This document shows, piece by piece, positions 1 to 64,000 of a stretch of 64,000 bases of DNA. The stretch comes from a virus. The stretch is from the IMG/VR virus record IMGVR_UViG_3300017991_000003, positions 32,001-96,000 of that record, one strand, 5' to 3'. The notes below the pieces were generated by a model. The model searched no databases. It was not told the DNA's origin and saw only the letters and a list, made by a program, of their open reading frames with translations. The first letter of the stretch is position 1. Each line of letters starts with the position of its first letter. The translations under genes and the position numbers were made by a program.

Positions 1-1
1 C

Positions 2-1063
2 CTGTCGTACATCGACGACATCGAGCCGGACTCCCTGGCCATGCAGGTCAACTGGCGCGGCGAGCCCAGCAAGACCTACATCGAGGGCAAGCGCTACTCG
101 ATCGACATCAGCACCGTGTCCTCGGACCGGTTCCAGAAGTCGATCCAGGAGCTTCGCTCCTACCGGATGCCCATCATCCGCGTCATCGAGCAGAACACGG
201 TCAAGGACATCCACGAGATCCAGGACCGTTCCTTCATGCGTCACGTGCGCGTTGCCCTCATGCTGGGCACCCGCCGCCGCATGAACGAGCTCGTCGACCG
301 CAGCATCGTCACCCACACCGGTGACGACGGCGCGTCGACCGACGGCAAGAACTTCTACACGAAGTACGCCTTCGCGTCCTACCTGTTCACCCGCAACATC
401 GCCGACACCGTCGGCGGCGGTGGTCTGTCGGACGTCAGCCCGGCCGTCGAGTCTCCGAGCAACCACGCTTGGGGTCTGACCTCGACCTCGGACGCTACCT
501 ACAACCCGGCCAACGGTCAGTTCTCGAACATCGTGCTCTCCGAGGAGACCGAGTTCGGCCGAGCTGTCCTGCGTGATGCCATCCGCATCCAGTCGGCGCG
601 TGAGATGAAGGCTCGCTGCTTCCTGCTGCACGAGTTCGACTGGAACGCGACCGTGGGCTGGCTCGACAGCGAGGCCGGTCTGGAGGTCACCTCGGAGATC
701 GTCCGTGACGGGTACAAGTACTCGACCGTGGGCGGCTACACCTTCGTGACCACCGTCCGCGACAACCCGGACATCCTCCAGCCGGGTCAGATCTTCACCT
801 TCCCGAGCCCCGAGTTCATGGGCCGCTTCCTCCTTCTTGACGGGACCCAGTTCTACGTCAACAAGGAAGGCCGCTTCCTGAACATGGAGGCCTGGGAAGA
901 CGCCGGCATGGGCTTCGGTAACATCAAGGGCATCGGCCTCGTGCTGCTGTCTGGTGCCGAGATCACCCTGCCGACGATCTGGCAAACCGAGGGCGGCACC
1001 GACGTCGACGTGGCCAGCACCTTCCGTCTCGTCAACGACGTCTCGGACCCGGTCCCCGCCTAG
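2..1063 (+). CDS. Virion structural protein, 5-prime truncated by window edge (candidate major capsid protein)
   Basis: Frame is open from position 2 with no upstream stop, ending TAG 1061-1063; heads a same-strand block of structural-looking genes; product inferred from position only. Confidence 0.5.
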   Translation: MSYIDDIEPDSLAMQVNWRGEPSKTYIEGKRYSIDISTVSSDRFQKSIQELRSYRMPIIRVIEQNTVKDIHEIQDRSFMRHVRVALMLGTRRRMNELVDRSIVTHTGDDGASTDGKNFYTKYAFASYLFTRNIADTVGGGGLSDVSPAVESPSNHAWGLTSTSDATYNPANGQFSNIVLSEETEFGRAVLRDAIRIQSAREMKARCFLLHEFDWNATVGWLDSEAGLEVTSEIVRDGYKYSTVGGYTFVTTVRDNPDILQPGQIFTFPSPEFMGRFLLLDGTQFYVNKEGRFLNMEAWEDAGMGFGNIKGIGLVLLSGAEITLPTIWQTEGGTDVDVASTFRLVNDVSDPVPA

Positions 1064-1158
1064 GACTGATCGCCTAGCCGGTAACCCCGGCTGATCCAAC
1101 GGGGGCTCCGGTAGAGGAAACTCTCCCGGGGCCCCTTTCACCTCCCATCCGATTCATC

Positions 1159-1830
1159 ATGGTCGTCAAGAAAGTCACCTGGTTCGGCCGCGGCACGATG
1201 CGCGCGCTGGCCCTCCCCATGGGCCGTACGAAGGCCGTTCAACAATCCCTCCTGACTGGGGCGGTCCTCCGTCGCCACGGCCATCAGATGGTCATTCAGG
1301 ATGCCCGCACCGGTCTCGTCGAGCACCAAGGCTCCGAGATCCGTGACGCGCAAGTCCAGAGAATCCCCGGCTTCCGCGGATGGGCGGCCGGCGTCGAGCA
1401 CGGCGTCGCCCCTACTCCGAAGCCGGTACCTAAGCCGCGGCCTAAGCCCGCGCGTGTCCCTGATCCCGCCCCTGCTCCTGTGGCGGAGCCTGAGCCCGCC
1501 CCCGTGGTCGAGCCCGACCTGGTCGACGAGCGCGCTGAGGCGTTGCGTGAGATGGGCTACAACGATCTCCGAGCCAAAGCCAAGCGTCACGACGTCTCGG
1601 CCGGCGGAGGCCGCGATGCCATCATCGAGCGCCTTCTGGCTCTCGAGGGTGTCGACATCTTCTCCGAGACGGAGCCTGAGCCCGTCGAGCCCGAGCCGAC
1701 TCCCGAGGCTGAGGAGGAGGAAGAGCTCGAAGGCCTCGAGGAACCCGAAGAAGAGGCTGCTGACGAGGATGAAGACGACGAGGAAGAGGAAGACCTAGAA
1801 GGCATCCTCGACCCCCTCAACGATCTGTAG
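1159..1830 (+). CDS. Hypothetical protein with Pro-rich linker and polyacidic C-terminal tail
   Basis: 223-aa ORF; PKPVPKPRPKP linker followed by long Glu/Asp run; coding-like composition. Confidence 0.6.
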   Translation: MVVKKVTWFGRGTMRALALPMGRTKAVQQSLLTGAVLRRHGHQMVIQDARTGLVEHQGSEIRDAQVQRIPGFRGWAAGVEHGVAPTPKPVPKPRPKPARVPDPAPAPVAEPEPAPVVEPDLVDERAEALREMGYNDLRAKAKRHDVSAGGGRDAIIERLLALEGVDIFSETEPEPVEPEPTPEAEEEEELEGLEEPEEEAADEDEDDEEEEDLEGILDPLNDL

Positions 1831-1840
1831 GAGGCCCTAG

Positions 1841-2413
1841 GTGCCGGAAGATCCCACAAAGCTCCCAGGGGCGCCGAAGCAGGATGTCGGAGTCAACTCG
1901 GGCCGCCGAGTACTCGTGCCGAACTCCCTGATTCGGCAGCTCCGGTCGATGCTTGCGGACTACCCGGAGACTAACGAGGTCTTTGTAGGCGAGGAGAACT
2001 CCGATGAGAAGCTGGCGCGCTACATCGTGCTGGCCTTCGACGACTGGAACTCCATGCCCCCGCTCCTGCGCTACCAGCTGTCGCCCATCGACGTGGTAGC
2101 GGTCGAGAAGTTCTGGCCCTTCCGGCCCCTGCTCCTGACAGCCTCTCTTCTACACGTCCTTCAGAGCGTGATCATCAAGCTGGCGCGTAACGATGTCCCC
2201 TATCAGGCGGGCAACGTTACGCTCCAACGCAACGCCGTCTGGCGTGGGCTCACTGAGCTCCGCAATCAGATGGAGGCCAAGTATCAGCAGCAGGCACAGG
2301 CCGCTAAGGTCGGCCTCAATGTCAGTGGCTTCTACGGGGACGGCGGCTACCGCGCTTCCCTGACTGAGATGTACGAAGGCCTGGACGTAGACGCTATCAC
2401 GGTGGTTCTCTGA
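1841..2413 (+). CDS. Hypothetical protein
   Basis: GTG start at 1841 preceded by TAGGAGG Shine-Dalgarno at 1827-1833; stop overlaps next start. Confidence 0.6.
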   Translation: MPEDPTKLPGAPKQDVGVNSGRRVLVPNSLIRQLRSMLADYPETNEVFVGEENSDEKLARYIVLAFDDWNSMPPLLRYQLSPIDVVAVEKFWPFRPLLLTASLLHVLQSVIIKLARNDVPYQAGNVTLQRNAVWRGLTELRNQMEAKYQQQAQAAKVGLNVSGFYGDGGYRASLTEMYEGLDVDAITVVL

Positions 2414-2883
2414 TGAAGCACTTCGACGCCTTCCTCGAGGGGTTCCTCAAGCAAGCAGGCATCCAGGAGATCCTTCAGGATCAGCTGGCTGCCTCCAAGG
2501 CCGTCTCGGCCGGCTCAGGCCCCAAGAGACTCTTGGCTAGTCGGGAGCACGTCGACGACCGGTTGAGTCACGGGCTGTCCGGCGCGGCTAGTGTCGGTAT
2601 CCCGGCAACGGCTGCCGGCGCCTTGATCGGCGCAGGCCTCGCCATGCTCATGGACGGTGATCCCATGGCCGGCGCTGGTCTTGGTGCTGTCCTTCTCGGC
2701 TCGAGCGGCGCAGCGGTAGGCCAGGCGGCCGGCCAGCTGAAGGCTGACGAGCAGGCTCTCGAGCGCGCGGGGCTCGAGTCCAAGGTTCCGAACCCCGCAC
2801 GCTTCGCACTCCCTTATCCTGTAGCCAGCGTCTTGGCCGATCCGGGCCATGTCGCGGTGACCAAACGACCCCTCCCGGAATAG
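2413..2883 (+). CDS. Small glycine-zipper protein (paralog family member)
   Basis: ATG at 2413 overlaps upstream stop; GC3-rich codons checked by hand; Gly/Ala-rich GxxxG-like segment. Confidence 0.6.
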   Translation: MKHFDAFLEGFLKQAGIQEILQDQLAASKAVSAGSGPKRLLASREHVDDRLSHGLSGAASVGIPATAAGALIGAGLAMLMDGDPMAGAGLGAVLLGSSGAAVGQAAGQLKADEQALERAGLESKVPNPARFALPYPVASVLADPGHVAVTKRPLPE

Positions 2884-2887
2884 CCCA

Positions 2888-3319
2888 ATGAACGACAACA
2901 TCTACGACGCCCTGTACGGGGCCATCTGTGAGAGCCTGGCCAAGCACGCCGAGGCCATGGAAGCCGCTCCCGCTCCGAAGAAGCAGAAGGACGAGCAGCG
3001 CGCCGCGGTCAAGACCCTAGCGGCTGGCGGTGCGGGTGTCGGTACGTACATGGCCAGCCGCTCTGGTAATCTCAAGCAGACCCAGACCCTGGGCTCTCGA
3101 CTCAGCCGCGGCAGCGCCAAGATTCGCCGCGGGGCTGAGACCCTGAAGGCGGGTTACGAAGGCCGTGCTCCCCAGCTCAAGACAGTGCCGCGTAAGCGGA
3201 TGAAGGCCGTTGGTCGCATGCGGGCGGGTGCTCGCGGCGTCGGCGCCGGTCTCGCCGCTGGCTACCTGGTCGGCAAAGGCTACGACGCCGTCAAGGGCGG
3301 TAAGAAGCAAGAGAGCTAG
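2888..3319 (+). CDS. Small basic glycine-zipper protein (paralog family member)
   Basis: 143-aa ORF, Lys/Arg-rich with C-terminal GAxGVGAGLAAG segment; 5-nt spacing from upstream gene. Confidence 0.55.
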   Translation: MNDNIYDALYGAICESLAKHAEAMEAAPAPKKQKDEQRAAVKTLAAGGAGVGTYMASRSGNLKQTQTLGSRLSRGSAKIRRGAETLKAGYEGRAPQLKTVPRKRMKAVGRMRAGARGVGAGLAAGYLVGKGYDAVKGGKKQES

Positions 3320-3322
3320 CGA

Positions 3323-3781
3323 ATGCGCGAGGCCCTCATCCAGGGCCTGGTCGAGAAGCTGGCCAAGCTGACACGCGAGCAAGACCGGGCACTCCGACGA
3401 GCAGAGCAGGGTGAACAGACCCTCGCTCTGCGCGCCGGTCAGGCCGTGGGCGCTGCCGGCGGTGTAAGAGCTGCTAAGCCCATGGCCCAGAAGGCTGAGG
3501 TCTTGCTGAGGGCCAAGGGGCCGAAGACGGGTCGGACAAAGCTCAAAGGGGCTTACCACGCCGCCAAGGCCCTGGGTCTTGTGGCGGGTACCACCACGGG
3601 CTCGGGCATCGCCGCTAAGCGCGCAACAAAGAAGATTCAGGAATACAAGCGGCGCAAGCTGCAAGGGGTCAAAGGCCCGACGGTCGGTGAGCGGGCGCAC
3701 GCGGTCGCGGAGCAGGCCAAGAAGGAGACGGGTGAGGTCGCCCGGATCCCCGTCGAGTACAAGAACGTTCGGGGGAGCTGA
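3323..3781 (+). CDS. Small basic glycine-zipper protein (paralog family member)
   Basis: 152-aa ORF; basic, Gly/Ala-rich central segment; tightly packed with neighbours. Confidence 0.55.
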   Translation: MREALIQGLVEKLAKLTREQDRALRRAEQGEQTLALRAGQAVGAAGGVRAAKPMAQKAEVLLRAKGPKTGRTKLKGAYHAAKALGLVAGTTTGSGIAAKRATKKIQEYKRRKLQGVKGPTVGERAHAVAEQAKKETGEVARIPVEYKNVRGS

Positions 3782-4674
3782 TGGCTGAGACGCCGGCGAG
3801 ACTCGTCGAAGTCCACGTCTTCCAGCAGACCTCCGATGCACAGGTGGTCGGCTGGACTTACGTGCCGGTAGGGGGCGCGCCTACCAGCGGAGCCACGGTC
3901 AAGGTCGAGCGCTCCTATGTGGAGCACGAGGGCTTCGAGGTCTTGGACGCGGCTGTGACGGCTTCCCAAGGGTTCTACAAGGACACCTCGGTCAACCTCC
4001 ACGACCAGTGGCGGCGGGTCTACTACAGGCTGACACTGGACGACGGTGTCAATGATCCGAAGGTCATTGGCACCTACTGGATGGAGAACGAACTACCGGG
4101 CCCGGCTCGGGGGTTCATTCGCAACACCGAAACCCTCCTCCGGCTCGGCGGTGTGCCCATCCTGATCATGCAGCGGGTCTTCGATACGAGCTCCCGCTGT
4201 ACGAGCTGCTGGGATCCGGTCATGGGGATGACGACGAGCTCGAGCTGCACCGAATGCTTCAACACCGGCTACACGGGCGGCTACCACTCGGCGATCCTGA
4301 CCCTAGGCCAGCTCCAGCCGGCTGCCAAGCAATCCGACCCCTCGGACACACTGCGCCAATCCCGGAACACGGCCATCCTGATCGCCAACTACCCGATCCT
4401 GCGGCCCCGGGACCTGATCATCGAGCTCAACAAGGGCCGGCGGTACCGTGTAGGGGGTATCTCCACGGCCGAGTATGGCCGGGCCCTGATCAACCAGACC
4501 GCGGCTCTGGTGGCCCTGAACCCCTCCGACGTAGAGCATCAGGTCGACCATCCCGACCCTTCGACGCTTGAGCCGCTCTTCCACCGGGTGGGTCCCGTGG
4601 AGCATAGGTTGATCCTGACCGACAACATCCAGAGCCCTGCGGTGGATCCGACCATCACTTCCAACGTTGTCTGA
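3781..4674 (+). CDS. Hypothetical structural protein with four-Cys cluster
   Basis: 297-aa ORF; CTSC...CTEC motif; ATG overlaps upstream stop. Confidence 0.6.
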   Translation: MAETPARLVEVHVFQQTSDAQVVGWTYVPVGGAPTSGATVKVERSYVEHEGFEVLDAAVTASQGFYKDTSVNLHDQWRRVYYRLTLDDGVNDPKVIGTYWMENELPGPARGFIRNTETLLRLGGVPILIMQRVFDTSSRCTSCWDPVMGMTTSSSCTECFNTGYTGGYHSAILTLGQLQPAAKQSDPSDTLRQSRNTAILIANYPILRPRDLIIELNKGRRYRVGGISTAEYGRALINQTAALVALNPSDVEHQVDHPDPSTLEPLFHRVGPVEHRLILTDNIQSPAVDPTITSNVV

Positions 4675-4715
4675 TGCTGGTAGCCGACGCTCCTAACCGT
4701 AAGCTATAGCTGAAC

Positions 4716-5612
4716 ATGGGTCCATCCGAACACCGGCTGCTTGAGGGCATGCGCCAGGCACTCTGCCAGGAGGGGCGGGGTCTGGTCGAGCCTATGGAGA
4801 AGGACGCGGGGACGGAGCTCTCCTTCGGCCGACGCCAGGGGTTCCTGGATGAGGAGCAACCAACACTTCGGGCGGCTACTCGAGGTGCCGCGATTGGCGG
4901 GTCCATCGGGGCCTTGGCCTCGACCGCGGCGACGCTGAGCAAGAAAAACCCGTACAAGCCTAAAACACAACAGGCTCGGGCTACGGGCGCCATGTTGGGC
5001 GCGCCTGTGGGTGCCTTGATCGGCGGGAGTATGGGCTCGGCGGCCCAGCGTCGCAAGAAGATGACGGCTAGAGATAAGCGGATCTTCGATCAAGCCACGA
5101 TAGCTGGAGCGGTGCTAGGTGCCGGGGGCATGATCAAGCGCACAGGCTCCCCGACCAAGGCCCTGCTAGGCGCGGGCCTAGGCGCCGCTGCCGGCGCGTC
5201 TCTATCAGCCACAGGCATGCACGCGGCCCGTATGGGCGGCCGAGCGGCAACGAAGCGACCTAAGGAGTCGGGCCCGTCGCTGGGCCCTGTGGGTAAGACT
5301 CTCGGCCTGGCCGCCACGGGCGCCGGCGCGGGTACTTACCTGGCTGGCCGGCTGGCAGCCCGTAAGGTCCCCGGCGCGGGTGCCACCCAGCAGGGGGCGA
5401 TCAACCAGCTGTTCTCGCGTAAGCAGATGCAGCTGGCCAAGCAGCAGATCCGAGGCGCGCGCCTCAAGGTAAAAGCACAAGCTCCCAAGCACTTTCGCTC
5501 TATGGAGCGCAAGGGCGGGGGTATCGGAGCAGCGGTTGGCGCGGGCTTGGCGTTGGGCCTGCTAGCCGCGGAATCACGGCGACGCAAGAACCGGAAACAG
5601 ACTTCCCAATGA
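4716..5612 (+). CDS. Gly/Ala-rich basic protein (glycine-zipper paralog)
   Basis: 298-aa ORF with repeated GAxxGAxxG segments and basic residues. Confidence 0.55.
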   Translation: MGPSEHRLLEGMRQALCQEGRGLVEPMEKDAGTELSFGRRQGFLDEEQPTLRAATRGAAIGGSIGALASTAATLSKKNPYKPKTQQARATGAMLGAPVGALIGGSMGSAAQRRKKMTARDKRIFDQATIAGAVLGAGGMIKRTGSPTKALLGAGLGAAAGASLSATGMHAARMGGRAATKRPKESGPSLGPVGKTLGLAATGAGAGTYLAGRLAARKVPGAGATQQGAINQLFSRKQMQLAKQQIRGARLKVKAQAPKHFRSMERKGGGIGAAVGAGLALGLLAAESRRRKNRKQTSQ

Positions 5613-6112
5613 ACACGAACGAGACGACCCAGAGCCTGGAGCTCGACCTCATGCAGAAGATCGCCACGATCATGCACGAGGACGACGCTGTGACGGTGGC
5701 TGATCATGACCCCTTCCTGTCCCTGAGCGATGGTCTCGGCGCCCACGTCGAGCCTGAGGAGGAGACCAAGGAAGCCGAGGCCCAAGAGGAGCTCGAGGAC
5801 GTGGAGGAGCCTAAGACGGCTCTGGCCAGTATGTCCATGGCTCAGGTCTTCCACGCGCCTGAGTTCCGCGAGGGCGTCCAAGAGGCCCTGGCGGCTCGCG
5901 CTGAGGAGATCAGCGAGGCTGTGACCAAGGTGGCGAAGACGAGCTGGTACTCGAAGCACGTCACCGGTCTCGGCAAGAAGTCGAAGACCATGCGGGAGCG
6001 TGCGAGCGACTGGGTCGGCAAGAACAAGGGCAAAGCCCTGGCTGGCGCTGCCGTCGGTGGCGGCATCGTCGGTGCCGGCGTCGCCAAGGGCTCGAAGGAT
6101 CCCTACGCCTGA
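5609..6112 (+). CDS. Hypothetical protein with acidic N-terminal half and C-terminal glycine zipper
   Basis: 167-aa ORF; ATGA overlap with upstream gene; C-terminal AGAAVGGGIVGAGVAKG. Confidence 0.55.
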   Translation: MNTNETTQSLELDLMQKIATIMHEDDAVTVADHDPFLSLSDGLGAHVEPEEETKEAEAQEELEDVEEPKTALASMSMAQVFHAPEFREGVQEALAARAEEISEAVTKVAKTSWYSKHVTGLGKKSKTMRERASDWVGKNKGKALAGAAVGGGIVGAGVAKGSKDPYA

Positions 6113-6125
6113 GACTAGGTGACCG

Positions 6126-6947
6126 GTGACTTCGCTAGGCGCTCCCGACTTCGGGGACCTGGATACCCAGGTCTTCAACCCGATGATCTACCCCAGGCGG
6201 GTGATCATCGAGGTACTTCGGAACGTCTTCGCGCAAGCCATCTTCACCGAGTTTCCCGGTCAGACGACCAACCCGTTCCTCTTCGTCACCGACGGAGATG
6301 GGGCGATCGACACGTCCAGCAAGCTGGTTATCGCCGACACGTTCAGCGACGAGCTCAGCCGCACGGACATGAGGCCCACGATCCTCGTGGGTCGAGGAGC
6401 CTTCCGGTTCAACGATCTAGCTGTCGACGGGCAGGGGTTTGGCGGGGCAGCGCCCAGCCTACTCCACGCCCCCGACGGCGAGACCGCGGTCAAGCACCTC
6501 GGTCTTGGTGGTTCGACCAAGAAGGTATTTCAGGACATGACCACCATGTCCATCGCCATCAACTGCTACGCACGTCGCAGCCAGGAGGCGGAGTCGTTGG
6601 CCTGGCACACAGCCGGGTTCATCCGCTTCTACGAGTACGAGCTCAAGCAAGGTTCGATGATCAGCAAGATCGAGAGCCCGCTTGTCGGCGACGTAGCCCC
6701 CGCCAACACCGACTCCCAGCACGATCTGTACCTGGTGCCCATTACACTGGAAGTGCACCAGTCCATCACCTGGGTCAAATCCAACGCAGCCACGGTTGCC
6801 CAGATCCTTGCCGGACTGAACCGCCCCTCGGGCAGTCAGTTCCCGCAGTACTACGGATCGCCAGCGACAGTGACCGCCAAGCCCGCGCCGATCTTCGACA
6901 GCCCCAGTCTGTTGGATCGCTGGTTCAACCTATCCCCGTCGCCCTGA
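6126..6947 (+). CDS. Hypothetical structural protein
   Basis: GTG start at 6126 preceded by AGGTGA at 6116-6121; 273 aa with ordinary composition; preferred over the Arg-rich overlapping frame 6119-6952. Confidence 0.6.
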   Translation: MTSLGAPDFGDLDTQVFNPMIYPRRVIIEVLRNVFAQAIFTEFPGQTTNPFLFVTDGDGAIDTSSKLVIADTFSDELSRTDMRPTILVGRGAFRFNDLAVDGQGFGGAAPSLLHAPDGETAVKHLGLGGSTKKVFQDMTTMSIAINCYARRSQEAESLAWHTAGFIRFYEYELKQGSMISKIESPLVGDVAPANTDSQHDLYLVPITLEVHQSITWVKSNAATVAQILAGLNRPSGSQFPQYYGSPATVTAKPAPIFDSPSLLDRWFNLSPSP

Positions 6948-6956
6948 TCTAAGACC

Positions 6957-9900
6957 ATGGCCCTCGAAAATCTCCGTCCCGATCTCAAGATCGAGCAGAA
7001 GTTCGTGACGGCGGCGCCGCTGGTGCCCGCGTCCTCGCTGCCCGTGGTGCTAGTCGGGCTCAACCGCGACCTTCGCTATCGGCAGCTGACCGACATTAGC
7101 GCCTGGAACGGCGGCGCCTCGGTCTCTGATGTTGACTTCCCCGGTTGGCTTGGCGGTGCCGTTGAGGACACGGACCAGACCGATACGTACCTGCGGCCTG
7201 TCGTCGAGGTCTACCACGACACCTACGGGTGGGCGGCCATCACGGACGACGTGACCTTCAAGAACATGGCGACCGCCCCGGCGATGGACATCGCCTCGGG
7301 TGTCGACGCGGTGTTCGAGGTCGCATCTGGCACGACCGGAGCCTTCGCTGTGGACACCAGCGCCCCGGCGGCTAGTGCCTTTACCGACGCCAACGCGGAC
7401 TTCATCGATGACCAGGTGGCAGCTGGGGACGTCATCAAGGTCGATGGGATCGCCACCTACGAGGTCAACTCTCTAGGCCTTGTGAGCGACACCGAGCTCG
7501 AGGTGCGCCGCATGGACAAGGGTCCCGGCACGGCGGGGGCGGCCGAAGCGGCCAAGATCTTCGTCAGCGCGGAGGACACCAACGACGTTCGCACCCTCTA
7601 CAACACCTCGACGGGGTTCACCGCTGCGGGCGGCTTCACCTCCTCGGGTGTGGCTGTGGGCGATCTGGTCCGCCTAGATCACTGGAACATCGTCAGCCAG
7701 GGCTCAGGCATCACCTTCGAGGCGGTGGGCGCGGATACCACGACTGCGAACAACGCCGGCGACACCGCGAGCGCGACCGAGCGCGTCGTGACGCTGCCGA
7801 CCGCTGACGCGCTTACGGCCTGGGACAACACCACTTACACCGGTGGTGTCTTCTTCACGGCCAACGCAGACGGCGACCTGATGCCGGCTTTCTACCTGAG
7901 CCACGCTGTGGCGGGCCCTGAGACTGTGGCCATCGCCACCGACTACGGCTCCAACCACCTGGTGGATACTGAAGACGCGGACTTCGGTGTGAAGTTCCAG
8001 TTGTTCGACTACGTCTATCGCACGGCCAGCGCCAGCACCACGGGTGCTTTCACCGCTGAGAACGCTGACGGCTATCGGACCTTCACCGACTCCTCGGTCA
8101 CGACCTTCAACGGCAGCCCGACTACTGTTCAGCTCGGCGATCACATCGCTATCAAGGACGAGGATGGGATCTACCGCCCGGTCTTCCAGGTCATCGGCTT
8201 TGGTGACGCGGGTAGCCCGGCCAGCGAGAGCCCGGATACGGACGCCACTCTGGCGGTCCAGCAGTTCGGTGACATCCTCGGCTCGGCGGTCTTTGCCTCC
8301 AACGTCGACTATGTGATCCTCGGAGCCGAGGTCGAGCAGGAGTACCTGGGCGCGACCATCTCGGCCGAGAACGCCGACGCCTACGGTGCTACGACCCGCC
8401 TGCTTGAGGCGACCGGTGAGGACTTCAACGCCGATGGCGTGACCGCTGGCGATCTGGTCTTCAGCGACTCTGGCACCCTGATGTTCATCGTGGTGCAGGT
8501 GGGTGACACCGTGAGCCCGCTGACCTACGACACCCTCGTGGTCGTGGATCACCCCAACGCCGGTACTACTCTCGGGACGACCGATACGATCGCTGAGTTC
8601 GGCTACAGCGTCCGCACCTCGGCTCGCTCTGACTTCCAAGTCAAGCGAGTGGTCGACGCGGACACGCTCGAGATCACCGCGCTCTCGACGACCCCGAACG
8701 TGATTCCGGGGACTCGCTCGATCCGCGGCGCTATCTACTTCCAGACGGCTCCCAGCATTGCGGCCAGCCCCGACGAGCTAGGTACCAACCCCGTGCTGGT
8801 GACTGCTGGCGACTCCGACAGCGCCATCAACTACACCATCGAGAAGACCCTGAGCGGGGCCTCTCTCGAGGGCGATGTCTATGTCACCTACGCGGAGATC
8901 CTGAACACGAACAGCGCTTCGCTGCTCAGCTTCAACTCCTCGACCGTCACGGACGTTCTGGGCGACGCGGTCCCGGGTAACCCGCTGGGTCTGGCTGGCG
9001 CCATCGCTGCCCAGAACACCGATGCGACCATGTACGCGATCCAGGTGACCGCGGACACCTCGGCTGCGTGGCAGACGGCTCTCGAGGTCGCCAAGACCGA
9101 CACGGTCTACAGCCTCGTGCCGCTGACCCAGAACGACACGTACCTGACGCTCTTCCAGAGCCACGTGACCACGCAGAGCCTGCCCGACAACAAGCGTGAG
9201 CGGATCCTCTGGCAGTCCAAGTGGTTCAAGACCCAAGTCGACCGCACGTCCTATGACTCCTCGGTGGACACGTCCAACGCCACGGTCAGCCGATCGGCGC
9301 TCGGTGTTCAGACCCTGACGGTCTACAAGGACGTCGTGGCCCTTGGGGTCATCATCGGTGACGAGGTCACCATGACGACCTTCAACGGCACTTCCGAGGT
9401 CTCGGTCTCCGGCCGGATCACGGACATCGACAACACGACGCCGGCCCAACCGGTCCTGACGATGGTGGCGGACGGCAACGTCCCGCTCTCGACCACGGAT
9501 CTGACGGTTCTGACCTACGACATCAAGTCGAAGAGTCTGTCTCAGACGGAGCTGGCCACGTCGGTCACGACCTACCTCACGGCCCTCAGCGAGCGCCGCG
9601 TCCGCAACATCTTCCCCAGCCGCTATCAGGTGACCTTCACCGACACGACGGGGATCTACGACTCGGGCCTCGGCGATGTCGAGGATTACGAGGTCGGTGG
9701 TGAGTACGTCGGAGCCATCATGGCAGCGCTGCGTCAGGCTCGCGGGCCGGCCCAGCCGCTGACCAAGGTTGCCGGCTCGGGTATCCAGCTCGTGATCGAC
9801 CCCTTCAGCGACTCGGTGACTCTGCAAGACCAGATCATCGATGGCGGCGGCTTCTACATCGAGCAGCCGGCTGGTGAAGGCGGTTCGGTCCAGGCGATCC

Positions 9901-10214
9901 GCGCCCTGACCACGGACGTTACGACCCTGACCTTCGCCGAAGAGTCGGTGACGAGCCAGGCTGACAACTTCGCCCGGAAGCTCCGCGGCGCTTTGAAGCC
10001 TATCCTCGGTCCCTACATCCTGGATGAGGGCTTCTACACGCTGGTCAGCACCATCGCCTCCGGCGTGGTCAACAGCGTGGTTCCCGACGAACTGAAGGAC
10101 GCCCTGCTCCTCTCGATCACCGAAGACGAGACCGCGGCCGACAGCTTCATCATGGAGTACAAGATCGACGTCTGGTTCTCCGGTGCCCGCGGCACGATCA
10201 CCATCTACATCTAG
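6957..10214 (+). CDS. Large beta-rich virion structural protein (candidate tail sheath)
   Basis: 1085-aa ORF, Thr/Ser/Asp/Gly-rich with repeated small GD-x-V beta-like segments; followed by a tube-sized gene; product by context only. Confidence 0.6.
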   Translation: MALENLRPDLKIEQKFVTAAPLVPASSLPVVLVGLNRDLRYRQLTDISAWNGGASVSDVDFPGWLGGAVEDTDQTDTYLRPVVEVYHDTYGWAAITDDVTFKNMATAPAMDIASGVDAVFEVASGTTGAFAVDTSAPAASAFTDANADFIDDQVAAGDVIKVDGIATYEVNSLGLVSDTELEVRRMDKGPGTAGAAEAAKIFVSAEDTNDVRTLYNTSTGFTAAGGFTSSGVAVGDLVRLDHWNIVSQGSGITFEAVGADTTTANNAGDTASATERVVTLPTADALTAWDNTTYTGGVFFTANADGDLMPAFYLSHAVAGPETVAIATDYGSNHLVDTEDADFGVKFQLFDYVYRTASASTTGAFTAENADGYRTFTDSSVTTFNGSPTTVQLGDHIAIKDEDGIYRPVFQVIGFGDAGSPASESPDTDATLAVQQFGDILGSAVFASNVDYVILGAEVEQEYLGATISAENADAYGATTRLLEATGEDFNADGVTAGDLVFSDSGTLMFIVVQVGDTVSPLTYDTLVVVDHPNAGTTLGTTDTIAEFGYSVRTSARSDFQVKRVVDADTLEITALSTTPNVIPGTRSIRGAIYFQTAPSIAASPDELGTNPVLVTAGDSDSAINYTIEKTLSGASLEGDVYVTYAEILNTNSASLLSFNSSTVTDVLGDAVPGNPLGLAGAIAAQNTDATMYAIQVTADTSAAWQTALEVAKTDTVYSLVPLTQNDTYLTLFQSHVTTQSLPDNKRERILWQSKWFKTQVDRTSYDSSVDTSNATVSRSALGVQTLTVYKDVVALGVIIGDEVTMTTFNGTSEVSVSGRITDIDNTTPAQPVLTMVADGNVPLSTTDLTVLTYDIKSKSLSQTELATSVTTYLTALSERRVRNIFPSRYQVTFTDTTGIYDSGLGDVEDYEVGGEYVGAIMAALRQARGPAQPLTKVAGSGIQLVIDPFSDSVTLQDQIIDGGGFYIEQPAGEGGSVQAIRALTTDVTTLTFAEESVTSQADNFARKLRGALKPILGPYILDEGFYTLVSTIASGVVNSVVPDELKDALLLSITEDETAADSFIMEYKIDVWFSGARGTITIYI

Positions 10215-10232
10215 TCCCGACGGACCTGAAAC

Positions 10233-10985
10233 ATGAGTAGCTACGTCAACTGGAGCTGGGCCTCCGAGCACGTTCAAACCGAGATCACTAACGGCGAGTA
10301 CGTCAGCTCGGAGAGCACCCTCGTGCTCGCCGGCCCGTCCCGGCTGTCGATGCTCTCGGGTGATGCTTCCGGCAACCTCTCCACCACGAACTCGGTCATC
10401 CCCTTGGGTCTGATCCAGAACATCGGCATCACGCAGCAGCGCCAGCTGAGCCGCCTGTTCGAGATCGGCTCCAAGCGCGCGTACTTCGTGCCCGGCCGCC
10501 TGTTCTCGAACTTCACCATCGGCCGGATCCTGTTCTACGGTCCCAGCCTCCTGCGCTTGCTCTACGCGCTGGCGCCGCTGAACGACTCGCAGCTGGGTAC
10601 GGTGGGTACGGACCTGAACGTCGACCCGGACAGTCAGGGCGATCCGATCTCGATCCCCACGGACTACGCGGATCTCTTCCAGAGCGGGCAGCTTCAACTG
10701 AAGCCGGGCTACGGTGGTACGATCGGCGAGGCCCAGAACCGGGACTTCTTCATCAACCTAGCCAGTGAGCTCTTCAACGTGCCCTTCGGCATGATCCTGG
10801 TGTTCAAGGACACCCGGAACCGCCCGTATGGCGCGGCCTTCCTCGAGGACTGCTACATCGAGACCCACCAGATGGGTGTCGACGCCAACGCCGTGGTGAT
10901 CGGTGAGTCGGCGACGGGTCAGTTCGACAGTGTGGCCCCGATCCAGCTGGCTACCCAGAGCTCGATCTACGGGCCGACCCCGTGA
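10233..10985 (+). CDS. Hypothetical structural protein (candidate tail tube)
   Basis: 250-aa ORF immediately downstream of the large structural gene; product by context only. Confidence 0.5.
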   Translation: MSSYVNWSWASEHVQTEITNGEYVSSESTLVLAGPSRLSMLSGDASGNLSTTNSVIPLGLIQNIGITQQRQLSRLFEIGSKRAYFVPGRLFSNFTIGRILFYGPSLLRLLYALAPLNDSQLGTVGTDLNVDPDSQGDPISIPTDYADLFQSGQLQLKPGYGGTIGEAQNRDFFINLASELFNVPFGMILVFKDTRNRPYGAAFLEDCYIETHQMGVDANAVVIGESATGQFDSVAPIQLATQSSIYGPTP

Positions 10986-10991
10986 GCTGAG

Positions 10992-11108
10992 ATGAACCTA
11001 ACAGCGGCGCTGATGCTCGGTGCCCTAGTGCTGGGGGTGGCTATCGTTCTCTTGGACGATCGCCGCTCCCAGCGGCGTAAACGGGCCAAAAGGAATAGGC
11101 GGAGCTAA
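10992..11108 (+). CDS. Small single-TM protein with basic C-terminal tail (38 aa, below ORF-track cutoff)
   Basis: ATG 10992 to TAA 11106-11108 translates MNLTAALMLGALVLGVAIVLLDDRRSQRRKRAKRNRRS; weak ribosome-binding site. Confidence 0.25.
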   Translation: MNLTAALMLGALVLGVAIVLLDDRRSQRRKRAKRNRRS

Positions 11109-11142
11109 AAAGAAGGAGAAGGGGGCTGCCGCTCCCTTCTCC
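11106..11142 (-). terminator. Putative intrinsic terminator for the minus-strand block
   Basis: 9-bp GC-rich stem 11115-11123/11134-11142 (GGAGAAGGG/CCCTTCTCC); on the minus strand it is followed by UUCUUUUU. Confidence 0.4.
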
Positions 11143-11174
11143 GTGCTCACCGAGGGCTTCTCGATAAGGGGCCG

Positions 11175-11516
11175 CTAGTCCCGGAGCAGTGCGACGCTCG
11201 CGAGGGCGTCGCGATGCCTGACCAGCTCACCGGTCGTAGGGAACCGCGTGATGCCGAGGAGTTTCAGGGCTTCCGTTGCGCTGTCCGCAATGGCCCAGAA
11301 CTGCTTACCATACGGGTCCGTGTACTGGTACAGGTTCACCACGGTCTCAGCGCGCTCGAACTCGTCCCAGGCATCTACACTCCCGATCCACTTGAGCGTG
11401 GACCAGTCGAGCTCGAAGGCAACATCCCGGTTCAGGAATTGATAGGGCCCTTGGGCCGCATCGGCCAGATTGAGGGCCACAACCAGATGCTGGTCTAGTT
11501 GATAGATCTGCATCAT
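11175..11516 (-). CDS. Hypothetical protein
   Basis: 113-aa ORF, last gene of minus-strand block. Confidence 0.55.
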   Translation of the reverse strand: MMQIYQLDQHLVVALNLADAAQGPYQFLNRDVAFELDWSTLKWIGSVDAWDEFERAETVVNLYQYTDPYGKQFWAIADSATEALKLLGITRFPTTGELVRHRDALASVALLRD

Positions 11517-11908
11517 AGGTGGATCCTCCGCTTCGGCTCCTCAGCCTGCTTACCCCGCGCCTCTCGGCAGGAGGTGCACAGGGCGACCTCGCCGGCCCAG
11601 GAGCCGGCGTCGTCGATCCACTGATCGATGATCTGACAGCCGCAGATCAGCGTCAGTGGCTCCGGCTTAGACTCGAAGAGCGGCTCCTCCTCGTCCTCCT
11701 TCGGAGGTGCGAAGAAGTTGCGGGGCCTGAAGGTGCCGCACACCTGCCCAGAGAGCAGGATGTGGTGCAGCAGCTCGTAGGAGCCGAGCCCTCGCCGGGA
11801 TCCACACGCGTCGCAGAAGTGAGCACGGGCCGGGTAGTGGTCCGGATCCATCTTCAACATCTGCTTGAGATACGCGAGATCGTCGGCCCTGCTGTCAGTC
11901 CGCGTCAT
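11513..11908 (-). CDS. Hypothetical Cys-rich protein
   Basis: 131-aa ORF with CDACGS...CGCQ...CTSC clusters. Confidence 0.55.
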   Translation of the reverse strand: MTRTDSRADDLAYLKQMLKMDPDHYPARAHFCDACGSRRGLGSYELLHHILLSGQVCGTFRPRNFFAPPKEDEEEPLFESKPEPLTLICGCQIIDQWIDDAGSWAGEVALCTSCREARGKQAEEPKRRIHL

Positions 11909-12132
11909 TGCGCCCTCCTGGGCCAGTGCTGGCGGCAGAGCCGCTCAGCGTAGGCCTCAAGGGCCGCGGCCCGGTTGGCCTCGGCCGTGGCGATGCCCTC
12001 GGCCAGCTCCTCGCTGAGACCCTTGGCGGTCTCGACGTCGAGCTGGTCCTGCCGGGCCAGGAACGCCGTCACCGAGGTGACGTGTTCCTGAACGGAGGGG
12101 TGCTGGACCACACCGAGGCGTGGCACCCTCAC
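11905..12132 (-). CDS. Hypothetical small protein (start uncertain)
   Basis: Only the C-terminal ~75 codons look protein-like; candidate GTG at 12130-12132 preceded by GAGGTGA; the track ORF extends further into the upstream gene. Confidence 0.35.
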   Translation of the reverse strand: MRVPRLGVVQHPSVQEHVTSVTAFLARQDQLDVETAKGLSEELAEGIATAEANRAAALEAYAERLCRQHWPRRAQ

Positions 12133-12554
12133 CGGGTCACCTCGTCGATGTAGTCCTTGATGGGCTTGTCCATCTCGATGGCGGCCTTCATGGCCGCCCA
12201 GATTTTGTCCGCATCCGCAAGCCGAAGGACCACACAGGTCCCGTAGATCGCGATGACGCTGAGCATCAGCGCGGCGGAGCCGACCACGGCGCTCGTAGTC
12301 CACCACATCCACGTGGGAAGCGGCAGGATCGTCAGGTCGTACACGCCGGCGACGACCACGATCGTGTAGACCGCGACCAGGGTCGCCACGATGGCGTACG
12401 CGGAGCGGTTGAGGTCCTTGAGGACCCCGGCGTGCATCAGCACGATGCTGATCACGCAGGTCGCCGACACGACCAGACCCGTGTTGGGGCCCAGTCCGAA
12501 GAAGGCGACGACGGCCCAGAACAGGCCGTACAGGGTGTTGAAGGTGCGCGACAT
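12129..12554 (-). CDS. Integral membrane protein (about 4 TM helices)
   Basis: Hydrophobic helices throughout; start taken at internal Met (MSRTFNTLYGLFW) rather than the track start at 12620. Confidence 0.55.
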   Translation of the reverse strand: MSRTFNTLYGLFWAVVAFFGLGPNTGLVVSATCVISIVLMHAGVLKDLNRSAYAIVATLVAVYTIVVVAGVYDLTILPLPTWMWWTTSAVVGSAALMLSVIAIYGTCVVLRLADADKIWAAMKAAIEMDKPIKDYIDEVTR

Positions 12555-12716
12555 GGTCGGCCTCCAGTGTTGGGGTGATGATGGTGCCGGGGTAGACATT
12601 CCCCGGATCACTAAACTCATGCCCGAACCCTCGCTTGTTCTGGCGCTTTTGGGTACCTACACTTCTTGTCGATGATGAGTCGGCGCCTCTGCGGGGCGGC
12701 TTCTTTCATGGGCAGG

Positions 12717-12750
12717 GCCTCGACGCAGCGGCAGCGTCGGGGCCCTATTT
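12717..12750 (+). terminator. Terminator-like stem-loop oriented on the plus strand
   Basis: Stem 12717-12725/12733-12741 followed by CCCTATTTTGT; T-run weak and displaced. Confidence 0.25.
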
Positions 12751-12770
12751 TGTGGCACTGGCTCCCAGTG

Positions 12771-13619
12771 TCAGAGATTGGGATCGATGTCCTCGAGCAG
12801 CACCCACAGCTCTCGAAGCCCCTCGTTCTCGATCTGCCTCACACGCTCCCGAGTCCGCCGGTAGAAGCGTGCGAGCTCCCCATAGGGGGTCGGGTTCTCG
12901 TGCCCGAACCCGTAGTGCCGGCGGATGATGTCCTCAGCCTCCGGCTTCAGCTGCGCCAGGGCCCAGTTCAAGAGGTCCCGGTTCTCCTGATTGATGACCC
13001 GATCGAGCATCGCCGGGGCCGGTCCTAGCTGAACCCCCTGCGCTGTGTCCTGGGTGAGCCGGCCGCACGCCTCGGTGATCTCGGTGTCCAGGGTCACCAA
13101 CCGACTATCCCGAGCGTGCCTGTACTTCCGGATCTTGTCCGGGTCCCAGCCGAGCTCCTCGAAGATCTCCTCCTCGTCCGGGTAGTAGCCGTTGGTCTTC
13201 AACATCCGGTACGCCTTGGTCTGGTAGTCGGTGACCAGGGACCGGTGGCGAATAGGCTTGGCTGAGAGGTTGCGGTACTCCCGACGGACCTCGGCGTCGA
13301 TCCACCAGACGGCGTAGGTACTGAACTTGACGTGGCTCTTCGTGCCCTTGACGACCCGGTCAAGGTCGAAATCCCTGAGCGCCTTCATAAGCCCCACGAA
13401 CCCCGCGGAGATCATGTCGTGATAGCGCGCGTCCTTGGCCTCGACGAAGCGCTGCACTCGTCGGATTACCAGGCGGACATTGTGTTCGACCAGCCGCTGA
13501 GCTGCGGCATCATCCCCCTCGCGTAGCGCTTTGACGAGCAGCTCGCGTTCTTCCTCCTTCGACAGGACTGGGTGATCAGCTGCCTTGTGTAGGGCGATCT
13601 CGTCGAAGGACCAGTCCAC
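12771..13619 (-). CDS. RNA polymerase sigma factor, sigma-70 family
   Basis: Region 2-like segment (YHDMISAGFVGLMKALRDFD), region 3 and region 4 HTH (RTRERVRQIENEGLRELW). Confidence 0.8.
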   Translation of the reverse strand: MDWSFDEIALHKAADHPVLSKEEERELLVKALREGDDAAAQRLVEHNVRLVIRRVQRFVEAKDARYHDMISAGFVGLMKALRDFDLDRVVKGTKSHVKFSTYAVWWIDAEVRREYRNLSAKPIRHRSLVTDYQTKAYRMLKTNGYYPDEEEIFEELGWDPDKIRKYRHARDSRLVTLDTEITEACGRLTQDTAQGVQLGPAPAMLDRVINQENRDLLNWALAQLKPEAEDIIRRHYGFGHENPTPYGELARFYRRTRERVRQIENEGLRELWVLLEDIDPNL

Positions 13620-13620
13620 G

Positions 13621-14067
13621 TCAACAGCCGAACGTGTCGAGGAGAGCCTTTGCGATGCGGCGCAAAGTCTCCTTCTCGCGTAGGCGTGGTACCCCGAGAA
13701 GGACGAAGTCGTACTGGTTACGGAAGAGGGGACTCACGCCAGCCTCGGCTTGGGTCCCCTGGATATTCAGCTTGCGAGCCACGAGATCATAGAGGTATGC
13801 ACTGAGCTCCTCTAGATCCGCAGACACGATCTGCTTGAAGTGGATGAACACCTTGGATTGATCGCCCAAGGCCTGTGTTCCAATGTGAGCCTGGTAGCGC
13901 CGGCCGCCGCTGCTCTGAAGCTCCAGAACATCGGGGACGACTGCCACGCCTTTAGCCCCCTCGTAGAGGCTGGCGTCTTCAAGAGCCTTGGCGTCTTCAA
14001 GAGCGTTTTTCCACTCCTTAGATCCGGGCTTGATGACGGAGAAGGACGGGTCAGGTGTCGAGGACAT
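13621..14067 (-). CDS. Hypothetical protein
   Basis: 148-aa ORF. Confidence 0.55.
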   Translation of the reverse strand: MSSTPDPSFSVIKPGSKEWKNALEDAKALEDASLYEGAKGVAVVPDVLELQSSGGRRYQAHIGTQALGDQSKVFIHFKQIVSADLEELSAYLYDLVARKLNIQGTQAEAGVSPLFRNQYDFVLLGVPRLREKETLRRIAKALLDTFGC

Positions 14068-14359
14068 CGTTGTGCCTCAGGATGCGGGCGATGATGTCTT
14101 CGCCCTGGTAGAAGAGCTCAACCCAGTAATCGTCGGGTTTTCGAGCCAACTGGCGCTCAATCCCTAGACCGAGGAGATGAGATGCACTATTGCAGTAGAC
14201 CTCAAGCTCCCAGGCTTTGTCAACAAACTGTTGCAACCACCTAGGGGGAGCGTAGAAGGTAACCACCGGGCCTTTCTTTCGGCTAGCCCCAGGGACGCGT
14301 GCTTGTGGGAGGAGGCTGTCGAGCGTACCGTCTAGGTAAGCCTCCTCAGCGAGCCACAT
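14051..14359 (-). CDS. Hypothetical protein (start uncertain)
   Basis: Track ORF reaches 14599 but its 5-prime part overlaps the zinc-ribbon gene; internal ATG at 14357-14359 chosen. Confidence 0.4.
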   Translation of the reverse strand: MWLAEEAYLDGTLDSLLPQARVPGASRKKGPVVTFYAPPRWLQQFVDKAWELEVYCNSASHLLGLGIERQLARKPDDYWVELFYQGEDIIARILRHNDVLDT

Positions 14360-14465
14360 GATAGGCCCGCTCGCGGCCCGGTCCGCCTTCTTCAGGATGC
14401 GTAGAAGGCGTTTCTTGGTCGGGGCGGTCAAAAACGCCCGACAGTCTTGACCAGTGCTTCGGTAG

Positions 14466-14678
14466 CTAGTGCCGAATGGCCTGGAAACCGTGCCCGCAGG
14501 AGGCGCAGCAGTAGGACTCTCGGACATGGGTCCCGAGCCTAGCTGCCTCAGCCATCTTCTGTAGGTCTCGATCTCCCTGTTCCTCGAGCTGTCCGACATC
14601 CGTAGCCTCGCGGCTGGGGGCAGGCGTGCAGTCTGCGCTGTTGCATTCAGGGCAGGAAACGACTCCGTACTTCTCCAT
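14466..14678 (-). CDS. Small zinc-ribbon protein
   Basis: 70 aa with CPEC...CASC; GC3 about 70 percent by hand count; 2-nt gap to the resolvase gene. Confidence 0.5.
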   Translation of the reverse strand: MEKYGVVSCPECNSADCTPAPSREATDVGQLEEQGDRDLQKMAEAARLGTHVRESYCCASCGHGFQAIRH

Positions 14679-14680
14679 GT

Positions 14681-15208
14681 TCAGTCTTCGCTAGCAGCTT
14701 GTTGTCGACGGACCTCCGCAGATGCAGCGTAGCAGAGCACCATCGCATCCGAGATGTCCTCGTGGGCTTTGGGCACACCATCAGGATAGCCCAAATCGGC
14801 CAAGTCATCGGAAAACCGTTCATTCATTCGAGCCCGCGCCCCGTCCTTATCCTTGGCCTTGACGCGACTGCGGGCCGTCTTAGCTGTGATCAGGACCGGC
14901 TCGTAACCCGCTCGGGCGACCTCCGACATCACGGCCCCGATAGCCATGGCGACCTTGCCCATGGATGATAGGTTCCTGGCGTGCTTGTTGAACTTCAAGT
15001 CCTCGATGATCACGTGATCCGGGTTCCACTTGGCGAGCACCTCCCGCACCCGCTTCCCTAGCTGCCCGATCCGAGCAGCGAAGGTGTCCTTGGCGCGCAA
15101 CCGAAGGAGCTCGACATGCAGCATCTCCCACTCATCGCTCTCATCCATCCGCATCAAGGCCACCCCTGTTTTGAGGCTGCCGCAGTCGAATCCCATTACA
15201 ACGGTCAT
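14681..15208 (-). CDS. RuvC-like Holliday junction resolvase
   Basis: GFDCGSLKTG, HVIIEDL and DAMVL segments align with the RuvC catalytic motifs. Confidence 0.8.
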   Translation of the reverse strand: MTVVMGFDCGSLKTGVALMRMDESDEWEMLHVELLRLRAKDTFAARIGQLGKRVREVLAKWNPDHVIIEDLKFNKHARNLSSMGKVAMAIGAVMSEVARAGYEPVLITAKTARSRVKAKDKDGARARMNERFSDDLADLGYPDGVPKAHEDISDAMVLCYAASAEVRRQQAASED

Positions 15209-15609
15209 TCACGCCCCCCGGCTCCTCGGCCGCGGTTACGGATGGCCCGCTGAATGGCCTCTCGCCGGCTCGGCGGGATCTTGTGCAGGGGGAGCTCGAC
15301 CGGAGCTTCGGGGACCTTCTGGAAGGGCAGGTCACCGAAGATCTTGATCAGGGATCCAAGAACGTCTTGAGCATTCATCGTGTCGAGACGCCCATCGACC
15401 ATGGAGATCGGCAGCTCGAAGGTCATCGGCTGATCGAACGGGGTCAAGTAGTGCATTCGGAGCCCCATGTGCTCCTCATCACCTTCGGGGGCGATGTTCG
15501 TCACGTGACACCAGATGAACCAGCCGGTCACGTGGATACCGGAGGCGCCGAATCGAATGTCCTTGGAGCTGAAGGTCCAGAAAGGCTTAGGAGCGTTGGG
15601 GTTATCCAT
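15205..15609 (-). CDS. Hypothetical protein
   Basis: 134-aa ORF. Confidence 0.55.
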   Translation of the reverse strand: MDNPNAPKPFWTFSSKDIRFGASGIHVTGWFIWCHVTNIAPEGDEEHMGLRMHYLTPFDQPMTFELPISMVDGRLDTMNAQDVLGSLIKIFGDLPFQKVPEAPVELPLHKIPPSRREAIQRAIRNRGRGAGGRE

Positions 15610-15668
15610 AGCTAAAAGAGAGGAAGGGGCGAGGCCGGCACCCCGAAGGGCGCCGACCTCTGGGGGAC

Positions 15669-17387
15669 TCAGATGATCGCGTTCCAGTCGACGATGACAC
15701 CGGCCTCGTCGAGCAAGTCGTAGAACCAGGTCACGACGTGGACGTAAGCACCTAGCGGGTCCTTGGGGTGGCGCTTCTGGGCCTCCTCGCGCTTGGCACC
15801 GAACTCGTCGGTCTTGGCCAGCTTGTGCTTCTTGCAGGTCTGGCCGAGCAGGCTGAGCAGGGCACGCTGCTGAGTGGAGTTGAGCTTCGAGTAGTCAGGG
15901 CGCACGTTCTCGTCGAACGGCTCCTCTTCTTCCTCTTCTTCCTCTTCCTCCTCCTCGCCAGGCTCCTCCTCGTCCTCCTCCTCAAGATCGTCGAGCTCCT
16001 CATCGCTGGGCTCTTCTTCGTCGAGGTCCTCCTCGTCGAGCTCCTCGTCTTCTTCCTCGTCAGGCTCCTCCTCGTCGAGGTCCTCGTCTTCTTCCTCCTC
16101 CTCGTCGAGGTCCTCCTCGTCGTCTAGCTCCTCCTCGAGCTCTTCTTCTTCGAGCTCCTCGAGCTCCTCGAGCTCCTCCTCTTCTTCCTCCACATCAGGG
16201 GCGGAGGCAGCAACCGGAGCCTCCCGCTTGCCGATCATGTCGTCAGGCGGGATAGGGGTGTGAAGAGGGCCGGAGACAGCGATAGGGAACGCGCGGATCG
16301 TGTCCTCGGGAACGCCGAGCGTATCCGCGGCCTCCGCGAGGCTGGTGGCCAGCACGTAGCGCAGCGTGTCGGAGCCGTCCTCGTCTTGGCTGTAGGCCTG
16401 GTACACGGCATGGACCGACGGGAGCCCGATATGCTCTTGCATGTAGTTGGGGTCACCATCGGGCGCGACGAAGACAGCGCTGACGCCCGGGCAGCAACGC
16501 TCAGCCGCTTCTTTGAGGCGCATCAGGCCCACGGCCCGCCACGCATCGTCAGCGCCTTCGGTCAGGTGCGAGGACGCGGCCACGAGGGCCTCGATCATCA
16601 CATCACCGTCGGTCGGCCAGCGGTCAGAGTCGTCAGTACCGGACGCGGCCCGCTTGAGCAGCTCCTGGTAGGAGTAGTAGAGGTCCAGCTGCGGCTGGGT
16701 GAGTCGGAGCTTGAGCTCGCGGTACTTGGCCTCGCCGGGCTCGAGCCCCTCGTCCTCCTCGTCGTTCATGTCCTGGATCGCCTGCTGCACCCGGCGCTTG
16801 AGGTCTGCGGAGCGCAGCGCGTGCGGGTGACCCAGGGGCTCGCAGAAGGGCAGCCACTCGGAGATGTTGTCCTCGTGGATAGCGCCGGCGCGGACGCCCG
16901 GGCTCAGCTCGACAAGCCGGTCCCAGACCACGTGGCGCAGGACGGCGGGGTTCAGGCTCAGCGACAGCAGCATGGCCCACTGGCCTGCTAGCTGGTTGGC
17001 CTTGGCCGGGTTCATGTTGAGCCGCATGTCCGCGACCTGCTCGAAGCTCTCGGCGGCCGGCAGATCACCGACAGGAGCCGCGACCTCGATCCACGCACCT
17101 TCTCGCAGGTTGAACAGGTGGCAGGCCAGCTCAGCAGTCTGAGCGCCTCGGGCCTGCTGGAGCTCGACACACCGGTCCAGACGCTTGATCGCCGGGAGCT
17201 TGCCGGTGCCGGCGAAGGGGGCTCGCTGCCCCTGTAGGAGGTTCTGGGTTGCGTACTCGGCGCGCTCTTGAGCCTCTTCGAGGGCCACCAGTGCGGCGTT
17301 CTCGGAGCCCGGCTGCGGTTGGGTAGTCGGCGCAGCAGCCGCTTTCTTCTTCGTGGCCTTCTTGGCGGCCTTCTTTTTCTTAGCCAT
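15669..17387 (-). CDS. Hypothetical protein with Lys-rich N-terminal tail and long polyacidic tract
   Basis: Start taken at MAKKKKAAKKATKKK (ATG 17385-17387); about 110 residues of nearly pure Glu/Asp/Leu. Confidence 0.65.
   Translation of the reverse strand: MAKKKKAAKKATKKKAAAAPTTQPQPGSENAALVALEEAQERAEYATQNLLQGQRAPFAGTGKLPAIKRLDRCVELQQARGAQTAELACHLFNLREGAWIEVAAPVGDLPAAESFEQVADMRLNMNPAKANQLAGQWAMLLSLSLNPAVLRHVVWDRLVELSPGVRAGAIHEDNISEWLPFCEPLGHPHALRSADLKRRVQQAIQDMNDEEDEGLEPGEAKYRELKLRLTQPQLDLYYSYQELLKRAASGTDDSDRWPTDGDVMIEALVAASSHLTEGADDAWRAVGLMRLKEAAERCCPGVSAVFVAPDGDPNYMQEHIGLPSVHAVYQAYSQDEDGSDTLRYVLATSLAEAADTLGVPEDTIRAFPIAVSGPLHTPIPPDDMIGKREAPVAASAPDVEEEEEELEELEELEEEELEEELDDEEDLDEEEEEDEDLDEEEPDEEEDEELDEEDLDEEEPSDEELDDLEEEDEEEPGEEEEEEEEEEEEPFDENVRPDYSKLNSTQQRALLSLLGQTCKKHKLAKTDEFGAKREEAQKRHPKDPLGAYVHVVTWFYDLLDEAGVIVDWNAII
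15921..16192. repeat. Low-complexity GAG/GAA/GAC codon tract encoding the polyacidic region
   Basis: Plus strand is CTC/TTC/GTC-rich with internal direct repeats. Confidence 0.8.
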
Positions 17388-18429
17388 GGGCGGGGGTCTT
17401 CTTCTTCTTGGTTCTTTTGTAGGGGAAGCAGTCAAGGCGGTTGCGGCATCGCTTGGCCTTGGCGGTGTTGCGGCTAGAGCAGGCCTTCGGGCCAGCTAGG
17501 GGCTGTCCAAGCTCTACGAGGCGATGGACAGAGTCGATGTAGGGGTCGACGACCATGGGCAGGAAGTCGGGGTCATAGGCGATCTCGTAGGCCCGGTCGG
17601 CAAGTCGGTCCCTGTCAAGATATAGCAACGAAGTGCCCTCACAGAGGTCAGGATCTAGCGGAAAGATTCCTTGACGCCCCTGCTCGACCAAGATGGCCGG
17701 GTAGAGCTTGCCTTGGTAGGTGTCCTTCTCCAGAGGGAGCGGGCCCTGCCGGGGCTTGAGCACGAAGGTTCCGGGCTCTTTGCCCCGGACGCGCGACATA
17801 CTGTCGAACTGGTCCCGCTCCTTGCTCTTCATCTCCAGCACTCGCCAGTGCCCGGTGGGCTTGATCCAGATACCGTCAGCACGGCCGCGGATCATCCACG
17901 CGTCACCGCGATTCTTGGGGTCGGGCCGACGAATGCGGATCTCCTCGTAGCGCCATCTGACACGCTCCCGGGCTAGGACCCGATCGCAGTTGTTCTCGTG
18001 GACTACCCCATCCGCATCACGGTAGGCGACGGTGTTGGTGCACACCTCCTCGGGCCTGAACCCTTCGACGACCTGGTGACAGCTCATACACCTCCACAGG
18101 CCCCAGAGGCGCCCGACGTCGCCTGTGATCTCAGGTAGGATCACGGACTGGAAGTGGTCATGAACAGCGTGCCCAGCTGCGAACAAGCGTAGCGCCTGGG
18201 GACTAAAGCCCTGAGCGTCGCCCCACATATCGTGGAGGCGCTTGAAAGCGTCTTGGACCATACACCCGTTGCAGAGGCTGCTTGGGTTGAAGGCTCTGGA
18301 GACATACCCCTCACGCTCTTCTCGACGGAGAAGCGCCTGGTCGATGGCCGGCGTCCAAGACTGATCGGCCTCGACCCTCGTCGTCATCTTGCAGATGAAG
18401 TCGACGATGTCTTGTGTGAAGGTGTTCAC
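17380..18429 (-). CDS. Putative PD-(D/E)xK-type nuclease-like protein with Cys clusters
   Basis: 349 aa; CNGC and CMSC pairs plus D...E-x-K-like RADGIWIK...VLEMKSK; weak assignment. Confidence 0.5.
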   Translation of the reverse strand: MNTFTQDIVDFICKMTTRVEADQSWTPAIDQALLRREEREGYVSRAFNPSSLCNGCMVQDAFKRLHDMWGDAQGFSPQALRLFAAGHAVHDHFQSVILPEITGDVGRLWGLWRCMSCHQVVEGFRPEEVCTNTVAYRDADGVVHENNCDRVLARERVRWRYEEIRIRRPDPKNRGDAWMIRGRADGIWIKPTGHWRVLEMKSKERDQFDSMSRVRGKEPGTFVLKPRQGPLPLEKDTYQGKLYPAILVEQGRQGIFPLDPDLCEGTSLLYLDRDRLADRAYEIAYDPDFLPMVVDPYIDSVHRLVELGQPLAGPKACSSRNTAKAKRCRNRLDCFPYKRTKKKKTPAHG

Positions 18430-18430
18430 G

Positions 18431-18667
18431 CTACTCCTCGTTGAGTCCCTCAGGTGCCCAACTGAACGCGCCTCGGATCTCCCGAGGGGTTGCAGCTTCT
18501 TTCAAGTTGCCGATCTCGGCTACACCCACACGGTCCTCCTCAGGCTGCTCCTTGCCCGGGTCGGCGAGGAGGACTACGTTACCTGAGGGCGATACGAAGA
18601 TGTGGTACGGCTGCTCCGGTTGATCGGCGTAGGCGGCCGCGACCTTGGCGATTAGCTCTTGTTCCAT
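18431..18667 (-). CDS. Hypothetical acidic small protein
   Basis: 78-aa ORF between nuclease-like gene and kinase gene. Confidence 0.45.
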   Translation of the reverse strand: MEQELIAKVAAAYADQPEQPYHIFVSPSGNVVLLADPGKEQPEEDRVGVAEIGNLKEAATPREIRGAFSWAPEGLNEE

Positions 18668-19395
18668 GCGTAGTGTCTCTGTAGGTGGATGAAGGCGAGG
18701 GCTGCGGCTTCGGCAGCGTCGTACTCTTTGTCGATGTACAACCAGTTCTTGAAGCGGTTGTTGAAGGCTTGTCGATCCGGGTTTGACATGGCCCGCGCCA
18801 TCTCGGCCTCAAGCCTCGGGTCCCGAGCGGTCGGATCTAGGTTGTCGCGGCCAGGGCCTAGTAGCCCCTCCAAAGCTATGTAGAGGTGCCTCACGTGCCG
18901 GTGCTGCCCTAGGTCTGTGAAGTGGTCCTCAGGGCCTTGGTGCCCGTGAGATCCGGTCATCACGATCACCTGATCGAAGGACTCGTCTACCAAGGATCTG
19001 TAGGCCGTCCAGATGGCGCGAACCATGGTAGGGCCTCCTTTCATGAACCCTTGATAGATCAACGTGGTCAAGATTGATCGGTCGCGCAGAGCAACAGGGA
19101 TCTCACCTCCAGCTGATACAAACCCGGCCCACTCCTGCACCTGCACCGCTGTCTGTGCCATCCCTGCGATGAACAGAGCGGCGCTGGCCTGAGTACAAGG
19201 GATCTGCGACTCACCCGTACCCCCCGTCGCCTGGCCGTGGAGCACTAGCTCCCGGAGGCCTTGGATGCTATCCCCCGGTTCCCGGAAGACTCGAGCCTTC
19301 CACCCCCCGACGTTGTTGTTGATGTCGTCGCAGAGGGATTGAGCTAGGGTGCTCTTCCCGCTGCCGTCAGGGCCTTCGAGGATGATCTGGTGCAT
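18652..19395 (-). CDS. Thymidylate (dTMP) kinase-like protein
   Basis: P-loop IILEGPDGSGKST and downstream DRS...IYQG characteristic of thymidylate kinases. Confidence 0.65.
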   Translation of the reverse strand: MHQIILEGPDGSGKSTLAQSLCDDINNNVGGWKARVFREPGDSIQGLRELVLHGQATGGTGESQIPCTQASAALFIAGMAQTAVQVQEWAGFVSAGGEIPVALRDRSILTTLIYQGFMKGGPTMVRAIWTAYRSLVDESFDQVIVMTGSHGHQGPEDHFTDLGQHRHVRHLYIALEGLLGPGRDNLDPTARDPRLEAEMARAMSNPDRQAFNNRFKNWLYIDKEYDAAEAAALAFIHLQRHYAWNKS

Positions 19396-19895
19396 CAGGT
19401 GGTCTGGGCGATTACGCGTTGGAGAAGGGAGCCATGAGTCACGACCAGCTCGTGCTTGGCGGTCAGGGGATCCAGCTTGGCCTTGAAGGTCAAGCCAAGG
19501 GACCCGAGCATCCCAGTGCGCTGTCGCTCCAAGTCCTCTTGGATGACCTCTACGGGGATGCGGGTCTCCTTGGTGGTGATGTCGAAGTACCGAAACGGCC
19601 CGTCAACGAACTGCTCGAGCTCCTCAGTCATGGGCATGATCAGGAGATCAGCGGGGAAACCCTCAAACACGCGATACGTGTTGTGGTCCGTGAAGTGGTA
19701 GGCGAGGGCGATGTTCGGGCGCGCTAGCTTGCGCGCGTCTTGCACCGCCTTCTCCCACCACCGAGGCTGGAACCGGAAGTCGGTCCCTGTTCTCGACTTG
19801 GCCTCGACAAACCACCCGTAAGGGGTGCCGAGGTCTCCTCGGAAGAACGAGCCGCAGCCAGATCCGGGGACCCGCTGCAAGCCGGTCTCTCGCAT
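19395..19895 (-). CDS. Hypothetical protein, possible PD-(D/E)xK nuclease fold (start uncertain)
   Basis: GDLGTPYGWFVEAKS resembles a D...E-x-K core; start set at internal Met to avoid overlap with the recombinase gene. Confidence 0.45.
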   Translation of the reverse strand: MRETGLQRVPGSGCGSFFRGDLGTPYGWFVEAKSRTGTDFRFQPRWWEKAVQDARKLARPNIALAYHFTDHNTYRVFEGFPADLLIMPMTEELEQFVDGPFRYFDITTKETRIPVEVIQEDLERQRTGMLGSLGLTFKAKLDPLTAKHELVVTHGSLLQRVIAQTT

Positions 19896-19914
19896 CAGGC
19901 GAAGCTCGTGCGCG

Positions 19915-21525
19915 TCACCCGTCCTCTTGTTCGAGGCCGGCCTCGAGCGCATCGAGGGGGTCACCTCCCTCTGCTTCTTCTGAATCTTCGGCAGCCCCAG
20001 CGGCTGGCTGATGTCCTTTGAGTCGGTCATGGGCTTCGTGAATGAGATCCTGGAGAGGGTCGTCGAAAGGCCCATAGAGATGGGCCTCTGCGTCGAGGTG
20101 GCCTCGGAAGGTCCGCGGCATGATTGCGGCAGCCAGCGGATAGCGCAGGCGATAACCGATGTCGGGCCGGCTCAGGAAGGCCTTGATGTCCGCGATCTTG
20201 GTGAAGGTGCGGCCGAGGATCTCATACCCCCGCGAGGTCTTCTTGAACCACCTGTCATCAGGCGGCAGCTCCCAAGCGCCCTCAGATAGGGCTTTCAGGA
20301 GCTCAAACACGCGCGCACCCTCGTCGGTCTCGCCGGCTTCGTAGTGGACACGGTCAAACAGACGATCCTTGAGGAACAGCCGAGCCTGGGCGCTAGCGTT
20401 GGTGCCGCCCCCGGACGCCTTGTCCTTCTTCATCGTCATCGTCATCTCCGCCATGGCGGCGGGCTCACGGTAGCCGCCGTCCCACGGGTTGTAGCGGGTG
20501 CGGATCTCCATGTTCTGCATGAGCGCGTACTTGAGGGCGTTACCGCCCGACGCGATCTTGGAGGGACCGCCGTAGCCCCCGGGGCCCGACTGGATGTTGG
20601 CGCGCCACTGGTTGGTCTGGATGAACGTGGGCATCACGCCCGACTGGTTCCAGGCCTCGTTTTGCGCGCTGATCAGCTTCGGGTACAGGCGGGACAGCTC
20701 ACGAGCCCGGGACGCGGTCTGCTTACGACCCGCCAGGTCCTCGTCAATCGCAGCCATGGCCACACTGTCGAGGATGATCAGATCGGCAGCGCCGTTCTTG
20801 ATCAGGTGGGAAGAGAGGATCTCGACCTGGTTCAAGGACGTGATGCGGGCCACAGCTACTGTCGAATCCGGGCTGATGAGTAGGCCCTCTTCGACCTCCT
20901 CGTACTCAGCCATCGGATCGCTCATGTCCACACGATCCGCGATCTTGAACCCCCAGGACTGTGCCCATAGCGGGTCGAAGTCACCCTCGACATCGATGAA
21001 GAGGACGGTCGACACATCGTTGGCACCGCAGCCGCAGCGGATCACGTTATCCCGCTCACCCAGGTCATCATGGAAGGTGAGGATCGGAGTCATGCAGCGC
21101 CGGCAAGTGCGCTGGAAGGAGCCGGCCAGTAGGTAGCACATGAGCGACTTGCCCACATGCTCCGGGCCAATGATCTGCGTCCGGGTGCCGATGGCCATGC
21201 GGATGTTCATGTCCATCTCGACCAGTCCCGTGAACAGGAGCCGGCGGCGGAACTCAGCTGCGGCCTGCGTCGCTCGCCAAGAACCCGTGGGCTGCTTGTT
21301 GAGCTCGACTGTCGCAGACTTCATCCCGTCGCTGAACCGAGCGCTGGTGCGTGTGTCGCGCGGGCTCTTCACTCCGGCCGTCAGCGCCCGCTTCGGAGCG
21401 TCGTCCTTGGCTGCGGCCTTCTTGGTCCGCTTCTTGGCCTTCTTCTTGGTCGCCTTCTTCTTGGTGGCCTTCTTGGTCACCTTCTTTGTGGCTTTTTTGG
21501 CGACCTTCTTCTTCTTGGCCGCCAT
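19915..21525 (-). CDS. RecA-like recombinase with Lys-rich N-terminal tail
   Basis: Walker A IIGPEHVGKS, Walker B LIILDSVAMA, GGNALKYA matching RecA GGNALKFYA; N-terminal AKKKKVAKKATKK tail. Confidence 0.6.
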   Translation of the reverse strand: MAAKKKKVAKKATKKVTKKATKKKATKKKAKKRTKKAAAKDDAPKRALTAGVKSPRDTRTSARFSDGMKSATVELNKQPTGSWRATQAAAEFRRRLLFTGLVEMDMNIRMAIGTRTQIIGPEHVGKSLMCYLLAGSFQRTCRRCMTPILTFHDDLGERDNVIRCGCGANDVSTVLFIDVEGDFDPLWAQSWGFKIADRVDMSDPMAEYEEVEEGLLISPDSTVAVARITSLNQVEILSSHLIKNGAADLIILDSVAMAAIDEDLAGRKQTASRARELSRLYPKLISAQNEAWNQSGVMPTFIQTNQWRANIQSGPGGYGGPSKIASGGNALKYALMQNMEIRTRYNPWDGGYREPAAMAEMTMTMKKDKASGGGTNASAQARLFLKDRLFDRVHYEAGETDEGARVFELLKALSEGAWELPPDDRWFKKTSRGYEILGRTFTKIADIKAFLSRPDIGYRLRYPLAAAIMPRTFRGHLDAEAHLYGPFDDPLQDLIHEAHDRLKGHQPAAGAAEDSEEAEGGDPLDALEAGLEQEDG

Positions 21526-21953
21526 CAGGCTCCTTCGTCAGCCCCCTCAGTGAGCTGCTCGGTGTGGAACAGCGGGTCCTTGCCGACCGACTGTAGGACG
21601 CGGTTGAAGATGTCGCGGTTGGCCACGACGCAGCGGTGCTGGAACTCCTCGACGATGCCCTCCATGTTCTCGGCAATCTCTTCCCGGGAAGCAGGCACGT
21701 TCACGGTGACGTGAACCTCATGGCTCGAGTAGGCGCCGTAGACCTCGGAGATGCGGGCGTGGTGGCCGACCGAGATCGATCCGACATTAGCGGGGTTGGT
21801 CATGATGTGGCGGGTGTCGATGATGTGGGTGTTGCTATAGCGGAGGACGTACTTGGTGCGTCCTCGCGGGATGGCTCGAATCGTCACCTCGAGGGTGACC
21901 GGGCGGGCTGTGATCTCACAGCCCTGGATAGTCGATGACATGGCAGCGGGCAT
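21525..21953 (-). CDS. Hypothetical protein (start uncertain)
   Basis: GC3-rich codons checked by hand; the first 38 nt overlap the helicase gene. Confidence 0.5.
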   Translation of the reverse strand: MPAAMSSTIQGCEITARPVTLEVTIRAIPRGRTKYVLRYSNTHIIDTRHIMTNPANVGSISVGHHARISEVYGAYSSHEVHVTVNVPASREEIAENMEGIVEEFQHRCVVANRDIFNRVLQSVGKDPLFHTEQLTEGADEGA

Positions 21954-23379
21954 CCTTGTAGGAGGCTAGCCGGCGGCGCCCGAGCGCGGCCAGAACGGGG
22001 GAGTTGGTGTGGACCGGGTCCACCACGATCGGGACCGGCTTCCCGTCGACCTCTCGCTCGATACGCCCTCGGGTCTGGCGAACATCACGACGGGGAGAGG
22101 CGAGTACAGCGGCATCCTTCCATGGTACATCAAGGGCCTTGTCAGCAATGCCGTAAGTGCAGAAGGTGACCGGCTTGTCGAGGGAGGCGTCCCGGCCGAC
22201 GCGCCCAACCTTGGCATGCTTACCGAAGAACAACCCGCTCGAGCCCGGATGCCGGGCTTCCCATAGCTCGTGCAGGTGGATGAGCTGCTTCTGGAACTGG
22301 CCGAATACCATGACCTGACGCCCCTTTTGGAACAGGTGGCCGACGATGTTAACCAACCAGGCTGAGTACGCAGGGTCAGCGATGACCGTCTGAATGTAGG
22401 CCGTGTAGTTGTGCTTGTCCTTCCAGGCGACGTCCGGGGGAGTCACCATCGGGTTGAGCGGGGGCCGGCCCGGGCAGCTAGTGGGAAAGCCGGCGAAGTC
22501 CGGGCACTCACGGCATCCTGCGAGTGTTGTCATCCCGACCTTCGCCTTGCACCACGCCATCCGGTAGTCGTCGTACTCGACGAGGGTCGTAACTGGGTAG
22601 CGGTAGATCGTGGCAGGGACCAGCTTGGCCGCGGCTTCGACCACGTGGTTACCCAGCGCCGCCTTGAACACCCACTCGAGCCCATCCCGGCGATCCGGGG
22701 TGGCGGTCAGGGCGATGCTCCAGGTGAAGGCTAGGTTCGTGAGGCTGCCGAAAAAGCAAGGTGCTGAGAACACATGCGCCTCGTCGACGAGGAGCATGTC
22801 GAGTTCCATCGGGTCTTCGGCCCACTCTTGTCGCCAGAGGCTCTGACCGACCATGATCGTGAACCGAGCTCGCGTGTCTCGACGCATCTGCCCGTGGCCT
22901 CCGCCGAGGATCTCGACGGTGGCCTCGGGCAGGAAGCGCTCGATCGCACCTTTCCACTGCTCGGCGATGTCGACCTGATCGACCAGCACGCCGACCCGCG
23001 CCGCTTGCAACGCGTCAGCGCAGTAGAGGCCCATGACTGTCTTGCCAGTGCCGCAATCAGCCCGCAGAAGCAGCCCCTCCTTGCGAGGCAGCTCATGTAG
23101 GATCTCACTGACCGGCGTCTTCTGGTTGTCTCTCAGCTCGCCCTTGAACTGCCGCTGTGGGTGCTCTTGGATCGGAGCCCGAGCCGGCAGCGCTCGGGTG
23201 AAGTTCTCTAGCCAGAAGCGAGGTACAAGCAGGGAGCCGTCACTGAACTCATGCCACAACGGGAAGGGCTCTCGATCTCCTTCAGGGCGCGCGATAAGGT
23301 CTTGGTCCCGATCAAAGGGCCACAAGGCAGGATCGCCGAGGATCTCGGCAGGGACGTGGACGAGGCCGCGTAGTTTCAT
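21916..23379 (-). CDS. Superfamily 2 DNA helicase (DEAH-type)
   Basis: Motif I CGTGKT, motif II LLVDEAH, motif III ALTATP. Confidence 0.7.
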   Translation of the reverse strand: MKLRGLVHVPAEILGDPALWPFDRDQDLIARPEGDREPFPLWHEFSDGSLLVPRFWLENFTRALPARAPIQEHPQRQFKGELRDNQKTPVSEILHELPRKEGLLLRADCGTGKTVMGLYCADALQAARVGVLVDQVDIAEQWKGAIERFLPEATVEILGGGHGQMRRDTRARFTIMVGQSLWRQEWAEDPMELDMLLVDEAHVFSAPCFFGSLTNLAFTWSIALTATPDRRDGLEWVFKAALGNHVVEAAAKLVPATIYRYPVTTLVEYDDYRMAWCKAKVGMTTLAGCRECPDFAGFPTSCPGRPPLNPMVTPPDVAWKDKHNYTAYIQTVIADPAYSAWLVNIVGHLFQKGRQVMVFGQFQKQLIHLHELWEARHPGSSGLFFGKHAKVGRVGRDASLDKPVTFCTYGIADKALDVPWKDAAVLASPRRDVRQTRGRIEREVDGKPVPIVVDPVHTNSPVLAALGRRRLASYKDARCHVIDYPGL

Positions 23380-23396
23380 GGCATTGGTAGGGGGTG

Positions 23397-23804
23397 TCAG
23401 TAAACAGTGGTCAGGATCGGGGTAGCCATCGACAAGTCAAAGACCCAGGTCATCTCCAGGTACCGGTGCTTGGCCATAGGTCTTCCGTGATGGTTGTGCT
23501 GCGCAGGCTTGGTCTGTTCAACAGCCTCCAGAGCCGTTCGGCAAAGCCAGGTATGGAGCCCCTCATTCGTCTCTTCGTCGCGGTGCTTGAGGAACACGTC
23601 AAGGCAGCGGATCGATGCTCGATCCACCGCGTGGGCGGTGACTTCAAGGCTTGTGGCCTGCATCAACATGCCGCGCCGCTTCAGTTCTTCAGCAGCGTCT
23701 TTCGCTTGATCGTGCTCTACACGCACCATCCAGCGCAGGTACCCAGGCGGTACACGTGTGATCGGCTCACCTGTATGTTTTCCGCGTTGCATCACAACCG
23801 CCAT
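23397..23804 (-). CDS. Hypothetical protein
   Basis: 135-aa ORF. Confidence 0.5.
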   Translation of the reverse strand: MAVVMQRGKHTGEPITRVPPGYLRWMVRVEHDQAKDAAEELKRRGMLMQATSLEVTAHAVDRASIRCLDVFLKHRDEETNEGLHTWLCRTALEAVEQTKPAQHNHHGRPMAKHRYLEMTWVFDLSMATPILTTVY

Positions 23805-24046
23805 GGCTCACAGCCCTCCTCGTCGGCCAGGAGACGCGCTAGCGCCTCGTCCTTGGTGTAATCCTTTGGCCACTCTCTGACTTCCACTGTAGGGTTGCGG
23901 AGACCGGCGCTAAGGCTTTGAAGATCCTTCCCCAGCCGGCGGAGGACCCCATCGAAGAGGTCCTCCTCTGGCTCGAGGAAGATGCGGGGAAGTTCGATGT
24001 AGGAGTCGAACCCCTCTGCACAGACTCGGACGTCAATACCCCTCAC
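23792..24046 (-). CDS. Hypothetical small protein
   Basis: 84-aa ORF. Confidence 0.4.
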   Translation of the reverse strand: MRGIDVRVCAEGFDSYIELPRIFLEPEEDLFDGVLRRLGKDLQSLSAGLRNPTVEVREWPKDYTKDEALARLLADEEGCEPWRL

Positions 24047-24929
24047 AGCCCTACTGGGAGGACAGTAAGCGGGTGATCGACGCGGAATCTAGCCGGTATC
24101 CCCCTAGTGGTGTCCTCCGTAGGGGTAGTCCGGGTCGGGGTGCGCCAGCGTCTGGTAGCGTATCTACTCACCATATGATGGTGTTCCAGTAGGCAGATCC
24201 CCGAGCTACCTCGGGTATTGGCAAGTTGGGCCATCCGCGTACTGATGCTCCGGGCCCACTGTCTGGCGTAGTACGCATTGGTAGTGTGGCCTAGAGGAGC
24301 ATACGCACTCGGCCACTCCCACCCGATCCAGGAAGCTGCATGGTTGGGCAGCTTGATGCTCACTCGAGGAATATTGCGGGCCTCCTCAGACCAGCGGCGT
24401 CGGTGATAGGAGAGGTCCGTAACACCAATACTCCCATCAGGTACCAACGCGTTCATGAGCTCTCTTGGAGAGTACCACGCAGCGTTGGTTGCATACGCCC
24501 AGGCCGCGTACGGGTGGGCGGCGTAACGAAAGTACCTCCGCAACGCCATCCGCACCCCCTGCTTCGACGCCAGATCACCTGCCCGCACATTTGGTACTCG
24601 AATAGCTGGGATCAACCCGCGAACTTGATCGAGCGGAAATAGCGTGTCAGGCCGGAACAGTACCGGGATTGCCACGCACCACACGCTCAAAGACTTGCAT
24701 GACACTGAGCTGCGCTTGGAGTAGAAGGCATAGATGACGCGCCACTGGAAGTTGGGAAATGTCATCTCCCACGACAGCTTCCCATAGCGCCCGGGAGGGG
24801 ATGTGGGGTCGATGTGAGGCCGCTGCGTGCGGCCTCGGCAGCGGTAGCGTGCGTACATGAGCGACCGATCGTTTGGGCCTGACCACAGCATCTGCATCGC
24901 CGCAGCACGCCGCGCCTCCCACGTCATGC
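24043..24929 (-). CDS. Hypothetical Trp/Arg/Tyr-rich protein (start uncertain)
   Basis: Only long ORF in this interval; wobble GC only about 65 percent; start set at internal Met downstream of the UvrD-like gene stop. Confidence 0.35.
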
Positions 24930-25024
24930 CGGCTGGGTTGTTGTTCAAGAAGCGCGACGCGGCTTCGGTCAGTCGATGATCTGCGACGTCGAAAGGAAAG
25001 CGGTCGGTGAGTGGGTCGAAGTCC

Positions 25025-26971
25025 CTAGCCGTGGCCGACTTCGTCGCCTGGAACCCGTAGACCGCCGCCCTTAGTCGCCAGGTCTCCGGGGGTCCGATCC
25101 TTGTCTTGAGTGATTTCGGCATCCTCGTTCTCCATATTGATGGCTTGAGGTTCAACACCCATCTCCTTGAGGAAAGGGCTGTCGATGTCGTATGTGGTGG
25201 TGTAGAGGTGGTTGATGGCGCGGGTAATCGCCACATAGGCGAGTCTCCGCTCCTCATCCTCACGGCCGTTCTTGTGTGGAATGAGCCCATCACAGAACCC
25301 GGCGATGAAGACAGTGGGGAACTCGAGTCCCTTGGCCCGGTGAATCGTGAGCAGCTGCACACGGGACCGGCCATCTTGGCGAGACTTGCTCTCCTGCTCG
25401 ACGAGATTGACGTGGGTCAGGAACTCCTTGATCGTGCGGAAGCGCGGCAAGGTCTGCATTAGTACCCGAGACACGGCATCCATCATCTCGTCAGGATCCT
25501 TGCGCTGGTTGCGGGCAGCCAGTTCACGAATGAACCCAGCAAAGCCGAGGCTCTGCCAGATGTGGTGGCCGATGTTGGCCGGCGTGTGACCCTCCTTGAC
25601 CAACATGTCCAGGTCCTGGAGGAGCGTACACAGAGATCCCGCGGCCTGCTGTTGCCGGAACCCTCCCCGCGTAGCTGCCATGACTTGCATGACAGATGCG
25701 GCAGAGCCGTCCGACTTGCCCATGCACTCAGCCACCCAGTCCCGACGCAGAAACCGGTTGGGCTTGTTGAGCACCCACCGCAGCGACGTGATGTCGTTCG
25801 GGCGGGCTGCTAGCCGAAGGTAGCTGACCAGGGTGCGGATCTCGGTACGACCGTAGAACCCGCCTTGATCATCGATGACCTCATAGGGGATCTTCCGCAT
25901 GCTGAGCTCATCCTCGAATGCGCCTGACTGGGCGTTCGTTCGATAGAGCACCGCGATGTCAGAGGCCATACCTCCGGCATCAAGGATCTCCTCGATCCGA
26001 TCGGCCGTGTACTGCGCCTCCTCGACAGGATGCTTCACACGGACCGAGGTGATAGCGCCCTCGCCTGTGAGCGTCGGTCGGAGGACCTTGTCCACTCGCA
26101 GGTCGTTGCACTTGATCAGCTGGTTAGCCGCGTCAAGGATCGGCGCCTGAGACCGGAAGTTCTCTTCCATCGAGATGGCAACCCCTCCGTAGATCTCAGG
26201 GAACTCGATGATGAAACGCGGGGAGCATCCCCGGAACCCATACACCGACTGATCATCGTCACCGACGACCACGAGGTTGCCTTTCTCGAGCTTCTTCAGG
26301 ATCTCGGCCTGCGCCGGGTCAGTGTCCTGGAACTCATCGACCAGGATGTGATCCAGTCGATTCTTGAGCACGTCGACCAGTTCCGGGTCATCTCGGAAGA
26401 GCTGCAAGCAGTCGATGATCATGTCATCGAACAGGTACTTCCCGTTCTTCACGATCGACTGATGGAGCGCATGCAGGAGCTCGACATACCCCGGGCCTAG
26501 GTTCATATGCGCGTGAATGCGGTCAGTCATCGCAAGCCACGCGTCGGGGTGAAACCCGTTGAGCTTGAGCAGGCTGATGTCCCGCAGCATGTCGGCAGGG
26601 ACGCCAACGGCGTTCGGGGTTTCTCTGAGCAGCTCCTCGGCCCACTTGATGAGCAACCACTCCTCCCGACCCTCCACGACTTCGCGGTTTTGGTACTGGT
26701 TCGGGCAGCGGCGATTGAGAACCTTGAAGCAGAAGCTGTGGAAGGTGCCAATGAAGCTGCTGGGGGTGAGGGGCACCCCCACACGCTTGTTGAGACTCTC
26801 TGCCGCCTTCTTACTGAAGGTCAGCACCAACTGGCTCTCGCCAGCCTCGGCATGCTTACGAATGCGCTCGACCAGGACGGTCGTCTTGCCGCTGCCGGCC
26901 ACGGCGAAGATAACGAGGTTCGAGCCCTCGTGATCAATCGCCTTCTTCTGCGCCGCTGTGAAGGAGGTCAA
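25025..26971 (-). CDS. UvrD/Rep-family (SF1) DNA helicase
   Basis: N-terminal AAQKKAI...FAVAGSGKTT Walker A in UvrD-like context; 648 aa. Confidence 0.85.
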   Translation of the reverse strand: MTSFTAAQKKAIDHEGSNLVIFAVAGSGKTTVLVERIRKHAEAGESQLVLTFSKKAAESLNKRVGVPLTPSSFIGTFHSFCFKVLNRRCPNQYQNREVVEGREEWLLIKWAEELLRETPNAVGVPADMLRDISLLKLNGFHPDAWLAMTDRIHAHMNLGPGYVELLHALHQSIVKNGKYLFDDMIIDCLQLFRDDPELVDVLKNRLDHILVDEFQDTDPAQAEILKKLEKGNLVVVGDDDQSVYGFRGCSPRFIIEFPEIYGGVAISMEENFRSQAPILDAANQLIKCNDLRVDKVLRPTLTGEGAITSVRVKHPVEEAQYTADRIEEILDAGGMASDIAVLYRTNAQSGAFEDELSMRKIPYEVIDDQGGFYGRTEIRTLVSYLRLAARPNDITSLRWVLNKPNRFLRRDWVAECMGKSDGSAASVMQVMAATRGGFRQQQAAGSLCTLLQDLDMLVKEGHTPANIGHHIWQSLGFAGFIRELAARNQRKDPDEMMDAVSRVLMQTLPRFRTIKEFLTHVNLVEQESKSRQDGRSRVQLLTIHRAKGLEFPTVFIAGFCDGLIPHKNGREDEERRLAYVAITRAINHLYTTTYDIDSPFLKEMGVEPQAINMENEDAEITQDKDRTPGDLATKGGGLRVPGDEVGHG

Positions 26972-27485
26972 AGTCGGACTCCGCGCTCGGGGGGTGAATG
27001 AAGGACTCGAAGTCCACGTTCTCCGGCTCGATGAGCGCTCGGAAGGCGTGGATCTGGCGGATGCGACGCCACGAGACTCCGCCCATCTCGGGGTCGATCG
27101 AGAGGATGAACTCGTCGGGGTCGAACGTCGTCTCGGCCACGAGGCCGTCGACGAAGAGATTGACTGCGTCCTCGATCCGGTTGGGATCGATCTCGATCAC
27201 GTCGGCAGGCTCGGTCGGGCGGGCGATCTGGATGCAGTCGTTGAAGTGGTACATCTCGATCTTGCCTCGATAGACCACACGACCTCCGCTCTGCATGCAG
27301 TTGCGGATGCAGAGCTTGAGCAGGGCCATCGAGACCTCGTGCGCCTGCGTGATACAGGCTCTGGGCTTCTGGGCGAAGTAGGGATTGCGCTTCATGGAAG
27401 GAAACCGAAAGGGGTAGAAGCCGAGGAAATCATCAATGTCCCTAGACACCTCTGCCCAGGCTCGAGTGATTGGATCAACGTCCAT
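26934..27485 (-). CDS. Hypothetical protein
   Basis: Start taken at internal Met (MDVDPITRAW), 5 nt after the upstream gene stop. Confidence 0.5.
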   Translation of the reverse strand: MDVDPITRAWAEVSRDIDDFLGFYPFRFPSMKRNPYFAQKPRACITQAHEVSMALLKLCIRNCMQSGGRVVYRGKIEMYHFNDCIQIARPTEPADVIEIDPNRIEDAVNLFVDGLVAETTFDPDEFILSIDPEMGGVSWRRIRQIHAFRALIEPENVDFESFIHPPSAESDFDLLHSGAEEGD

Positions 27486-28197
27486 AGTCAGGACGTACAC
27501 GCACGATGGTGTTGGCCCCGGTATCGCTGTAGTACAGCATTCCATCCAGACCGTCGCGGTCTGTGAACGGCGGGCCTAGGGACTCGCGCAGCTTGTTGAA
27601 ACAGTCGAGTACCTGCTGATCGACGGGTACGTCGGGCTGCTCATTGACACAGCAGATGACGCGGATGCAGAAGTCCAGCTCGCGACGACGTGGCATGGGC
27701 CCGGCTGCATCTAGGAGCTCTTGGAAGACTGACTGGACCTGCTCGGTAGATACTTGAACGTGTTCTTCACCAGACTTATGACGCATTGAGCTCTCAGGAC
27801 GGGGGTCGGTCCAAGAGTGCGCGCCCTCGATCTGGGCCTTGGTAGGGAAGTCCTGTGGCCCTTCGAAGCGCCAGGCCCGGTCATCGATGTAGAGACGGGC
27901 GATGGGCTTGTGCTTGGGGAAGGTGATGCACTTGAGGCCGCGCGTATGTTCGAGCCCGTACCACATCGGGGGGTTGGCGTGCTTCTTGAGCCAGCGGCGC
28001 ATGGCTCGACGAGCCCGCCAACTCCGGCTGCGCGCCGAGACGATGGCGATGTCGTAGTCTTGGATCATCTTCCAGAGCCACGCGAGAGCGTGATTGATCG
28101 GCTCCCCCTGGACGTCGTGAGCCTTACCCGCAGTGGGGATGTAGCGGTGGATGACGCCGTCGAAGTCGACGCAGAGGTGTTGACGGAACTTCTTCAT
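27475..28197 (-). CDS. HAD-superfamily phosphatase / nucleotidase-like protein
   Basis: Motif I CVDFDGVI (DxDGV) near the N-terminus; later IAIVSARS and LYIDD segments. Confidence 0.5.
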   Translation of the reverse strand: MKKFRQHLCVDFDGVIHRYIPTAGKAHDVQGEPINHALAWLWKMIQDYDIAIVSARSRSWRARRAMRRWLKKHANPPMWYGLEHTRGLKCITFPKHKPIARLYIDDRAWRFEGPQDFPTKAQIEGAHSWTDPRPESSMRHKSGEEHVQVSTEQVQSVFQELLDAAGPMPRRRELDFCIRVICCVNEQPDVPVDQQVLDCFNKLRESLGPPFTDRDGLDGMLYYSDTGANTIVRVRPDYGR

Positions 28198-28427
28198 CGG
28201 CGATGTCTGGTATCCCGCTTGATCTCGCGGAAGTTGGTAGTGACGGCCTTGCCCTGACGGCGGTCAAAGATGTAGGCCAGCGTGCGGTTATCGGTGAAGA
28301 CAGCGAGCGCCCGAGCGGCGCTCACCTGTCTTTTGAAGCTCTCGTGGTACTGGTACCGGTCGTGGGTGCCGTAGAACCAGACCTCGAAGCGGGGGACGCC
28401 CTTTTCAGGGTTCGGGATCCTCGTCAT
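28194..28427 (-). CDS. Hypothetical small protein (start uncertain)
   Basis: Track ORF trimmed to internal Met to limit overlap with the upstream gene. Confidence 0.35.
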   Translation of the reverse strand: MTRIPNPEKGVPRFEVWFYGTHDRYQYHESFKRQVSAARALAVFTDNRTLAYIFDRRQGKAVTTNFREIKRDTRHRR

Positions 28428-28953
28428 GATCAGGGGGATGGCAACAGCCGTCACAGCCGTGGATGCCGAAGATGTCAGAGACGTGACCCTGCGCAGCGAA
28501 GAACGCGAGAGCATCGGGATCGGGGTGACCGACGCCGTGCTCGCAGTGCCTCTCGGTCATGCCCGAGGCACGAATGCTCTTGGGCCAGTCCTTCATGTGG
28601 TGATCCGACGGGTTGTGGAAGGGGCAGTGGTGCCCCGCACAAGCGTCCGGCGGGTGTGCCGGGATCGGCTCGGGGTTGTTGGCTAGCCCCAAGGCGGCCA
28701 GATCATCAGCCACGGCGGCGCTGATTACAGCCTCGTGGGCAATCGCGGACCAGTGGCCGATCACGGCTCCGGTGCGGATGTTCGCCCACATTTTCGAGGT
28801 GTATGGCGGGTCAAGATCCTCGATACGTATCCACGTACCCGCTAGACGGCCGGTTGGGATCGTGACCTTATAGCCGGGCTCTGCGTGTTCGATCCGCTTG
28901 ACGATCGGGAGGCCTTCGATCTTCTTCCAGCTGTGCTCTTCTTGATCAGCCAT
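28405..28953 (-). CDS. Hypothetical His/Cys-rich protein
   Basis: 182 aa; C-terminal HHCPFH...HCEHGVGH...GCDGCCH metal-binding-like cluster. Confidence 0.5.
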   Translation of the reverse strand: MADQEEHSWKKIEGLPIVKRIEHAEPGYKVTIPTGRLAGTWIRIEDLDPPYTSKMWANIRTGAVIGHWSAIAHEAVISAAVADDLAALGLANNPEPIPAHPPDACAGHHCPFHNPSDHHMKDWPKSIRASGMTERHCEHGVGHPDPDALAFFAAQGHVSDIFGIHGCDGCCHPPDHDEDPEP

Positions 28954-29179
28954 CGGCTACATCTCCTTCGACCGTGGGGGTTGTCCAGGCAGCCGCTAGG
29001 TGGTCGCCGGGGATCTCGAGTGTGATGAGCTTCATGTGGCTGCTAGATAGCTCCGCCTCCTCAAGGGCTTGCGCCCAGCCTGTGGGGTTCTCGTCAATCG
29101 TGTACTCATCCCACGCGTCTTTGAGCCAGGCTTCGGACCAGTTGCCGCTGTCCGACAGCCAGATGGTGTGGATCTTCAC
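28946..29179 (-). CDS. Hypothetical small protein
   Basis: 77-aa ORF. Confidence 0.45.
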   Translation of the reverse strand: MKIHTIWLSDSGNWSEAWLKDAWDEYTIDENPTGWAQALEEAELSSSHMKLITLEIPGDHLAAAWTTPTVEGDVADG

Positions 29180-29445
29180 TTGTCGATCTTCTCCAGTAGC
29201 CAGGTAAGCAGCCGACCCAGATCAGGCCTGACTAGGTCGTTGCCGGGGTTCGCCGCGCGCCAGCGCTTGACCGCCTCGGTCATGCGCGTTTCCTGGAGCT
29301 CGAACAACCCCTCGTACTCGCGGACCTCGTTTTTGAGCTTCTTGTTCTCCTCCTCGAGCGCAGCGATCCGCTTGCGAAGCTCGAGAGTATCTCTCCAGGG
29401 TGCTTTCATAATCGGTGTGGGGCAAAAAGCGGCGCGGGTCACCAA
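29176..29445 (-). CDS. Hypothetical coiled-coil protein
   Basis: 89 aa; heptad-like RIAALEEENKKLKNEVREYEGL. Confidence 0.5.
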   Translation of the reverse strand: MVTRAAFCPTPIMKAPWRDTLELRKRIAALEEENKKLKNEVREYEGLFELQETRMTEAVKRWRAANPGNDLVRPDLGRLLTWLLEKIDK

Positions 29446-29487
29446 GTCTACAAACTGATGACACCGCGCCGCTAGGCTTCTCAGGGA

Positions 29488-29682
29488 CTACCTCGGGCCT
29501 CTACGCAAAGCTCTTGTCTTTGAAGGACTTAGACTCGTGGTCGAGTGCGCTTGGATAGCATCAGCGAGTAGATCTGCTAGATGATCCGCACGCTCCTCAG
29601 GGGTAGGTGCTTTACGGGCGCGTAGCTCGCGCTTACGTATCCATCTTTGGCGGCGCCTGTGTCGGCGCTTGCTACTGGTCAT
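29488..29682 (-). CDS. Hypothetical small basic protein
   Basis: 64 aa, Arg-rich; may be spurious. Confidence 0.3.
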   Translation of the reverse strand: MTSSKRRHRRRQRWIRKRELRARKAPTPEERADHLADLLADAIQAHSTTSLSPSKTRALRRGPR

Positions 29683-30083
29683 AGGTATGCGATCTGGAAG
29701 AGGCCTTGAGTACCGCCGTCGATCGGGTTCACGGCTTGCACGCCGATCTCGTCGTCATCCGCTAGATCACGCGTACCCATGAACACACCCGTTGGGGGAT
29801 CAATACTATTCACGGAGAGGCCGACGACCTCGCCCGCCGCTAGGTCCCGATGAGCCTCCAGCTGGTACAGAACGCCCCATCGTTTCGCTCGCCAGATCGG
29901 CCCGGTACGTCGAACGACGGGTTCTGGCTCCTCTTCTTGAAGGTGCTCCTGAAAGTGCTCCCGGATGCGATTCTCGATCTTGCGTACCTGCTTCGAGGTC
30001 CCGAGCTCGCTAGCAGCTGAAAGAGCCTCGAGAAGATCATCCAGACGCTGCATCGGCGTGGGCTCGTCGAGGGGTCTACGCAT
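29679..30083 (-). CDS. Hypothetical protein
   Basis: 134-aa ORF. Confidence 0.5.
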   Translation of the reverse strand: MRRPLDEPTPMQRLDDLLEALSAASELGTSKQVRKIENRIREHFQEHLQEEEPEPVVRRTGPIWRAKRWGVLYQLEAHRDLAAGEVVGLSVNSIDPPTGVFMGTRDLADDDEIGVQAVNPIDGGTQGLFQIAYL

Positions 30084-30441
30084 GACTGGCTAGGAGCTCT
30101 CGCAAGACCTCGTAGTCCTCCCTCCTCATCTGGAGCGATACGTAGCCGCGAGGCCACGGACCACCGCTGGGGCGGGCCAGGGAGTCCAGGAGTTCCCGGA
30201 TTTGCTGGCACTCCTTCGCAGTGTCACGGTGACGAAGCGTGACCGGGACGATCTTGTAGCCCCGCCGAGACGCAGACTGGCGAGACTCTCCCCACTTCTT
30301 CCAGAAGCGGTCCGCCCACTCGCTGCCTAGGTGGTAGGCCACATGCTCGAAGGACTCGCCCCAGGCAGCGTCTTGGCTGTCGGAGACAGTGTCTGGCTCG
30401 ATGGTGCCGTCGGGTAGTTGTAGTGCGTACAGCATGATCAA
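30076..30441 (-). CDS. Hypothetical protein
   Basis: 121-aa ORF. Confidence 0.5.
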   Translation of the reverse strand: MIMLYALQLPDGTIEPDTVSDSQDAAWGESFEHVAYHLGSEWADRFWKKWGESRQSASRRGYKIVPVTLRHRDTAKECQQIRELLDSLARPSGGPWPRGYVSLQMRREDYEVLRELLASHA

Positions 30442-30537
30442 TCCTCGCAGTTGCCCGCGGGTCTGGGGTAGTTGCAGTAGGGGCAGGGGTCGTCATGGCA
30501 GGTCTCCGCCGGCCGATCCAACTCGGCCCCGCACATG

Positions 30538-31044
30538 TCACAGGTCGGTTTCAAGTGACTGATCCAGCTCCGCGAGCTGATCAAGGACCTCGGCGCGGTC
30601 TCGCCACTCATCAGGATGAGGCAGGATGCTCTGGTACGTTTCTAGTAGGCGCTCACCGCGACAGAGCCAGCACCAGTCCTTCTCGCTTTGATGACGCTCA
30701 GGACAGGGGCATGGGAGCTCATCCGGGTCGGCGTAGGCGTTCACACGCTCTTTGATGAACTCGATAAGAGGGGCCACCTCCTCAACACGCACAAGATTGT
30801 GCATCTGCTGATTATCGATCACCGTATGCCAGACCCCGCTCATTCGGGCTCGCTCAGCTTTGAGTCGAACAGCGGCATGAAACTCTTCCCAGGCCGCCGG
30901 ATCCCACCACCACGCAGCATAGACCGGACAGCTGGAGCTGTCGCATCGGACCTTGTGCGGGGTTGATGGGGTTAGCGGCACCTCAGTCGGCGGCTGCTCA
31001 CACAGGGAACAGGAGCACAGCTCTTTAGTCATCATCATCACCAT
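30538..31044 (-). CDS. Hypothetical Cys-rich protein
   Basis: 168 aa; CSCSLCEQ and CPCPERH...CWLC clusters. Confidence 0.5.
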   Translation of the reverse strand: MVMMMTKELCSCSLCEQPPTEVPLTPSTPHKVRCDSSSCPVYAAWWWDPAAWEEFHAAVRLKAERARMSGVWHTVIDNQQMHNLVRVEEVAPLIEFIKERVNAYADPDELPCPCPERHQSEKDWCWLCRGERLLETYQSILPHPDEWRDRAEVLDQLAELDQSLETDL

Positions 31045-31375
31045 CTAGATCGAGGCCGCACTTCCAGCAGATACGAGCGAGCGGATCTTCGGGCGTACCG
31101 ATCGGATCATGGCGTCCAGCAGCGCAGCCGCGGGCTCCGCACTCGGTGCAGATCCACTCACCAAAATCGTCGTCGAACCTCATCGACTCATGAGGGCAGT
31201 TCTCATCCCCACCGCGGGCCTCGTCGATGGCATCAACGATAGCCTCTTGGAGGTCCTCAATAGCAGACACAGTGTGCGCAACCAGGAGTAGATCCGACTT
31301 TACGACGTTGATCAGGTGCTCGATCTTCTTGGTAATCAAGTCCGGGCACTTACGCGCTTTAGAGGTATCACTCAT
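31025..31375 (-). CDS. Hypothetical zinc-ribbon protein
   Basis: 116 aa; CTECGARGC...CWKCG. Confidence 0.5.
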   Translation of the reverse strand: MSDTSKARKCPDLITKKIEHLINVVKSDLLLVAHTVSAIEDLQEAIVDAIDEARGGDENCPHESMRFDDDFGEWICTECGARGCAAGRHDPIGTPEDPLARICWKCGLDLDGDDDD

Positions 31376-31841
31376 CGCAGTGGTAGGGATTGAGGCGGGC
31401 TAGGGACTCAGCATCGTGCCCGCGTGGGCAGAACTCGAGAGCCCCCGCCAACCAGACATCCGAGAGGTACCCCCGGACCGCGTGCTGGGCCTGCACCAGA
31501 TCGAACTCGATTGTGGTCTCGGGGCACAGCAGGCATGCCGGATCGCCGCATACGCCGGGGTCGGTGAGTAGGCCCGTGCAGATGACACAGCGCTTATCAA
31601 CCGCCGAATCGGCCTCGATGAGCGGAGGGATCTGACCAAGCAGCTCTTCAAGCTCGACGAACCGATCGCCGTCGGAGACATAGGCCTCCCAGTTTTCGGC
31701 ATCATCGCAGAGCCCGGCCTCGGCCTTGGCCTCTTCAACCATGTAGTCGTAGGTGAGCTGCAACTGCTCACGCACGGTTGCAAGATCTAGCTCGTGATGA
31801 TTCTTAGTACTCATGCGAACGCCTCCTGGCAGTTGACGCAT
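31368..31841 (-). CDS. Hypothetical Cys-rich protein
   Basis: 157-aa ORF with multiple Cys pairs. Confidence 0.5.
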   Translation of the reverse strand: MRQLPGGVRMSTKNHHELDLATVREQLQLTYDYMVEEAKAEAGLCDDAENWEAYVSDGDRFVELEELLGQIPPLIEADSAVDKRCVICTGLLTDPGVCGDPACLLCPETTIEFDLVQAQHAVRGYLSDVWLAGALEFCPRGHDAESLARLNPYHCDE

Positions 31842-32302
31842 CTGTTGGTGTTCGGGGGGTTGATGTTGTCACACTGCTCACAGGTCCAGGTGGCGCCGGC
31901 AGGTACTTCCCCCTCAGCCTTGCGGATCTCTTCGATCTCCTTGCGGAAGGCCTCCTCGTCAGCGGCCCACCACTGGCCGGGCGCCTGCCCGTCGAGCTGG
32001 AGGTATCCCATGATCTGGACGCCCTCGCTCAGGTAGCGCTTGATCACCGCCCGCCGGGCCTTGGATTGCATCTCACCCGGGACCAGGATTCCGAAGGTCA
32101 GAAGCGCCCGGTAAGCCTCGTTGAGATGATCGTAGAGCGCTGCCCTGATATTGCTGTGCTCGGTTCGAGCGGCATCACCTAGCCGCTGATTGCGGCTGAC
32201 ATGGGCGAGGGCGTAGTCCAGCGCTACGATGCGAGACTCGCAGTCCTTGATGCGCTCGAGGCAGGTGCTGAAAGCCTGCTCGATGATTGGTGTGTCGGTC
32301 AT
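31811..32302 (-). CDS. Hypothetical zinc-ribbon protein
   Basis: Start set at internal Met giving ATGA overlap with the upstream gene stop; C-terminal CEQCDNINPPNTNRCVNCQ. Confidence 0.5.
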   Translation of the reverse strand: MTDTPIIEQAFSTCLERIKDCESRIVALDYALAHVSRNQRLGDAARTEHSNIRAALYDHLNEAYRALLTFGILVPGEMQSKARRAVIKRYLSEGVQIMGYLQLDGQAPGQWWAADEEAFRKEIEEIRKAEGEVPAGATWTCEQCDNINPPNTNRCVNCQEAFA

Positions 32303-32628
32303 GGCTTGTCGGGGGTTATCGCCAGGAGACGGCCTCGGGGGCAGTCGGTTTCGTGACCACCGTCGGGGAGGTGGGCGTGACAGGTCGGGCACGCATGGCC
32401 CTGGCTTTTGCGGTAATCGTCCTCCTGACGAATGATGTCGATGGCTTCGTAGAGCGCCTCGATGATCTCGGGGATGTCACGCACCATGGCGACTGCCTCA
32501 ACACCCGAAAGCGGGACTCGGCCAACGTTCAGGTAGTGGCCGATACGGGCCAGGTTCTCCGGGACATCCCAGGTCTGGGCGATCTCGGAATACATGTCGA
32601 GCGGTAGATAGTGCCAGCGGTCGGTCAT
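32299..32628 (-). CDS. Hypothetical zinc-binding protein
   Basis: 109 aa; CPTCHAHLPDGGHETDCPRG. Confidence 0.5.
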   Translation of the reverse strand: MTDRWHYLPLDMYSEIAQTWDVPENLARIGHYLNVGRVPLSGVEAVAMVRDIPEIIEALYEAIDIIRQEDDYRKSQGHACPTCHAHLPDGGHETDCPRGRLLAITPDKP

Positions 32629-33149
32629 GCTTTGTCTCGTAGGAATGGAGCTAGCGCTTTGATCAAGGAGTCACGCTGCTCAGGTGTGAGGTCTTCTAGT
32701 ACGGCCTTGGCGTTATCCACCAGGTCCTCGACAGCCGTCGGTTGAATCACATGGCCGTGGAGGACCATCGAGCCTTGCAGGCGGAACGCGCTCGTCTTGC
32801 TCGGCATCATGGCAGCCATCCTGAACACACCACGACATCCGCTTCCAGCGTCGCAAAGATGTCCGAGCTTGTAGCTAGAGCCGAAGCCGCAGCCGGTGCA
32901 GTAGCAGAGCCACGGGACATCGCCGTCAGGGTCGCTTCCCTCACGCCATTGATTCGCGCGCCGAAGCTCCTTGATCCGCTTTACCGTATGCAGCGGCGTC
33001 TCCGGATCACGGTAGCCGTTCAGCATCCGATTGACCCAGTCGCGCACGGACTCGCCGTGATCACGCTGCCATCCGGCGGCGCCGTGGGTGATCGAAGAGC
33101 CCTCAAGGGAGATGCGGAGCTCGGTCCACCAGTCGTGGTCGTCAGTCAT
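32625..33149 (-). CDS. Hypothetical protein
   Basis: 174-aa ORF with CYCTGCGFGSSYKLGHLCDAGSGC cluster. Confidence 0.5.
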   Translation of the reverse strand: MTDDHDWWTELRISLEGSSITHGAAGWQRDHGESVRDWVNRMLNGYRDPETPLHTVKRIKELRRANQWREGSDPDGDVPWLCYCTGCGFGSSYKLGHLCDAGSGCRGVFRMAAMMPSKTSAFRLQGSMVLHGHVIQPTAVEDLVDNAKAVLEDLTPEQRDSLIKALAPFLRDKA

Positions 33150-33657
33150 TTTGATAGAAGGTGTCAGAGCCTAGACCAGCGCGGTGAAGCTCGAAGACGA
33201 GCTCCTCGTGTAGAGGCTCGAGAGCCCGCCACGCTACAGCGTGAACGAGGTCGTTCAGGGCTTGGTGTTGATGCTGGGGGGTGGATCCAGCTGGGACAGA
33301 ACTCATCACCCTGAGAGGGTCAAGACGTGCCTCGAGCGTGCGCGTTTCAGTGTTGACCTGGATCAGCACCTCGACATACGCCGGCTCTAGGCGATCCCTG
33401 CACCCCGGGACTCGAGTGACCTGTAGGACGCGGATCAGGTTGCTCTGGATCTGGGAGAAGGCGTACTCTCGAGCAACCCGCTGAGCGATGTTTTCACGGG
33501 CCTCGACCTGCTTGATCAGGTCAAGCCGATGCTTGGAGACGAGGCGCTTCAGCTCTCGGCGATCTGGCTCAGTCATCATAGCGCTCCTCTTGCCACTTCT
33601 TGTGGAGCCACTCAGCCAGCTCCTCCATGTCGCGCTCAGCCGCAGCTCTGCGGACAT
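33142..33657 (-). CDS. Hypothetical protein
   Basis: 171-aa ORF; start uncertain. Confidence 0.5.
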   Translation of the reverse strand: MSAELRLSATWRSWLSGSTRSGKRSAMMTEPDRRELKRLVSKHRLDLIKQVEARENIAQRVAREYAFSQIQSNLIRVLQVTRVPGCRDRLEPAYVEVLIQVNTETRTLEARLDPLRVMSSVPAGSTPQHQHQALNDLVHAVAWRALEPLHEELVFELHRAGLGSDTFYQND

Positions 33658-33734
33658 CGGAGTCGATGTAGGGATCTACGTGGTCGTCGTCGCACAGCTG
33701 GAGCAGGCGCTCCAAGAAGGCCGTCATGCGGGGG

Positions 33735-34040
33735 TTAGTCATCGGTCTTGTTCTCCATCATCCAGTGCCAGACGGAGTAGGCCCACTTGGAGCCGTAATC
33801 CACGTGGCCGGCAGCGGACTGCTCGGCCTCTTTGATGAGCTCGAGGGGCGGCCGGGGGAGGCCGTGAGCCTCCGCCTGGTCTCGAGCTTCTCGCCAGACG
33901 GCCATGACCTCAGCGTTGTGCCACTCCCGGAACCCGCGTTCTTCTCGATGAGCCGCCTCCTTCTGGAAGGCGTCGTAGAGAGCGCGCGGGATCTCGTGGG
34001 TCGGGCGGAACCAGTCCCTGCCGCCGCTCATGTCTGGCAC
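33735..34040 (-). CDS. Hypothetical protein
   Basis: 101-aa ORF. Confidence 0.5.
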   Translation of the reverse strand: MPDMSGGRDWFRPTHEIPRALYDAFQKEAAHREERGFREWHNAEVMAVWREARDQAEAHGLPRPPLELIKEAEQSAAGHVDYGSKWAYSVWHWMMENKTDD

Positions 34041-34525
34041 TCCTCGGGAGTGTCAGCGAGTTGGTCGGGCTTGATGACCGTGGTCTTCACATCAGCCGTG
34101 CCAGTCAGCGCAGCCATTTCGAGCGCATGTCGAATAGCACTGTTGACCTGGTTCCAGCGCGCGCGGAGTACACCGGCCGTAGAGCCGAAGACGCAGTGGG
34201 GGTTGTGGTGCTTGACTAGCTCTTCACCGAACAGGGTCGTGATGGTAATGGAGCCATCACAAAGGGCGCAGGACTCGGTCGGGGCGCTTATGTCTTCCCC
34301 CTCGAGGCTCTCTGCGCAGTTGTTGCAGAGGCACATCCAGAGCCCGTCCGCGTACTTGAGCTGCGAGCACTTCTTGCAGGAGAACTCCCCGCAGGAGTCG
34401 CAGGTATCCGTGATCTGGCCTTCGGGATCACCAGGGGCCCAGCCCCCGCTACCACCCCACCCAGGTGGGGCAAGGCAGTCGTAGTCGGCTACGCGGCAGT
34501 AGCCCTTAGTGGCATCGTTTGTCAT
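34028..34525 (-). CDS. Hypothetical Cys-rich protein
   Basis: 165 aa with many CxxC pairs. Confidence 0.5.
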   Translation of the reverse strand: MTNDATKGYCRVADYDCLAPPGWGGSGGWAPGDPEGQITDTCDSCGEFSCKKCSQLKYADGLWMCLCNNCAESLEGEDISAPTESCALCDGSITITTLFGEELVKHHNPHCVFGSTAGVLRARWNQVNSAIRHALEMAALTGTADVKTTVIKPDQLADTPEECQT

Positions 34526-34763
34526 GGGCGCATGTTTGGCAGTAGCGATCGTCGGGAGTCTCTATCGGTTTGAAGCTGTCGCAGACGTCGGGGACGTCGG
34601 TGATGTTGCCCCAATCGCGAGGATCACACTTACACGTCAGAGGGATGAGTACCGGTTTGAAGTGGTGATGATCGTCCTCGGGTTGGAGGCAGTACTGGCA
34701 CATGTCGATGCGGCGTCTAGCCTTCGTCATTGATCGTCTCCATATAGATGCGGGTGGTGTCAC
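34506..34763 (-). CDS. Hypothetical small Cys-rich protein
   Basis: 85-aa ORF. Confidence 0.45.
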   Translation of the reverse strand: MTPPASIWRRSMTKARRRIDMCQYCLQPEDDHHHFKPVLIPLTCKCDPRDWGNITDVPDVCDSFKPIETPDDRYCQTCAHDKRCH

Positions 34764-34889
34764 CCTGCCGGTCGATTACAAGAGCTCGCCGCCCATCCAC
34801 CCAGTACAGGACGAATATGGCGGCGATGATGATGAGGATGGATGCGAGGTCTCCGCCGCAACCGCGGGGGGCCTGGACCTTGATCTCAC

Positions 34890-35306
34890 TCACCCGCGTC
34901 TCCGGTTACCGCGGGACTCACCCCGCTCCCAGAGGGTCTCGCACGCGTCGCATCGGCACTTGGTCCAAGGCCCGTCACGTAGCTTGCCGACGGCTCCGCA
35001 GAACTCACACTCCTGGCTACTACGCTCCTCTGCACGCTCAATGATGGGCGTGAAGACGTCCATGACTCCACTGGTATAGATGCGGAGCGTGCCGAACTTC
35101 TCCTTGATCTGGACAACTCGGCAGTCGTCTTGGATCACAGCCCGCCGACGCGGACTCATGTGCAGGGATAGCCGGGCAGCTTCCTCCATATCCTCGAGGG
35201 CCTCGAACAGGATGTTGAACCAACCGTCGTGGCAGGAGATGACGTCGGGGTCTGGGAGGGTTAGCGGGGCATGCGCCCCGAGGCATGTCCTAAGTGCTTT
35301 TAGCAT
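34890..35306 (-). CDS. Hypothetical Cys-rich protein
   Basis: 138 aa; CEFCGAVGKLRDGPWTKCRCDAC. Confidence 0.5.
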   Translation of the reverse strand: MLKALRTCLGAHAPLTLPDPDVISCHDGWFNILFEALEDMEEAARLSLHMSPRRRAVIQDDCRVVQIKEKFGTLRIYTSGVMDVFTPIIERAEERSSQECEFCGAVGKLRDGPWTKCRCDACETLWERGESRGNRRRG

Positions 35307-35595
35307 GCTTCAAGGCGCGGCTGCGCTGGAGGTAGGTGAGCCGGATACTAGAGGCGCGGGCCCTCGAGGATGCCATCTCCGCTTTCCACAACTCGTGGTC
35401 ATGGATGGCTTTGAGGCAGTTCAAACAGGTTGTGCCCTCGATGTCCGGGTGCGCGTCCTGGCTGTAAGCCGGTTTGACAGTGTTGGGTACTTTTCGGCCG
35501 CACCATGTGCGCCAAGTCCCGTCATGTCGGTAGCTACCGCCGACGTAGTGACGCCAGGCGTGGTTAGCGCGTGCCACGAGCCTCGGCGACCTCAT
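35290..35595 (-). CDS. Hypothetical protein (start uncertain)
   Basis: Track ORF trimmed to internal Met; contains CLNC pair. Confidence 0.4.
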   Translation of the reverse strand: MRSPRLVARANHAWRHYVGGSYRHDGTWRTWCGRKVPNTVKPAYSQDAHPDIEGTTCLNCLKAIHDHELWKAEMASSRARASSIRLTYLQRSRALKHAKST

Positions 35596-35797
35596 TCCAC
35601 CAACCCGGGCCAACCTGCCGACCCGTGCAGCCGGCGGTGCTGCAATCTTCGTTGAGCCGTTCCTCGGTACCCAGTACCCCACACGCGGTGCAGTAGATAC
35701 GAGTGTAGGGCGGGTCCTTACGCTTGGAGCAGATCCGGCGGTTCTCGCGTCGGACGGAGATAATGAGACGGCACGCCTCAGGAGTGAGCTCTTCCAT
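35564..35797 (-). CDS. Hypothetical small zinc-finger-like protein
   Basis: 77 aa; CTACG...CSTAGC. Confidence 0.4.
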   Translation of the reverse strand: MEELTPEACRLIISVRRENRRICSKRKDPPYTRIYCTACGVLGTEERLNEDCSTAGCTGRQVGPGWWNEVAEARGTR

Positions 35798-35799
35798 GA

Positions 35800-36249
35800 T
35801 CAGGGGATGAGGAGGTTGTGGCAGGGGACGCAGAGACTGGCGGACTCGCCGGCGTTACCCGAGTCGAACTCGACGGGCATCTCGCCGATCGACACGAGCT
35901 CGTGCTCCATGTGGATCGTCTCGCCGCAGTGGTCGCAGAAGACGGGCTCCTTGAGCTCCTCGTCGATGAAGACGATCTCAGCACGGGTCACGCGGCCCTC
36001 GTCGTTGGTGGTGACGATCACACGGTAGGCGCCGTCGCCGTATCCGCTGGGGATGGCCAAGCCGATGCCGGATCCGAGAGGTTCCTGCACACCCGAGCCG
36101 TCAGCCTTTTCGCTTCGGTCCAGGTCTTTGCAGAAGTCGGCCCAGGTCAAGGGCCCGTGGGAGGAGTCCGCGCCGATGATGTAGCAGGGGTCGCCTAGCC
36201 AGATCATGCCGGCGTCGACGCCGATGGTGTGGTAAGTGCGTTTAGGCAT
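35800..36249 (-). CDS. Hypothetical protein
   Basis: Start taken at internal Met (MPKRTYHTIGVDAG); C-terminal CDHCG...CVPCH. Confidence 0.5.
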   Translation of the reverse strand: MPKRTYHTIGVDAGMIWLGDPCYIIGADSSHGPLTWADFCKDLDRSEKADGSGVQEPLGSGIGLAIPSGYGDGAYRVIVTTNDEGRVTRAEIVFIDEELKEPVFCDHCGETIHMEHELVSIGEMPVEFDSGNAGESASLCVPCHNLLIP

Positions 36250-36427
36250 CAGGGGTCTCCTCGATGTGGGCAGCGGGATCGGGGCACGTGTTCGCAGCAA
36301 GCCTCGCCCGGTAGTCGACCGAGGTGAAGTAGACGACAGCGACAAGGAAGGCGCCTAGAGCGAGGCTGAGGGAGATGACAACAGCAGCGCTCGGCCAGTC
36401 GAGGCTTGTGGGTTTTTGGCTATTCAT
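36242..36427 (-). CDS. Small single-TM membrane protein
   Basis: 61 aa with one hydrophobic helix. Confidence 0.4.
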   Translation of the reverse strand: MNSQKPTSLDWPSAAVVISLSLALGAFLVAVVYFTSVDYRARLAANTCPDPAAHIEETPDA

Positions 36428-36443
36428 GAATCAGATAGGAGCA

Positions 36444-36481
36444 GGGCCTGGTGTACATGAGACTCATGCCACACCAGGCCC
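36444..36481 (-). other. Perfect 11-bp stem-loop downstream of the DNA polymerase gene
   Basis: GGGCCTGGTGT at 36444-36454 pairs with ACACCAGGCCC at 36471-36481; loop holds a nested CATGAG/CTCATG palindrome; no U-run. Confidence 0.35.
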
Positions 36482-36486
36482 TCGCG

Positions 36487-39027
36487 TCAGTTGCGCATAG
36501 CTAGCTCTTCTTCCCGCGTCATGACTCGGGAGGTGCTGGGCTGGGTGATCAGCGGACCACGATCGGGGATCAAGGTCTTGCACCACTCCTGCTCCTCCGG
36601 GAGCAGACGCGCACAGCTGGAGGCCAGCTCAACATCGCCGTTCTCGTCGGCTTCGACGAAGTCGGCCCAGTTCTCTGCGGTGAACAACCGATCCTCGCCC
36701 TTGATCCGAGCGAAGAAGGTGCCGACGGGCGGGACGTTGTCATCGCCCTCTTCAGCCCAGTTGTTGTAGCAGATAGAGGTGTCGGCCAGGATCGGGACAG
36801 ACAGCCCGAACCAGTCGTACTCCATGACGTACTTGATGAGCATGGCCGCCTCTTTGGCGAAGCGGATCGGGCACGCATAGATCAGCTCGTCGTGGACCTG
36901 CCCGATCACCCGTAGGCCTGGGTATCGAGGCAGCACGTACTTGCGGATGATGAACATGTTGGCCTTGATCATGTCCGCCGAGGAGCCTTGCACCTTGGCG
37001 TTCAGGATCTTGCCGGGCATGACGTCGTTGTCGTTGAAGTGACGGTGACGTCCGCTGATCATCAGGAAGCTGCGTTGACCTTTCTGCCACTTACCCTGTA
37101 GCGCCTGCATGTAAGCAGGGATGCCGCTGTAGGTCTGGAAGAAGCCATCACGCCAGAGCGCTGCCTTTTCGATGTCGTACTCGCCCTTAGGCGTGAGTAG
37201 CGGCACCATACGGGCGAACTTCTCCGGCCCCATCCCGTAGTTGAAGCCGAAGTTGACGTTCTTGGCCGGCTTCCGCGGGATCCCGAGGCTCTGCGAGGTC
37301 TTGGCGTGAACATCGCCCGTGTGAAACACGAGCCCGTGGCTCGTGATCGTCTCGTGGTAGACGTTGCGTAGGTTGAAGTCGCCAGTGAAGTGAGAGATCA
37401 CTCGAAGCTCGACCTGGCTCTGGTCGCTGACGATCAGGCAGTAGCCCTCAGGTGCCCACTCATCAGGGGGCGGGCACACGAAGACTTCACGTAGCGCCGG
37501 GCCCAGGCCCTGGATCCTCTCGTCGAAGTGCGCGGGCTTTTTGCGGGAAGGGATGTTCTGGAGGTTGGGTCCAGAACTGCTGAACCGGCCAGTATCCGTA
37601 CCGAAGGAGTTGAAGCGACCGTGCACTTGACCATCCCCGGAGTCTTCAACCTTCTCGCCCATGCTTTCGACATAGGTGCTGAGGAGCTTCGAGACAGTTC
37701 GGAAGTTCAGGATGGCCTGCCCGATCGGATGATCGAGCATGCTCAGCGTGGTGGTGTCCGTGCTGATGTACTGCTCCCGGATCTCGTCCGGGATACGGTC
37801 CGGGTTGCGTAGGTCGACTACGCAGTCTTCCCAGAAGATCCGACCGTTGGCAGGGTTGCGCTTCATGTACCCCTGCTCGAGGCACCACTTGACGCCGTCC
37901 TTGGTCAGCTTCGGTAGCGGGATACGCTCCCCGTTGATCCAAGCCCACCGGAACGTGGGAGGCGTCAGGTACAGCGTCTGGAACAGGAGGGTGCAGAGCT
38001 GCTTCGGGCTGTTGGGGTTGAACTCCTGCTTGGCCAGCTCGTAGCAGTGGGAGCGGAACTCCTCGACTAGCGGACGCATGATATTGCCGCGCTTCTTGAG
38101 CTCCTCGAGATCGATCGTCATACCGGCGATCTCCATGCCGATGGTCTGCCACCGGACATCCATCTCGATCTCCATCCACGTACCTGCGCCATCCTTGCGG
38201 ACCTCGGCGAGGAGCTTACGCAGGAGGGGGAACAGGTAGCGGGCGTCGTCGCGGGCGTAGTCTTTGAGGAGCTTCAGAGCCTGCGCGCGCAGGTTGGCGA
38301 TCTTGGTCTCCGCTCGGGCTGTGTGGGCTCGGACGTAGTCCTCGTACTTCCACCGCTCGAGCTCATCAAAGAGTTCATCCCGCCAGGCCAAGAGAGCGCC
38401 ATTCTCCTCTTTCGACAGGTCCTTGCCGGTGATGCCGCGCTCGTCCAACACTTTCTTGCGGATGGCGTTCCAGGACATGGCAGGGTCGTCGAAGGACGGG
38501 TACGGCCGCCACCAGGTCCCAGGCTGGGACCACTTCTCCAGGTTGTCCTTGTGCATGGCCAGTCGCGCGTTAGTCAGATCGATCTCACGCAGGAGCGGAT
38601 TGTCGAGCGCCGCCTCCTCGTAGGTTGTCATCTGCTTACGCAGCCATTTCTGGACCAGCAGCTTGAGGCCCTTGGGACGCTCCTCGTCAACTGCCCAGGC
38701 GTAGCCGAGCGTGTCGAGGCAGCGGGCCTGCCACTCCTCGTACAGCACCATGCCGGCTCGATGGCCGACGATCACGTCGTAGGGGGCGTTGTGCGCCATC
38801 CCGAACAGCTTCGGGTTCGTAGCTAGGCGCTTGAATGTCTCGCACAGCTCAGGCGTGATCTCGAAAGCCCCGGCGCGGTTAGGTGTCGCCAAAGCTAGGA
38901 CGGTGGGTCGCGCCGTCCACGCGTTCTTCGCGTCCTCAGAGCGTCCGGTCTCCGACTCCGTCTCGAAGTCGAACGCAAAGTAGCCCGTCTCGAGGGCGTC
39001 GGCTTCAATCAGATGTAGAGGATCCAT
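36487..39027 (-). CDS. Family A DNA polymerase with 3-prime to 5-prime exonuclease domain
   Basis: Exo I FAFDFETE; motif A SDQSQVELRV; motif B RKPAKNVNFGFNYG; motif C QVHDELI. Confidence 0.92.
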   Translation of the reverse strand: MDPLHLIEADALETGYFAFDFETESETGRSEDAKNAWTARPTVLALATPNRAGAFEITPELCETFKRLATNPKLFGMAHNAPYDVIVGHRAGMVLYEEWQARCLDTLGYAWAVDEERPKGLKLLVQKWLRKQMTTYEEAALDNPLLREIDLTNARLAMHKDNLEKWSQPGTWWRPYPSFDDPAMSWNAIRKKVLDERGITGKDLSKEENGALLAWRDELFDELERWKYEDYVRAHTARAETKIANLRAQALKLLKDYARDDARYLFPLLRKLLAEVRKDGAGTWMEIEMDVRWQTIGMEIAGMTIDLEELKKRGNIMRPLVEEFRSHCYELAKQEFNPNSPKQLCTLLFQTLYLTPPTFRWAWINGERIPLPKLTKDGVKWCLEQGYMKRNPANGRIFWEDCVVDLRNPDRIPDEIREQYISTDTTTLSMLDHPIGQAILNFRTVSKLLSTYVESMGEKVEDSGDGQVHGRFNSFGTDTGRFSSSGPNLQNIPSRKKPAHFDERIQGLGPALREVFVCPPPDEWAPEGYCLIVSDQSQVELRVISHFTGDFNLRNVYHETITSHGLVFHTGDVHAKTSQSLGIPRKPAKNVNFGFNYGMGPEKFARMVPLLTPKGEYDIEKAALWRDGFFQTYSGIPAYMQALQGKWQKGQRSFLMISGRHRHFNDNDVMPGKILNAKVQGSSADMIKANMFIIRKYVLPRYPGLRVIGQVHDELIYACPIRFAKEAAMLIKYVMEYDWFGLSVPILADTSICYNNWAEEGDDNVPPVGTFFARIKGEDRLFTAENWADFVEADENGDVELASSCARLLPEEQEWCKTLIPDRGPLITQPSTSRVMTREEELAMRN

Positions 39028-39177
39028 TCAACTCCGGTGGTTAGTTGTAAGCGGGGCTCGGCCACCCGCACCCTCCAGCCCGTGCTAGAGCCAGGACCGA
39101 CACGTCCAAAGCACGTGGAGATTCGCCGAGGCGCAAAGAAGCCCGGACCCCGCGCGGGGATCCGAGCTCCTCAGTCA

Positions 39178-40539
39178 TCAGCCCGAGAAGGGGTCGCCGG
39201 CCAAGGGGTCCTGCCCCTCAGCCGGCTCCTTACCGTCACCGGCCTGCTGAGCCCCCGCATCCGGGAGATCCTGGAGCGCGCCCAGGGCCGATCCCGACGT
39301 CTGAACCGGCTGAGTCGCCGGAGCTTGCGTCACTTCGGGCTGGGCCGGCGGGGCAAGGGGCCCTCCAAGAGGAGGAGCGGCGGGGGCAGCGGGCGCGGGG
39401 GCTGCGGCAGGTGCGGAGCCGGGAAAGGGCAGGCCGCCACCCTGCGGGGCCGGCTGCGGCGCCGGGGCCTGCTGCGGGAAGAGGCCGCTACCCTGCGCCG
39501 GCTGCTGGAACAGCGGGGTCGGAGCAGGCTGAGGCTGAGCACCGGATTGCTGCATCGGCTGCTGCATCGGCTGCTGCATCGGCTGCTGCATCGGCTGAGG
39601 CGCCGCCCCGGCCGGCGGCATTTGACCATAACCCGCGCCGCCGGGGACCGTGCCGGTTGCTTGGGAGCCAGGACAGATCTGATCCATGACCCCCGCGTTG
39701 TAGGAGAGGCCTCGAACACCCGGGTGCTCGTCGCAGATCTGCCGGTGCAGACGCAGGATTTCACGAGCCTCCGCCTCGGAGTAGGCCGGGTAGATCTTGT
39801 TGAAGTCCACCGAGCCGGCCAGAGCCGCGAAGTCGCCCTCAGGGTTGGGGGCCATGTAGGCCGCTAGGGCTGTGACTAGCTCCTCGGTCGTGCCGAACGT
39901 CTGTCCCTGGTTCTCGCCCAAGTAGTACATCGGCATCCAGTTACCCAGCTTCGGGGCCTGCTTCTCGTGGGTGCGGTTCACGTTCCACACCGAGCCAAGG
40001 ATCGAGCGGTTCTTCATCTGACTGAAGGCCAGGAACTGATCGAGCATGGACTGGTTAGAGAACATGACCCAGCGGATGCTCCACGGGATCGTCTGCTGCT
40101 GCTTGTTGACCCAAGGGGTCATGTTGAGGACGGCCGCGGCCATTCCCAGCATCGGTTTCGGCTTACCGAGAGCGGGTCCGAACAGGTCCGGCTGACCGTT
40201 CTCGACCGGGTTACCCGCGTTATCGACGCCGGTGATGTGGGCAGCACGAACGATCTCCCACGTGGGGAAGCTAGCGTTCGGCGTGTTTTTCCACCCAGTA
40301 GCCACCCGGTAGTGCGGGATGAGGGTGACGTCGGAAAGGAAGGCGACCTGGATCTGCTGGCCGCGGGGCGCGAAGAACTCGCGATGAGGCTTGCGCTCGT
40401 CCCAGGTCTTGGACCACGGTCCGCTGCCGGCACCGATGGAGACGTTCTCGTTCTGGGCGATGGCCTGGTACTGCTGAAGGCCGCCCTGGGCTTGACCGCC
40501 TTGAGCGAAGGGGGTCGCGGGGTTCGTGGGGTCTGTCAT
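39178..40539 (-). CDS. Hypothetical protein with Pro/Gln/Ala-rich low-complexity C-terminal half and acidic tip (candidate SSB)
   Basis: 453 aa between primase and polymerase genes; disordered linker and acidic ...DPLAGDPFSG terminus reminiscent of SSB tails; assignment weak. Confidence 0.55.
   Translation of the reverse strand: MTDPTNPATPFAQGGQAQGGLQQYQAIAQNENVSIGAGSGPWSKTWDERKPHREFFAPRGQQIQVAFLSDVTLIPHYRVATGWKNTPNASFPTWEIVRAAHITGVDNAGNPVENGQPDLFGPALGKPKPMLGMAAAVLNMTPWVNKQQQTIPWSIRWVMFSNQSMLDQFLAFSQMKNRSILGSVWNVNRTHEKQAPKLGNWMPMYYLGENQGQTFGTTEELVTALAAYMAPNPEGDFAALAGSVDFNKIYPAYSEAEAREILRLHRQICDEHPGVRGLSYNAGVMDQICPGSQATGTVPGGAGYGQMPPAGAAPQPMQQPMQQPMQQPMQQSGAQPQPAPTPLFQQPAQGSGLFPQQAPAPQPAPQGGGLPFPGSAPAAAPAPAAPAAPPLGGPLAPPAQPEVTQAPATQPVQTSGSALGALQDLPDAGAQQAGDGKEPAEGQDPLAGDPFSG
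39547..39594. repeat. Four tandem copies of a 12-bp unit
   Basis: Plus strand TGCTGCATCGGC x4 read directly; encodes the QQPM repeats on the minus strand. Confidence 0.9.
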
Positions 40540-40554
40540 GATTCGTTGCGTCTG

Positions 40555-41574
40555 CTAGAGGAGGGAGGAGTATCGATCTGAGAGGTCTTGTTGCGTCAGG
40601 TACTTCGGGTCCTGATCGAGGTGGTACAGCATGCTAGGCACGCCGTGCTTCGTCAATACTTTGTTGACATTTTTGGCGGCATTCTGACCCTCGACATCGG
40701 GGTCCAGGAGGATGCCCACCAGGGACGGTTCGGAGGCTCGAATCAGCTTGGCCTTCTCCGCTGAGAAGGCGAGCCCGTTGATACCCGCGGCACGAGCCCC
40801 AAGCTGGACCAGGTGCATCGCATCAAAGGGGCCTTCAACCAAGGACAGGGGCTTACCGGCCCCATAGGGCAGTAGATGCTCGCCGAACAGGTGACGGCCG
40901 CTCACGAAAGGCCAGATCGTCCAGTACTTGAGGCCGTTTCCTGCTAGGGGCCGAACCTGTGCTCCGACGCAGCGAACGATGCCGACGTCTGGAGACACCA
41001 GGATGGGGAATACGAGGCAGGGCGCCTTGGTCGTTTTCGGGTTGTCGTATCGGTCGGTCCCCATGCCGTCGTCGGTGTAACCGGCGGGGACGGTGGTGCA
41101 GTAGAACTGCTCGATGGCAAAATCGGGATCGACCCCCTTAGCGGCCAGCACATCCCGTCCGAGGGGGAGCATCGGCACACGTAGCAGGTCAGCTAGGAAC
41201 ACGGTGTAGTCCGTGTCCGGGGTCGTACGGGTCTGTCGAGTGACGCCGGCAGCGGAGAAGTCCAGGCTTTCTAGCGCCAACTCCCGCTCTCGGGCCTTCA
41301 TCTGGAGGGCCAATCCCGCATACTGACCACCACTGAGGCGGTTCAGCTCGAGGAGCGTATCCCCCAGTGATGACAGGTGTTTACACGCGTGGCACTTCAG
41401 GAGGGTCACTCCAGGACCCACCGTCGCGGTCATCGACGGCCTTCGATCAGATCCTTTCCCATGAGTCCACGGAGCCAGCAGGCAGGAAAACTTCACATGG
41501 CGGTCCCCCGCGGGTCGAAGCTCCCCCGCTTGGGGCAGCTGGGCGAGGACGGTTCGGAGCTCTACCTCTTGCAT
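40555..41574 (-). CDS. DnaG-like DNA primase (zinc-binding plus TOPRIM-like)
   Basis: CHC2-like CLLAPWTH...CHACKH; LVEGPFDAMHL and LLDPDVEG TOPRIM-like acidic motifs; start set at internal Met to avoid overlapping the divergent fibre gene. Confidence 0.65.
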   Translation of the reverse strand: MQEVELRTVLAQLPQAGELRPAGDRHVKFSCLLAPWTHGKGSDRRPSMTATVGPGVTLLKCHACKHLSSLGDTLLELNRLSGGQYAGLALQMKARERELALESLDFSAAGVTRQTRTTPDTDYTVFLADLLRVPMLPLGRDVLAAKGVDPDFAIEQFYCTTVPAGYTDDGMGTDRYDNPKTTKAPCLVFPILVSPDVGIVRCVGAQVRPLAGNGLKYWTIWPFVSGRHLFGEHLLPYGAGKPLSLVEGPFDAMHLVQLGARAAGINGLAFSAEKAKLIRASEPSLVGILLDPDVEGQNAAKNVNKVLTKHGVPSMLYHLDQDPKYLTQQDLSDRYSSLL

Positions 41575-41632
41575 CTTTTCGGGTTCTCGGGGTTGGACTT
41601 CATAAGCTAAGACAGGGGAGGACCCCACACAC

Positions 41633-44600
41633 ATGGCCGATAACGTCCAGCTCTACGACGCGCATCTAAACCTCTGGACCCTCAGGACATCCGAGGACAC
41701 AGAAATCCACACGCCGCACCACGTGTCGCGGCTGGCGGACGGGGAGGGGCGCTTCTACAGGCCCGGACGGCCGGTACCTGTGTCGATCTACGGGACGGAC
41801 GGGGTCGAGATCAACATCGAGGCCGGCTCGATCGCTGTCAGCACAGACCACAACGAGGACTCAGTAGCGGTCTTCGGGTCGTCGACCCCTGAGGGGCTGG
41901 AAAACTTCAGGTCGCTGGTGGTGGACCCCCAGGGGCACCTCCAGACCACAGTGGTCTCAGCGCCTGGGGTGGAGCCCGTCGGGGACTCGCCCGACGCGGG
42001 GCAGCTAGGTACGGTCATCCTAGGGGTCCAGGTAGGGGCAACGCCAGCTAGTCAGGTCACGGGGGACGGTCGGACAGCCCCTCTGATCATGGACGATCGG
42101 GGCCGGCTCTTCGTCTCTTTCGGCAACTCCGTCGCGGTTCTGCCCTTCACGCAAAAGGGTGACCTACTTACTTATGACGGATCTGACGAAGTTGTCCTGG
42201 GCCCGACGGTCGACGACGCGCTTCTGACACTGGACTCCAGTACCAGTACCGGCCTCAGGTGGGTGAGCCCGGTGACGAGCTCCCCCAGCCCCGTGCTCTT
42301 CCTACGCGAGGATCTAACATGGGCTCTGCCCTCAGCAGGGGCACCGGGCGGGGCTGCGGGCGGAGACTTGGGCGGGACCTATCCGAACCCGTCTGTGGTC
42401 GCTATCCAAGGGATTTCCACTTCTGCGGCTGCGCCAACGCCTGGGCAGACCTGGGTGTACACCGGCAGCGCTTGGAGTCCGGGAAGCCCGGCTACCGGAG
42501 CTGCTACGGACCACGGGACGCTCACAGGGCTCCTCGACGATGATCACACCCAGTACATCCTGGCTGATGGCTCTCGAGACTTCTCAGGCTCAATCGGCAT
42601 GGGTGGGAATGAGATCACGGATGTGGCCTCTCCTATCCTCGTATCCTGGGCAGCTAACAAGGGTTACGTTGATGATCAGATCACCGCGTCCGTCATCACG
42701 GACCACGGCGGGCTAGGCGGGCTCGGGGATGACGACCATACCCAGTACGTGTTGGTGGCTGGCACTCGTGCGTTCACGGGCGATCAGAGCCTAGGCGGTA
42801 ACAAGATCACGAGTCTGGGGTCCCCGACCACCGCAAGCGATGGAGCCAACAAAGGTTACGTCGACGCTAACGTGGTCACGGACCACGGCGCTTTGATCGG
42901 GCTGGGGGATGATGACCACACCCAGTACATCCTGACTGCGGGGACTCGAGCCTTCAGTGGTAACCAGAGCCTAGGCGGCAACCTGATCACAAGCCTAGGC
43001 TCGCCTACTACCGCAAGTGGTGGTGCTAACAAGGGTTACGTTGACGCGGCTATCACGTCGGCAGTGATCACGGATCACGGAGGGCTTGGCGGCCTGACGG
43101 ACGACGACCATACGCAGTACGTCCTGGTCGCAGGTACTCGAGCGTTCACAGGCAGCCAGAGCCTGGGCGGTAACCTGATCACGTCGCTAGGGTCTCCTAC
43201 TGTTGTAAGTGACGCAGCTAACAAAGGTTACGTTGATGCGCAGATCCCGACGAGCCTACCCCCTAGCGGGGCTGCTAGTGGTGATCTAGGCGGCACGTAC
43301 CCCGGGCCTACTGTGGTGGCCATTCAAGGCACCGGAGTCAGTGCAAACGCTCCAAGTACTGGTGATGGCCTGGTTTACACCGGAGCGGCTTGGAGTCCGA
43401 CCGCGGTCTATCGACCTGGCGGGACGGATGTGGCTGTGGCAGACGGGGGCACCGGGGCGTCGGACGCGTCCACGGCGCGTAGCAATCTAGGCCTGACCAT
43501 CGGGCTCGACGTCCAAGCCCACTCCGCAGTTCTTGACGCTACAACGGCCAGTTACACAACCGCGGCCGAGGGTAAGCTCTCGGGCATCGAGACCAACGCT
43601 GATGTCACGGACACAGCCAACGTGACGGCCGCTGGCGCTGTCATGATCGGCACAACGGCCGCGGCCGGGGACCTGAGCGGTACCTACCCGAGCCCGACGG
43701 TCGTGGCCATTCAGGGGACTGGCGTCTCGAGCACTGCGCCGAGCTCTGGGCAGGCCCTGATCTACTCCGGCACTGTCTGGAGCCCCAGCACGCTCCCCAG
43801 CGGGGTGACGGACCACGGGGCCCTGACCGGACTCGGAGACGACGACCATACCCAGTACATCCTGGTTGGTGGCACTCGCGCCTTCACGGGCAACCAGTCG
43901 ATGGGCGGCAACCTGCTCACGTCGTTGGGGAGCCCGGTGGCGGTAACAGACGCAGCTAACAAGGGTTACGTCAATGCCTCGATCACCGCGGCCGTCGTCA
44001 CGGACCACGGGGCCCTTGACGGGCTGGCCGATGACGACCACACCCAGTACCACAACGACGCTCGGGCGCTGACGTGGTTGGGGACGCGCGACACAGATGA
44101 CCTGGACCCGAGCGCCACCCGTCTCTACATGAGCCCGGGTGAGCGCACCAAGCTCGCCGGGATCGAAGCGCTTGCCGATGTGACCGATGCGGCCAACGTG
44201 GCCGCGGCCGGCGCTGTCATGGTCGGTGACGCTGCGGGCGGTGATCTTAGCGGTACCTACGCAAACCCGTCCGTGGTCGCGATCCAGGGTACGGGTTGCT
44301 CTTCAGCAACGCCGACCGCCGGCCAGACCTGGGTCTACTCCGGGTCCCAGTGGAGTCCTGGCTCACCCGCTGTTGGTGGCGCGTCAGATCACGGAACCCT
44401 GACCGGGCTGGGCGACGACGACCACACTCAGTACATTCTTGTTGACGGTACACGGGCCTTCACAGGCGCAGTTAGTCTCGGTGGGAGCCAGATCAACAGC
44501 CTGGCTTCGCCCACGCTCCCAGCAGATGCAGCCAACAAGGGCTACGTCGACGACCAGATCCCGACGAGTCTACCCCCTAGCGGGGCAGCGTCTGGCGACC

Positions 44601-45409
44601 TTGGTGGGACCTACCCGGGCCCAGACGTGGTGGCTATCCAGGGGACCGCGGTCAACTCGGCGACGCCGACGACGGGTGAGGCCCTGCTCTACTCGGGAAC
44701 GCAGTGGAGCCCTGGGCCGATCAACTTCCTCGAGCTCAACGACGTCGATCCCACAGGCCTGACCAACCTCGACCTGTTCTACTACAGCTCGGCGTCGGGG
44801 ACTATCGTCCGGTCTAGCGGCCTCACGACCTACGCGTTCTACACGCACAGCGGATCGCACATCCACGGACAGTACGACGCAATCGACGGGGATCAGCTAT
44901 CGATCACCCAGCCGGGCGTCAACTACTCCCCGACGACCGACGCGACATACGGCACCAACACGGCGCACCTCGCTGCCCATCTGCGGGGTATCGGTCTGGT
45001 CCTGGAGGATGTCAGTCCCGCGGTCACCAAGCTCGCCGGGATCGAGGCGGGCGCTGAAGCCAACGACGTTCAGACCAAGAGCATCACGATCGAGGCGCCG
45101 ACCACGACGGAAGACATCTCGTTCTTCTACGCTCCGGTAGCGATGACGATCTCAGAGATGGTCACGGTCCTGGTGGGCTCTCCTACGCCGTCCCTAGCGT
45201 GGACGCTCCGGCACAGCACCGACAGGAGCGCTGTGGGCAACGAGGTCATCACCGGGGGATCCACGGCGAATAGTACGACGACCGGTAACGTGCTGACCTC
45301 CTTCAACGACGCAACGGTCCCAGCCAACTCCTTCCTGTGGGTTGAAACGGCGAGCCCCAGCACGAACGTGACGAGCTTCCAGCTCAGCGTTGAGTACACC
45401 GACGACTGA
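41633..45409 (+). CDS. Tail fibre / receptor-binding protein with internal repeats
   Basis: 1258 aa; seven copies of a unit containing TDHGxLxGLxDDDHTQY...GANKGYVD and five copies of a second unit DLxGTYPxPxVVAIQGT; AGGGGAGGA ribosome-binding site before ATG. Confidence 0.7.
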   Translation: MADNVQLYDAHLNLWTLRTSEDTEIHTPHHVSRLADGEGRFYRPGRPVPVSIYGTDGVEINIEAGSIAVSTDHNEDSVAVFGSSTPEGLENFRSLVVDPQGHLQTTVVSAPGVEPVGDSPDAGQLGTVILGVQVGATPASQVTGDGRTAPLIMDDRGRLFVSFGNSVAVLPFTQKGDLLTYDGSDEVVLGPTVDDALLTLDSSTSTGLRWVSPVTSSPSPVLFLREDLTWALPSAGAPGGAAGGDLGGTYPNPSVVAIQGISTSAAAPTPGQTWVYTGSAWSPGSPATGAATDHGTLTGLLDDDHTQYILADGSRDFSGSIGMGGNEITDVASPILVSWAANKGYVDDQITASVITDHGGLGGLGDDDHTQYVLVAGTRAFTGDQSLGGNKITSLGSPTTASDGANKGYVDANVVTDHGALIGLGDDDHTQYILTAGTRAFSGNQSLGGNLITSLGSPTTASGGANKGYVDAAITSAVITDHGGLGGLTDDDHTQYVLVAGTRAFTGSQSLGGNLITSLGSPTVVSDAANKGYVDAQIPTSLPPSGAASGDLGGTYPGPTVVAIQGTGVSANAPSTGDGLVYTGAAWSPTAVYRPGGTDVAVADGGTGASDASTARSNLGLTIGLDVQAHSAVLDATTASYTTAAEGKLSGIETNADVTDTANVTAAGAVMIGTTAAAGDLSGTYPSPTVVAIQGTGVSSTAPSSGQALIYSGTVWSPSTLPSGVTDHGALTGLGDDDHTQYILVGGTRAFTGNQSMGGNLLTSLGSPVAVTDAANKGYVNASITAAVVTDHGALDGLADDDHTQYHNDARALTWLGTRDTDDLDPSATRLYMSPGERTKLAGIEALADVTDAANVAAAGAVMVGDAAGGDLSGTYANPSVVAIQGTGCSSATPTAGQTWVYSGSQWSPGSPAVGGASDHGTLTGLGDDDHTQYILVDGTRAFTGAVSLGGSQINSLASPTLPADAANKGYVDDQIPTSLPPSGAASGDLGGTYPGPDVVAIQGTAVNSATPTTGEALLYSGTQWSPGPINFLELNDVDPTGLTNLDLFYYSSASGTIVRSSGLTTYAFYTHSGSHIHGQYDAIDGDQLSITQPGVNYSPTTDATYGTNTAHLAAHLRGIGLVLEDVSPAVTKLAGIEAGAEANDVQTKSITIEAPTTTEDISFFYAPVAMTISEMVTVLVGSPTPSLAWTLRHSTDRSAVGNEVITGGSTANSTTTGNVLTSFNDATVPANSFLWVETASPSTNVTSFQLSVEYTDD
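42507..43250 (+). repeat. Four tandem in-frame copies of a ~186-bp (62-aa) repeat in the fibre gene
   Basis: DDDHTQY codon strings recur at about 42537, 42731, 42911 and 43101. Confidence 0.85.
43801..44560 (+). repeat. Three further copies of the same 62-aa repeat interleaved with AIQGT-motif units
   Basis: DDDHTQY codon strings at about 43845, 44033 and 44413. Confidence 0.8.
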
Positions 45410-46545
45410 TGAGTGACTTCCTAGTCCAGCGCGATCAGACCGACGTGCCCACCGCCGGCACGACTGCGTCGATCACCGCCGTCTCGAGCCTGAACTCTGC
45501 ATTCGAGATGATGAGCAGCAACCGCCGGATGTCTGGCGGCCCCTCTGCGGTTACGACCAACCAGGAGGCTGATGACCTCTCCGCGGCCGGCGTGCTCACA
45601 GACACGAGCACGATCACCTACTCGCGAGTCTCCGGGTCGAGCTCGAACACGATGCGCTGCGCCATGGAGGTGGTGGAGTACACGGGCCCAGCGGGCGGCC
45701 CCAACGAGTTCATCGTGCGGGGGCGGTACACAGGTCTACTGACCGGCGGCACCAACTCAGTAAGTGTCACCGTGTCCGGTGTCTCTGACAAGGACAGGTG
45801 TATCCCGATCATCACCGGCATCTTGTGCGAGGACACAACGGACGGGGGTGCCCGGGCTACCGGTCTGGTCCTGCTCACAAACGCGACTACCGCAGTGGTC
45901 TATGCAGGCGGGTCCGCCTCTCGTGTGACTGTGCACTTCACGCTAGTTGAGTTCACTGGATCGGCGTGGACTGTCGGGCACGCTGCGGCTGGTCCTGTCT
46001 CGGCTGACTCGGGGTCCGCTACGATCGTCACGGGATCAAACGGCTCGAGCGGAACGACCGTGGATGTCGGGGACTGGGGTACCGCTTGCATCTTCGCGCA
46101 TCATGCGGGCGATCTGGGCTCGGACGCCAATCAGGCCATCGCAGATAACTGGCCCAACATCACACCCACCTCCGGGAGCACGACCTCAGTCGACTACACC
46201 TTCAACTCCCAGCACGACGGGGTCAACAACCTACACCTGGCTCACGTTCTCCAGCACGACGATATGGTCGTGCAGCGGATCACAGACACTGGCAGCCATA
46301 CCGGGGCACGGAACGTGTCGATCCCGTCCACGCTCTCGTCTATTAGCGAGGCTTTCGTGCGAGTGTGCCGAACCTCGAGCGGTGCGGGTACGGCCTACGG
46401 CCGTGGTTGGGTCAACGCCCGGCTGACTACGACCAGCAACGTAGAGCTCTGGGTCCACCGAAACGGCAACTCGATCGATACCCGCATCGAGGTTGTTGAC
46501 CTCTCTAGCATCTCCTCGGCTACCAGGAGGATCTTCGTCGTCTGA
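45409..46545 (+). CDS. Beta-rich tail fibre-associated protein
   Basis: ATG overlaps fibre stop (TGATG); Ser/Thr/Gly-rich 378-aa ORF. Confidence 0.6.
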   Translation: MSDFLVQRDQTDVPTAGTTASITAVSSLNSAFEMMSSNRRMSGGPSAVTTNQEADDLSAAGVLTDTSTITYSRVSGSSSNTMRCAMEVVEYTGPAGGPNEFIVRGRYTGLLTGGTNSVSVTVSGVSDKDRCIPIITGILCEDTTDGGARATGLVLLTNATTAVVYAGGSASRVTVHFTLVEFTGSAWTVGHAAAGPVSADSGSATIVTGSNGSSGTTVDVGDWGTACIFAHHAGDLGSDANQAIADNWPNITPTSGSTTSVDYTFNSQHDGVNNLHLAHVLQHDDMVVQRITDTGSHTGARNVSIPSTLSSISEAFVRVCRTSSGAGTAYGRGWVNARLTTTSNVELWVHRNGNSIDTRIEVVDLSSISSATRRIFVV

Positions 46546-47354
46546 TGACTGACAACATCCGAATCCAGACGGTCGACGGAGAGCGGTGGATCCGCACCTC
46601 CGAGATCGGCGGGGTCCACCACCCACACCACATCGCGCGCCTGTCCGACGGCTTGGGCGTGGTGTACAGTCCGGGCTATCCCGTCCCGGTCTCGATCTTT
46701 TCCGCAGATGGGTCGGCAACCATTACGCTTAGCGGCGGCGACCTAGCTGTTGGTCTGGACCATACCGAGGACTCGATCACGATCTGGGCGCACACCAACG
46801 CGGCGGGCTCCGGCAGCCCTGTCGCTGTCGTGGTCGACACCGATGGCCACCTCCAGGTCGACGTGCTCTCGAGCGATTGGCCGCAGCAACCTTTCGACGA
46901 ACCGGTACCAGCTGAGTACTCCGGCATGGTTATGCTCGGGGTCCAGACGGGTAGCCCTGAAGCACAAGCCACGGATGGCGCCTTCGCGCCCTTCCAGTTT
47001 GACAAGCAGGGTCGCCTGATCGTATCGATCGACCAGTCCTACCAAGGCGGGGCCTTGAAGCTGGTATCGGCCACCAAGACGAGCCCGTTCGTCGTGTGGG
47101 AGGATGATGTGCCCGCCTCTCTCCACTATGTCGACGTCTATCGTTGTTCTGGAACGTACACAATTGGCCTCCCTTCTCCCGCTGATCCCGCGGCAGCGGA
47201 TGGCCGAGTAGTCTGGATCAAGAACATAGGCACAGGCATGCTTACACTGAGTCCTGAAGGCGGGACCCTTGAGCTCAAAGCGGGGCTACTGCTAGCTAGC
47301 CGATCCTCTATCACCTTGCGCTCCAACACTGTAGACGACTGGGAGATTCTCTAA
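46545..47354 (+). CDS. Second fibre-like protein sharing the N-terminal domain of the 41633 fibre
   Basis: Residues 1-130 align by eye with the fibre N-terminus (shared HHxxRLxDG, YxPGxPVPVSI, DPxGHLQ blocks); ATG overlaps upstream stop. Confidence 0.6.
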   Translation: MTDNIRIQTVDGERWIRTSEIGGVHHPHHIARLSDGLGVVYSPGYPVPVSIFSADGSATITLSGGDLAVGLDHTEDSITIWAHTNAAGSGSPVAVVVDTDGHLQVDVLSSDWPQQPFDEPVPAEYSGMVMLGVQTGSPEAQATDGAFAPFQFDKQGRLIVSIDQSYQGGALKLVSATKTSPFVVWEDDVPASLHYVDVYRCSGTYTIGLPSPADPAAADGRVVWIKNIGTGMLTLSPEGGTLELKAGLLLASRSSITLRSNTVDDWEIL

Positions 47355-48127
47355 TGACGTTCCTACCGCTCGACACAGACTATTACGCCGCCGTCGAGGC
47401 AGGCGAGGTTCCAGGTGCGACCCTGCTCAACAAGTTTGGCAGGGCGGAGATCGGGACATCGTTGACGCCTATCAGTCGGGAGCTGGTCTACCAGACCCCT
47501 ACAACGGCCACAGTGCTGGAGTTTGTATCGGATGATGCCAACGATACGAGCGCAGGGACTGGGGCTCGGGAGATCTCGATCATTGGCCTGAACTCCTCGT
47601 GGGAGGAGGTGATGCAGACCGTCACAACAAACGGGACAACAGCGGTAGCCCTCTCGACCCCGCTAATCAGGATGTATCGGTGGTACGTGACGAAGTCCGG
47701 AACCTACGCCACGTCATCAACGGGATCACATGCCGGGACGCTGACTATCCAAGAATCTGGTGGCGGCACGGTGTGGTCGTCAATCGGCGTAACACCCTTC
47801 CCCACCGGGCAGTCCCAAATCGGGATCACGACCATCCCCATCGGTAAAAGAGGCGTCCTGCTGTCTACTCACGTGTTCGTTGACACGTCTAAGAGTGTTG
47901 ATCTGTACCTGTTTCAGCGGCCTAACGCGGACGTCGTTACAGCGCCCTACACAGGAGCGATGCGCGTTGTTCGAGAGTTCCAGGGTGTCACAGGCCCGAT
48001 TACCTACGTTCCCCGCGGAGGGGCCGGCGCATTCGTCGGGCCTTGTGATATCGGGTTTATGGGCCAGGTAACAGTTGGCACGGCCGCTGTGTCCTGCGAC
48101 TTCGAGCTGCTTCTGCTAGATCTTTAG
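47354..48127 (+). CDS. Beta-rich tail fibre-associated protein
   Basis: 257-aa ORF; ATG overlaps upstream stop (TAATG). Confidence 0.6.
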   Translation: MTFLPLDTDYYAAVEAGEVPGATLLNKFGRAEIGTSLTPISRELVYQTPTTATVLEFVSDDANDTSAGTGAREISIIGLNSSWEEVMQTVTTNGTTAVALSTPLIRMYRWYVTKSGTYATSSTGSHAGTLTIQESGGGTVWSSIGVTPFPTGQSQIGITTIPIGKRGVLLSTHVFVDTSKSVDLYLFQRPNADVVTAPYTGAMRVVREFQGVTGPITYVPRGGAGAFVGPCDIGFMGQVTVGTAAVSCDFELLLLDL

Positions 48128-48129
48128 GT

Positions 48130-48164
48130 AAAAAAGAGGAGAGTAGCGAGCCGCTGCCCTCCTC
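48130..48164 (-). terminator. Putative intrinsic terminator for the minus-strand block
   Basis: Stem GAGGAG 48136-48141 / CTCCTC 48159-48164 with nested stem; on the minus strand it is followed by CUUUUUU. Confidence 0.4.
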
Positions 48165-48208
48165 CACACCGTGGGTCATCACCCCCTAGGATCCTCCCCG
48201 CAGTGTCG

Positions 48209-49174
48209 CTAGATCTGGTACGCGTCCAGCGGCGTGCCGCGGGTCATCCCCAGCCTGAAGCCAGCCGCCTTCGCGTGACCGCCACCGGAGATGGCGATGC
48301 CGCGGTCGAACAAGTCGCGCGCGACGGCCGAGACGTCGATGTCGTTGTCTGCGTGAGTGCGGAGACTGACGATAAGCTGATTGGTATCTCGATCAATGCG
48401 CCAGTTGCCCACAATCGCATCGCCCATCTTGTTGTAGAGAAGCTCAGCAGCCTCAGAGATGTAACGATCCTCAGGAGCCAACCACATCTGGTACCCGCCG
48501 ATCTCGTACAGCGAGACGTTGTAGTTGCTCTCGGCTGCTTGCTTGTAGATGTGCCGGCGGATGCCTCGACCCTCGGCCACAAGCCGGTCCCGGCCATCCG
48601 GGCAATCAAGACTTTGGTTGAGCATGTCCCAGTTCTCCCAGTGCCGGGGATAGCTCTGGATAGCAGCGGCAATCTCCTCAGTGTCCGGAAGCTCCTTCAG
48701 CCATAGATCACGATCACGGATGTACTCGATGAGCGGGGTCGAGTGCTCGAAGAGCAGACGATTTGTCAAAGACGCTCCGCACTCCTCCATGTCGAACACG
48801 GCGAAGTCCCGGCATCCGCTGAGCGCATCCTTGGCGGTCTTGTGGTGATCGATGACCACCAGGTTCTTCATGCGCTCGAGCCAAGCGAGCAGGACATCAC
48901 GGCCCCAAGAGAAGTCCACGATGATGATCTGCCAACCATCCGGGACCTCTGGCACGGTGCCGTCGTAGTTGACTCCGCTGAAAGTCAGCTGGGTCTTACC
49001 GTCCCACAACGTATCGAACCCCTTGCAGAGATCCGTGAAGCCGTGGGCCATGAACCACTTGCGAACAAGCCACGCAGCCGTGAAGCCATCGGAGCAGGGG
49101 TCGTGATAGAACACGACTGTCGGGACGTCCAGGAGGATGCGGACGCCAGGCTCACTTCGGGGCTTGATAGACAT
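48209..49174 (-). CDS. DHH-family phosphoesterase (NrnA/RecJ-like)
   Basis: Motif I YHDPCSDG, DHH motif VVIDHHK, DHHA1 GGGHAKAAGF. Confidence 0.65.
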   Translation of the reverse strand: MSIKPRSEPGVRILLDVPTVVFYHDPCSDGFTAAWLVRKWFMAHGFTDLCKGFDTLWDGKTQLTFSGVNYDGTVPEVPDGWQIIIVDFSWGRDVLLAWLERMKNLVVIDHHKTAKDALSGCRDFAVFDMEECGASLTNRLLFEHSTPLIEYIRDRDLWLKELPDTEEIAAAIQSYPRHWENWDMLNQSLDCPDGRDRLVAEGRGIRRHIYKQAAESNYNVSLYEIGGYQMWLAPEDRYISEAAELLYNKMGDAIVGNWRIDRDTNQLIVSLRTHADNDIDVSAVARDLFDRGIAISGGGHAKAAGFRLGMTRGTPLDAYQI

Positions 49175-49562
49175 GAGGAAGTTTCTCGAGGATGAGGTAG
49201 ATGTCGCCAGCGTCCCAGGCAGCGGGATCGGTGAGGGCCTTGAGTACCTGAGTAGACGCCTTCAAATCATCCGGCGCGTAGGGGTCGCCGGTCTTGGCGT
49301 TCGACCACATTTTGGGCGTCAGTCGAAGCGGGCCGGCCCCAACCGGGGAGGACGCAATGTCGCCGCGGTACAGGAGCACGCTGATGACGTAAGCGATCTC
49401 TTGATCATCGAGGTGCTGATCCTCGACAACCTCGGAGGGCATCGACTTCGTCAGCTTGGGACTCACGTAGGTACTGAACAGGTCCCAGGACACGAAGCCG
49501 AGGAACCCGACAAGCAGGAGCGCTACTACGGTAGCGGTAACCCTAGCGATGAAGGTTTTCAT
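49152..49562 (-). CDS. Secreted or membrane-anchored protein (N-terminal signal/TM)
   Basis: Start at MKTFIARVTATVVALLLVGFLGFV; adjacent to the lysozyme-like gene. Confidence 0.5.
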   Translation of the reverse strand: MKTFIARVTATVVALLLVGFLGFVSWDLFSTYVSPKLTKSMPSEVVEDQHLDDQEIAYVISVLLYRGDIASSPVGAGPLRLTPKMWSNAKTGDPYAPDDLKASTQVLKALTDPAAWDAGDIYLILEKLPHVYQAPK

Positions 49563-50106
49563 GGTAAGCGCGGACACGGGTCCAGAAGGGGATGGTGGAG
49601 ACCCGGGTCATGCCCATGGGTCCTCCGTTATGAATTCGAGCGATGGTCTCCAAGTCTCGAGCTGCCCAAGCCTCGGGGACCCAGCGAAGCATGTAGGCTT
49701 TGACGACCTGAGCTCCCATGGGGTAGATGCGGCAGAGCTCGTAGTCATCCGGGATACTTGGATCCTGCTCGCGAGCATCCTGCCAGTAGGCGCGGCTGAT
49801 CTGAAAGGGGCCGATTGATGTTCCGCCGCCCCCATCCGGCGGGTCGTACTGGCCGTCGGTCTCGGCAAGCCAGATCAGCTCGAGGACCTGCTCTTCGGTG
49901 AGTACAGGCTCTGCCGGAGCCGGGACACGGTCGGCCGCTTCAACGCCTGCGGCAGCACCATCCTTGAAGCCTTGGTCGTAGGCCAGGCCGCTGTCCTTGC
50001 GGTAGTTGTACGCGGTGATTGACGCACTCAGCACCACCAGGATGGCGGTGACGAGAAACCACGCGACCCAATCGCGGGTGTGGTTGGTGAATGGTTGAGT
50101 AGTCAT
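49543..50106 (-). CDS. Lysozyme-like protein (destabilase-like signature) with N-terminal TM anchor
   Basis: Start set at internal Met; TM helix WVAWFLVTAILVVLSASITAY; SIGPFQISRAYWQDA resembles the GxFQI...YW.D lysozyme core. Confidence 0.45.
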   Translation of the reverse strand: MTTQPFTNHTRDWVAWFLVTAILVVLSASITAYNYRKDSGLAYDQGFKDGAAAGVEAADRVPAPAEPVLTEEQVLELIWLAETDGQYDPPDGGGGTSIGPFQISRAYWQDAREQDPSIPDDYELCRIYPMGAQVVKAYMLRWVPEAWAARDLETIARIHNGGPMGMTRVSTIPFWTRVRAYHENLHR

Positions 50107-50198
50107 GCTGGTTCTCTGGGTGGTTGTTACAAGACGTTTGTAGCCAAGGGACTTATGACCGATAGGAGACCCGAGCTGAGCACCCGGATCCCCTGTGG

Positions 50199-51593
50199 CT
50201 AGTAGGCAGCCTGACCACCGCTGCTCGCCATGTCCTGGACAGGGCCGAGCTGCGCGAACCGCATGTCGTAGAGATCCCATTGAACACGATAGGGTTGGTC
50301 GACCGCACCGTCTCGGACCTTGCCGAGCTTCATGTCGATGACGCGGGCGTTGTTACCGGCATCCTTCGGCGGTACCAGGAAGACGAGGTTGTTGGAGTCG
50401 TGCGAGATGCTCTGGCTGAAAGCCACAGCATCAGCGTTCGACCGGGCCAGCGTGCCTTCATTTCGGCGCAGCTGCGTGGCCAGCATGTAGTGACGGTTGG
50501 ACATCAGCGTATGCAGACGCATCTGCCGCATGTTGCCCTCCACCTTCTGCCAGCGCTCCTTACCAGGGCCCTCCATGTAGTAGAAGCCGTCGATCAAGAC
50601 CAGGTCCGCGCCAAACTCCTCAGCCTGTGCGGCAACCTGATCAGGAGTCGTAGCCTGGTTAGGGCCCACGATGCGCAGGTTCTCACCAACGCGAGCGTGC
50701 GGCCCGTCTGCTTTCAGGCTACGCAATGCCTCGAAGTAGGCCGCCTTCTCCACGTCACTTAGCTTCTGCTTCATGAGGCGGTTGAAGCTAGTGCTCGAGA
50801 GCACCGCGGCTTGGCGTCGAGCCACATCGATGGGTGCCATCTCCAGACTGACGATCAAGACCCGAGCGCGGGCGGCGTCCTTCTGCTCCTGCGTCCACGC
50901 CGGGATGTCGGGTGGGCGGTGGAAGATGTAGGGATCTCCCAGGAGGCCGGCGGCACTGTTGAGCACGATGAACCAAGTCTTGCCGAGGCCGGTAGGAGCC
51001 ACACAGCTGGTGATCTGCGCAGGGTGCCAGCCCCCAAGCTGTTCCTGAATGAACAGGAACGGACAAGGGATGCCGAGCTTCACGCCGGCCAGCCGATCGT
51101 TGTAGTCCTGCTCGAGATCCTCAGCGTACTCTCGGAAGTCCTTGATCTCCGTCTTGTGTGCCGAGTACCTAGCTTGCAACGTATGAGCGTACAAGGACAT
51201 CGCGTCCTTGATGTCGAACGGGTCGGTGCGCTCGGTCAGCTGCTTGTGAAGATCCTGAAGGCTCTCTAGCACATCTACACGCACCGCCTCCTTAGCGACT
51301 TCGTCGTAGAGAACCGAGATGCTCGCTTCCGGGATCTCAGTACCAGCCAAGATCGTGGGAAGCTCAGGCCAGGCGCGCTGCGCCGTGTCAGGCGTAGGAA
51401 GCTCGTTGTACTGTGCTCGGTACCCGACGACCCACTCGATGATCTCCGTCATCGGCTCTTGAAAGAACCCGGGGTTGAGTCCGTTCTTGGCGACGTGGTG
51501 GTCGAAGGCGGCTAGGTTCCGGTCACTCAGGATCTTGGTCAGGAAGAGAGCCTCGACCCTGTCTCGAGAGTTGACGTTGGTGAACCCGGTCAC
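50199..51593 (-). CDS. DnaB-like replicative DNA helicase
   Basis: Walker A APTGLGKT, SLEM motif VLIVSLEM, LVLIDGFYYM and LATQLRRNEG segments. Confidence 0.75.
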   Translation of the reverse strand: MTGFTNVNSRDRVEALFLTKILSDRNLAAFDHHVAKNGLNPGFFQEPMTEIIEWVVGYRAQYNELPTPDTAQRAWPELPTILAGTEIPEASISVLYDEVAKEAVRVDVLESLQDLHKQLTERTDPFDIKDAMSLYAHTLQARYSAHKTEIKDFREYAEDLEQDYNDRLAGVKLGIPCPFLFIQEQLGGWHPAQITSCVAPTGLGKTWFIVLNSAAGLLGDPYIFHRPPDIPAWTQEQKDAARARVLIVSLEMAPIDVARRQAAVLSSTSFNRLMKQKLSDVEKAAYFEALRSLKADGPHARVGENLRIVGPNQATTPDQVAAQAEEFGADLVLIDGFYYMEGPGKERWQKVEGNMRQMRLHTLMSNRHYMLATQLRRNEGTLARSNADAVAFSQSISHDSNNLVFLVPPKDAGNNARVIDMKLGKVRDGAVDQPYRVQWDLYDMRFAQLGPVQDMASSGGQAAY

Positions 51594-52159
51594 TGGTATA
51601 GCCCCAGCTCAATAGCTGTTCGGTACTCGCGATGCACCGGATAGGTCTCGATCACCTCTCTCGGGCAGATCACTAGCGTGACCTTGTTTGCAACTGATAG
51701 GCGCGGTGTGAGGATGCCTGACACACTTCGACAGAACCTATCAGAGACGTCGTACGGCGGGAGACCTGTCAGGACGGCGAAAGGACAAGCACGGAGCTCT
51801 TCCCACATGGTCAGCTCAGCGTTTTCGATGCGCGGCTGGTCACGGATAATGGCTCGCTCGGCTGCCGCAATGTCACACCAGAGCAGCCAGTCAGCCCGCC
51901 ACCGGTAGAGCGCGTACAGGGTCTTGAGATCGGCTAGAAACTCGGCATCAAGCTCGACGGCGTGGACGTATCCAGGCTGTTTTGCTAGCCGCGGTTCCCA
52001 ACGTTCTTGCTCAGCCGGGGTAGGTTCGGGCAGATCTTGGAGGGCCTGGATGACGGGAGCAGGGAACCCGTAGTCCGCCAACCAATCAGAGCCAGTCCCT
52101 CTGATCCTCTTCAAGTTGTCGCAGACCCCGTGGTCCGCGGGCCAGATTCGATAGCTCAT
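51590..52159 (-). CDS. Hypothetical protein
   Basis: 189-aa ORF; GTGA overlap with the helicase start. Confidence 0.5.
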   Translation of the reverse strand: MSYRIWPADHGVCDNLKRIRGTGSDWLADYGFPAPVIQALQDLPEPTPAEQERWEPRLAKQPGYVHAVELDAEFLADLKTLYALYRWRADWLLWCDIAAAERAIIRDQPRIENAELTMWEELRACPFAVLTGLPPYDVSDRFCRSVSGILTPRLSVANKVTLVICPREVIETYPVHREYRTAIELGLYQ

Positions 52160-52394
52160 ACTGATCGTCGGTGTAGGAGTCGTATAGCTGCTTGATCACC
52201 GGCTCGGTAGCGATGATCCGGTCGAGCCGCTCACATTGAAAATCGGACAGCGCTTTCAAGGCGACGAGGAGCTCGAGCACCTCGAGGCGACTCTGGAGCA
52301 GCACGAACTTGTGCGTGGGGTCCTGAGTACGCAGCGCCTCGTGTTCGAGATGCTCGAGCTCCGTCAAGAGCTCAAAGGGATCGAGCTGGGTCAT
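52086..52394 (-). CDS. Hypothetical small acidic protein
   Basis: 102-aa ORF; overlaps downstream gene by 74 nt, so one start is wrong. Confidence 0.4.
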   Translation of the reverse strand: MTQLDPFELLTELEHLEHEALRTQDPTHKFVLLQSRLEVLELLVALKALSDFQCERLDRIIATEPVIKQLYDSYTDDQYELSNLARGPRGLRQLEEDQRDWL

Positions 52395-52711
52395 GTCGTG
52401 ACTTGTCGGGTCTTCACGGGAGGGCCGGCTCGCATGCCTTTGTAGCGGCGCTTCGGAGTCACCTTATTGCGCCGTCTACGTTCCCGCTCTCGAGCCTCCC
52501 GAGTACGGGCAGCGCGCTGAGCCTGAATCCGACGCAACGCATCATCGGCAAGACAGGCTGCACACCAGCCCTCTTTACCGTGATCGCTCAGGTCCGAACA
52601 GATGCTTCCGCCTTGGGACCACATCTCAGAGCAACCAAGGCTCCGGATGCGGACTAGCGCATCGCGCCAGACCCGCTCATCCGCATCCGGGCTTGAGAGC
52701 TGTCTAGGCAT
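52391..52711 (-). CDS. Hypothetical small protein with basic C-terminus
   Basis: Start set at internal Met 2 nt after the upstream gene stop; contains CSEM...CSD...CAAC. Confidence 0.45.
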   Translation of the reverse strand: MPRQLSSPDADERVWRDALVRIRSLGCSEMWSQGGSICSDLSDHGKEGWCAACLADDALRRIQAQRAARTREARERERRRRNKVTPKRRYKGMRAGPPVKTRQVTT

Positions 52712-53924
52712 CGGACTCAGCCGGTGCCACCTCTTCAGGGGCCTCGGCCTCCGTGGGCTCCTCGGTCGGCTCTTCCTGGCACTGGGGGCCAGTGTCAGAG
52801 ATGGCCTCGCGATCGAGCTCGAGCCGGCCTTCGAAGAGCTTGTAGAGCGCCACATCGCTCTCCGCGCCAGCCAGGCCGGGCGCGTCCTCGAACACACCGT
52901 AGGTGTTCAGCGACACCGGCCCCTTCGGGTCCGGCTGCTGGATCGTCCAGCTCTTGCCGCCCATGATCAGGCCCTGGCCGGTGCGGATGGCCACACTGAC
53001 CGTGATACCCTGAGGCTGCTGGGCAGCTTCCTGCATGTCGATCACGCTTCCCGAGCGCTCCAGCGGACCCAACTGGGTCAGGAACAGGGCGTAAGCGTCG
53101 ATGCGGTCGATCTCACGGCGCAGAACATCGAGGCGATAGGCGTCGCTGTTGACGTTGCACTCGGTCAGGTTCATCAGGACCGTGACCTCCGGGCCGGCGA
53201 TCACGGCGATCATCGGCAGGGGAGCGGTGCGGTTCTGGATCATGGCCAGGCGGTTGGGCTGCTCCAGGATCCGGCCGATACCGAGGGTCACGGGCCTGTC
53301 GAGGTCCTTGTGCTCGTGGTCAGCCCACTGGAAGCGCGTCAGACCCTTAGCGTAGTTCGGGTCCAAACCCAGGCGGACGGTCGGCAGCTCCAGGAAGGGG
53401 CAGCCGTAGTCCACCCAGCGCGCCGGCTGGCAGTTGGCGATGGCGACGATCTCGGGGCGGGCCGAAGTGCCTAGGAAGGCGGGGAGCATGGCCTCGATGT
53501 CCCCCATGGCGCGGCTGTACAGGGAGCCTTGGGTGATGACGTCGCGGCTCATCACCACGGACTCGCCGGGGGTCGGCCGGCGCACGGTCACGGTGAAGGG
53601 CTCCTGCGCCGTGTTGAGCTGCAAGGGCAGCACACCCCCCAGCCGGCGGCAGACGCTGCGCAGGAGGGACGTGGATTGGGTGCTGTGACGGAAGCGCAGG
53701 TCTTCGAACTCGAAGTAGGACTCGGCTAGATCGGTGTCGACATCACCGGTCATCCGGGAGCAGCCGTTGAAGACCTCGATACGGAGCTCGTTGATGTCGT
53801 CAGCCATCTTGGCGATCTCCGAGAGCGACTGCTTCTCGGGATCGGTGAGGTCGATGACTTGGTCGACCTCGAAGGTGCGGCCGTTGATCAGAAACGTGTT
53901 GGGGGTTAGCTGTGCGGTGAGCAT
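52704..53924 (-). CDS. Hypothetical protein with acidic C-terminal tail
   Basis: 406-aa ORF; C-terminal EEPTEEPTEAEAPEE. Confidence 0.55.
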   Translation of the reverse strand: MLTAQLTPNTFLINGRTFEVDQVIDLTDPEKQSLSEIAKMADDINELRIEVFNGCSRMTGDVDTDLAESYFEFEDLRFRHSTQSTSLLRSVCRRLGGVLPLQLNTAQEPFTVTVRRPTPGESVVMSRDVITQGSLYSRAMGDIEAMLPAFLGTSARPEIVAIANCQPARWVDYGCPFLELPTVRLGLDPNYAKGLTRFQWADHEHKDLDRPVTLGIGRILEQPNRLAMIQNRTAPLPMIAVIAGPEVTVLMNLTECNVNSDAYRLDVLRREIDRIDAYALFLTQLGPLERSGSVIDMQEAAQQPQGITVSVAIRTGQGLIMGGKSWTIQQPDPKGPVSLNTYGVFEDAPGLAGAESDVALYKLFEGRLELDREAISDTGPQCQEEPTEEPTEAEAPEEVAPAESDA

Positions 53925-53980
53925 GGGCGTTCAGGGGGTTGCGGGTGTGTCGCTGATTGTTGACAGACGGCAGGCTGCTG

Positions 53981-55402
53981 TCAAGGGTTGGGGATGCCTC
54001 GGCGAGCGGCTGTGTACAGCGTGTCGAAGGCCTCGCCCCGGAGCTTGTAGGACGCCATGATGACGTCGCCTTTCCCGGTCGGAGGTGTCTTGTAGGACCT
54101 GAGAGCCTTGACGGCCAGCTCGAGGACCTCGGGCTCGTCGACCCACTCAGGGTAGATGTCCAGGACGCCGTTACGGATCATCGCGTCATGATCCTCGGTC
54201 GAGACAGGAGCGGCGTTGATGTACTCCATGTCGGACATCACGTGGTTGCGCAGCCAGGGGAAGATGTTGTTCCAGGCGGCGGTCCAGTAGGCAGGGATGA
54301 AACCGACGTCTTGGCACCTCTGAGGGCGCATGAAGTCCTTCCAGTCCCGGATCCAGACCTTCAGGAAGACGGCCTGCTGCTGGTTGGTCCTGATCCCCGA
54401 GCTGGCTAGGAGCTCGCGGAACTGGTTCATGATCTGGGTCGTACGGGCGATGGAGTGGGCTAGGCGACCGTTGGGGAGGGTCTCGTTGAACAGGCACTTG
54501 ATCCCTGAGGCCTTACAGGCTGCTCGGATCATGCGGACGAAGTCCATGGACTTCCAGCGATCGACGTGGGAGAGGTCGAGGGGATCGACTCGCTCAGCCG
54601 GCTTGGGGTGGGCTGGGTCCTCCTGAGGGGCCCTGTACTTGGACAGGGTCTGCTTGGACTTCTTCTTGACCCGGTCATCCTGACGGGCCTTCTCCTCGCT
54701 GTAGGCGGACCCACTGGTCACGTCTTGGATGCGCTTCTTCGGGGCCCTATCCCTTCGGGTCATATCCCCCTCCTGAGGGCTTGGCGGGTCCTCCCGCCTC
54801 GACGAGGAATGCGAAGCATTCCGAGGAGAGTCAGAGTCCTTGTAGGACTCTTCCTCGTAAGGGCGGAAGCCGGCTTCACCCTGCTGGCGGCCCCTAGAAG
54901 CGGGGTCACCCCCCGCCGCGGCCACGGTACCGGCCTTGGCCGCCTCCGGGCAGTGCTCCTGTACCCAGGGGTCGTCTCGGTACCTGGCCCACAGTGCTCG
55001 CCAGCACCTGTGGGTGATCGTTCGGGGCCGGAGCTTGACCACTAGGTCCAGCGTGATCGGGACCGGCACGAGCAGGCTCGAGGCCCGGACGCGGTGGGTC
55101 CGATGAAGCAGGCCCACCTCCACAAGCCGGTTCAGGATCGTACGGATCTGCCGGCTCGACAGGTCGCAGACGTCTCCGAGCACACGCGCGGACGCCGAGC
55201 AGATCCCGTTACTGGACGCCTCCGCGAAGGAGACCACCTCCTGATAGACAAAAACCTCGGTCTTGGTGAGGACCGAGGAGCGTCTGACAGCCTTGGACAT
55301 CCGGTCGTAGCCGGAGACCTCCGGGGAGGGGGGCAAAATAATCGCATTTCCCTTAGCAGAAGGGACTTGCGTTCTACCAGTCTCGTGTCCTAGACTACTC
55401 AT
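53981..55402 (-). CDS. Helix-turn-helix domain protein (candidate replication initiator or regulator)
   Basis: N-terminal winged-helix-like segment (SSRQIRTILNRLVEVGLLHR); 473 aa. Confidence 0.55.
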   Translation of the reverse strand: MSSLGHETGRTQVPSAKGNAIILPPSPEVSGYDRMSKAVRRSSVLTKTEVFVYQEVVSFAEASSNGICSASARVLGDVCDLSSRQIRTILNRLVEVGLLHRTHRVRASSLLVPVPITLDLVVKLRPRTITHRCWRALWARYRDDPWVQEHCPEAAKAGTVAAAGGDPASRGRQQGEAGFRPYEEESYKDSDSPRNASHSSSRREDPPSPQEGDMTRRDRAPKKRIQDVTSGSAYSEEKARQDDRVKKKSKQTLSKYRAPQEDPAHPKPAERVDPLDLSHVDRWKSMDFVRMIRAACKASGIKCLFNETLPNGRLAHSIARTTQIMNQFRELLASSGIRTNQQQAVFLKVWIRDWKDFMRPQRCQDVGFIPAYWTAAWNNIFPWLRNHVMSDMEYINAAPVSTEDHDAMIRNGVLDIYPEWVDEPEVLELAVKALRSYKTPPTGKGDVIMASYKLRGEAFDTLYTAARRGIPNP

Positions 55403-55461
55403 GTCGAATGACTACTCGGCGTTGTGACCCAGGGCGCATACACCTTCAGGGTCATGAATAT

Positions 55462-55499
55462 GCGGGTGCCCGCCTTGTGCGGGCCCCGCTTCTTTTTTT
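55462..55499 (+). terminator. Intrinsic-terminator-like hairpin plus T-run oriented on the plus strand
   Basis: GCGGG-T-GCCCGC-CTTGT-GCGGGC-CCCGC followed by TTCTTTTTTT at 55490-55499. Confidence 0.35.
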
Positions 55500-55563
55500 G
55501 GGTACCCCGCACCCTACGCGGTCCTGGGGACCGTTTCAAGGTGCGGGGCTCCACAAATCGCAT

Positions 55564-56193
55564 CTAGCCGTCCGTCGTTACCCAGGTGGTCGTCCAGTTA
55601 CCAGCTCCGGCGTCCGGCCCTGTGTAGGTCACCTGCATCACCTGGTCCGTCGTGAGGTCGACCCTCTGCACGTTTGGTTGCGGCTGGGGCCGGGGCTCCT
55701 CGTAGGTGAAGCGGCTCCAGAACTGATCCTCGTCGATAGCCTTCAGCTCGTTTGAGCGCCGGCGGATATCGACCGTACCTGGAGCTAGCTTGAATAGTGA
55801 GACGTGGAAAGTGCCTAGGAGCTCTGTCGCATTGGCCTCTTGGAGTTGCTCGTGACCGTCCAGGTGCCGGAACGGGTACCACCTGTCCGTGACGCCCTGC
55901 ATCCTGCCTCCGATGTCCGAGAAGTGCGGGTAGTCTCGCATGCACGCATTGAAGATACGCTTCCACCATCGGGAGGAGTAGAGCGGATTGGTGCGAGCTC
56001 CGATATCTCGGCCCCTGAGGTGCTCTTCAATGTGTTGGAGGACCCTGAAGACGACAGCGCGGTGATCGCGATCCGTCGGGCCTCGAGAGCGCAGGGTGCG
56101 GAGCGGGAACGTGGCTACGTGAATGCTCTGCTCCTGGAGGTGGCGGGTGTTCGTGATGTGGAGGACCTGGATAGGGCGGGGCCGGCGACTCAT
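55564..56193 (-). CDS. Hypothetical protein
   Basis: Start at internal Met giving ATGA overlap (56190-56193) with upstream gene. Confidence 0.5.
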   Translation of the reverse strand: MSRRPRPIQVLHITNTRHLQEQSIHVATFPLRTLRSRGPTDRDHRAVVFRVLQHIEEHLRGRDIGARTNPLYSSRWWKRIFNACMRDYPHFSDIGGRMQGVTDRWYPFRHLDGHEQLQEANATELLGTFHVSLFKLAPGTVDIRRRSNELKAIDEDQFWSRFTYEEPRPQPQPNVQRVDLTTDQVMQVTYTGPDAGAGNWTTTWVTTDG

Positions 56194-56900
56194 GGCTTGG
56201 TCAGGGTCAGGATGGTGATCATGTAAGGCGTGCGCAGGAGTAGGTACTTGTCCTGGACTGCCCATAGCACGGGGCTCTTGCCTAGGAGGATCAGGCACTG
56301 GCGGAGCTTGGTGACGTTGACGGCCGGGTAACGGCGCTCACCCGAGATGGGGTACTCAGTCGGCTCGGCTCGAAGACCCTGCTGTGGGCAGATCTCCATG
56401 AACTGGTAGTTCAGGGCTGACTGATGTGCTCGCGATTGCGGGATGACACCCAGCGGGTCTCCGGTCACGCGCTTGAAGGCTGCGGAACGAGCAGCCAGTT
56501 GCTGCATCAGATCTGCGTGCGGGTAGTCAGGGCCGGCCTTCACTGGCGCAGCCCTCGGGGTGTCGAGCTGCGTGCTGCTGTAGATCGTGGTGACGGTCAT
56601 GTTGCAGACCATTCGATCTAGCGGCCAGTCCTCGACCCAGGTCAGCTCTTTGGTGATCGAGGGGTGCAGTTGGTAGAGCAGGCGGCCTCGACCGCGTGCT
56701 AGGTAAGGGCGCTTCCACGCAGCCAACCGGTGCGAGCCTTCGACCCGTTGAGGTGTTTGGTACTCCGCAAAGGGGCCGGCCGGTTCTGTCGGTTCTGCGG
56801 CTTTTCGAGGCTGCTCCAGGTGGGTCAGCAGGGTAAGGACTCGCGCCTGATCACCCGCGCTCAGGGCCTCGATACGCTCAGCGATGGTCTTGTCGGTCAC
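56190..56900 (-). CDS. Hypothetical protein
   Basis: GTG start at 56898-56900 preceded by AAGGAG 7 nt upstream; track ORF extends further into non-coding sequence. Confidence 0.5.
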   Translation of the reverse strand: MTDKTIAERIEALSAGDQARVLTLLTHLEQPRKAAEPTEPAGPFAEYQTPQRVEGSHRLAAWKRPYLARGRGRLLYQLHPSITKELTWVEDWPLDRMVCNMTVTTIYSSTQLDTPRAAPVKAGPDYPHADLMQQLAARSAAFKRVTGDPLGVIPQSRAHQSALNYQFMEICPQQGLRAEPTEYPISGERRYPAVNVTKLRQCLILLGKSPVLWAVQDKYLLLRTPYMITILTLTKP

Positions 56901-57127
56901 TAAAAAGCTCCTTGGTGAATCAACCGGAGCAGAGCTCCGGAGGTGAAAGGTGCCCCACCCGCCGAGAGGCGAGTGGGGCGGTTGCCAGGATGCACACGAA
57001 CTACTGGAGTGGTGGACCTGAGCTGAGCCGGAGTATGGCACCGGATCGAGCCGGATTCAGTGACTGCGTATAGCTCGTTGGGTTTGTCTACCTCGTGGAT
57101 GAGCTCGGAGTCACGACTCGAGCGGAG

Positions 57128-57289
57128 TCGCCTGCCTCGAGCTCATTGTTGCCATCATCTCGTCTGGTTGATGAGATGGCGGCGGCTCCTCCTCTCCTGT
57201 TATCCTGCGCTTACAGTATTCTCGGTGCCCGAGCTCGACCCATCTCGTCAACCTGACGCGATGATGGCAACAATGAGCTCGAGGCAGGC
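57128..57289. repeat. 31-bp perfect inverted repeat pair separated by 100 nt
   Basis: 57128-57158 is the exact reverse complement of 57259-57289, verified base by base. Confidence 0.9.
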
Positions 57290-57438
57290 GCCGCAGCGAG
57301 AGGCGCCGTGGCTCAGCCTCGTGGTGGGCAAACCCACGAGTTATTCGCAGACACTGAAGCCGGCCCGGTTGACATGCTCTGGCTCAGCTCAGGGTCTACC
57401 CGTAGGTGCAAGTGTGGCCGAGGTTGCTGTTGCGCTAT

Positions 57439-57457
57439 CTGCGGCGATGCGCCGCAG
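57439..57457 (+). repeat. Hairpin motif copy 1 (CTGCGGCG-ATG-CGCCGCAG)
   Basis: 8-bp stem, 3-nt loop; shares core GGCGATGCGCCGC with two other copies. Confidence 0.8.
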
Positions 57458-57785
57458 GACCCTCAAGTCAAGAGGGAATAGCTCTTCGTGTGCGGGGATT
57501 CCAAGGCAAGAGCCTGGATGGGCGCGCAGAGCATGATCCCGGTCGTGGAGGCGTGCCCGAGCTTTGTACGCGACCCGGTTCGGGTCGAGGATAAAGCGAA
57601 GGACCAGCACGCTGTAACGATCCGTGGATTATGCTCCGCGCTGTCCCAGCCAGCGCTTCGTTGGTAGTGGGAGGCGCCTCCGCTAGGAGGCGACGTCCTC
57701 GAGTTGCGCTACTGAAGCGACCACACATGCTGGCATGTGTAGCTTCAGGTGCGCAGTGCTCGAGGCCCACGACCAGTCGTACAGT

Positions 57786-57802
57786 GGCGGCGATGCGCCG
57801 CC
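57786..57802 (+). repeat. Hairpin motif copy 2 (GGCGGCG-ATG-CGCCGCC)
   Basis: 7-bp stem, 3-nt loop; same core. Confidence 0.8.
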
Positions 57803-58040
57803 TGAAGACGTTGTGGATTAGGCCTCCGGTAGGCCCGTTCCAGTCTTTCTACTCCCTTGGAAAGGTAGTCACCTCTTGCGAGGCTGGCTGGCTACCTTGG
57901 TATCGGCGCTCGTAGAGACTACCCGGTCACACGCCCGCCGGAGGCGGGCTTGTGGACGCGTGGTCTCAACGTAATGTGTCACAGGAGACAGCTCGAGGCG
58001 CAGCTCGAGCGGGCCTCCGGCCACAGTTTCTATCACTTGA

Positions 58041-58053
58041 CGGCGATGCGCCG
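58041..58053 (+). repeat. Hairpin motif copy 3 (CGGCG-ATG-CGCCG)
   Basis: 5-bp stem, 3-nt loop; same core. Confidence 0.75.
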
Positions 58054-58265
58054 CCGCGGAAGTCAGATGGGCTAGCTAGACCACTTCTTTCCTTGCTCCG
58101 CCGAAGATGTACCTGTTGGCAGCCCTGGTACTGGGCTTTTGGCTATGAAGAACGGATCATCGGGGCCAACTACCCTCCTGCTCTTCGTGCCTGTTGGTAC
58201 CGGCCTTTGGCCGGCAGCCGAGCCTGCTCCGGATTATGTGGAGCAGACTCGGTTCACTTGGTGCG

Positions 58266-58733
58266 CTAGCCGCGCTCCTTGACGGGGACCTTCATGATGA
58301 GGACGTCGCCCTCCTTGAGGGTCATCCCGTCGGTCACCTCCTGGCCGCCGATGTGCGGCTTCGACCCCTCGGGGGTGCCGAAGCGGCGAGCGTACTCGGT
58401 CCGCGCGTCGGCGACCGAGGTGCCGGCGGCGACGTTGAGGCGGCCGGGCTCGCCCAGACCGTCGGTGGCCGCGGCGGTGACCGTGGCGACCGGACCCGCC
58501 TGCGGGGTCTCCTGGGTCGTCGGCGCCGTCGTGGCGGTGGGAGCGGTGCGCGTCACGGCGACGGCCACCTCGGTGTCCGTGGGCAGACCCGTGGTCTGGT
58601 CCCACTTGGTCGGATCCGAGTGGTCGACCTCGTAGAGCACGGGGTTGCCGGCCGCGTCGTTCGCGGGGGAGTCGGCGTAGCGGATGCGACGGTTGAGGGT
58701 GTCGAACGCGGGGCGCTTGATGTTTCCGGTCAT
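58266..58733 (-). CDS. Beta-grasp (ThiS/MoaD/ubiquitin-like) domain protein with N-terminal extension
   Basis: C-terminal ~60 aa (GRLNVAAGTSVADARTEYARRFG...TLKEGDVLIMKVPVKERG) matches the ThiS/MoaD pattern by eye; ends in a single Gly; no clear ribosome-binding site. Confidence 0.5.
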   Translation of the reverse strand: MTGNIKRPAFDTLNRRIRYADSPANDAAGNPVLYEVDHSDPTKWDQTTGLPTDTEVAVAVTRTAPTATTAPTTQETPQAGPVATVTAAATDGLGEPGRLNVAAGTSVADARTEYARRFGTPEGSKPHIGGQEVTDGMTLKEGDVLIMKVPVKERG

Positions 58734-58756
58734 GGTGCAGAGGGTGTGTAGAGGGT

Positions 58757-59491
58757 TCAGGTGAGTTGGAGGGAGTGCTGCGTCTGCGGCGCGGCTTTCC
58801 CACCGAGCACGTCGACCACGATGGTGTTGAAGCTGGGCTTCATCGGGTCGTCGATCGTCAGGACCTGGGCGAACCAGGTCTGCAACATGGCCTGGGCGAC
58901 CGCTTGGTTCGCCAGAGCCAGTTGCGGCTGCGTCTCGTACTCCTGGGTGCAGTCCAGCTGATCGGGAAACTCGTTCCCAGGAGTCTCATGACGCATCTCG
59001 GGGTTCCGTTCGGTGAGCGACGCGCAGACGTCCTCGCTGTTGATGCGGCGCCAGAGCATGGCCTGGCCGCTGTCGAGGTCGTTGCCGCCGTCCACCCACG
59101 TGAACTCGTCGAGCTTGTCGAGCTGCTCCTCGAGGAAGCAGCGGGTCTTGTTGTTGTCCACGCAGCCGAACAGCGTGACGCCCTCGACCAACCACTCACG
59201 GTGGTGGTTCAGGAGCCGATCGCTCAGGTACATGGAGATCACCCGGACGTCCAGGCCCGGGAAGGTGTCTCGCAGGGTTCGGGCCATGATCTCGGCTTTG
59301 TTCTGGCCGATGGCCGCGGCGCCGTGCTGGCGCGCGAGGTTGTGGTCCTCGACCTCGTCGCCGTCGATGATGAAGAGGGTCGGATTCTGGATCCGATCCC
59401 CCACCATCTCAGGCGGGTGGGCGAGAAGACGAGCGAGCGGCTCGGCTAGGTGGTAGCCGATGCCGCCCGCTCCGAGGATGGCGTAGATCAT
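58757..59491 (-). CDS. E1-like adenylyltransferase (ThiF/MoeB family)
   Basis: Start at MIYAILGAGGIG (Rossmann GxGxxG); IIDGDEVEDHNLARQ matches the E1 Arg-finger; GCVDNNKTR matches the conserved DN..R segment. Confidence 0.7.
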   Translation of the reverse strand: MIYAILGAGGIGYHLAEPLARLLAHPPEMVGDRIQNPTLFIIDGDEVEDHNLARQHGAAAIGQNKAEIMARTLRDTFPGLDVRVISMYLSDRLLNHHREWLVEGVTLFGCVDNNKTRCFLEEQLDKLDEFTWVDGGNDLDSGQAMLWRRINSEDVCASLTERNPEMRHETPGNEFPDQLDCTQEYETQPQLALANQAVAQAMLQTWFAQVLTIDDPMKPSFNTIVVDVLGGKAAPQTQHSLQLT

Positions 59492-59495
59492 GAGG

Positions 59496-61394
59496 TCAGG
59501 GGTAGATGGGGAGGGTGGCTTCTGTTTCGGACTTGTTGCAGAAGGCGATCTCCTCGAGGAGGACATCGTCTTCCATGTCGTCGGGGTCCTCGAGGACTCC
59601 GTCCATCTCGAGCACCAGTCGATCCATCTGATCGAGGATCTCTTGGTAGTCCTTGCGGTAGGGAATGCCGGCGTTCTGGGCCGCCTTGCGGACGACAAAG
59701 TAGGTCAGCCGGAACCACTCGAGCAGGACGCCGTCGGAGTCCTCTCGCGAGAATGCCTCGACGTAGCTCAGGTTGGTCTCGATCACGGTCTCGATCACGG
59801 TGTCGATCGACGTCTCGGGGAACACAGTTTTCACCGTCGGGTCGGCGTAGACGTATTTCGAGAGCTTGTCGATCCGGGCATCCAGTGCGATCGACTTGAA
59901 TAGCCGGTCGAGAAGGTCGTCGATGCGATTCATCACCTCGTCGATGACGTCTCGAACCAGCATGCTGTAGAGGGTCTGACGACTCTCGGATGCGCTGTTC
60001 TGCGCTTCTTCGACGATCTCTTCGATCGTGGGGGCGTTATCGAACCACTCACTGGTCGAGGCGTGGTTCATGAGCAGATGCAGGGCTAGGGCCGTAGCGT
60101 TGCTCGACGTCAGACTGTCCTTGAACGAGGTGCAGTACGCCCACACGGCTCGTGGGAAGGTCGTTTGCTGACCCTCCGCCTTCTTGATCAGCTGAAGGGG
60201 GTAGTGCGCTTGCGGTGAGATCACCATGCCGTAGAAGCCGGTGTGCATCCGCTGGATGCGGAACTTCTTATCAGCGACCAGCGAAGGGCCAGAGGCTGTC
60301 TTGCTGACAGGTACCAGTGAGGTAGTCGTCTTCTTCGTCGTCTGGCCAAGGCCACCCTGCGCCCCCGTACCCCCAGTCTTGCCGCCAGGAGTCGAAGGCG
60401 TACCCGCTTTGCCGCCGGTCCACTTTTTCGAGCCATAGCCGCCATACCTGCTGGTCTTGGCTTTCTTCTCCGCCTCCTTGATGGCCTCGCTGGCCAACTT
60501 GAACGTGGTAAGACAACGGGCGGCCTCGCCCATCCTGTCCTTCCAACGCCCCAGGCTTTCCATCGACCCACAGAAGGTCATCACAGTGCTCGTGTCGACG
60601 TCCTCGAGCTTGTCGACGCTGAGACCGACGGCGAGCTCGTCGGGATCGACCCCGGCCTTCAGCATGGCTTCGCACAGTCCGGGGTGGGCGACCCGGTTCA
60701 GCCACAGCTGAATCAGATCCAGGCCGCCCTCCACGAAAGGGATGTCGAACAACTCCTCGAGACCGGTCGCGTGGCGGATGCCCTGCGCCTTCTCGTTGCG
60801 GTAGCCGGGGAGGGCGGTGACGAACGACGGGCACACCGAGAAGGGCGGCTTGTCCACGTTCCCGAAGGTGATGTGGAAGCCCGTCTGGTTGAGCTCGTTG
60901 GCGTCGTCGGTCGAGCTGTGGTAGGCTCCACCAGCGCCGTGACTGTGCGCGGTGCCGACGCAGATGAACTCGACAAGCTCTCCATCCTCGCAGATGGGGC
61001 AAGCGTTGCCGGCTTCGAGCTCGATCGAGCCGATGCGACAGGTCGTGCAGAAGCTCTTGACGTTGGGATCGTACTTCACGTGCCCCGCGGAGGCGGTGTA
61101 CCACGGCGGACTGACGAGGGTGTAGGCGTCGTCGACCGGCCCTCGGTGGAAGAGCACGAAGGCCTCGGTCTTCCACAGGCGGTAGACCTCGGCGAAGTAG
61201 CGGTAGACGAACATCGTCTCCGCCATGGAGATCTTGGGCCAGTTGGTGAGGTCCAGGTCACGCTGGATCTGGTCGGTTTCACCGAGGTCCTCGGCCCGGG
61301 CGGGAACGAAGGCCTGAGCCCAGGCGGCCCCGCCTGGGCCGATGGTCTTCAGCACGTGGGCTTGGTTGCCCTTGTAGTAGATGTCGGTGGTCAT
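59496..61394 (-). CDS. JAB/JAMM metallopeptidase-domain protein with zinc ribbon and large C-terminal domain
   Basis: Exact JAMM signature HSHGAGGAYHSSTDD preceded by CTTC...CPIC; GC3-rich codons checked across the gene; start at internal Met giving ATGA overlap with upstream gene. Confidence 0.7.
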   Translation of the reverse strand: MTTDIYYKGNQAHVLKTIGPGGAAWAQAFVPARAEDLGETDQIQRDLDLTNWPKISMAETMFVYRYFAEVYRLWKTEAFVLFHRGPVDDAYTLVSPPWYTASAGHVKYDPNVKSFCTTCRIGSIELEAGNACPICEDGELVEFICVGTAHSHGAGGAYHSSTDDANELNQTGFHITFGNVDKPPFSVCPSFVTALPGYRNEKAQGIRHATGLEELFDIPFVEGGLDLIQLWLNRVAHPGLCEAMLKAGVDPDELAVGLSVDKLEDVDTSTVMTFCGSMESLGRWKDRMGEAARCLTTFKLASEAIKEAEKKAKTSRYGGYGSKKWTGGKAGTPSTPGGKTGGTGAQGGLGQTTKKTTTSLVPVSKTASGPSLVADKKFRIQRMHTGFYGMVISPQAHYPLQLIKKAEGQQTTFPRAVWAYCTSFKDSLTSSNATALALHLLMNHASTSEWFDNAPTIEEIVEEAQNSASESRQTLYSMLVRDVIDEVMNRIDDLLDRLFKSIALDARIDKLSKYVYADPTVKTVFPETSIDTVIETVIETNLSYVEAFSREDSDGVLLEWFRLTYFVVRKAAQNAGIPYRKDYQEILDQMDRLVLEMDGVLEDPDDMEDDVLLEEIAFCNKSETEATLPIYP

Positions 61395-61816
61395 GTGGTG
61401 ATCAGGGGTGGGTGGAATCGACGTAGGACGGTCAAGACCGCCTGGGTGTCTTCGTTGATGTCTTGCTCGGCTAGTAGGTGATCGAGCCGGCGCATCCAAT
61501 CACGTAGGGTCGTGAGCTGCTCGGGGCCCATGCTCGCCGGAGGGTCGACGACAGGACGTCGGTCGCTCTCGTCTCGGATCAAGTTGAAGCGGATGTTGTT
61601 GATCCTTCCACCGTCTAGCGCAACTGGATAGGTGCGTTGGAAGATCTGACCAAGAGCCTCGATCATCTCTCGAGTAAGACCCGTCCCCTCAAGATCGAGA
61701 AGGTGCGGTCGGTTCTCGAGGATCCGAGATAGAAGCTCCTCGCGTCTCCGGATAATGGCCTGGTGATCATTGTGTCGATCACGCGCGCCTTGCACGGTGT
61801 CCAGAATGGTGGTCAT
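61391..61816 (-). CDS. Hypothetical protein (operon member)
   Basis: 141 aa; ATGA overlaps at both ends (61813-61816 and 61391-61394). Confidence 0.55.
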   Translation of the reverse strand: MTTILDTVQGARDRHNDHQAIIRRREELLSRILENRPHLLDLEGTGLTREMIEALGQIFQRTYPVALDGGRINNIRFNLIRDESDRRPVVDPPASMGPEQLTTLRDWMRRLDHLLAEQDINEDTQAVLTVLRRFHPPLITT

Positions 61817-62655
61817 CGGACCACCTCTCGCCACTTCTCGGCCGCCGTACCGAGCTCCCGGCCCAGTACGATCTCATCGACGTCCGTCTGCCAGGTCATG
61901 ATGCGATCCTCGGTCCAGCGCTGCCATCGACAGAACTGCCAGAGCATGACAGTGTTCATGTTCAGGCCCAGATCACGCCGCCTGTCGTAGTCGGTGTAGT
62001 CACCTTCGGGGAGTTGCTCGAAGTACGGGACCTCTCGAAGCGCTTCGGGAACCTCAAACCCCTCAGGGAGCGGCCCGCTGAAAGGTGGCATGGTCAGGGA
62101 GTGCTCGTAGTGCGCGTTGTAGCCGGACTCGTTGATGAGCTTGAGGACCATCTCCGGGATCGACTGGAGCCCGTTGTACCGGTACTGGCGGAACACAGCA
62201 CCCGTGCACATGCCTCCCGTATCTTGCTGGTTCGGTAGGAATGATTTGTACAGAACCGGGGTGTACCCCGCCTCCAGATGCGGCTGCTGCTTGGTGAAGA
62301 AGCAGCGGGCATCGGAGAGGCGCCCGTCGTAGATCGAGATGATGAAGACGCGCGCAGGCATGGCGACCAGGAATCGAAGACCCTCCGGCCAGCCGCGGTT
62401 CTCGCGGACGTCGATGGAGATCCTCTCAGCCCGCGGAGGCACGACTGCCATGAAGTGCTCGTTGTGGGCATCCTTGGTGTGTGCCAGGATGTTTACGTAG
62501 GGGTGGTACGGAAAGAGGGCGCCAGCGCGCCGGCCTCGTTCCTCGAGGGCGGTCACGACGTCTTCTTCCCGCGTGATGCGGTTGACGTGAACCGTTTGAT
62601 GGATCACGTGACCATCGACGATGACGAGTCGATCGTGGGTTTCGAAGTTGGTCAT
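61813..62655 (-). CDS. Hypothetical protein (operon member, candidate effector)
   Basis: 280 aa; ATGA overlap with the RT stop at 62652-62655. Confidence 0.6.
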   Translation of the reverse strand: MTNFETHDRLVIVDGHVIHQTVHVNRITREEDVVTALEERGRRAGALFPYHPYVNILAHTKDAHNEHFMAVVPPRAERISIDVRENRGWPEGLRFLVAMPARVFIISIYDGRLSDARCFFTKQQPHLEAGYTPVLYKSFLPNQQDTGGMCTGAVFRQYRYNGLQSIPEMVLKLINESGYNAHYEHSLTMPPFSGPLPEGFEVPEALREVPYFEQLPEGDYTDYDRRRDLGLNMNTVMLWQFCRWQRWTEDRIMTWQTDVDEIVLGRELGTAAEKWREVVR

Positions 62656-63755
62656 GGGAGGTACGCGCGTGTCTCGGCGCTGTAGTTGGTGGGGGTGTTG
62701 TGGTGCACGTCTTGCGCGACACGCAGTTGTAGTTGGAGCGAGGCTCCTTGATCAGGGTTGATGAAGTTGACGTGGTTGACGAGGCCGGCGAGGTGGTCAA
62801 AGTTCACCGGCACAGGGCCTCGGTGCGTCAGCTCTCCCCCACGGGGACAGCGGCCGAAGTGCGCGTCGCAGATGATCTTGTGCAGCCGGGCGCGAAGCGC
62901 GCGCCGTCGAGGCCTGGGAGCGCTTAGCTTCTCGTTGACGACGACGCCGCAGACCGTCATGCGACTGCCGATGGAGCGGAATCGGATCTTTTCGGGGGCG
63001 ACCTTGTAGCCCAGCTTTTTCAGGAACCCGATGACGGGGTACTGGAACTGGTACAGCTTTCTGTAATCCGCCGTGAAGGTCATGTCGTCGCTATAGCGGG
63101 TGTACGCGATCGGCAGGAGTCTGATCTGAGTCTGCGTCTTTCGCCGGCGCTCTCCGTGGTTGTCGACCCACCGCATCGTGGGGTTGGTCCGCCAGGACTC
63201 GATCAGCTTCAGGATGCCGAAGTCCACCTGAGCCCCTGCCAGGTTGGAGAGGAAGGGGGACGTGGGGGCTCCTTGTGGTAGGCCACCATCCAAGAAGCAG
63301 GCGCGTTTGACTCTGTCAAGGAAGAGCCTGTCGGCACGTGACATCGGTTGCATGTACCCCCTGGTCAGGAAGTACTCCAGCTGCTCGAGGACGACGTGGG
63401 GAGACACGGACGGGAAGAAGTCCCGCAGATCGATGTCCAGCTTGTACCGGTGACCTACATGCGGGGCGGCGTTGGTGTGGATACCACGCTTGCGGACGTA
63501 GGCATGAGCTGCTGGGGAGGCCCCGATCCCGAGCGCTTTGAGCTCGCTGAGGATGAGCTTTTGAGCAGCCATTAGCTCCGGGCAAGGGATCTGGAGCTTT
63601 CGCATCTTCTGACGTGTCCGACCGTTCGAAAGCGTCTCGAGTACCGGGACTTCTCGACCATCCCGGGTACGCCTGGTCTTGGGGATTCGTGCGAATCGGT
63701 AGTGCTCAGCTTGAGCGGTGTCCGTCAGGACATTGAATGATGGGTAGCCAGCCAT
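62652..63755 (-). CDS. Reverse transcriptase, retron-type
   Basis: TNAAPH (NAxxH), YKLDIDLRDFFPSV, GLPQGAPTSPFLSNL (QGxxxSP), YTRYSDDMTF (YxDD), RMTVCGVVVN (VTG-like); GAGGG ribosome-binding site 6 nt before ATG. Confidence 0.8.
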   Translation of the reverse strand: MAGYPSFNVLTDTAQAEHYRFARIPKTRRTRDGREVPVLETLSNGRTRQKMRKLQIPCPELMAAQKLILSELKALGIGASPAAHAYVRKRGIHTNAAPHVGHRYKLDIDLRDFFPSVSPHVVLEQLEYFLTRGYMQPMSRADRLFLDRVKRACFLDGGLPQGAPTSPFLSNLAGAQVDFGILKLIESWRTNPTMRWVDNHGERRRKTQTQIRLLPIAYTRYSDDMTFTADYRKLYQFQYPVIGFLKKLGYKVAPEKIRFRSIGSRMTVCGVVVNEKLSAPRPRRRALRARLHKIICDAHFGRCPRGGELTHRGPVPVNFDHLAGLVNHVNFINPDQGASLQLQLRVAQDVHHNTPTNYSAETRAYLP

Positions 63756-63814
63756 GATCTACCCTCAGATGACGGCGCAGATTGCGCTCAAGGCAAGAAG
63801 TAGCATGTGCTTCA

Positions 63815-64000
63815 CTCCGTGGTTTGAGGAAGTAGCGGGAGGTCCGCCTGGTGAAAGGCCTGGAAGATCGCCGAGGCGACGGTCTTCAGACGGCTTTCGA
63901 AGATCAGGTGGTCCGGGTGAGACATCTCCCCAGCGGGCGGGAGCTCTTTGAACAGCCGGTCGATGATGGCTACGAGCAGGTCGTTAGCGTCGGCCTGGCT
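63815..64000 (-). CDS. Hypothetical protein, 5-prime part outside window
   Basis: Reverse-complement frame open from the window edge to TGA at 63815-63817 (...LPQTTE*); GC3-rich codons. Confidence 0.5.

Follow-up and report, generated by a model that had tools for sequence, protein, structure and literature searches.

Among described single-stranded DNA-binding proteins (SSBs), T4 gp32 (PF08804; 1GPC) combines a short N-terminal peptide with a core of ~250 aa and a C-terminal region that is disordered and acidic and whose end is hydrophobic. The zinc ligands of gp32, His64, Cys77, Cys87 and Cys90, belong to a site that matters for stability and cooperativity. Bacterial SSBs (PF00436) carry a DNA-binding domain of about 115 aa, a disordered Gly/Gln/Pro-rich linker and an acidic tip with Pro-Phe; in E. 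coli the C-terminus reads ...DFDDDIPF, and SSB-Ct binding involves the terminal carboxylate. The SSB of phage T7, gp2.5 (1JE5), recruits polymerase and primase-helicase through an acidic tail with an aromatic residue, the terminal Phe. T5 D11 (phrog_1607; 257 aa) is annotated as an SSB in RefSeq and PHROGs, and phrog_1192 is common to D11 and T4 gp32; a literature search on D11 found nothing.

We analyzed a window of 64 kb, the whole stretch of DNA examined here, from a phage contig of 91.6 kb. Sequence and structure comparisons suggest that one gene in it quite probably encodes the phage's replicative ssDNA-binding protein, one that is related to T4 gp32 but has diverged far from it. The gene and its two neighbours are:

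39178..40539, minus strand: whole gene, a 453-aa ORF with an ATG start; candidate replicative SSB, divergent and gp32-like
40555..41634, minus strand: upstream neighbour, a Toprim DNA primase (Pfam Toprim_2, 4e-8; phrog_47, 1e-17)
36487..39027, minus strand: downstream neighbour, a family A DNA polymerase with a 3'-5' exonuclease domain (DNA_pol_A, 1e-63; phrog_17, 7e-99)

The sequence-only reading had placed the candidate between primase and polymerase genes, and the Pfam and PHROG matches agree: 15 nt separate the 359-aa primase from the start of the candidate, and the 846-aa polymerase (PolA) lies 150 nt downstream of it. Genes of the window include those for a DnaB-like helicase (50199-51593), primase, PolA, a UvrD-like helicase (25025-26971), ResIII, a RecA-like protein (19915-21525), RuvC (14681-15208) and a RecJ-like protein; DHH/DHHA1 falls at 48209-49174. 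No PF00436 or PF08804 SSB was found among the ORFs called and scanned in the window, a set that excludes two long ORFs of the structural module, and because 64 kb of the 91.6-kb contig were covered, a second SSB could lie beyond the window.

Exhaustive HMMER searches recovered 33 metagenomic relatives of the candidate, which itself had no match in Pfam, PHROG, PDB sequences or cultured-phage BLAST. At E <= 1, Pfam gave nothing for the window protein or for any of 32 family members. At E <= 0.1 the window protein matched no PHROG, including phrog_17226 (unknown function), which 14 of the 32 family members do match (best E 8e-9). Nothing was found by tblastn of the window protein and the relative P0008 against 50,697 phage records, by megablast of the 10 kb surrounding the gene, or by PDB sequence and profile searches. 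In a word-index protein search the N-terminal domain retrieved only the relative P0001 and the family profile only two matches (with the full-length protein, candidates were swamped by the low-complexity tail), and none of the cluster names of ten family members was informative.

Gene order is conserved across this family. In the four metagenomic relatives whose contigs were read (P0001, 49% identical to the window protein, and P0012, P0033 and P0026, 19-25% identical), the order primase, SSB candidate, PolA, UvrD, ResIII is kept, and a RecA-like gene then follows in both the window and the P0026 contig. More distant homologues were also identified in seven cultured siphophage records:

Rhodobacter phages: RcDurkin gp74 and RcZahn gp57
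Rhizobium phage: RHph_TM16 EVB27_023
Pseudomonas phage: SM1_042
Stenotrophomonas phage: DLP_5 DLP05_057
Vibrio phages: SIO-2 and J26

The homologue follows the primase gene in RHph_TM16, J26, RcDurkin, RcZahn and DLP_5, as it does in SM1 with one small ORF between; SIO-2 has the same layout, with flanking genes annotated as hypothetical. These proteins resemble the window protein in their homologous core, in their position after primase and in lying within DnaB/PolA/RecA/resolvase modules; their downstream neighbour is a helicase, whereas it is PolA in the window. The proposal gives a probable function to a conserved, unannotated core replication gene shared by a clade of uncultured phages that are large (80-190 kb). 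The same function would extend to primase-adjacent "hypothetical proteins" in many cultured Vibrio, Pseudomonas, Stenotrophomonas, Rhizobium and Rhodobacter phages; most of the cultured siphophage homologues still carry that annotation. The proposed function is an ordinary one, to be expected of a phage replisome; its form is what is unusual.

The relationship to gp32 was traced in steps. The family consensus found RHph_TM16 among phages by tblastn (2e-6), and the family HMM scored TM16 at 61.8 bits and J26 at 30.8 bits. Against nine cultured-phage proteins, the family aligned by hhalign over 212 columns with Prob 99.2% and E 1.5e-19. TM16 in turn matched RcZahn gp57 (2e-50) and RcDurkin gp74 (2e-6) by tblastn, proteins whose GenBank notes, both computational annotations, read "T4 gp32-like DNA binding domain" and "T4 gp32-like ssDNA binding protein", respectively. 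The cultured-phage group aligned with a 26-sequence gp32 alignment at Prob 60.7% (P 8e-5), and when the group was pooled with the zinc-motif metagenomic members the match rose to Prob 71% (P 3.7e-5, score 42.6), with the H, C and CPxC residues falling on the zinc-ligand motif of gp32. Block-shuffled controls (n=60) scored 14.1 +/- 2.4 (maximum 19.9), which puts the observed 42.6 about 12 SD above them, and reversed-alignment controls gave P 0.5-0.9. The family alone against gp32 reached P 0.07 with a score of 19.9, equal to that of the best shuffled control, and direct hhalign comparisons of the family with T4 gp32, as a single sequence or as an alignment, were non-significant. PF08804 was absent by hmmscan from the window protein, the 32 family members and the intermediate cultured-phage proteins; T4 gp32 itself scores 226 bits with this HMM. 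Because the family itself has no direct significant match to gp32, nor a PDB match by Foldseek, the link is transitive, running through the cultured-phage group at a Prob of about 60-70%, and we place moderate confidence in it.

Structure prediction pointed in the same direction. The relevant part of the protein is:

39655..40419, minus strand: folded core, residues ~41-295 (AF2), proposed ssDNA-binding domain

The AF2 model (pLDDT 88.9, pTM 0.79) exceeds 90 in blocks between residues 41 and 290. Its core begins with a beta-rich subdomain (strands 62-206), after which comes a helical one (218-288), and has a net charge of about -2. A folded N-terminal region of ~330 aa had been expected; with pLDDT at ~50 from residue 290, it is instead about 295 aa. 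Fold matching of the model against BFVD gave 29 matches at E <= 1e-3. The top match was SM1_042 (2e-11), and others were the "SsDNA binding domain protein" of phiNIT1, an Ackermannviridae "Single-stranded DNA-binding protein" and T5-like D11. Against the PDB, Foldseek with two confident models returned nothing at E <= 1e-3 (best E 0.05 and 0.02), and 1GPC was absent among the 50 matches listed. Weak OB-type matches there (MCM N-domain, bacterial SSBs, PriB) were non-significant, including those to bacterial SSB OB domains at E 0.09-0.4. Fold prediction, which had been proposed as a check for an OB fold, yielded a confident model and SSB-annotated phage matches without a significant solved OB structure, and for this last reason we infer the OB fold of the core from the gp32 link.

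Of the SSB-annotated matches, T5 D11 is similar to the window protein in its fold (AF2-model matches at E 4e-4 and 6e-4, prob about 1), in lacking a zinc motif, in an acidic C-terminus (...EAASDLDD) and in a common "YPxP..EE" motif after the beta core. Alignment of the family with D11 by hhalign was co-linear and non-significant (P 0.002-0.024). Unlike the window gene, D11 adjoins SbcCD-like genes rather than primase, and its tail is short.

The window protein shares with gp32 its three-part layout, its co-linear core motifs, its place in a replication module and, in distant family members, the His...Cys...Cys-Pro-x-Cys motif. This motif (H...C...C(P)xxC) is present in six metagenomic members and in all nine of the cultured-phage relatives. 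The window protein has Y77, A99, D118 and G121 at the zinc-ligand columns of gp32 and consequently lacks a zinc site; it also differs from gp32 in its extra helical subdomain (218-288) and in the absence of a FKRKST-type motif. Within one family there is a natural series for the study of gp32-type SSBs, with zinc-bearing, vestigial one-Cys and zinc-free members that also span linkers of 27 to 205 residues. The N-terminal part of the protein is:

40420..40539, minus strand: flexible N-terminal segment, residues 1-40 (pLDDT 58-76)

Neither Lys nor Arg occurs within residues 1-40 of the window protein, and a basic motif of the FKRKST type is absent. A family motif, GGL(x)2[FY], is conserved (G19-Y24 in the window protein; GGL in the consensus), and by analogy this segment is possibly the counterpart of the N-terminal cooperativity peptide of gp32. 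In the cultured siphophage proteins, which unlike the window protein all keep the H/C/CPxC zinc motif, a Lys-rich N-terminal extension bears F[LM]K[KR]G, resembling the FKRKST of gp32.

Loss of both the zinc site and the basic N-terminal motif might suggest that the gp32-derived fold no longer coats ssDNA, and that the protein serves as a replisome adaptor or loader which connects primase with polymerase and helicase, or else places the DnaB-type helicase on DNA, the linker and tip acting as a tether. We regard this as improbable, although less so than the other alternatives. In its favour, the position between primase and polymerase or helicase is invariant, no helicase loader is recognisable in the window, and the charge of the core is near neutral. 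Against it, members with and without the zinc site belong to a single family and have core motifs and tails in common, and no other SSB candidate was found among the scanned ORFs of the window. Moreover, SSBs are classical hub proteins with exactly such tail logic, so that an SSB is the simpler reading.

The C-terminal region of the protein comprises the following elements:

39301..39654, minus strand: P/A/Q/G-rich low-complexity linker, residues ~296-413 (by composition; pLDDT <55 from residue 290), predicted to be disordered
39259..39285, minus strand: tail motif 1, L419-GALQDLP-D427, aligned across the family, with the family pattern GLxxLxD[IVL]P
39181..39210, minus strand: acidic C-terminal tip DPLAGDPFSG (D444-G453); 7 D+E and 1 K+R in the last 30 residues

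The tail of the window protein (residues 300-453; 23% P, 19% A, 18% Q, 14% G; net charge -7) ends in ...EGQDPLAGDPFSG. Low complexity had been ascribed to the C-terminal half; the Pro/Gln/Ala-rich linker is indeed there, and by composition and pLDDT it occupies the C-terminal third. The equivalent tail of P0026 also has pLDDT <55. All family tails are acidic, the loose pattern L..L.D occurs in 15 of 31, an acidic tip that includes an aromatic or hydrophobic residue in 25 of 31, and [DEN]PF within the last 20 residues in 11 of 31. The likeness of the tip to SSB tails had been noted earlier from its sequence, and acidic tails with such tips are a conserved feature of the family. The gp32 C-terminal region consists of a partner-binding segment followed by an acidic end (PMC11551737). 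The two-part family tail parallels this layout, and family ends such as ...DLSELDDVLG, ...SDLDDIL and ...DPF can be set beside the ...DLDDLLNDL of gp32. The tail of the window protein is nevertheless ~3x longer than that of gp32 and P/Q/A/G-rich rather than Ser/Asp-rich; cultured siphophage tails are short or otherwise composed (Arg/Glu/Ser-rich in SM1, with a non-acidic end in TM16).

A disordered linker with an acidic, Pro-Phe-containing tip also recalls bacterial SSBs, and the neighbourhood of primase and PolA recalls T7 gp2.5. We rejected both identities. The window core, at about 295 aa, is far larger than the bacterial domain, no PF00436 match exists, and the Phe is not the last residue (DPFSG), most family members having 1-9 residues after PF. 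For gp2.5 there was no Pfam, PHROG, PDB-sequence, Foldseek or BFVD match, and its terminal Phe again differs. Every computed line points to an SSB, and we infer that its type is that of phage T4 gp32 rather than the bacterial one. The earlier proposal of an SSB is thus supported by gene order, the gp32 homology chain, the BFVD matches to SSBs, the tails and the lack of another recognisable SSB.

By analogy with gp32, the core (~41-295) would coat ssDNA exposed by the DnaB-type helicase at the fork, and the short conserved N-terminal peptide may touch a neighbouring molecule and so make binding cooperative. The disordered Pro/Gln/Ala/Gly-rich linker of ~155 residues would hold out the acidic tip (LGALQDLPD ... 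DPLAGDPFSG). From its sequence we propose that DPLAGDPFSG is a protein-recruitment and/or self-inhibitory peptide: it would recruit partners encoded nearby (primase, PolA, the UvrD-type and ResIII helicases and the RecA-like protein), and with no DNA bound it probably folds back onto the DNA-binding surface.

Such a protein could instead act in recombination, annealing single strands or serving as a mediator alongside the RecA-like, RuvC and RecJ-like proteins, rather than as the SSB of the fork. Recombination genes are plentiful in the module (RecA-like, RuvC, DHH/DHHA1), and T7 gp2.5 and gp32 also promote annealing or mediate recombination. Yet Pfam and PHROGs revealed no similarity to Redbeta/RecT, Erf, Rad52-like, Sak3 or Sak4 proteins, the gene adjoins primase and polymerase rather than the RecA-like gene, and the named structural neighbours in BFVD are annotated as SSBs; we therefore hold this reading to be distinctly unlikely. 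Still less likely is that the protein binds DNA to regulate late transcription, in the manner of N4 SSB or T5 D5, and that its tail contacts RNA polymerase or the phage sigma factor. N4 SSB doubles as a transcription activator via its C-terminus, this phage encodes its own sigma-70-type factor (12771-13619), and the gene lies near a divergent switch toward the structural genes at 41.6 kb; but nothing specific favours such a role, which would be added to ssDNA binding rather than replace it, and the conserved gene order involves replication genes.

Within the linker lies a short tandem repeat:

39547..39597, minus strand: perfect 12-bp tandem repeat, CAGCCGATGCAG x4 (+3 nt), encoding (PMQQ)x4, residues 316-331

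The perfect four-copy repeat reported at 39547-39594 was recovered as described, at codons 316-331; the "QQPM x4" of that description is (PMQQ)x4 in another phase. Tandem Repeats Finder called 39548-39597, with period 12, 4.2 copies, 100% matches and a score of 100. By our estimate, the chance that 36 further bases exactly match a 12-mer somewhere in 64 kb is about 1e-17, and the repeat cannot be attributed to chance. It has no match in the homologous P0001 gene, and three other homologues have no tandem repeats. Family linkers range in length from 27 to 205 aa, and those of relatives contain unrelated peptide repeats (poly-Q and GQAQGFG in the sister protein P0002, APPAAPAFG in P0019). Three variants of P0002 are identical except for a Gln run at the corresponding place in the linker, which is 7, 8 or 9 residues long. 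The suggestion of a slippage hotspot thus gains indirect support from length polymorphism at an equivalent site. In a search for repeat-number variants, the exact protein was absent from the gene index, an IMG/VR scan gave only what is evidently the source contig, and a metagenome scan with the flanks and a 30-60 nt gap found nothing. We suggest that the repeat is a recent replication-slippage expansion, which would change the linker length by four-residue steps and leave both functional ends untouched.

That the repeat is instead a DNA-level element, such as origin iterons like those embedded in the replication gene O of lambda, was rejected as most improbable: its four perfect head-to-tail copies do lie in the linker-coding part of a replication-module gene, but no AT-rich stretch is near (of all 2-kb bins in the window, that at 38-40 kb has the highest GC content, 0.658), it is not conserved among the homologues, relatives hold different peptide repeats, the P0002 polymorphism is a simple codon-run change, and the cumulative GC-skew minimum is elsewhere, near 12-18 kb.

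A more specific version of the SSB reading, which we consider unlikely, is that the clade of the window protein, P0001 and P0002 represents a gp32-superfamily SSB that dispenses with zinc and has arrived by convergence at a tail built like that of bacterial SSBs, with a Gly/Gln/Pro/Ala linker of 160-205 residues and a D-P-F-type tip. If so, the phage SSB of this clade could assemble into condensates or gain access to the SSB-interaction network of the host, and linker length would be tuned by codon-repeat slippage, through (PMQQ)n here and a poly-Q of 7-9 in the sister lineage.

The candidate gene itself shows a coding-type pattern (GC3 0.81 vs GC2 0.52), and because of the GC3/GC2 pattern the plus-strand ORFs that overlap it (39037-39867 and 39967-40581) were rejected as GC-rich shadow ORFs. 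One further element lies downstream:

39136..39172, minus strand: 16-bp GC-rich hairpin, beginning 6 nt past the stop codon of the SSB candidate

Folding of the 166-nt spacer was non-significant (z = -0.59) and a consensus scan did not call the hairpin a terminator; it may perhaps be a transcript-end or stabiliser element.

The gene lying between the primase and polymerase genes of the window probably encodes the replicative SSB of this phage. Judged by its homologies, this putative SSB most likely represents a highly diverged, unannotated branch of the gp32-like superfamily that has no zinc site; its P/Q-rich linker is unusually long and its acidic tip is conserved. The sequence-only reading had proposed an SSB, and gene order, a chain of homology leading towards gp32, structural matches in BFVD and acidic tails support this as the most likely reading. 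The function is the expected one and the form is unusual.

The window is phage DNA (GC 60-66%). By exact-pattern scan, its sequence also occurs in the 91.6-kb IMG/VR contig IMGVR_UViG_3300018080_003942, where the target gene is identical and the 11.9-kb overlap differs solely by one G (41541-41543). A replication and recombination module occupies the minus strand at about 11.5-41.6 kb and 48-64 kb, and structural genes diverge from it, starting at 41633.

Features of the window (coordinates, strand, description)
12771-13619, minus, phage-encoded sigma-70-type factor with regions 2, 3 and 4; replication module
14681-15208, minus, RuvC; replication module
19915-21525, minus, RecA-like (RecA/Rad51-like) protein, unusually long at 536 aa; replication module
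21916-23379, minus, ResIII/DEAD helicase; replication module
25025-26971, minus, UvrD-like helicase; replication module
36487-39027, minus, family A DNA polymerase (PolA), 846 aa, with 3'-5' exonuclease domain; downstream of the target gene
39136-39172, minus, GC-rich hairpin, 16 bp
39178-40539, minus, target gene, 453-aa ORF with ATG start
39548-39597, within the target gene, 12-bp tandem repeat
40555-41634, minus, Toprim primase, 359 aa; upstream of the target gene
41633-45409, plus, repeat-bearing protein, 1258 aa; divergent from the primase gene
48209-49174, minus, DHH/DHHA1 (RecJ-like) protein; replication module
49543-50280, minus, destabilase-type lysozyme; amid replication genes
50199-51593, minus, DnaB-like helicase; replication module
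62652-63755, minus, reverse transcriptase (RVT_1, E 4e-14)

The position claimed for the gene was confirmed: its start lies 15 nt from the primase stop and its end 150 nt from the PolA gene. Its codon-position GC (GC3 0.81 versus GC2 0.52) is the pattern of a real gene. No Shine-Dalgarno-like purine run is visible in the 15-nt spacer (40540-40554, minus strand; CAGACGCAACGAATC-ATG), which, together with the short gap, suggests translational coupling or a host making little use of SD sequences. The hairpin begins 6 nt past the target stop, inside the spacer before PolA, and lacks a clear U-tract; the whole spacer folds no better than shuffles (z = -0.59), and the phage carrying P0001, a metagenomic relative, has a 193-nt spacer at the equivalent place. 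The single-G difference falls in the primase N-terminal region, GGG in the window and GG in the IMG/VR copy (L122 6357-6358), and is a homopolymer error or a polymorphism; the GGG version gives an ORF of 359 aa from ATG and the GG version one of 313 aa from GTG.

Pfam scans of the called window ORFs, some concatenated and with the plus-strand structural-block ORFs 6957-10214 and 41633-45409 set aside, detected neither PF00436 nor PF08804 nor any other recognisable SSB domain, and the full-length window protein had no match in Pfam, PHROG, PDB sequences or cultured phages (tblastn). When 1.84 billion cluster representatives were searched exhaustively by phmmer with residues 1-305 as query, 33 relatives were recovered at E <= 1e-3, only three of them at E <= 1e-30. 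The ten clusters looked up came from metagenome or read-archive assemblies, one being held by NCBI too, and none carried an informative name; 14 of 32 family members matched phrog_17226 (function unknown). Most members are 307-340 aa long, with a core of ~270 aa and a tail of 40-60 aa, and the window protein forms a sub-clade with P0001 (49% identical) and P0002 in which tails reach 161-205 aa. The order Toprim primase-target homologue-PolA-UvrD helicase-ResIII helicase is kept in the contigs read for P0001, P0012, P0033 and P0026 (25-183 kb) and persists down to 19-25% protein identity; in the P0026 contig the RecA-like gene comes next, as in the window.

With the family consensus as tblastn query, cultured phages were reached in Rhizobium phage RHph_TM16 (2e-6) and several Vibrio siphophages, and the family HMM scored 61.8 bits against TM16 and 30.8 bits against Vibrio phage J26. 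The TM16 protein in turn matched 55 phage records, including Rhodobacter RcZahn gp57 (2e-50; GenBank note 'T4 gp32-like DNA binding domain'), RcDurkin gp74 (2e-6; 'T4 gp32-like ssDNA binding protein'), Pseudomonas SM1_042 (5e-8; also the top-ranked protein of Foldseek), Stenotrophomonas DLP_5 and Vibrio SIO-2. Of seven cultured-phage records read, six place the homologue after a gene annotated DNA primase (in SM1 with one small ORF between) in a DnaB/PolA/helicase/RecA/resolvase module; SIO-2 has the same layout with flanking genes annotated hypothetical. All nine cultured-phage sequences collected contain H...C...C-P-[LIV]-C, whose 'CPxC' is the same motif as gp32 'CPVC', and none reached PF08804 by hmmscan.

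Six distant metagenomic members (P0022, P0025, P0026, P0030, P0031 and P0032) show His...Cys...CysxxCys in the family alignment, in an order and position that agree with the T4 gp32 zinc site (His64, Cys77, Cys87, Cys90). These residues sit between 'V-x-F-L-[ST]-D' and 'V-A-x-I-L-D' strands, which resemble gp32 'VIRFLP' and 'ANILVV'. The window protein has Tyr77, Ala99, Asp118 and Gly121 at the ligand columns, and several intermediate members retain one vestigial Cys.

Direct hhalign comparisons of the family were negative, at P 0.07 with gp32 and, with T5 D11, at P about 0.01-0.02 for a co-linear alignment. The family aligned with the cultured-phage group at Prob 99.2% (E 1.5e-19, 212 columns), and that group with a gp32 alignment of 26 sequences built from IMG/VR at Prob 60.7% (P 8e-5). 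Adding the zinc-motif metagenomic members to the group raised this to Prob 71% (P 3.7e-5) in an alignment of 208 columns that places His, the first Cys and CPxC on the gp32 ligands. Reversed-alignment controls gave P 0.24-0.94, and 60 block-shuffled gp32 alignments scored 14.1 +/- 2.4 (maximum 19.9) versus 42.6 observed. From these profile comparisons and controls, we regard homology between the family and the cultured-phage proteins encoded next to the primase as secure; those proteins are themselves probably, but not conclusively, distant gp32 homologues. The window protein itself gave no PF08804 HMM match, has neither a gp32-type zinc site nor a gp32-type N-terminal basic motif, and did not yield 1GPC among the Foldseek PDB matches listed; it therefore cannot be filed under PF08804. 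The primase-adjacent proteins of RHph_TM16, SM1 (and PaMx31-like phages), DLP_5 and SIO-2-like phages bear the name 'hypothetical protein' in their database entries (cultured-phage records L123 6821-7759, L127 5893-7107, L130 1498-2271 and L131 1366-2307). These proteins contain the gp32-type H/C/CPxC motif, and the annotation gp32-like DNA-binding protein could be given to them.

An AlphaFold2 model of residues 1-305, built from a 32-sequence alignment, reached pLDDT 88.9 (>90 over residues 41-290) and pTM 0.79. In it the N-terminal segment is flexible and is followed by a beta-rich core (strands 62-67, 72-85, 90-98, 130-139, 154-160, 183-188 and 200-206, with a small hairpin at 102-113) and a helical subdomain (218-288). 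Foldseek gave no significant match in the PDB (best E 0.05); among the weak ones were OB-fold proteins, namely MCM N-domains and bacterial SSBs. A model of P0026 (pLDDT 83), which has the zinc motif, behaved likewise: its matches to MCM N-domains, several SSBs and PriB all had E >= 0.02. Where an N-terminal OB fold had been anticipated, the two models gave a confident fold and OB-type matches that were weak, none of them significant. In BFVD, the window model had 29 matches at E <= 1e-3, the best (2e-11) being to a Pseudomonas phage SM1 protein that is uncharacterised. Bacillus phage phiNIT1 contributed a 'SsDNA binding domain protein' and the Ackermannviridae a 'Single-stranded DNA-binding protein', and two T5-like 'D11' proteins were also matched. 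T5 D11 is annotated SSB in RefSeq and in phrog_1607, and phrog_1192 is matched by both T5 D11 and T4 gp32.

Residues 300-453 of the window protein (23% Pro, 19% Ala, 18% Gln, 14% Gly; net charge -7) end in ...LGALQDLPDAGAQQAGDGKEPAEGQDPLAGDPFSG. The acidic tip read after a Pro/Gln/Ala-rich linker is real, and the low-complexity tail, thought to be the C-terminal half, is the C-terminal third, the folded part being about 295 aa. In composition (G/Q/P/A), the linker of the window protein is closer to that of E. coli SSB than to the gp32 tail. Its Phe is followed by further residues, however, and hence does not imply the canonical SSB-Ct binding mode. Tails are acidic across the family: nearly every full-length member has 4-14 Asp/Glu in its last 30 residues, Lys/Arg being few there in most. 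An aromatic or hydrophobic end motif (DPF, NPF, DDF, DVPF, DLPF, DPW or DDVLG etc.) occurs in 25 of 31 members, [DEN]PF in 11, and a second conserved motif, GLxxLxD[IVL]P (L419-D427 in the window protein), lies 15-30 residues upstream. This two-part layout parallels T4 gp32, where partner proteins, Dda among them, bind at residues ~248-269 and the acidic end (~273-301) is believed to sit in the DNA site when DNA is absent (PMC11551737).

Tandem Repeats Finder reported 4.2 copies of the 12-bp repeat with 100% matches. In frame, CAGCCGATGCAG recurs four times and encodes (PMQQ)x4 at residues 316-331, the same peptide, in another phase, as the perfect QQPM x4 read from the sequence. The four 12-mers are identical, synonymous sites included, which indicates a recent expansion. 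The homologous gene of P0001 has no tandem repeat, and relatives' linkers hold unrelated peptide repeats: poly-Q and GQAQGFG in P0002 and APPAAPAFG x4 in P0019. P0002, P0036 and P0038 are natural variants that carry 7, 8 or 9 Gln at the linker start, directly after 'GAP', a position equivalent to that of the window repeat, and are otherwise 100% identical; this supports the view that this part of the linker is slippage-prone and length-tolerant. Poly-Q length variation in the sister P0002 supports the proposed slippage hotspot indirectly. Scans of the gene index, IMG/VR and metagenomes revealed no version of the window repeat with another copy number. Several other P0002-lineage cluster members end early, at 225-275 aa, which assembly breaks at the repeat-rich stretch may have caused. 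An origin or iteron reading of the 12-bp repeat is unlikely: it has no AT-rich stretch beside it, GC content peaks in this part of the window, and conservation of the repeat is lacking.

Elsewhere in the window, a unit of ~50-70 aa, 'DDDHTQY[IV]L..G.R.F[TS]G...GGN.I[TN]SL.SPT...ANKGYVD', recurs at least seven times in the 1258-aa protein, which looks like a tail-fibre protein; the ORFs after it (45409-48127) had no Pfam match. The neighbours of the reverse transcriptase gene are all on the minus strand (61813-62655, 59496-61499 and 58757-59698). The adjoining 280-aa ORF had no Pfam match, and a 667-aa JAB/MPN-domain protein and a ThiF/E1-like protein (E 6.5e-13) are encoded nearby; lying inside a phage replication region, the reverse transcriptase and JAB/ThiF pair may represent a diversity-generating retroelement or else a module of counter-defence or ubiquitin-like type. 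The destabilase-type lysozyme gene has the same placement amid replication genes in the P0001 and P0026 contigs.

Follow-up and report, generated by a model that had tools for sequence, protein, structure and literature searches.

A probable long fibre protein with a shaft of apparently old repeat modules in an uncultured phage

Results and Discussion

The fibre gene and its cassette

The 64,000-nt stretch of DNA analysed here (the window) comes from an uncultured phage whose genome is 193 kb or larger, with 62.5% G+C, and in which genes for PolA, primase, DnaB, a UvsX-like recombinase and lysozyme provide a phage context. The gene of interest heads a cassette of four (Table 1), and at least five contigs of independent assemblies (ENA, Logan, JGI and IMG/VR) carry the identical protein (P0001). 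Megablast with the surrounding 14 kb found no match among 50,697 phage records, a search for related loci added no more than two from IMG/VR and two from JGI metagenomes, tblastn produced nothing beyond short motif matches in cyanopodophage fibres, and phmmer of the whole protein against the PDB was negative. The literal motif strings of its repeats were not found in the literature searched.

The N-terminal anchor domain is 49–74% identical to those of four relatives (P0002, P0004, P0006 and P0007) and is paralogous to the N-terminus of the third cassette protein (42% over 168 aa, E = 2e-32). It has no Pfam or PDB match, the latter including a PDB profile search, and the N-terminal 236 aa alone gave no match in a large-database search whose hits seem to be restricted to proteins of about the query's length. 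The common anchor suggests that both proteins would dock at the same virion site, and the third gene probably specifies a second, short appendage on that attachment site. The second cassette protein has no match in Pfam, PHROG, NCBIfam or, by profile search, the PDB; NCBIfam gave no match for any of the four. The position of gene 4 is one at which the relatives differ. A scan of the cassette for promoters and terminators did no better than shuffles, and the plus-strand ORFs at 41–10985 gave no Pfam or PHROG match and so did not locate the structural module.

Two further ideas about this locus were considered and rejected. The cassette matches its flanks in G+C content (0.628, against 0.629 and 0.609) and keeps its position in relatives, both of which speak against a recent acquisition from a foreign source. 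Targeting of the fibre by a DGR was considered because an RT gene (RVT_1) lies in the window at 62652..63755 on the minus strand, but there is no TR/VR pair within the window to nt 64000; its direct repeats of at least 60 nt are all internal to the fibre gene or in a low-complexity tract, and nothing of the Mtd-like DGR type was seen.

Table 1. Features of the fibre gene and its cassette, in window coordinates.
Feature	Coordinates	Strand	Residues	Remarks
Fibre gene	41633..45409	+	1258 aa	Matches the ORF bounds exactly
N-terminal anchor domain	41633..42343	+	1–237	Conserved in all family members
Unit B1	42344..42496	+	238–288	
Unit A1	42500..42685	+	290–351	Most divergent A copy
Unit A2	42692..42871	+	354–413	Nearest to A4 (85%) and A3 (81%)
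Unit A3	42872..43057	+	414–475	
Unit A4	43064..43249	+	478–539	
Unit B2	43262..43414	+	544–594	
Linker X	43415..43549	+	595–639	Motif GGTGASDASTARSNLGL
Unit C1	43550..43648	+	640–672	KLSGIETNADVTD...
Unit B3	43649..43801	+	673–723	
Unit A5	43802..43987	+	724–785	Orthologous to a P0002 A unit (82%)
Unit A6', truncated	43994..44122	+	788–830	A head, then HNDARALTWLG... tail
Unit C2	44126..44224	+	832–864	
Unit B4	44222..44374	+	864–914	
Unit A7	44378..44563	+	916–977	
Unit B5	44576..44728	+	982–1032	
Region Y	44729..45004	+	1033–1124	Non-repeated, His-rich (THSGSHIHGQYDAIDGDQL)
Unit C3	45005..45103	+	1125–1157	Predicted helix running into tip domain
Jelly-roll tip domain	45071..45406	+	~1147–1258	
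Cassette gene 2	45409..46545	+	378 aa	Also beside the fibre gene in P0002 and P0004/5
Cassette gene 3	46545..47354	+	269 aa	Carries the fibre's N-terminal anchor domain
Cassette gene 4	47354..48127	+	257 aa	phrog_8198, E = 1.6e-17

Repeat anatomy of the shaft

Units of three repeat families, A (~60 aa), B (~50 aa) and C, account for 61% of the fibre residues. The initial annotation had described two interleaved in-frame families, and these are borne out, but it overlooked C and the duplication of blocks larger than a single unit. The internal periodicity is strong: the best ungapped self-alignments score 470 (offset 124 aa), 443 (626 aa) and 431 (438 aa), whereas 10 shuffles reached no more than 59. 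Heads of unit A (DHGxLxGLxDDDHTQY) were located by regular expression and repeat tools at aa 293, 357, 417, 481, 727, 791 and 919. The count of seven A units, four of them in tandem (nt 42500–43249), needs one amendment: six copies continue to ANKGYV[DN], while that at aa 791 is cut short behind its head and reads on as HNDARALTWLGTRDTDDL, a tail variant (HNDARALTWLG...) that is common in other fibres. Five copies of unit B (GDLxGTYPxPxVVAIQG...WSP) are found as predicted, at aa 244, 550, 679, 870 and 988, and unit C (KLxGIExxAxV[TN]D...) has three, at nt 43570, 44146 and 45025.

The layout of the shaft can be written B-A-A-A-A / B-X-C / B-A-A'-C / B-A / B-Y-C. Duplicated multi-unit blocks are evident at the junction of an A tail with B, where 43211–43340 matches 44525–44654, and at the junction of C with B, where 43574–43650 matches 44150–44226. 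Linker X is also present in P0002, at another position, and a stretch similar to region Y occurs in P0007.

Unit A: a known connector motif behind a head with no solved counterpart

The second half of each full A unit forms a beta-hairpin and the start of a helix (GGNxITSLxSPxxxxDAANKGYVD). Positions 27–58 of the A-unit profile match podophage fibres and tailspikes (23sh gp9, 4.5e-9; 8es4 Gp44, 8vbx PhiM1 gp47, 8i4m P-SCSP1u gp28, 9m4c and 7xy1) and also the necks of trimeric autotransporter adhesins (TAAs; 2yo0, 4lgo, 3d9x and 3wpa), and individual A units match Pfam Phage_T7_tail and YadA_stalk. Seven of 32 single A units match PF03906 (best E = 7e-4), the terminal 30-aa motif alone being common to both. 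Prediction of the structure of a repeat unit was one of the checks suggested initially: in an AF2 monomer of A2-A3-A4 every unit has its hairpin and its helix in corresponding places, but at low confidence (pLDDT 52.6), and this model was kept out of the fold search because a probably trimeric fibre cannot be modelled in that way.

In T7-type podophage fibres and tailspikes (the T7 gp17 class, PF03906) this motif of 30 aa (G-x-x-(I/L)-x-x-(L/V)-x-x-P-x4-DA-x-(N/T)-K-x-Y-V-D) marks the end of the N-terminal domain and the beginning of the trimeric helix. It is found there once, after the jelly-roll adaptor-binding domain, whereas the shaft of the present fibre contains it six times, in each case preceded by the DHGxLxGLxDDDHTQY head, which lacks a solved counterpart. 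The N-terminus of the P-SCSP1u fibre combines a jelly-roll barrel with an alpha-helix, three subunits making up the homotrimer (PMC10575957). The N-terminal anchor of the present fibre is unrelated to PF03906, and Pfam gave no whole-protein match to the adaptor/nozzle-binding domain (~150 aa) of that family; given the size of its genome, the source is not a T7-like phage.

Invariant in the head itself (DHGxLxGLxDDDHxQY..G.R) are two His and one each of Asp, Tyr and Arg; a PDB profile search found no solved relative. Of 120 homologues, 114 contain unit A, with as many as 21 in an array. Each A unit may act as a node that registers the trimer and as a spacer, and the number of units would set the length and reach of the shaft. 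More tentatively, the A head and unit B could be two very widespread, structurally unsolved and uncurated shaft blocks, with the head a threefold metal-binding node that locks the register of the trimer together with the neck motif. If true, the gene would show, in compact natural form, a general 'Lego set' from which phage fibres are built and which could serve to engineer fibre length. His-coordinated ions occur in the T4 gp37 and gp12 fibres and, by analogy with these, a trimer would offer six His at each level.

Unit B and the spread of the modules

Unit B matches 20,609 protein clusters and forms arrays of as many as 36; alternation of A and B recurs in unrelated proteins. A and B are separate, widespread and generic fibre modules. 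A PDB profile search with unit B gave nothing significant, and it has no solved relative. Homologues with B arrays pass Pfam (P0023 with 62.6 bits on DUF5907; P0121 and P0126 with 70 and 46 bits on DUF6087), and these two uncharacterised repeat families (PF19264 and PF19565, respectively) overlap with unit B. Unlike those proteins, the fibre is sub-threshold on both, neither being reported for it by Pfam at E<=0.1, and single B units match weakly. The B units of the fibre are distant relatives of the DUF5907 and DUF6087 repeats.

The tip and the nature of the protein

The last ~115 aa are confidently predicted to fold as a jelly-roll (pLDDT 89) like those of phage fibre tips and carbohydrate-binding modules. 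The likenesses include the distal jelly-rolls of the tail fibre of Agrobacterium phage 7-7-1 (9rkv) and of Klebsiella phage KP1 gp12 (9f4b), PBSX XepA (6i56) and YomS (6i5o), and CBM6/32/35/36/discoidin modules, at identities of just 5–15% and with a generic fold that fits capsid and cement proteins too. The tip may bind a receptor or glycan. The fold gives no assignable ligand site.

That the gene specifies a fibre-type protein, as first proposed, is upheld by several lines of evidence: PHROG tail-fibre families (2710, 11393, 26630 and 11338; E = 8.6e-23 to 1.3e-9), each match spanning only 32–47 aa inside unit A, the neck motif of podophage fibres and TAAs in unit A, and the tip-like C-terminal jelly-roll. 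The protein has the architecture of a generic phage tail fibre, with an N-terminal anchor, a repeat shaft and a jelly-roll tip, encoded in a phage genome; as a phage receptor-binding protein it would be of an ordinary kind, if one that is poorly charted. We consider it likely that the product is a long virion fibre, probably homotrimeric, with an anchor, a ~900-aa shaft of old modules and a jelly-roll tip. A receptor-binding tail fibre is its most likely identity.

Some features would also suit a different virion appendage, such as a head fibre, a decoration fibre or a collar whisker for loose adhesion. The fibre also matches phrog_2647 'head decoration' (E = 3.8e-17), the fold of the tip has counterparts in the KHP40 and Pam1 capsid cement proteins, no recognisable tail module includes the gene, and the tip is highly conserved and often found as a stand-alone small protein. 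We regard such an appendage as unlikely.

Age of the repeats and variation in fibre length

The nucleotide identity between repeat copies had been described as high, and recent duplication inferred from it. The measured identity is moderate (58–77%) and sits at codon positions 1 and 2 (76–79%), with position 3 at just 40–50%, so that the visible nucleotide similarity is explained by conservation of the amino acids (83–88% identity among A2–A4). Fourfold sites are near saturation (identity of 0.42 for A and 0.32 for B, against 0.29 by chance) and the copies are no more alike than are this gene and its orthologues in P0002 and P0004 (0.35–0.39), and hence the proposal of recent duplication fails. 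Nor does the gene show the near-identical copies with long perfect homology of a recently expanded, contingency-type tandem-repeat locus, the longest exact nucleotide repeat being 21 nt. Units A2, A3 and A4 are mutually closest, the units of P0007 group within P0007, and A5 has its ortholog in P0002. From these relationships A2, A3 and A4 appear to have arisen by amplification within this lineage, long ago. The shaft units appear to be old modules kept by purifying selection.

Comparison among related phages, which had been recommended, confirmed that fibre length does vary, from 697 to 1258 aa, while synteny is conserved and neighbouring genes hold their size. In the sister lineage P0004, 921 nt are duplicated in tandem, without a single mismatch in about 957 nt; P0005 lacks the duplication, its DNA being otherwise identical. 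Truly recent duplication seems to be confined to that sister lineage.

It could be argued from the length differences, from the perfect duplication in P0004, from copies still recognisable at the nucleotide level and from exact repeats of 17–21 nt, which exceed the 11–13 nt of codon shuffles, that the gene is a recombination hot spot with recently duplicated repeats, its copy number quickly changing to alter host range. We find this improbable. Besides the saturation of fourfold sites and the concentration of identity at codon positions 1 and 2, the 1258-aa protein was recovered unchanged from several independent assemblies, the difference between P0004 and P0005 could stem from a perfect repeat that collapsed in assembly, and 21 nt is at or under the usual minimum for efficient homologous recombination. 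The idea of recombination-driven length variation is supported by the range of lengths in the family but weakened, for this gene, by its poor homologous-recombination substrate. Under the preferred reading of an old modular fibre, length in the family would be altered by occasional unequal recombination and module shuffling, and no active hypervariable mechanism would operate in this gene.

Likeness to trimeric autotransporter adhesins

TAAs are modular trimeric fibres in which a connector motif recurs many times between other repeat types. Their neck and stalk connectors (PF05662 YadA_stalk; BadA 3d9x, VompD 4lgo, AtaA 3wpa and SadA fragments 2yo0/2yo3) share with unit A the short hairpin-to-helix motif, and the building logic is the same, the motif recurring along a modular fibre and interleaved with other repeat types. 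This motif similarity, together with YadA_head or YadA_stalk Pfam matches in some homologues, might indicate a non-virion adhesin of the TAA type carried as a phage-borne moron, but that is very improbable: the fibre, unlike TAAs, has no membrane anchor or YadA head repeats, Pfam reports for it no YadA_anchor, YadA_head, YadA_stalk or other TAA domain, the likeness of this phage gene is limited to the motif, the cassette position is conserved in related phages beside a paralogous short fibre, and the tip resembles phage fibre ends.

An assembly artefact, or an ORF that is no real gene, might be suspected from the metagenomic source, the proneness of repeats to mis-assembly and the disagreement of assemblers over the related P0004/P0005 locus, but it is effectively refuted by the identical protein in the ENA, Logan, JGI and IMG/VR assemblies, by copies too diverged to confuse an assembler, and by a frame of 1258 codons that is open at 64% G+C and conserved with relatives at the protein level.

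Conclusions

In the long fibres of myophages and siphophages, such as T4 gp34/gp37, lambda Stf and the collagen-repeat host-range proteins of Streptococcus thermophilus phages, an N-terminal anchor is followed by a repetitive trimeric shaft and a C-terminal receptor-binding tip; related phages differ in repeat number, and fibres are altered when modules are exchanged. The fibre described here is like these in its anchor, repetitive shaft and tip, but no sequence homology to their repeats was detected, and its A head, B and C differ. Since repeat-built fibres are a standard phage route to receptors, the overall picture is unchanged. The gene is a worked example of how nucleotide similarity of in-frame repeats, as seen by eye, can stem entirely from protein conservation and be uninformative on recency.

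Three short shaft modules and a conserved tip have been delimited that are abundant in metagenomes, with no Pfam or PDB family matched by the fibre itself, and these would aid the annotation of fibre genes in uncultured phages. The family also shows how fibre length evolves while anchor and tip stay fixed, a point that bears on the engineering of host range.

Organization of the fibre gene

Repeat units account for 61% of the fibre protein, which is arranged as anchor (N-terminal domain, aa 1-237), B A A A A, B X C, B A A' C, B A, B Y C and tip (C-terminal jelly-roll), X and Y being stretches of shaft outside the three unit types. The two interleaved repeat families described in the initial annotation, including four A copies in tandem, are well founded: unit A has seven heads, six of which extend through ...GGNxITSLxSP....ANKGYV[DN] while the copy at aa 791 (A') is truncated after the head, and unit B has five copies. 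Tandem Repeats Finder (TRF) also returned a 180-nt period for the tandem A array, and internal periodicity was evident in self-comparison, with top ungapped scores of 470, 443 and 431 against ≤59 in shuffles. That description had overlooked a third repeat, unit C (KLxGIE..A.V[TN]D, three copies), and the repetition of multi-unit blocks across the A-tail+B and C+B junctions (families D5-D7).

Features of the fibre gene, its relatives and the surrounding window
Feature	Position	Strand	Observation
Fibre ORF	41633..45409	+	1258 aa
Unit A heads (DHGxLxGLxDDDHTQY)	aa 293, 357, 417, 481, 727, 791, 919		motif searches and repeat finder
Tandem A array	42500-43249	+	four copies, spaced 192, 180 and 192 nt
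Unit B (GDLxGTYPxPxVVAIQG...G..WSP)	aa 244, 550, 679, 870, 988		five copies
Tip	45071-45406	+	~55-60% identity across >100 metagenomic proteins (P0268-P0383)
Four-gene cassette	41633-48127	+	flanks 36487-41634 and 48209-51593
269-aa gene	46545-47354	+	first ~165 aa paralogous to the fibre anchor, 42% identity
P0004 fibre	L007 776-4273		1165 aa, two independent assemblies
P0005 fibre	L009 776-3352		858 aa
Reverse transcriptase	62652-63755	−	RVT_1, 53 bits (cut-off 29.6); phrog_2825
ThiF/E1-like gene	58757-59698	−	51.6 bits
666-aa gene	59496-61499	−	Prok-JAB, 24.3 bits, just below the 25-bit threshold
Acidic tract	15909-16202, in ORF 15669..17435	−	long, Glu/Asp-rich, low complexity; 12 overlapping imperfect repeats
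453-aa ORF	39178-40539	−	between PolA and primase; C-terminal half Pro/Gln/Ala-rich, low complexity, PMQQ repeats; no family match
Series of ORFs	41-10985	+	one of 1085 aa (6957..10214)

Age of the repeats

The similarity of the copies had been read as a sign of recent duplication, and their synonymous divergence does not support this reading. In pairwise comparison, copies of A share 64-77% of their nucleotides and copies of B 58-67%; mean identity at codon positions 1+2 is 79% and 76%, and at position 3 only 50% and 40%, respectively. Where the residues agree, fourfold sites are identical at a rate of 0.42 in A and 0.32 in B, near the 0.29 predicted from composition, and A2 compared with A3 or A4 gives 0.36-0.38. 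The P0002 and P0004 orthologues served as a yardstick: compared with them, the anchor, the shared B-A-A'-C module and the tip give 0.35-0.48 at such sites. Since copies and orthologues are at a similar level, the repeats are about as old as the divergence of the query, P0002 and P0004 phage lineages, and the 83-88% amino acid identity between copies is a result of purifying selection. Exact nucleotide repeats in the gene reach 21 nt at most (11-13 nt in codon shuffles), which leaves little substrate for homologous recombination within it.

Units A2, A3 and A4 are mutually closest (77-85%), A5 is nearest to the sole full A unit of P0002 (82%), and the six tandem A units of P0007 group with one another. 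Arrays thus grew independently in different lineages; in the query lineage, this growth happened long ago.

Relatives and length variation

An identical protein is present in ENA, Logan, JGI and IMG/VR, where the contigs that carry it are as long as 193 kb. Few other proteins share the anchor: P0002 and P0003 (732 aa), P0004, P0005, P0006 (697 aa) and P0007 (933 aa). In all of these relatives the + strand fibre gene directly follows a divergently oriented Toprim primase, within a replication block on the − strand whose genes include PolA, a DHH phosphoesterase, a Destabilase-type lysozyme and DnaB. The cassette in the window is likewise an island in a − strand block, and across relatives its position is kept while its content ranges from one to four genes. 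In P0002 and P0004/P0005 the fibre is followed by genes of ~380 and 269 aa, sizes that are constant whereas that of the fibre varies; the cassettes of P0006 and P0007 are smaller and their tips different. The 269-aa protein is probably a second, short appendage on the attachment site of the fibre, judging from its anchor-like N-terminus.

Unit number differs among the related phages, and so does order: the GGTGAS..ARSNLGL linker precedes the shared module in the query and follows it in P0002. The P0004 loci (L007 and L008) and that of P0005 (L009) have the same DNA except for one mismatch and one 921-nt in-register block, of which P0004 carries two tandem copies with 0 mismatches over ~957 nt. 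Here, in a sister lineage, the duplication is indeed recent; the two proteins may differ through a genuine length polymorphism, or the short form may be a collapsed assembly. Length variation is borne out within the family, with fibres of 697-1258 aa and the P0004 duplication.

Distribution and structure of the modules

Profile HMMs made from the gene's own units and scanned over 120 retrieved homologues found unit A in 114 (599 units in all, at most 21 per array), unit B in 25 (at most 16 per array) and unit C in nine. Against 1.84 billion representative proteins, the B profile matched 20,609 clusters at E≤1e-3, of which 1,286 reached E≤1e-30; a single protein had as many as 36 units. Alternation of A and B recurs in unrelated proteins, among them P0033, P0042 and P0048 (A-B-A-B-A) and also P0034, which indicates that interleaving is a general building scheme. 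Two homologues, P0045 and P0109, have 11-16 B units each and carry the source labels Nitrososphaeria archaeon MAG and Bacteroidota MAG; this may mean that cellular or prophage-borne surface proteins in different domains contain unit B too, or that these contigs are mis-binned.

The A head is invariant across proteins and the second half of A is of several types. For the query's type, only positions 27-58 of the profile match known structures, namely the N-terminal-domain end of solved podophage fibres and tailspikes, and also trimeric autotransporter adhesin necks; individual A units match Pfam Phage_T7_tail and YadA_stalk. The N-terminus of the homotrimeric P-SCSP1u fibre comprises a jelly-roll barrel together with an alpha-helix (PMC10575957). 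In an AF2 monomer of A2-A4, unreliable at pLDDT 52.6, GGNxITSLG was modelled as a hairpin and NKGYVD as a helix in every unit. Profile searches of the PDB found no relative of the A head or of unit B. Proteins made of B arrays score above threshold for Pfam DUF5907 or DUF6087, and the query fibre does so for neither. The tip jelly-roll matched no Pfam, PHROG or PDB family, and is often a stand-alone protein of 126-170 aa on phage-like contigs of ~40 kb (L012, L013).

Other genes in the window

The ThiF/E1-like and Prok-JAB-like neighbours are a putative phage-encoded ubiquitin-like conjugation/deconjugation pair. The + strand ORFs at the left end gave zero Pfam matches and a single PHROG match, of unknown function, and might form a structural module belonging to a very divergent phage. 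The reverse transcriptase gene, ~17 kb from the fibre, is genuine; a search for TR/VR-type repeats gave none in the window, which extends 245 nt past this gene.

Classification and proposed mechanism

The fibre is of a known type, the modular phage fibres built from repeats. A DGR target was rejected, the fibre lying in no template/variable repeat pair within the window, and membership tests for T7-type fibres and trimeric autotransporter adhesins came out negative. It would be a homotrimer docking via the anchor, with the number of modules setting shaft length, each full A unit forming a neck-like trimer node, and the jelly-roll tip touching the host. Length would change by rare unequal crossing-over and module exchange, the route that the family of relatives shows, without an active diversification system. 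What novelty there is would be mild and confined to the modules, which are abundant yet uncurated and structurally unsolved.

Follow-up and report, generated by a model that had tools for sequence, protein, structure and literature searches.

In modular tail fibres and tailspikes such as T7 gp17, K1F gp17, and the first receptor-binding protein of the Klebsiella KP32 type, the N-terminus is constant within a phage group, and the distal part is recombined and sets the specificity (PMC6872550). In K1-5, K1E, and SP6, small gp37, which is essentially the attachment part only, links the separate gp46 and gp47 to the virion (PMC6966330, PMC6872550). G7C (gp66 and gp63.1) and CBA120 (TSP1-4) encode several fibre or spike proteins in one cassette to build a multi-component host-recognition organ, where a single protein bears the anchor and the others join that protein. 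One constant N-terminal part is also combined with alternative distal parts in the Mu G segment and the P1 C segment, by DNA inversion, and in BPP-1 Mtd, by a DGR.

The combination of a constant anchor with exchangeable tips is already well established, and the cassette described here is a new, fairly ordinary example of it. We analyzed a window of 64,000 nucleotides (positions 32,001 to 96,000 of the IMG/VR record IMGVR_UViG_3300017991_000003). On balance, the block at 41633-48127 is read as a cassette for host recognition (by fibres) in an uncultured phage with a large genome of ~175-193 kb. Two of its products, of 1258 and 269 aa, carry homologous N-terminal modules that belong to lineages A and B, respectively. 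As in T7 gp17-type fibres, the N-terminus of lineage A is constant, and the shaft and the tip differ between relatives. However, the module has no sequence relation to the N-terminal domain of T7 gp17 or to any Pfam family (hits at E ≤ 1 are noise only). It is composed of a short head and two widespread repeat units, each phage has two paralogous anchors, and the genes are located in the replication module. The cassette resembles those of G7C and CBA120 in encoding several fibre proteins together, whereas the homologous N-terminal modules are found here on two proteins instead of an anchor on one.

Layout of the cassette and its flanking genes

Four open reading frames on the plus strand constitute the cassette: gene 1 for the 1258-aa fibre protein (41633..45409), gene 2 for a 378-aa partner protein (45409..46545), gene 3 for the 269-aa protein (46545..47354), and gene 4 for a 257-aa protein (47354..48127), which is a candidate distal partner of gene 3. 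The preliminary description let the block end at 47354, but the cassette includes gene 4 and actually extends to 48127. Its statement that the four genes are joined by 1-nt start/stop overlaps is borne out by the junctions, TGATG, TGATG, and TAATG, where one base is common to the stop and start codons. This translational coupling suggests that both proteins with the module are made together.

The cassette is flanked by minus-strand genes. A Toprim primase gene (292 aa, 40555..41433, Pfam Toprim_2) diverges from it across an intergenic gap of ~200 nt, and a DHH/DHHA1 phosphoesterase gene (48209..49174, Pfam DHHA1) converges with its end. The replication module runs on past the DHH gene to DnaB at 50199-51593 (Pfam DHHA1, Destabilase, and DnaB_C). 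The primase gene is a conserved landmark, being the same neighbor in the related loci L001, L009, L010, and L015 and in the P0017 contig. In the window and in all relatives, the cassette is situated between the primase gene and the DHH/Destabilase/DnaB genes rather than beside a tail module. Since its strand is opposite to that of the replication genes, the cassette should be a separate transcription unit. A scan of the cassette for sigma-70 promoters and terminators gave counts at chance level. When ten ORFs further upstream (41-10985) were examined for a structural module, the only PHROG hit was to a family without known function.

The DNA polymerase of this phage shares no more than ~30% identity with the polymerase of any phage in the collection. 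No match to the cassette was found in 50,697 phage records by blastn with the DNA or by tblastn with the proteins. A scan of 185,579 species genomes for a prophage or a host clue gave no relative, and the metagenome scan re-found L001 only.

Paralogy of the two N-termini

Residues 1-166 of the 1258-aa protein align with residues 1-165 of the 269-aa protein by BLASTP, with 70 of 168 positions identical (42%), 57% positives, and an E-value of 2e-32. The Smith-Waterman score is 304, compared with 34.5 ± 5.9 for 500 shuffles (z = 46). The pairwise alignment called for in the preliminary description is therefore significant, and all the conserved blocks listed there are found (PHHxxRLxDG, YxPGxPVPVSI, VDxxGHLQ, VxLGVQxG, and DxxGRLxVS). 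The sharing is real, but it extends over about 165 residues by BLASTP instead of the ~130 first proposed. The remainders of the two proteins diverge as had been claimed: the N-terminal alignment is the only significant BLASTP segment, all the others having E > 4, and the similarity is thus confined to the N-terminal segment. The shared module corresponds to 41633..42136 in gene 1 (aa 1-168 by BLASTP with the 269-aa protein; positions 1-167 in the profile match) and to 46545..47045 in gene 3 (aa 1-167 by alignment and profile match). The products of genes 1 and 3 are genuine paralogues, which have the N-terminal module in common and are unrelated over the rest of their length.

The nucleotide identities of the two modules at codon positions 1, 2, and 3 are 0.58, 0.66, and 0.38, respectively. 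The third-position identity of only 38% indicates that the duplication is old, and, together with the lack of any detected DNA repeat, it rules out recent gene conversion between the copies. The orthologues of genes 1 and 3 in related metagenomic phages show 62-73% identity, which indicates that both genes are real and maintained.

Composition of the shared module

The module is tripartite. A head of ~56 aa (aa 1-56 of gene 1, 41633..41800) is followed by two beta-repeat units of ~50 aa each, at residues ~57-165 of the module. In gene 1, these units occupy 41816..42127 (unit A, about aa 62-112; unit B, about aa 113-165). The first ~32 aa of the head are a portable N-terminal peptide, MxDNhxh…RTxE..GhHxPHH, with invariant H26-x-P28-H29-H30.

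The positions of these parts in other proteins should be noted. The head is at the extreme N-terminus, no more than 11 residues from the start, in every protein cluster (18 of 18) and every IMG/VR locus (6 of 6) where it occurs, and the head HMM matches N-termini only. Contrarily, about 290 of the 303 protein clusters matching the module profile do so only at positions ~54-167. The repeat units elsewhere are often tandem, in 2-12 stretches, and located mid-protein. Units A and B cross-match each other weakly; the head HMM does not match them, and the idea of the head as a third unit was rejected. Thus, only the first ~56 aa are specific to N-termini, the rest (residues ~57-165) being made up of two units of a repeat that is widespread in viruses. 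Unit-B repeats were also observed on a contig, possibly of a tailless giant virus, where Rpb2 of RNA polymerase and a RING finger are encoded.

Contigs of T4-like and siphovirus-like type (L018-L024) encode fibrous proteins that start with the ~32-aa peptide but are otherwise unrelated. In L023, the peptide-bearing gene lies within a T4-like neck/sheath/terminase/portal module, between the sheath-stabilizer gene and the terminase gene and adjoining neck genes. The L019 contig, which also has the peptide, encodes a J-like tail protein.

Sequence searches with the module gave no Pfam, PDB, or annotated PHROG family, and the PDB profile search gave nothing at E ≤ 1. The domain family of the module is previously undescribed, neither the peptide nor the two repeat units being in Pfam. 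The AF2 model of the gene 3 module, built from a 31-sequence alignment, is locally confident and extended (pLDDT 76.5), but its pTM is 0.28, and a Foldseek search with it against PDB and BFVD gave nothing significant (best E = 0.014, TM 0.17). Such an extended, non-globular model is what a single chain taken from an intertwined fibre should give. From an alignment of four sequences, AF2 gave no usable model of the full-length 269-aa protein (pLDDT 33).

Shaft and C-terminal domain of the 1258-aa protein

The fibre character is evident for the 1258-aa protein, which matches the tail-fibre families phrog_2710 (8.6e-23), 11393, 26630, and 11338. Tail-fibre PHROGs also match relatives of 697, 933, and 1841 aa. 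In addition, the 1258-aa protein and the 933-aa relative match phrog_2647, annotated as head decoration (3.8e-17 for the 1258-aa protein). The shaft (42353..44643, direct-repeat families D2, D3, D5, and D6) contains seven TDHGxLxGLxDDDHTQY...ANKGYVD units and five GDLGGTYPxPxVVAIQG units, and is 33% identical to an annotated tail fibre of the Synechococcus podophage S-B28 (a cyanopodovirus).

The orthologues of gene 1 in related phages are 697-1165 aa long. Their N-terminal 170-350 aa are 67-72% identical between relatives, a value that also applies to the first 309-350 aa of lineage A, whereas the shaft lengths and the C-termini differ, the lineage A proteins including the present one ranging from 697 to 1258 aa. 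The C-terminal domain (aa 1128-1258, 45014..45406) shares 64% identity with the C-termini of P0007, P0008, and P0010, and is replaced with unrelated sequence in the 697-aa protein of L001 (L001_697) and the 933-aa protein of L010 (L010_933). A constant N-terminal region with an exchanged distal part, as in modular receptor-binding proteins, is therefore observed across the relatives.

Two lineages of the module

The copies of the module split into lineages A and B with an NJ bootstrap of 199/200. Exactly one A and one B are found in each of the related loci with a complete cassette, a rule based on five loci only (the window, L001, L015, L009, and L010). No third copy was found in the window. 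The proteins carrying the lineage B module vary from 188 to 1841 aa, the longest being in L009, where the lineage B protein is the long one. Small proteins of 183, 188, 189, 191, and 227 aa in relatives consist of the module and a tail of 20-65 aa. The retention of one A and one B in every complete locus suggests that the two probably have different positions or roles rather than competing as alternatives, and points to A and B being two coexisting, non-redundant components.

Partner proteins and a possible adaptor

The 378-aa and 257-aa partner proteins do not have the module. The 378-aa protein gave no Pfam, PHROG, or PDB match. Its 29 homologues have a common core of ~375 aa with variable extensions. 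Two of them are automatically named trimeric autotransporter adhesin, and one member of the family has a signal-peptide-like N-terminus. The 378-aa gene accompanies the C-terminal domain of gene 1 in the window and L015, and is missing from L001.

For the 269-aa protein, searches of PHROGs, Pfam, and PDB gave no family or informative match, and the protein has no fibre or receptor-binding signature. The orthologues of gene 3 are 268 aa long and 62-65% identical to it. Its C-terminal domain of ~100 aa (47046..47351), which is conserved in the lineage B orthologues of 268-269 aa and has no homologues beyond them, is 59-60% identical to L001_268 and L005/L015_268, and is thus as conserved as the N-terminus. 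Judging from its sequence, the 269-aa protein looks more like an adaptor than a receptor-binding protein, and it is probably an adaptor for the product of the downstream gene.

Gene 4 belongs to phrog_8198 (E = 1.6e-17), a family of unknown function and the one informative hit of the 257-aa protein in PHROGs, Pfam, and PDB, and its product is homologous to the C-terminal region of P0032, where that region follows nine unit-B repeats (E = 6e-11). In L015, the position of gene 4 is taken by a gene for an unrelated 407-aa protein of phrog_1645 (virion structural protein), which in P0117 follows unit-B repeats within one fused protein (E = 4e-60). The two gene 4 proteins have only the first three residues, MTF, in common; no conserved partner peptide was demonstrated. 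The 407-aa protein has phrog_1645 in common with the L023 protein bearing the N-terminal peptide. Among the 179 cultured-phage records with a match to this family, mostly of cyanomyoviruses, many label it virion structural protein, and the family is filed in the head and packaging category. In L001, gene 4 is missing, and the B protein has no downstream partner gene. This, together with the 1841-aa B protein of L009, indicates that B is not always an adaptor.

This arrangement is reminiscent of the gp37 systems of K1-5 and SP6: module-only proteins of 183-269 aa are followed by partner genes that do not encode the module, and the adjacent anchor-less partners are exchanged between relatives (257 aa in the window, 407 aa in L015). 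The fusions of partner domains to the repeats in P0032 and P0117 and, for phrog_1645, the L023 protein lend indirect support to a putative complex of adaptor and partner. The arrangement differs in that a Pfam search gave no T4 gp10-like domain in the 269-aa protein, in that the interaction with the partner is here a putative one, and in that the small protein of L001 lacks a partner gene.

Searches for a switching mechanism

A reverse transcriptase gene is present in the window (62652-63755), but no template/variable repeat was found linking 57-64 kb to the rest of the window. DGR diversification of the cassette was rejected, as no repeat pair exists within the window. Only four short (18-28 nt), imperfect pairs of inverted repeats were found in 41000-48600, and no recombinase domain was found among the neighboring genes scanned. 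Without convincing inverted repeats, and with both genes complete on the same strand, an invertible segment was also rejected. The cassette is similar to the inversion systems of Mu and P1 and to BPP-1 Mtd in combining a constant N-terminal part with different distal parts, but differs from them in having two complete genes in the same orientation, with neither flanking inverted repeats nor a template/variable repeat pair in the window.

Discussion

The reading toward which we lean is that a constant virion-proximal module is borne by two co-expressed, non-interchangeable fibre components. In both proteins, the module would be the constant end nearest to the virion, with its head docking on the particle or nucleating assembly there and its repeat units starting a probably trimeric shaft. 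The outward-pointing variable parts, namely, in the 1258-aa protein, the shaft with the C-terminal domain and, as separate products, the 378-aa and 257-aa partners, would set the specificity, the 257-aa product of the next gene being carried by the 269-aa protein. The presence of the peptide in both myovirus-like and siphovirus-like contigs makes docking to one specific baseplate protein hard to reconcile, and a self-assembly role for the head fits equally. Other observations that weigh against the preferred reading are the negative family and fold searches with the module, the location of the cassette in the replication module away from recognizable tail genes, the head and packaging category of phrog_2647 and phrog_1645, and the cases where B does not look like an adaptor.

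The preliminary description regarded the two proteins as alternative receptor-binding proteins. The constant module and the exchange of distal parts and neighboring genes agree with this, but the word alternative is doubtful, given one A and one B in five of five loci, one coupled operon, and neither an invertible segment nor a DGR repeat. In its strict form, where A and B are interchangeable in the same tail socket and give two host specificities, the idea seems to us unlikely. It would account for the same N-terminal module on unrelated distal parts, and dual systems are well known in phages (PMC6872550, PMC6966330). However, the modules are only 42% identical and represent two deep lineages, each kept in every relative, and the 269-aa protein has no receptor-binding signature, its C-terminus being conserved while the variation is in the next gene. 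Head or neck fibres of a decoration or whisker type, anchored by the module to the capsid or collar for loose, reversible adhesion, are still less probable. The phrog_2647 matches, the category of phrog_1645, the L023 protein adjoining neck genes, the unit-B repeats on the contig of a possibly tailless virus, and the location of the cassette outside the tail module are in line with such fibres. Contrarily, the 1258-aa protein has four tail-fibre matches against the single head-decoration match, its homology is to annotated tail fibres, PHROG categories are coarse for virion structural proteins, and tail fibres typically have repeat shafts of variable length with tips that are swapped.

The shared region may instead be a folding or trimerization nucleus followed by generic shaft repeats, with attachment elsewhere or through other proteins; we consider this as improbable as head or neck fibres. 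Two-thirds of the region is a repeat found mid-protein elsewhere in up to 12 tandem copies, the peptide occurs in phages of very different tail types, and the extended AF2 model would fit an intertwined fibre. The invariant His cluster may be a putative metal site on a three-fold axis, by analogy with T4 fibre proteins, which have a metal site on this axis. However, the folding nuclei known in phage fibres are mostly C-terminal, and a free engaging end better explains the strictly N-terminal head (24 of 24 cases) and the stand-alone module proteins of 183-191 aa. It is very improbable that the cassette encodes non-virion proteins made along with the replication proteins, for instance adhesins or superinfection-exclusion factors on the surface of the infected cell. 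The position inside the replication module and, in the 378-aa family, the signal-peptide-like N-terminus of one member and the two adhesin names are compatible with it. Against it, no obvious signal peptide or membrane segment is seen on reading the 1258-aa and 269-aa sequences, there are tail-fibre PHROG matches, the gene 4 family of a relative is annotated as virion structural protein, and the cassette is a separate transcription unit on the strand opposite to the replication genes.

The preferred reading, with two non-interchangeable fibre components, could be extended to other phages. The HxPHH peptide may be a portable, cross-lineage plug that mounts fibres on T4-like myoviruses, siphovirus-like phages, and this unclassified ~180-kb lineage, here split into non-interchangeable forms A and B for two sockets, so that each genome would encode two independently swappable host-recognition arms outside the structural module. 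We regard this extension as speculative and rather unlikely as it stands.

The finding extends the catalogue of host-recognition systems rather than changing their understanding. If the preferred reading is true, the module marks the virion-proximal end of host-recognition proteins in large environmental phages that have no cultured relative. The peptide and the repeat units would serve as a sequence handle for fibre genes in metagenomic phages, even outside the structural module, and the module boundary suggests a cut point for swapping specificity domains. The strict rule of one A plus one B is, further, what two distinct mounting positions would predict.

The four cassette genes and their genomic setting

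The fibre cassette consists of four plus-strand ORFs, gene 1 (1258 aa, 41633–45409), gene 2 (378 aa, 45409–46545), gene 3 (269 aa, 46545–47354), and gene 4 (257 aa, 47354–48127). As the preliminary description held, the four genes are joined by 1-nt overlaps, each stop sharing one base with the next start (junctions TGATG, TGATG, and TAATG); the block ends at 48127, not at 47354 as given there. The proteins of genes 1 and 3 share one significant BLASTP segment, residues 1–166 against 1–165, with 42% identity and 57% positives (E = 2e-32), and the N-terminal alignment is significant against a shuffle control (z = 46). All of the conserved motif blocks previously named are found in both proteins, and BLASTP between the two elsewhere gives noise, in line with the claimed divergence beyond the common region. 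The region is larger than the ~130 residues claimed, at about 165. Third codon positions of the two module copies are only 38% identical and no DNA-level repeat linking the regions was found, indicating that the duplication is old. The same observations rule out recent gene conversion between the copies.

The cassette lies on the strand opposite to the flanking genes, which belong to a replication module containing DNA polymerase A (36487–39027, minus strand), Toprim primase (40555–41433), a DHH/DHHA1 phosphoesterase (48209–49174), a Destabilase-type lysozyme, and DnaB (50199–51593), with UvrD-, RecA-, and ResIII-type genes at greater distance. A Toprim primase gene also adjoins the module-bearing genes, within the replication module, in each related locus with enough upstream sequence. 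This location is mildly unusual. The window comes from a large phage that has not been cultured (it is carried on contigs of 174,660 and 193,018 bp; G+C ~62%). Searches of 50,697 deposited phage records with the cassette, at both DNA and protein level, found nothing similar, and the polymerases of these phages reach at most ~30% identity to the window's; the window therefore represents a lineage without a cultured relative. Ten ORFs upstream yielded a single PHROG hit, and that family has no assigned function. Low-complexity sequence is pronounced in three minus-strand ORFs of the window: a long stretch rich in Glu/Asp (15909–16202) within a 588-aa ORF, the Lys-rich N-terminus of a RecA-like protein (21376–21516), and "PMQQ" Gln/Pro repeats in a 453-aa protein (39178–40539) that lies between the polymerase and the primase and has no family match.

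Composition of the module

The module profile, searched against 1.84 billion representative proteins (E ≤ 0.001), matched 303 clusters. Only about a dozen match the full profile (positions 1–167), at their own N-termini, in proteins of 183 to 1841 aa; in the remaining ~290, only positions ~54–167 are matched, anywhere in the protein and often as 2–12 tandem stretches. Separate HMMs divide the module into three pieces: a head (residues 1–56), whose HMM does not hit the repeat units, unit A (about residues 62–112, "EDSh.hW..T...G.G....VVD.DGHLQVDVLS"), and unit B (about residues 113–165, "G.hhLGV.....DG...P...D..G.L.V"). Between units A and B, the HMMs give weak cross-matches. The head begins within 11 residues of the protein start in 18 of the 18 clusters carrying it. 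Its residues 1–~32 follow the pattern MxDNhxh…hRTxE..GhHxPHH, where H26, P28, H29, and H30 are invariant among the four closest sequences.

In IMG/VR, this N-terminal peptide (~32 aa) also opens fibrous proteins that are otherwise unrelated, namely a 578-aa protein (locus L018), a 438-aa protein (L019/L020, on a contig also encoding a J-like tail protein), and a 674-aa protein (L021–L024) in which 17-aa repeats and a phrog_1645 domain follow the peptide. The gene in L023 lies among T4-like phage head-closure, sheath-stabiliser, terminase, sheath, and portal genes. Pfam contains no family for the repeat units, and most of the PHROG families that they match are of unknown function. Among cultured or deposited phages, the units occur in one podovirus genome only, in an 846-aa protein encoded directly after the portal gene. 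Modelled with AF2 from a 31-sequence alignment, the module shows local confidence (pLDDT 76.5) and a β-meander at residues 5–27 but no compact fold (pTM 0.28), which is how a single chain of an intertwined fibre would look; a fold search with the model gave no matches. The module is a previously undescribed building block.

Two module lineages in related loci

Related loci were retrieved via homologues. A neighbour-joining tree of 14 modules splits into lineages A, including gene 1, and B, including gene 3 (bootstrap 199/200). With lengths in aa, the gene orders are A1258–378–B269–257 in the window, A732–382–B268–407 in L015 (a 145-kb contig, with the same 1-nt overlaps), A697–B268 in L001, and A227–165–537–526–103–188–B1841 in L009 (a 149-kb contig); in L010 (a 183-kb contig), A933 is on one strand and esterase–B191–66-aa Cys-rich protein on the other. 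Exactly one A and one B are present in all five loci, and a six-frame search found no third copy in the 64-kb window. This strict pairing is mildly unusual. The carrier of the long fibre varies, being lineage A in the window and lineage B in L009.

The L010 B gene, in a region at 12857–14657 (minus strand) opposite to the lineage-A fibre gene, overlaps at its start by one base with the 3′ end of a BD-FAE-type esterase gene (342 aa). It is followed by the 66-aa protein, which is rich in CxxC pairs and whose tail is acidic. In L013, too, a BD-FAE gene lies close to the B gene, and the esterase could serve the fibre apparatus by modifying receptors. Lineage-B proteins of 188–191 aa (L008 31–600; L010 13054–13629, minus strand; L013 117–683) have a common C-terminal tail, "...GSFTT.D...TVTV.NGYITSIT" or "...KTLSIVNGLIAAIS", which might serve as a short strand for the docking of another protein.

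Variable parts, exchanged partners, and fused forms

Lineage-A orthologues retain the first 309–350 aa at 67–72% identity, and their shafts differ in length, the whole proteins ranging from 697 to 1258 aa. The shaft is built of "TDHG…DDDHTQY…ANKGYVD" and "GDLGGTYP…VVAIQG" repeats, of which the window has 7 and 5 copies, in that order. The last ~130 aa of gene 1 are 64% identical to the clusters P0007, P0008, and P0010 and are replaced in L001 and L010. The window and L015 pair this common C-terminal domain with the 378-aa gene, which L001 lacks. In the 268–269-aa lineage-B proteins, the C-terminal ~100 aa are 59–60% identical, against 62–65% overall, and are thus conserved to about the same degree as the module. 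It is the gene that follows that varies: it encodes 257 aa (phrog_8198) in the window and an unrelated 407-aa protein in L015 (phrog_1645, "virion structural protein", E = 2.8e-85), and L001 has none.

The gene 1 orthologues P0007 (858 aa) and P0008 (1165 aa) share their N- and C-termini and differ by an apparent internal tandem duplication of about 307 residues, which would be a fibre-length polymorphism inside one phage population. About 29 clusters make up the family of the 378-aa protein; they have a ~375-aa core in common and highly different C- or N-terminal extensions, including Ser/Pro-rich tails. One member starts like a signal peptide, and two carry the automatic name "trimeric autotransporter adhesin".

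Homology links the 257-aa protein to residues 618–775 of P0032 (E = 6e-11), directly after nine unit-B repeats, and the 407-aa protein to the last 390 aa of P0117 (E = 4e-60), also after unit-B repeats. The L023 protein combines the N-terminal peptide and the phrog_1645 domain within a single chain. A module protein and its next gene in this lineage therefore correspond to a single polypeptide elsewhere, with module elements on the N-terminal side and the gene 4 domain at the C-terminal end. The phrog_1645 family matched 179 cultured-phage records, mostly cyanomyoviruses, many annotated as "virion structural protein". P0032, with its phrog_8198-like C-terminal domain, is encoded at 3619–6192 of L014, which has genes for a RING-finger protein and a multi-domain eukaryote-type RNA polymerase Rpb2 subunit as well (1263–1814, 14428–16192). 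L014 is possibly a giant virus, which suggests that the repeat family extends to nucleocytoplasmic large DNA viruses.

Roles of the two proteins

The observation of a common N-terminal module with diverged remainders is confirmed, and its interpretation is supported in part. The reading as "alternative" receptor-binding proteins is not supported, since divergence between the copies is deep, neither lineage is lost in any of the loci, and the genes are co-translated with no switch found. Neither inversion repeats at the cassette nor a DGR (diversity-generating retroelement) repeat tying the window's reverse transcriptase to it were found. The A and B proteins look like two coexisting arms. The reverse transcriptase gene itself (62652–63755, minus strand; Pfam RVT_1, 4.4e-14) neighbours a 280-aa ORF (61813–62655, minus strand) and a gene for a 667-aa protein that weakly matches a JAB domain (59496–61499, minus strand). 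It has no template/variable repeat pair within the window, and may be a DGR with repeats past base 64000 or another kind of retroelement.

Phage host-recognition proteins combine a constant particle-mounting part with distal parts swapped by recombination (PMC6872550; PMC6966330). The cassette fits this design, and we lean slightly toward the common module being the proximal part. Self-assembly or trimerisation fits the N-terminal peptide as well as docking does, as the peptide is found in phages with very different tails. The proteins may instead be head or neck fibres, because some of the families matched (phrog_2647, phrog_1645) are filed under "head". The small lineage-B protein would fit the role of an adaptor like gp37 of K1-5/SP6: some proteins of relatives (183–227 aa) consist of the module only, the partner gene is swapped between relatives, and fused forms exist. 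However, a T4 gp10-like domain was not detected in the 269-aa protein, L001 lacks a partner gene after B, and the L009 B protein is 1841 aa long.

The cassette thus adds an example of a well-known kind. It is built from an undescribed module and has two further features, the strict pairing of A with B and its place inside the replication module, both of which are testable.
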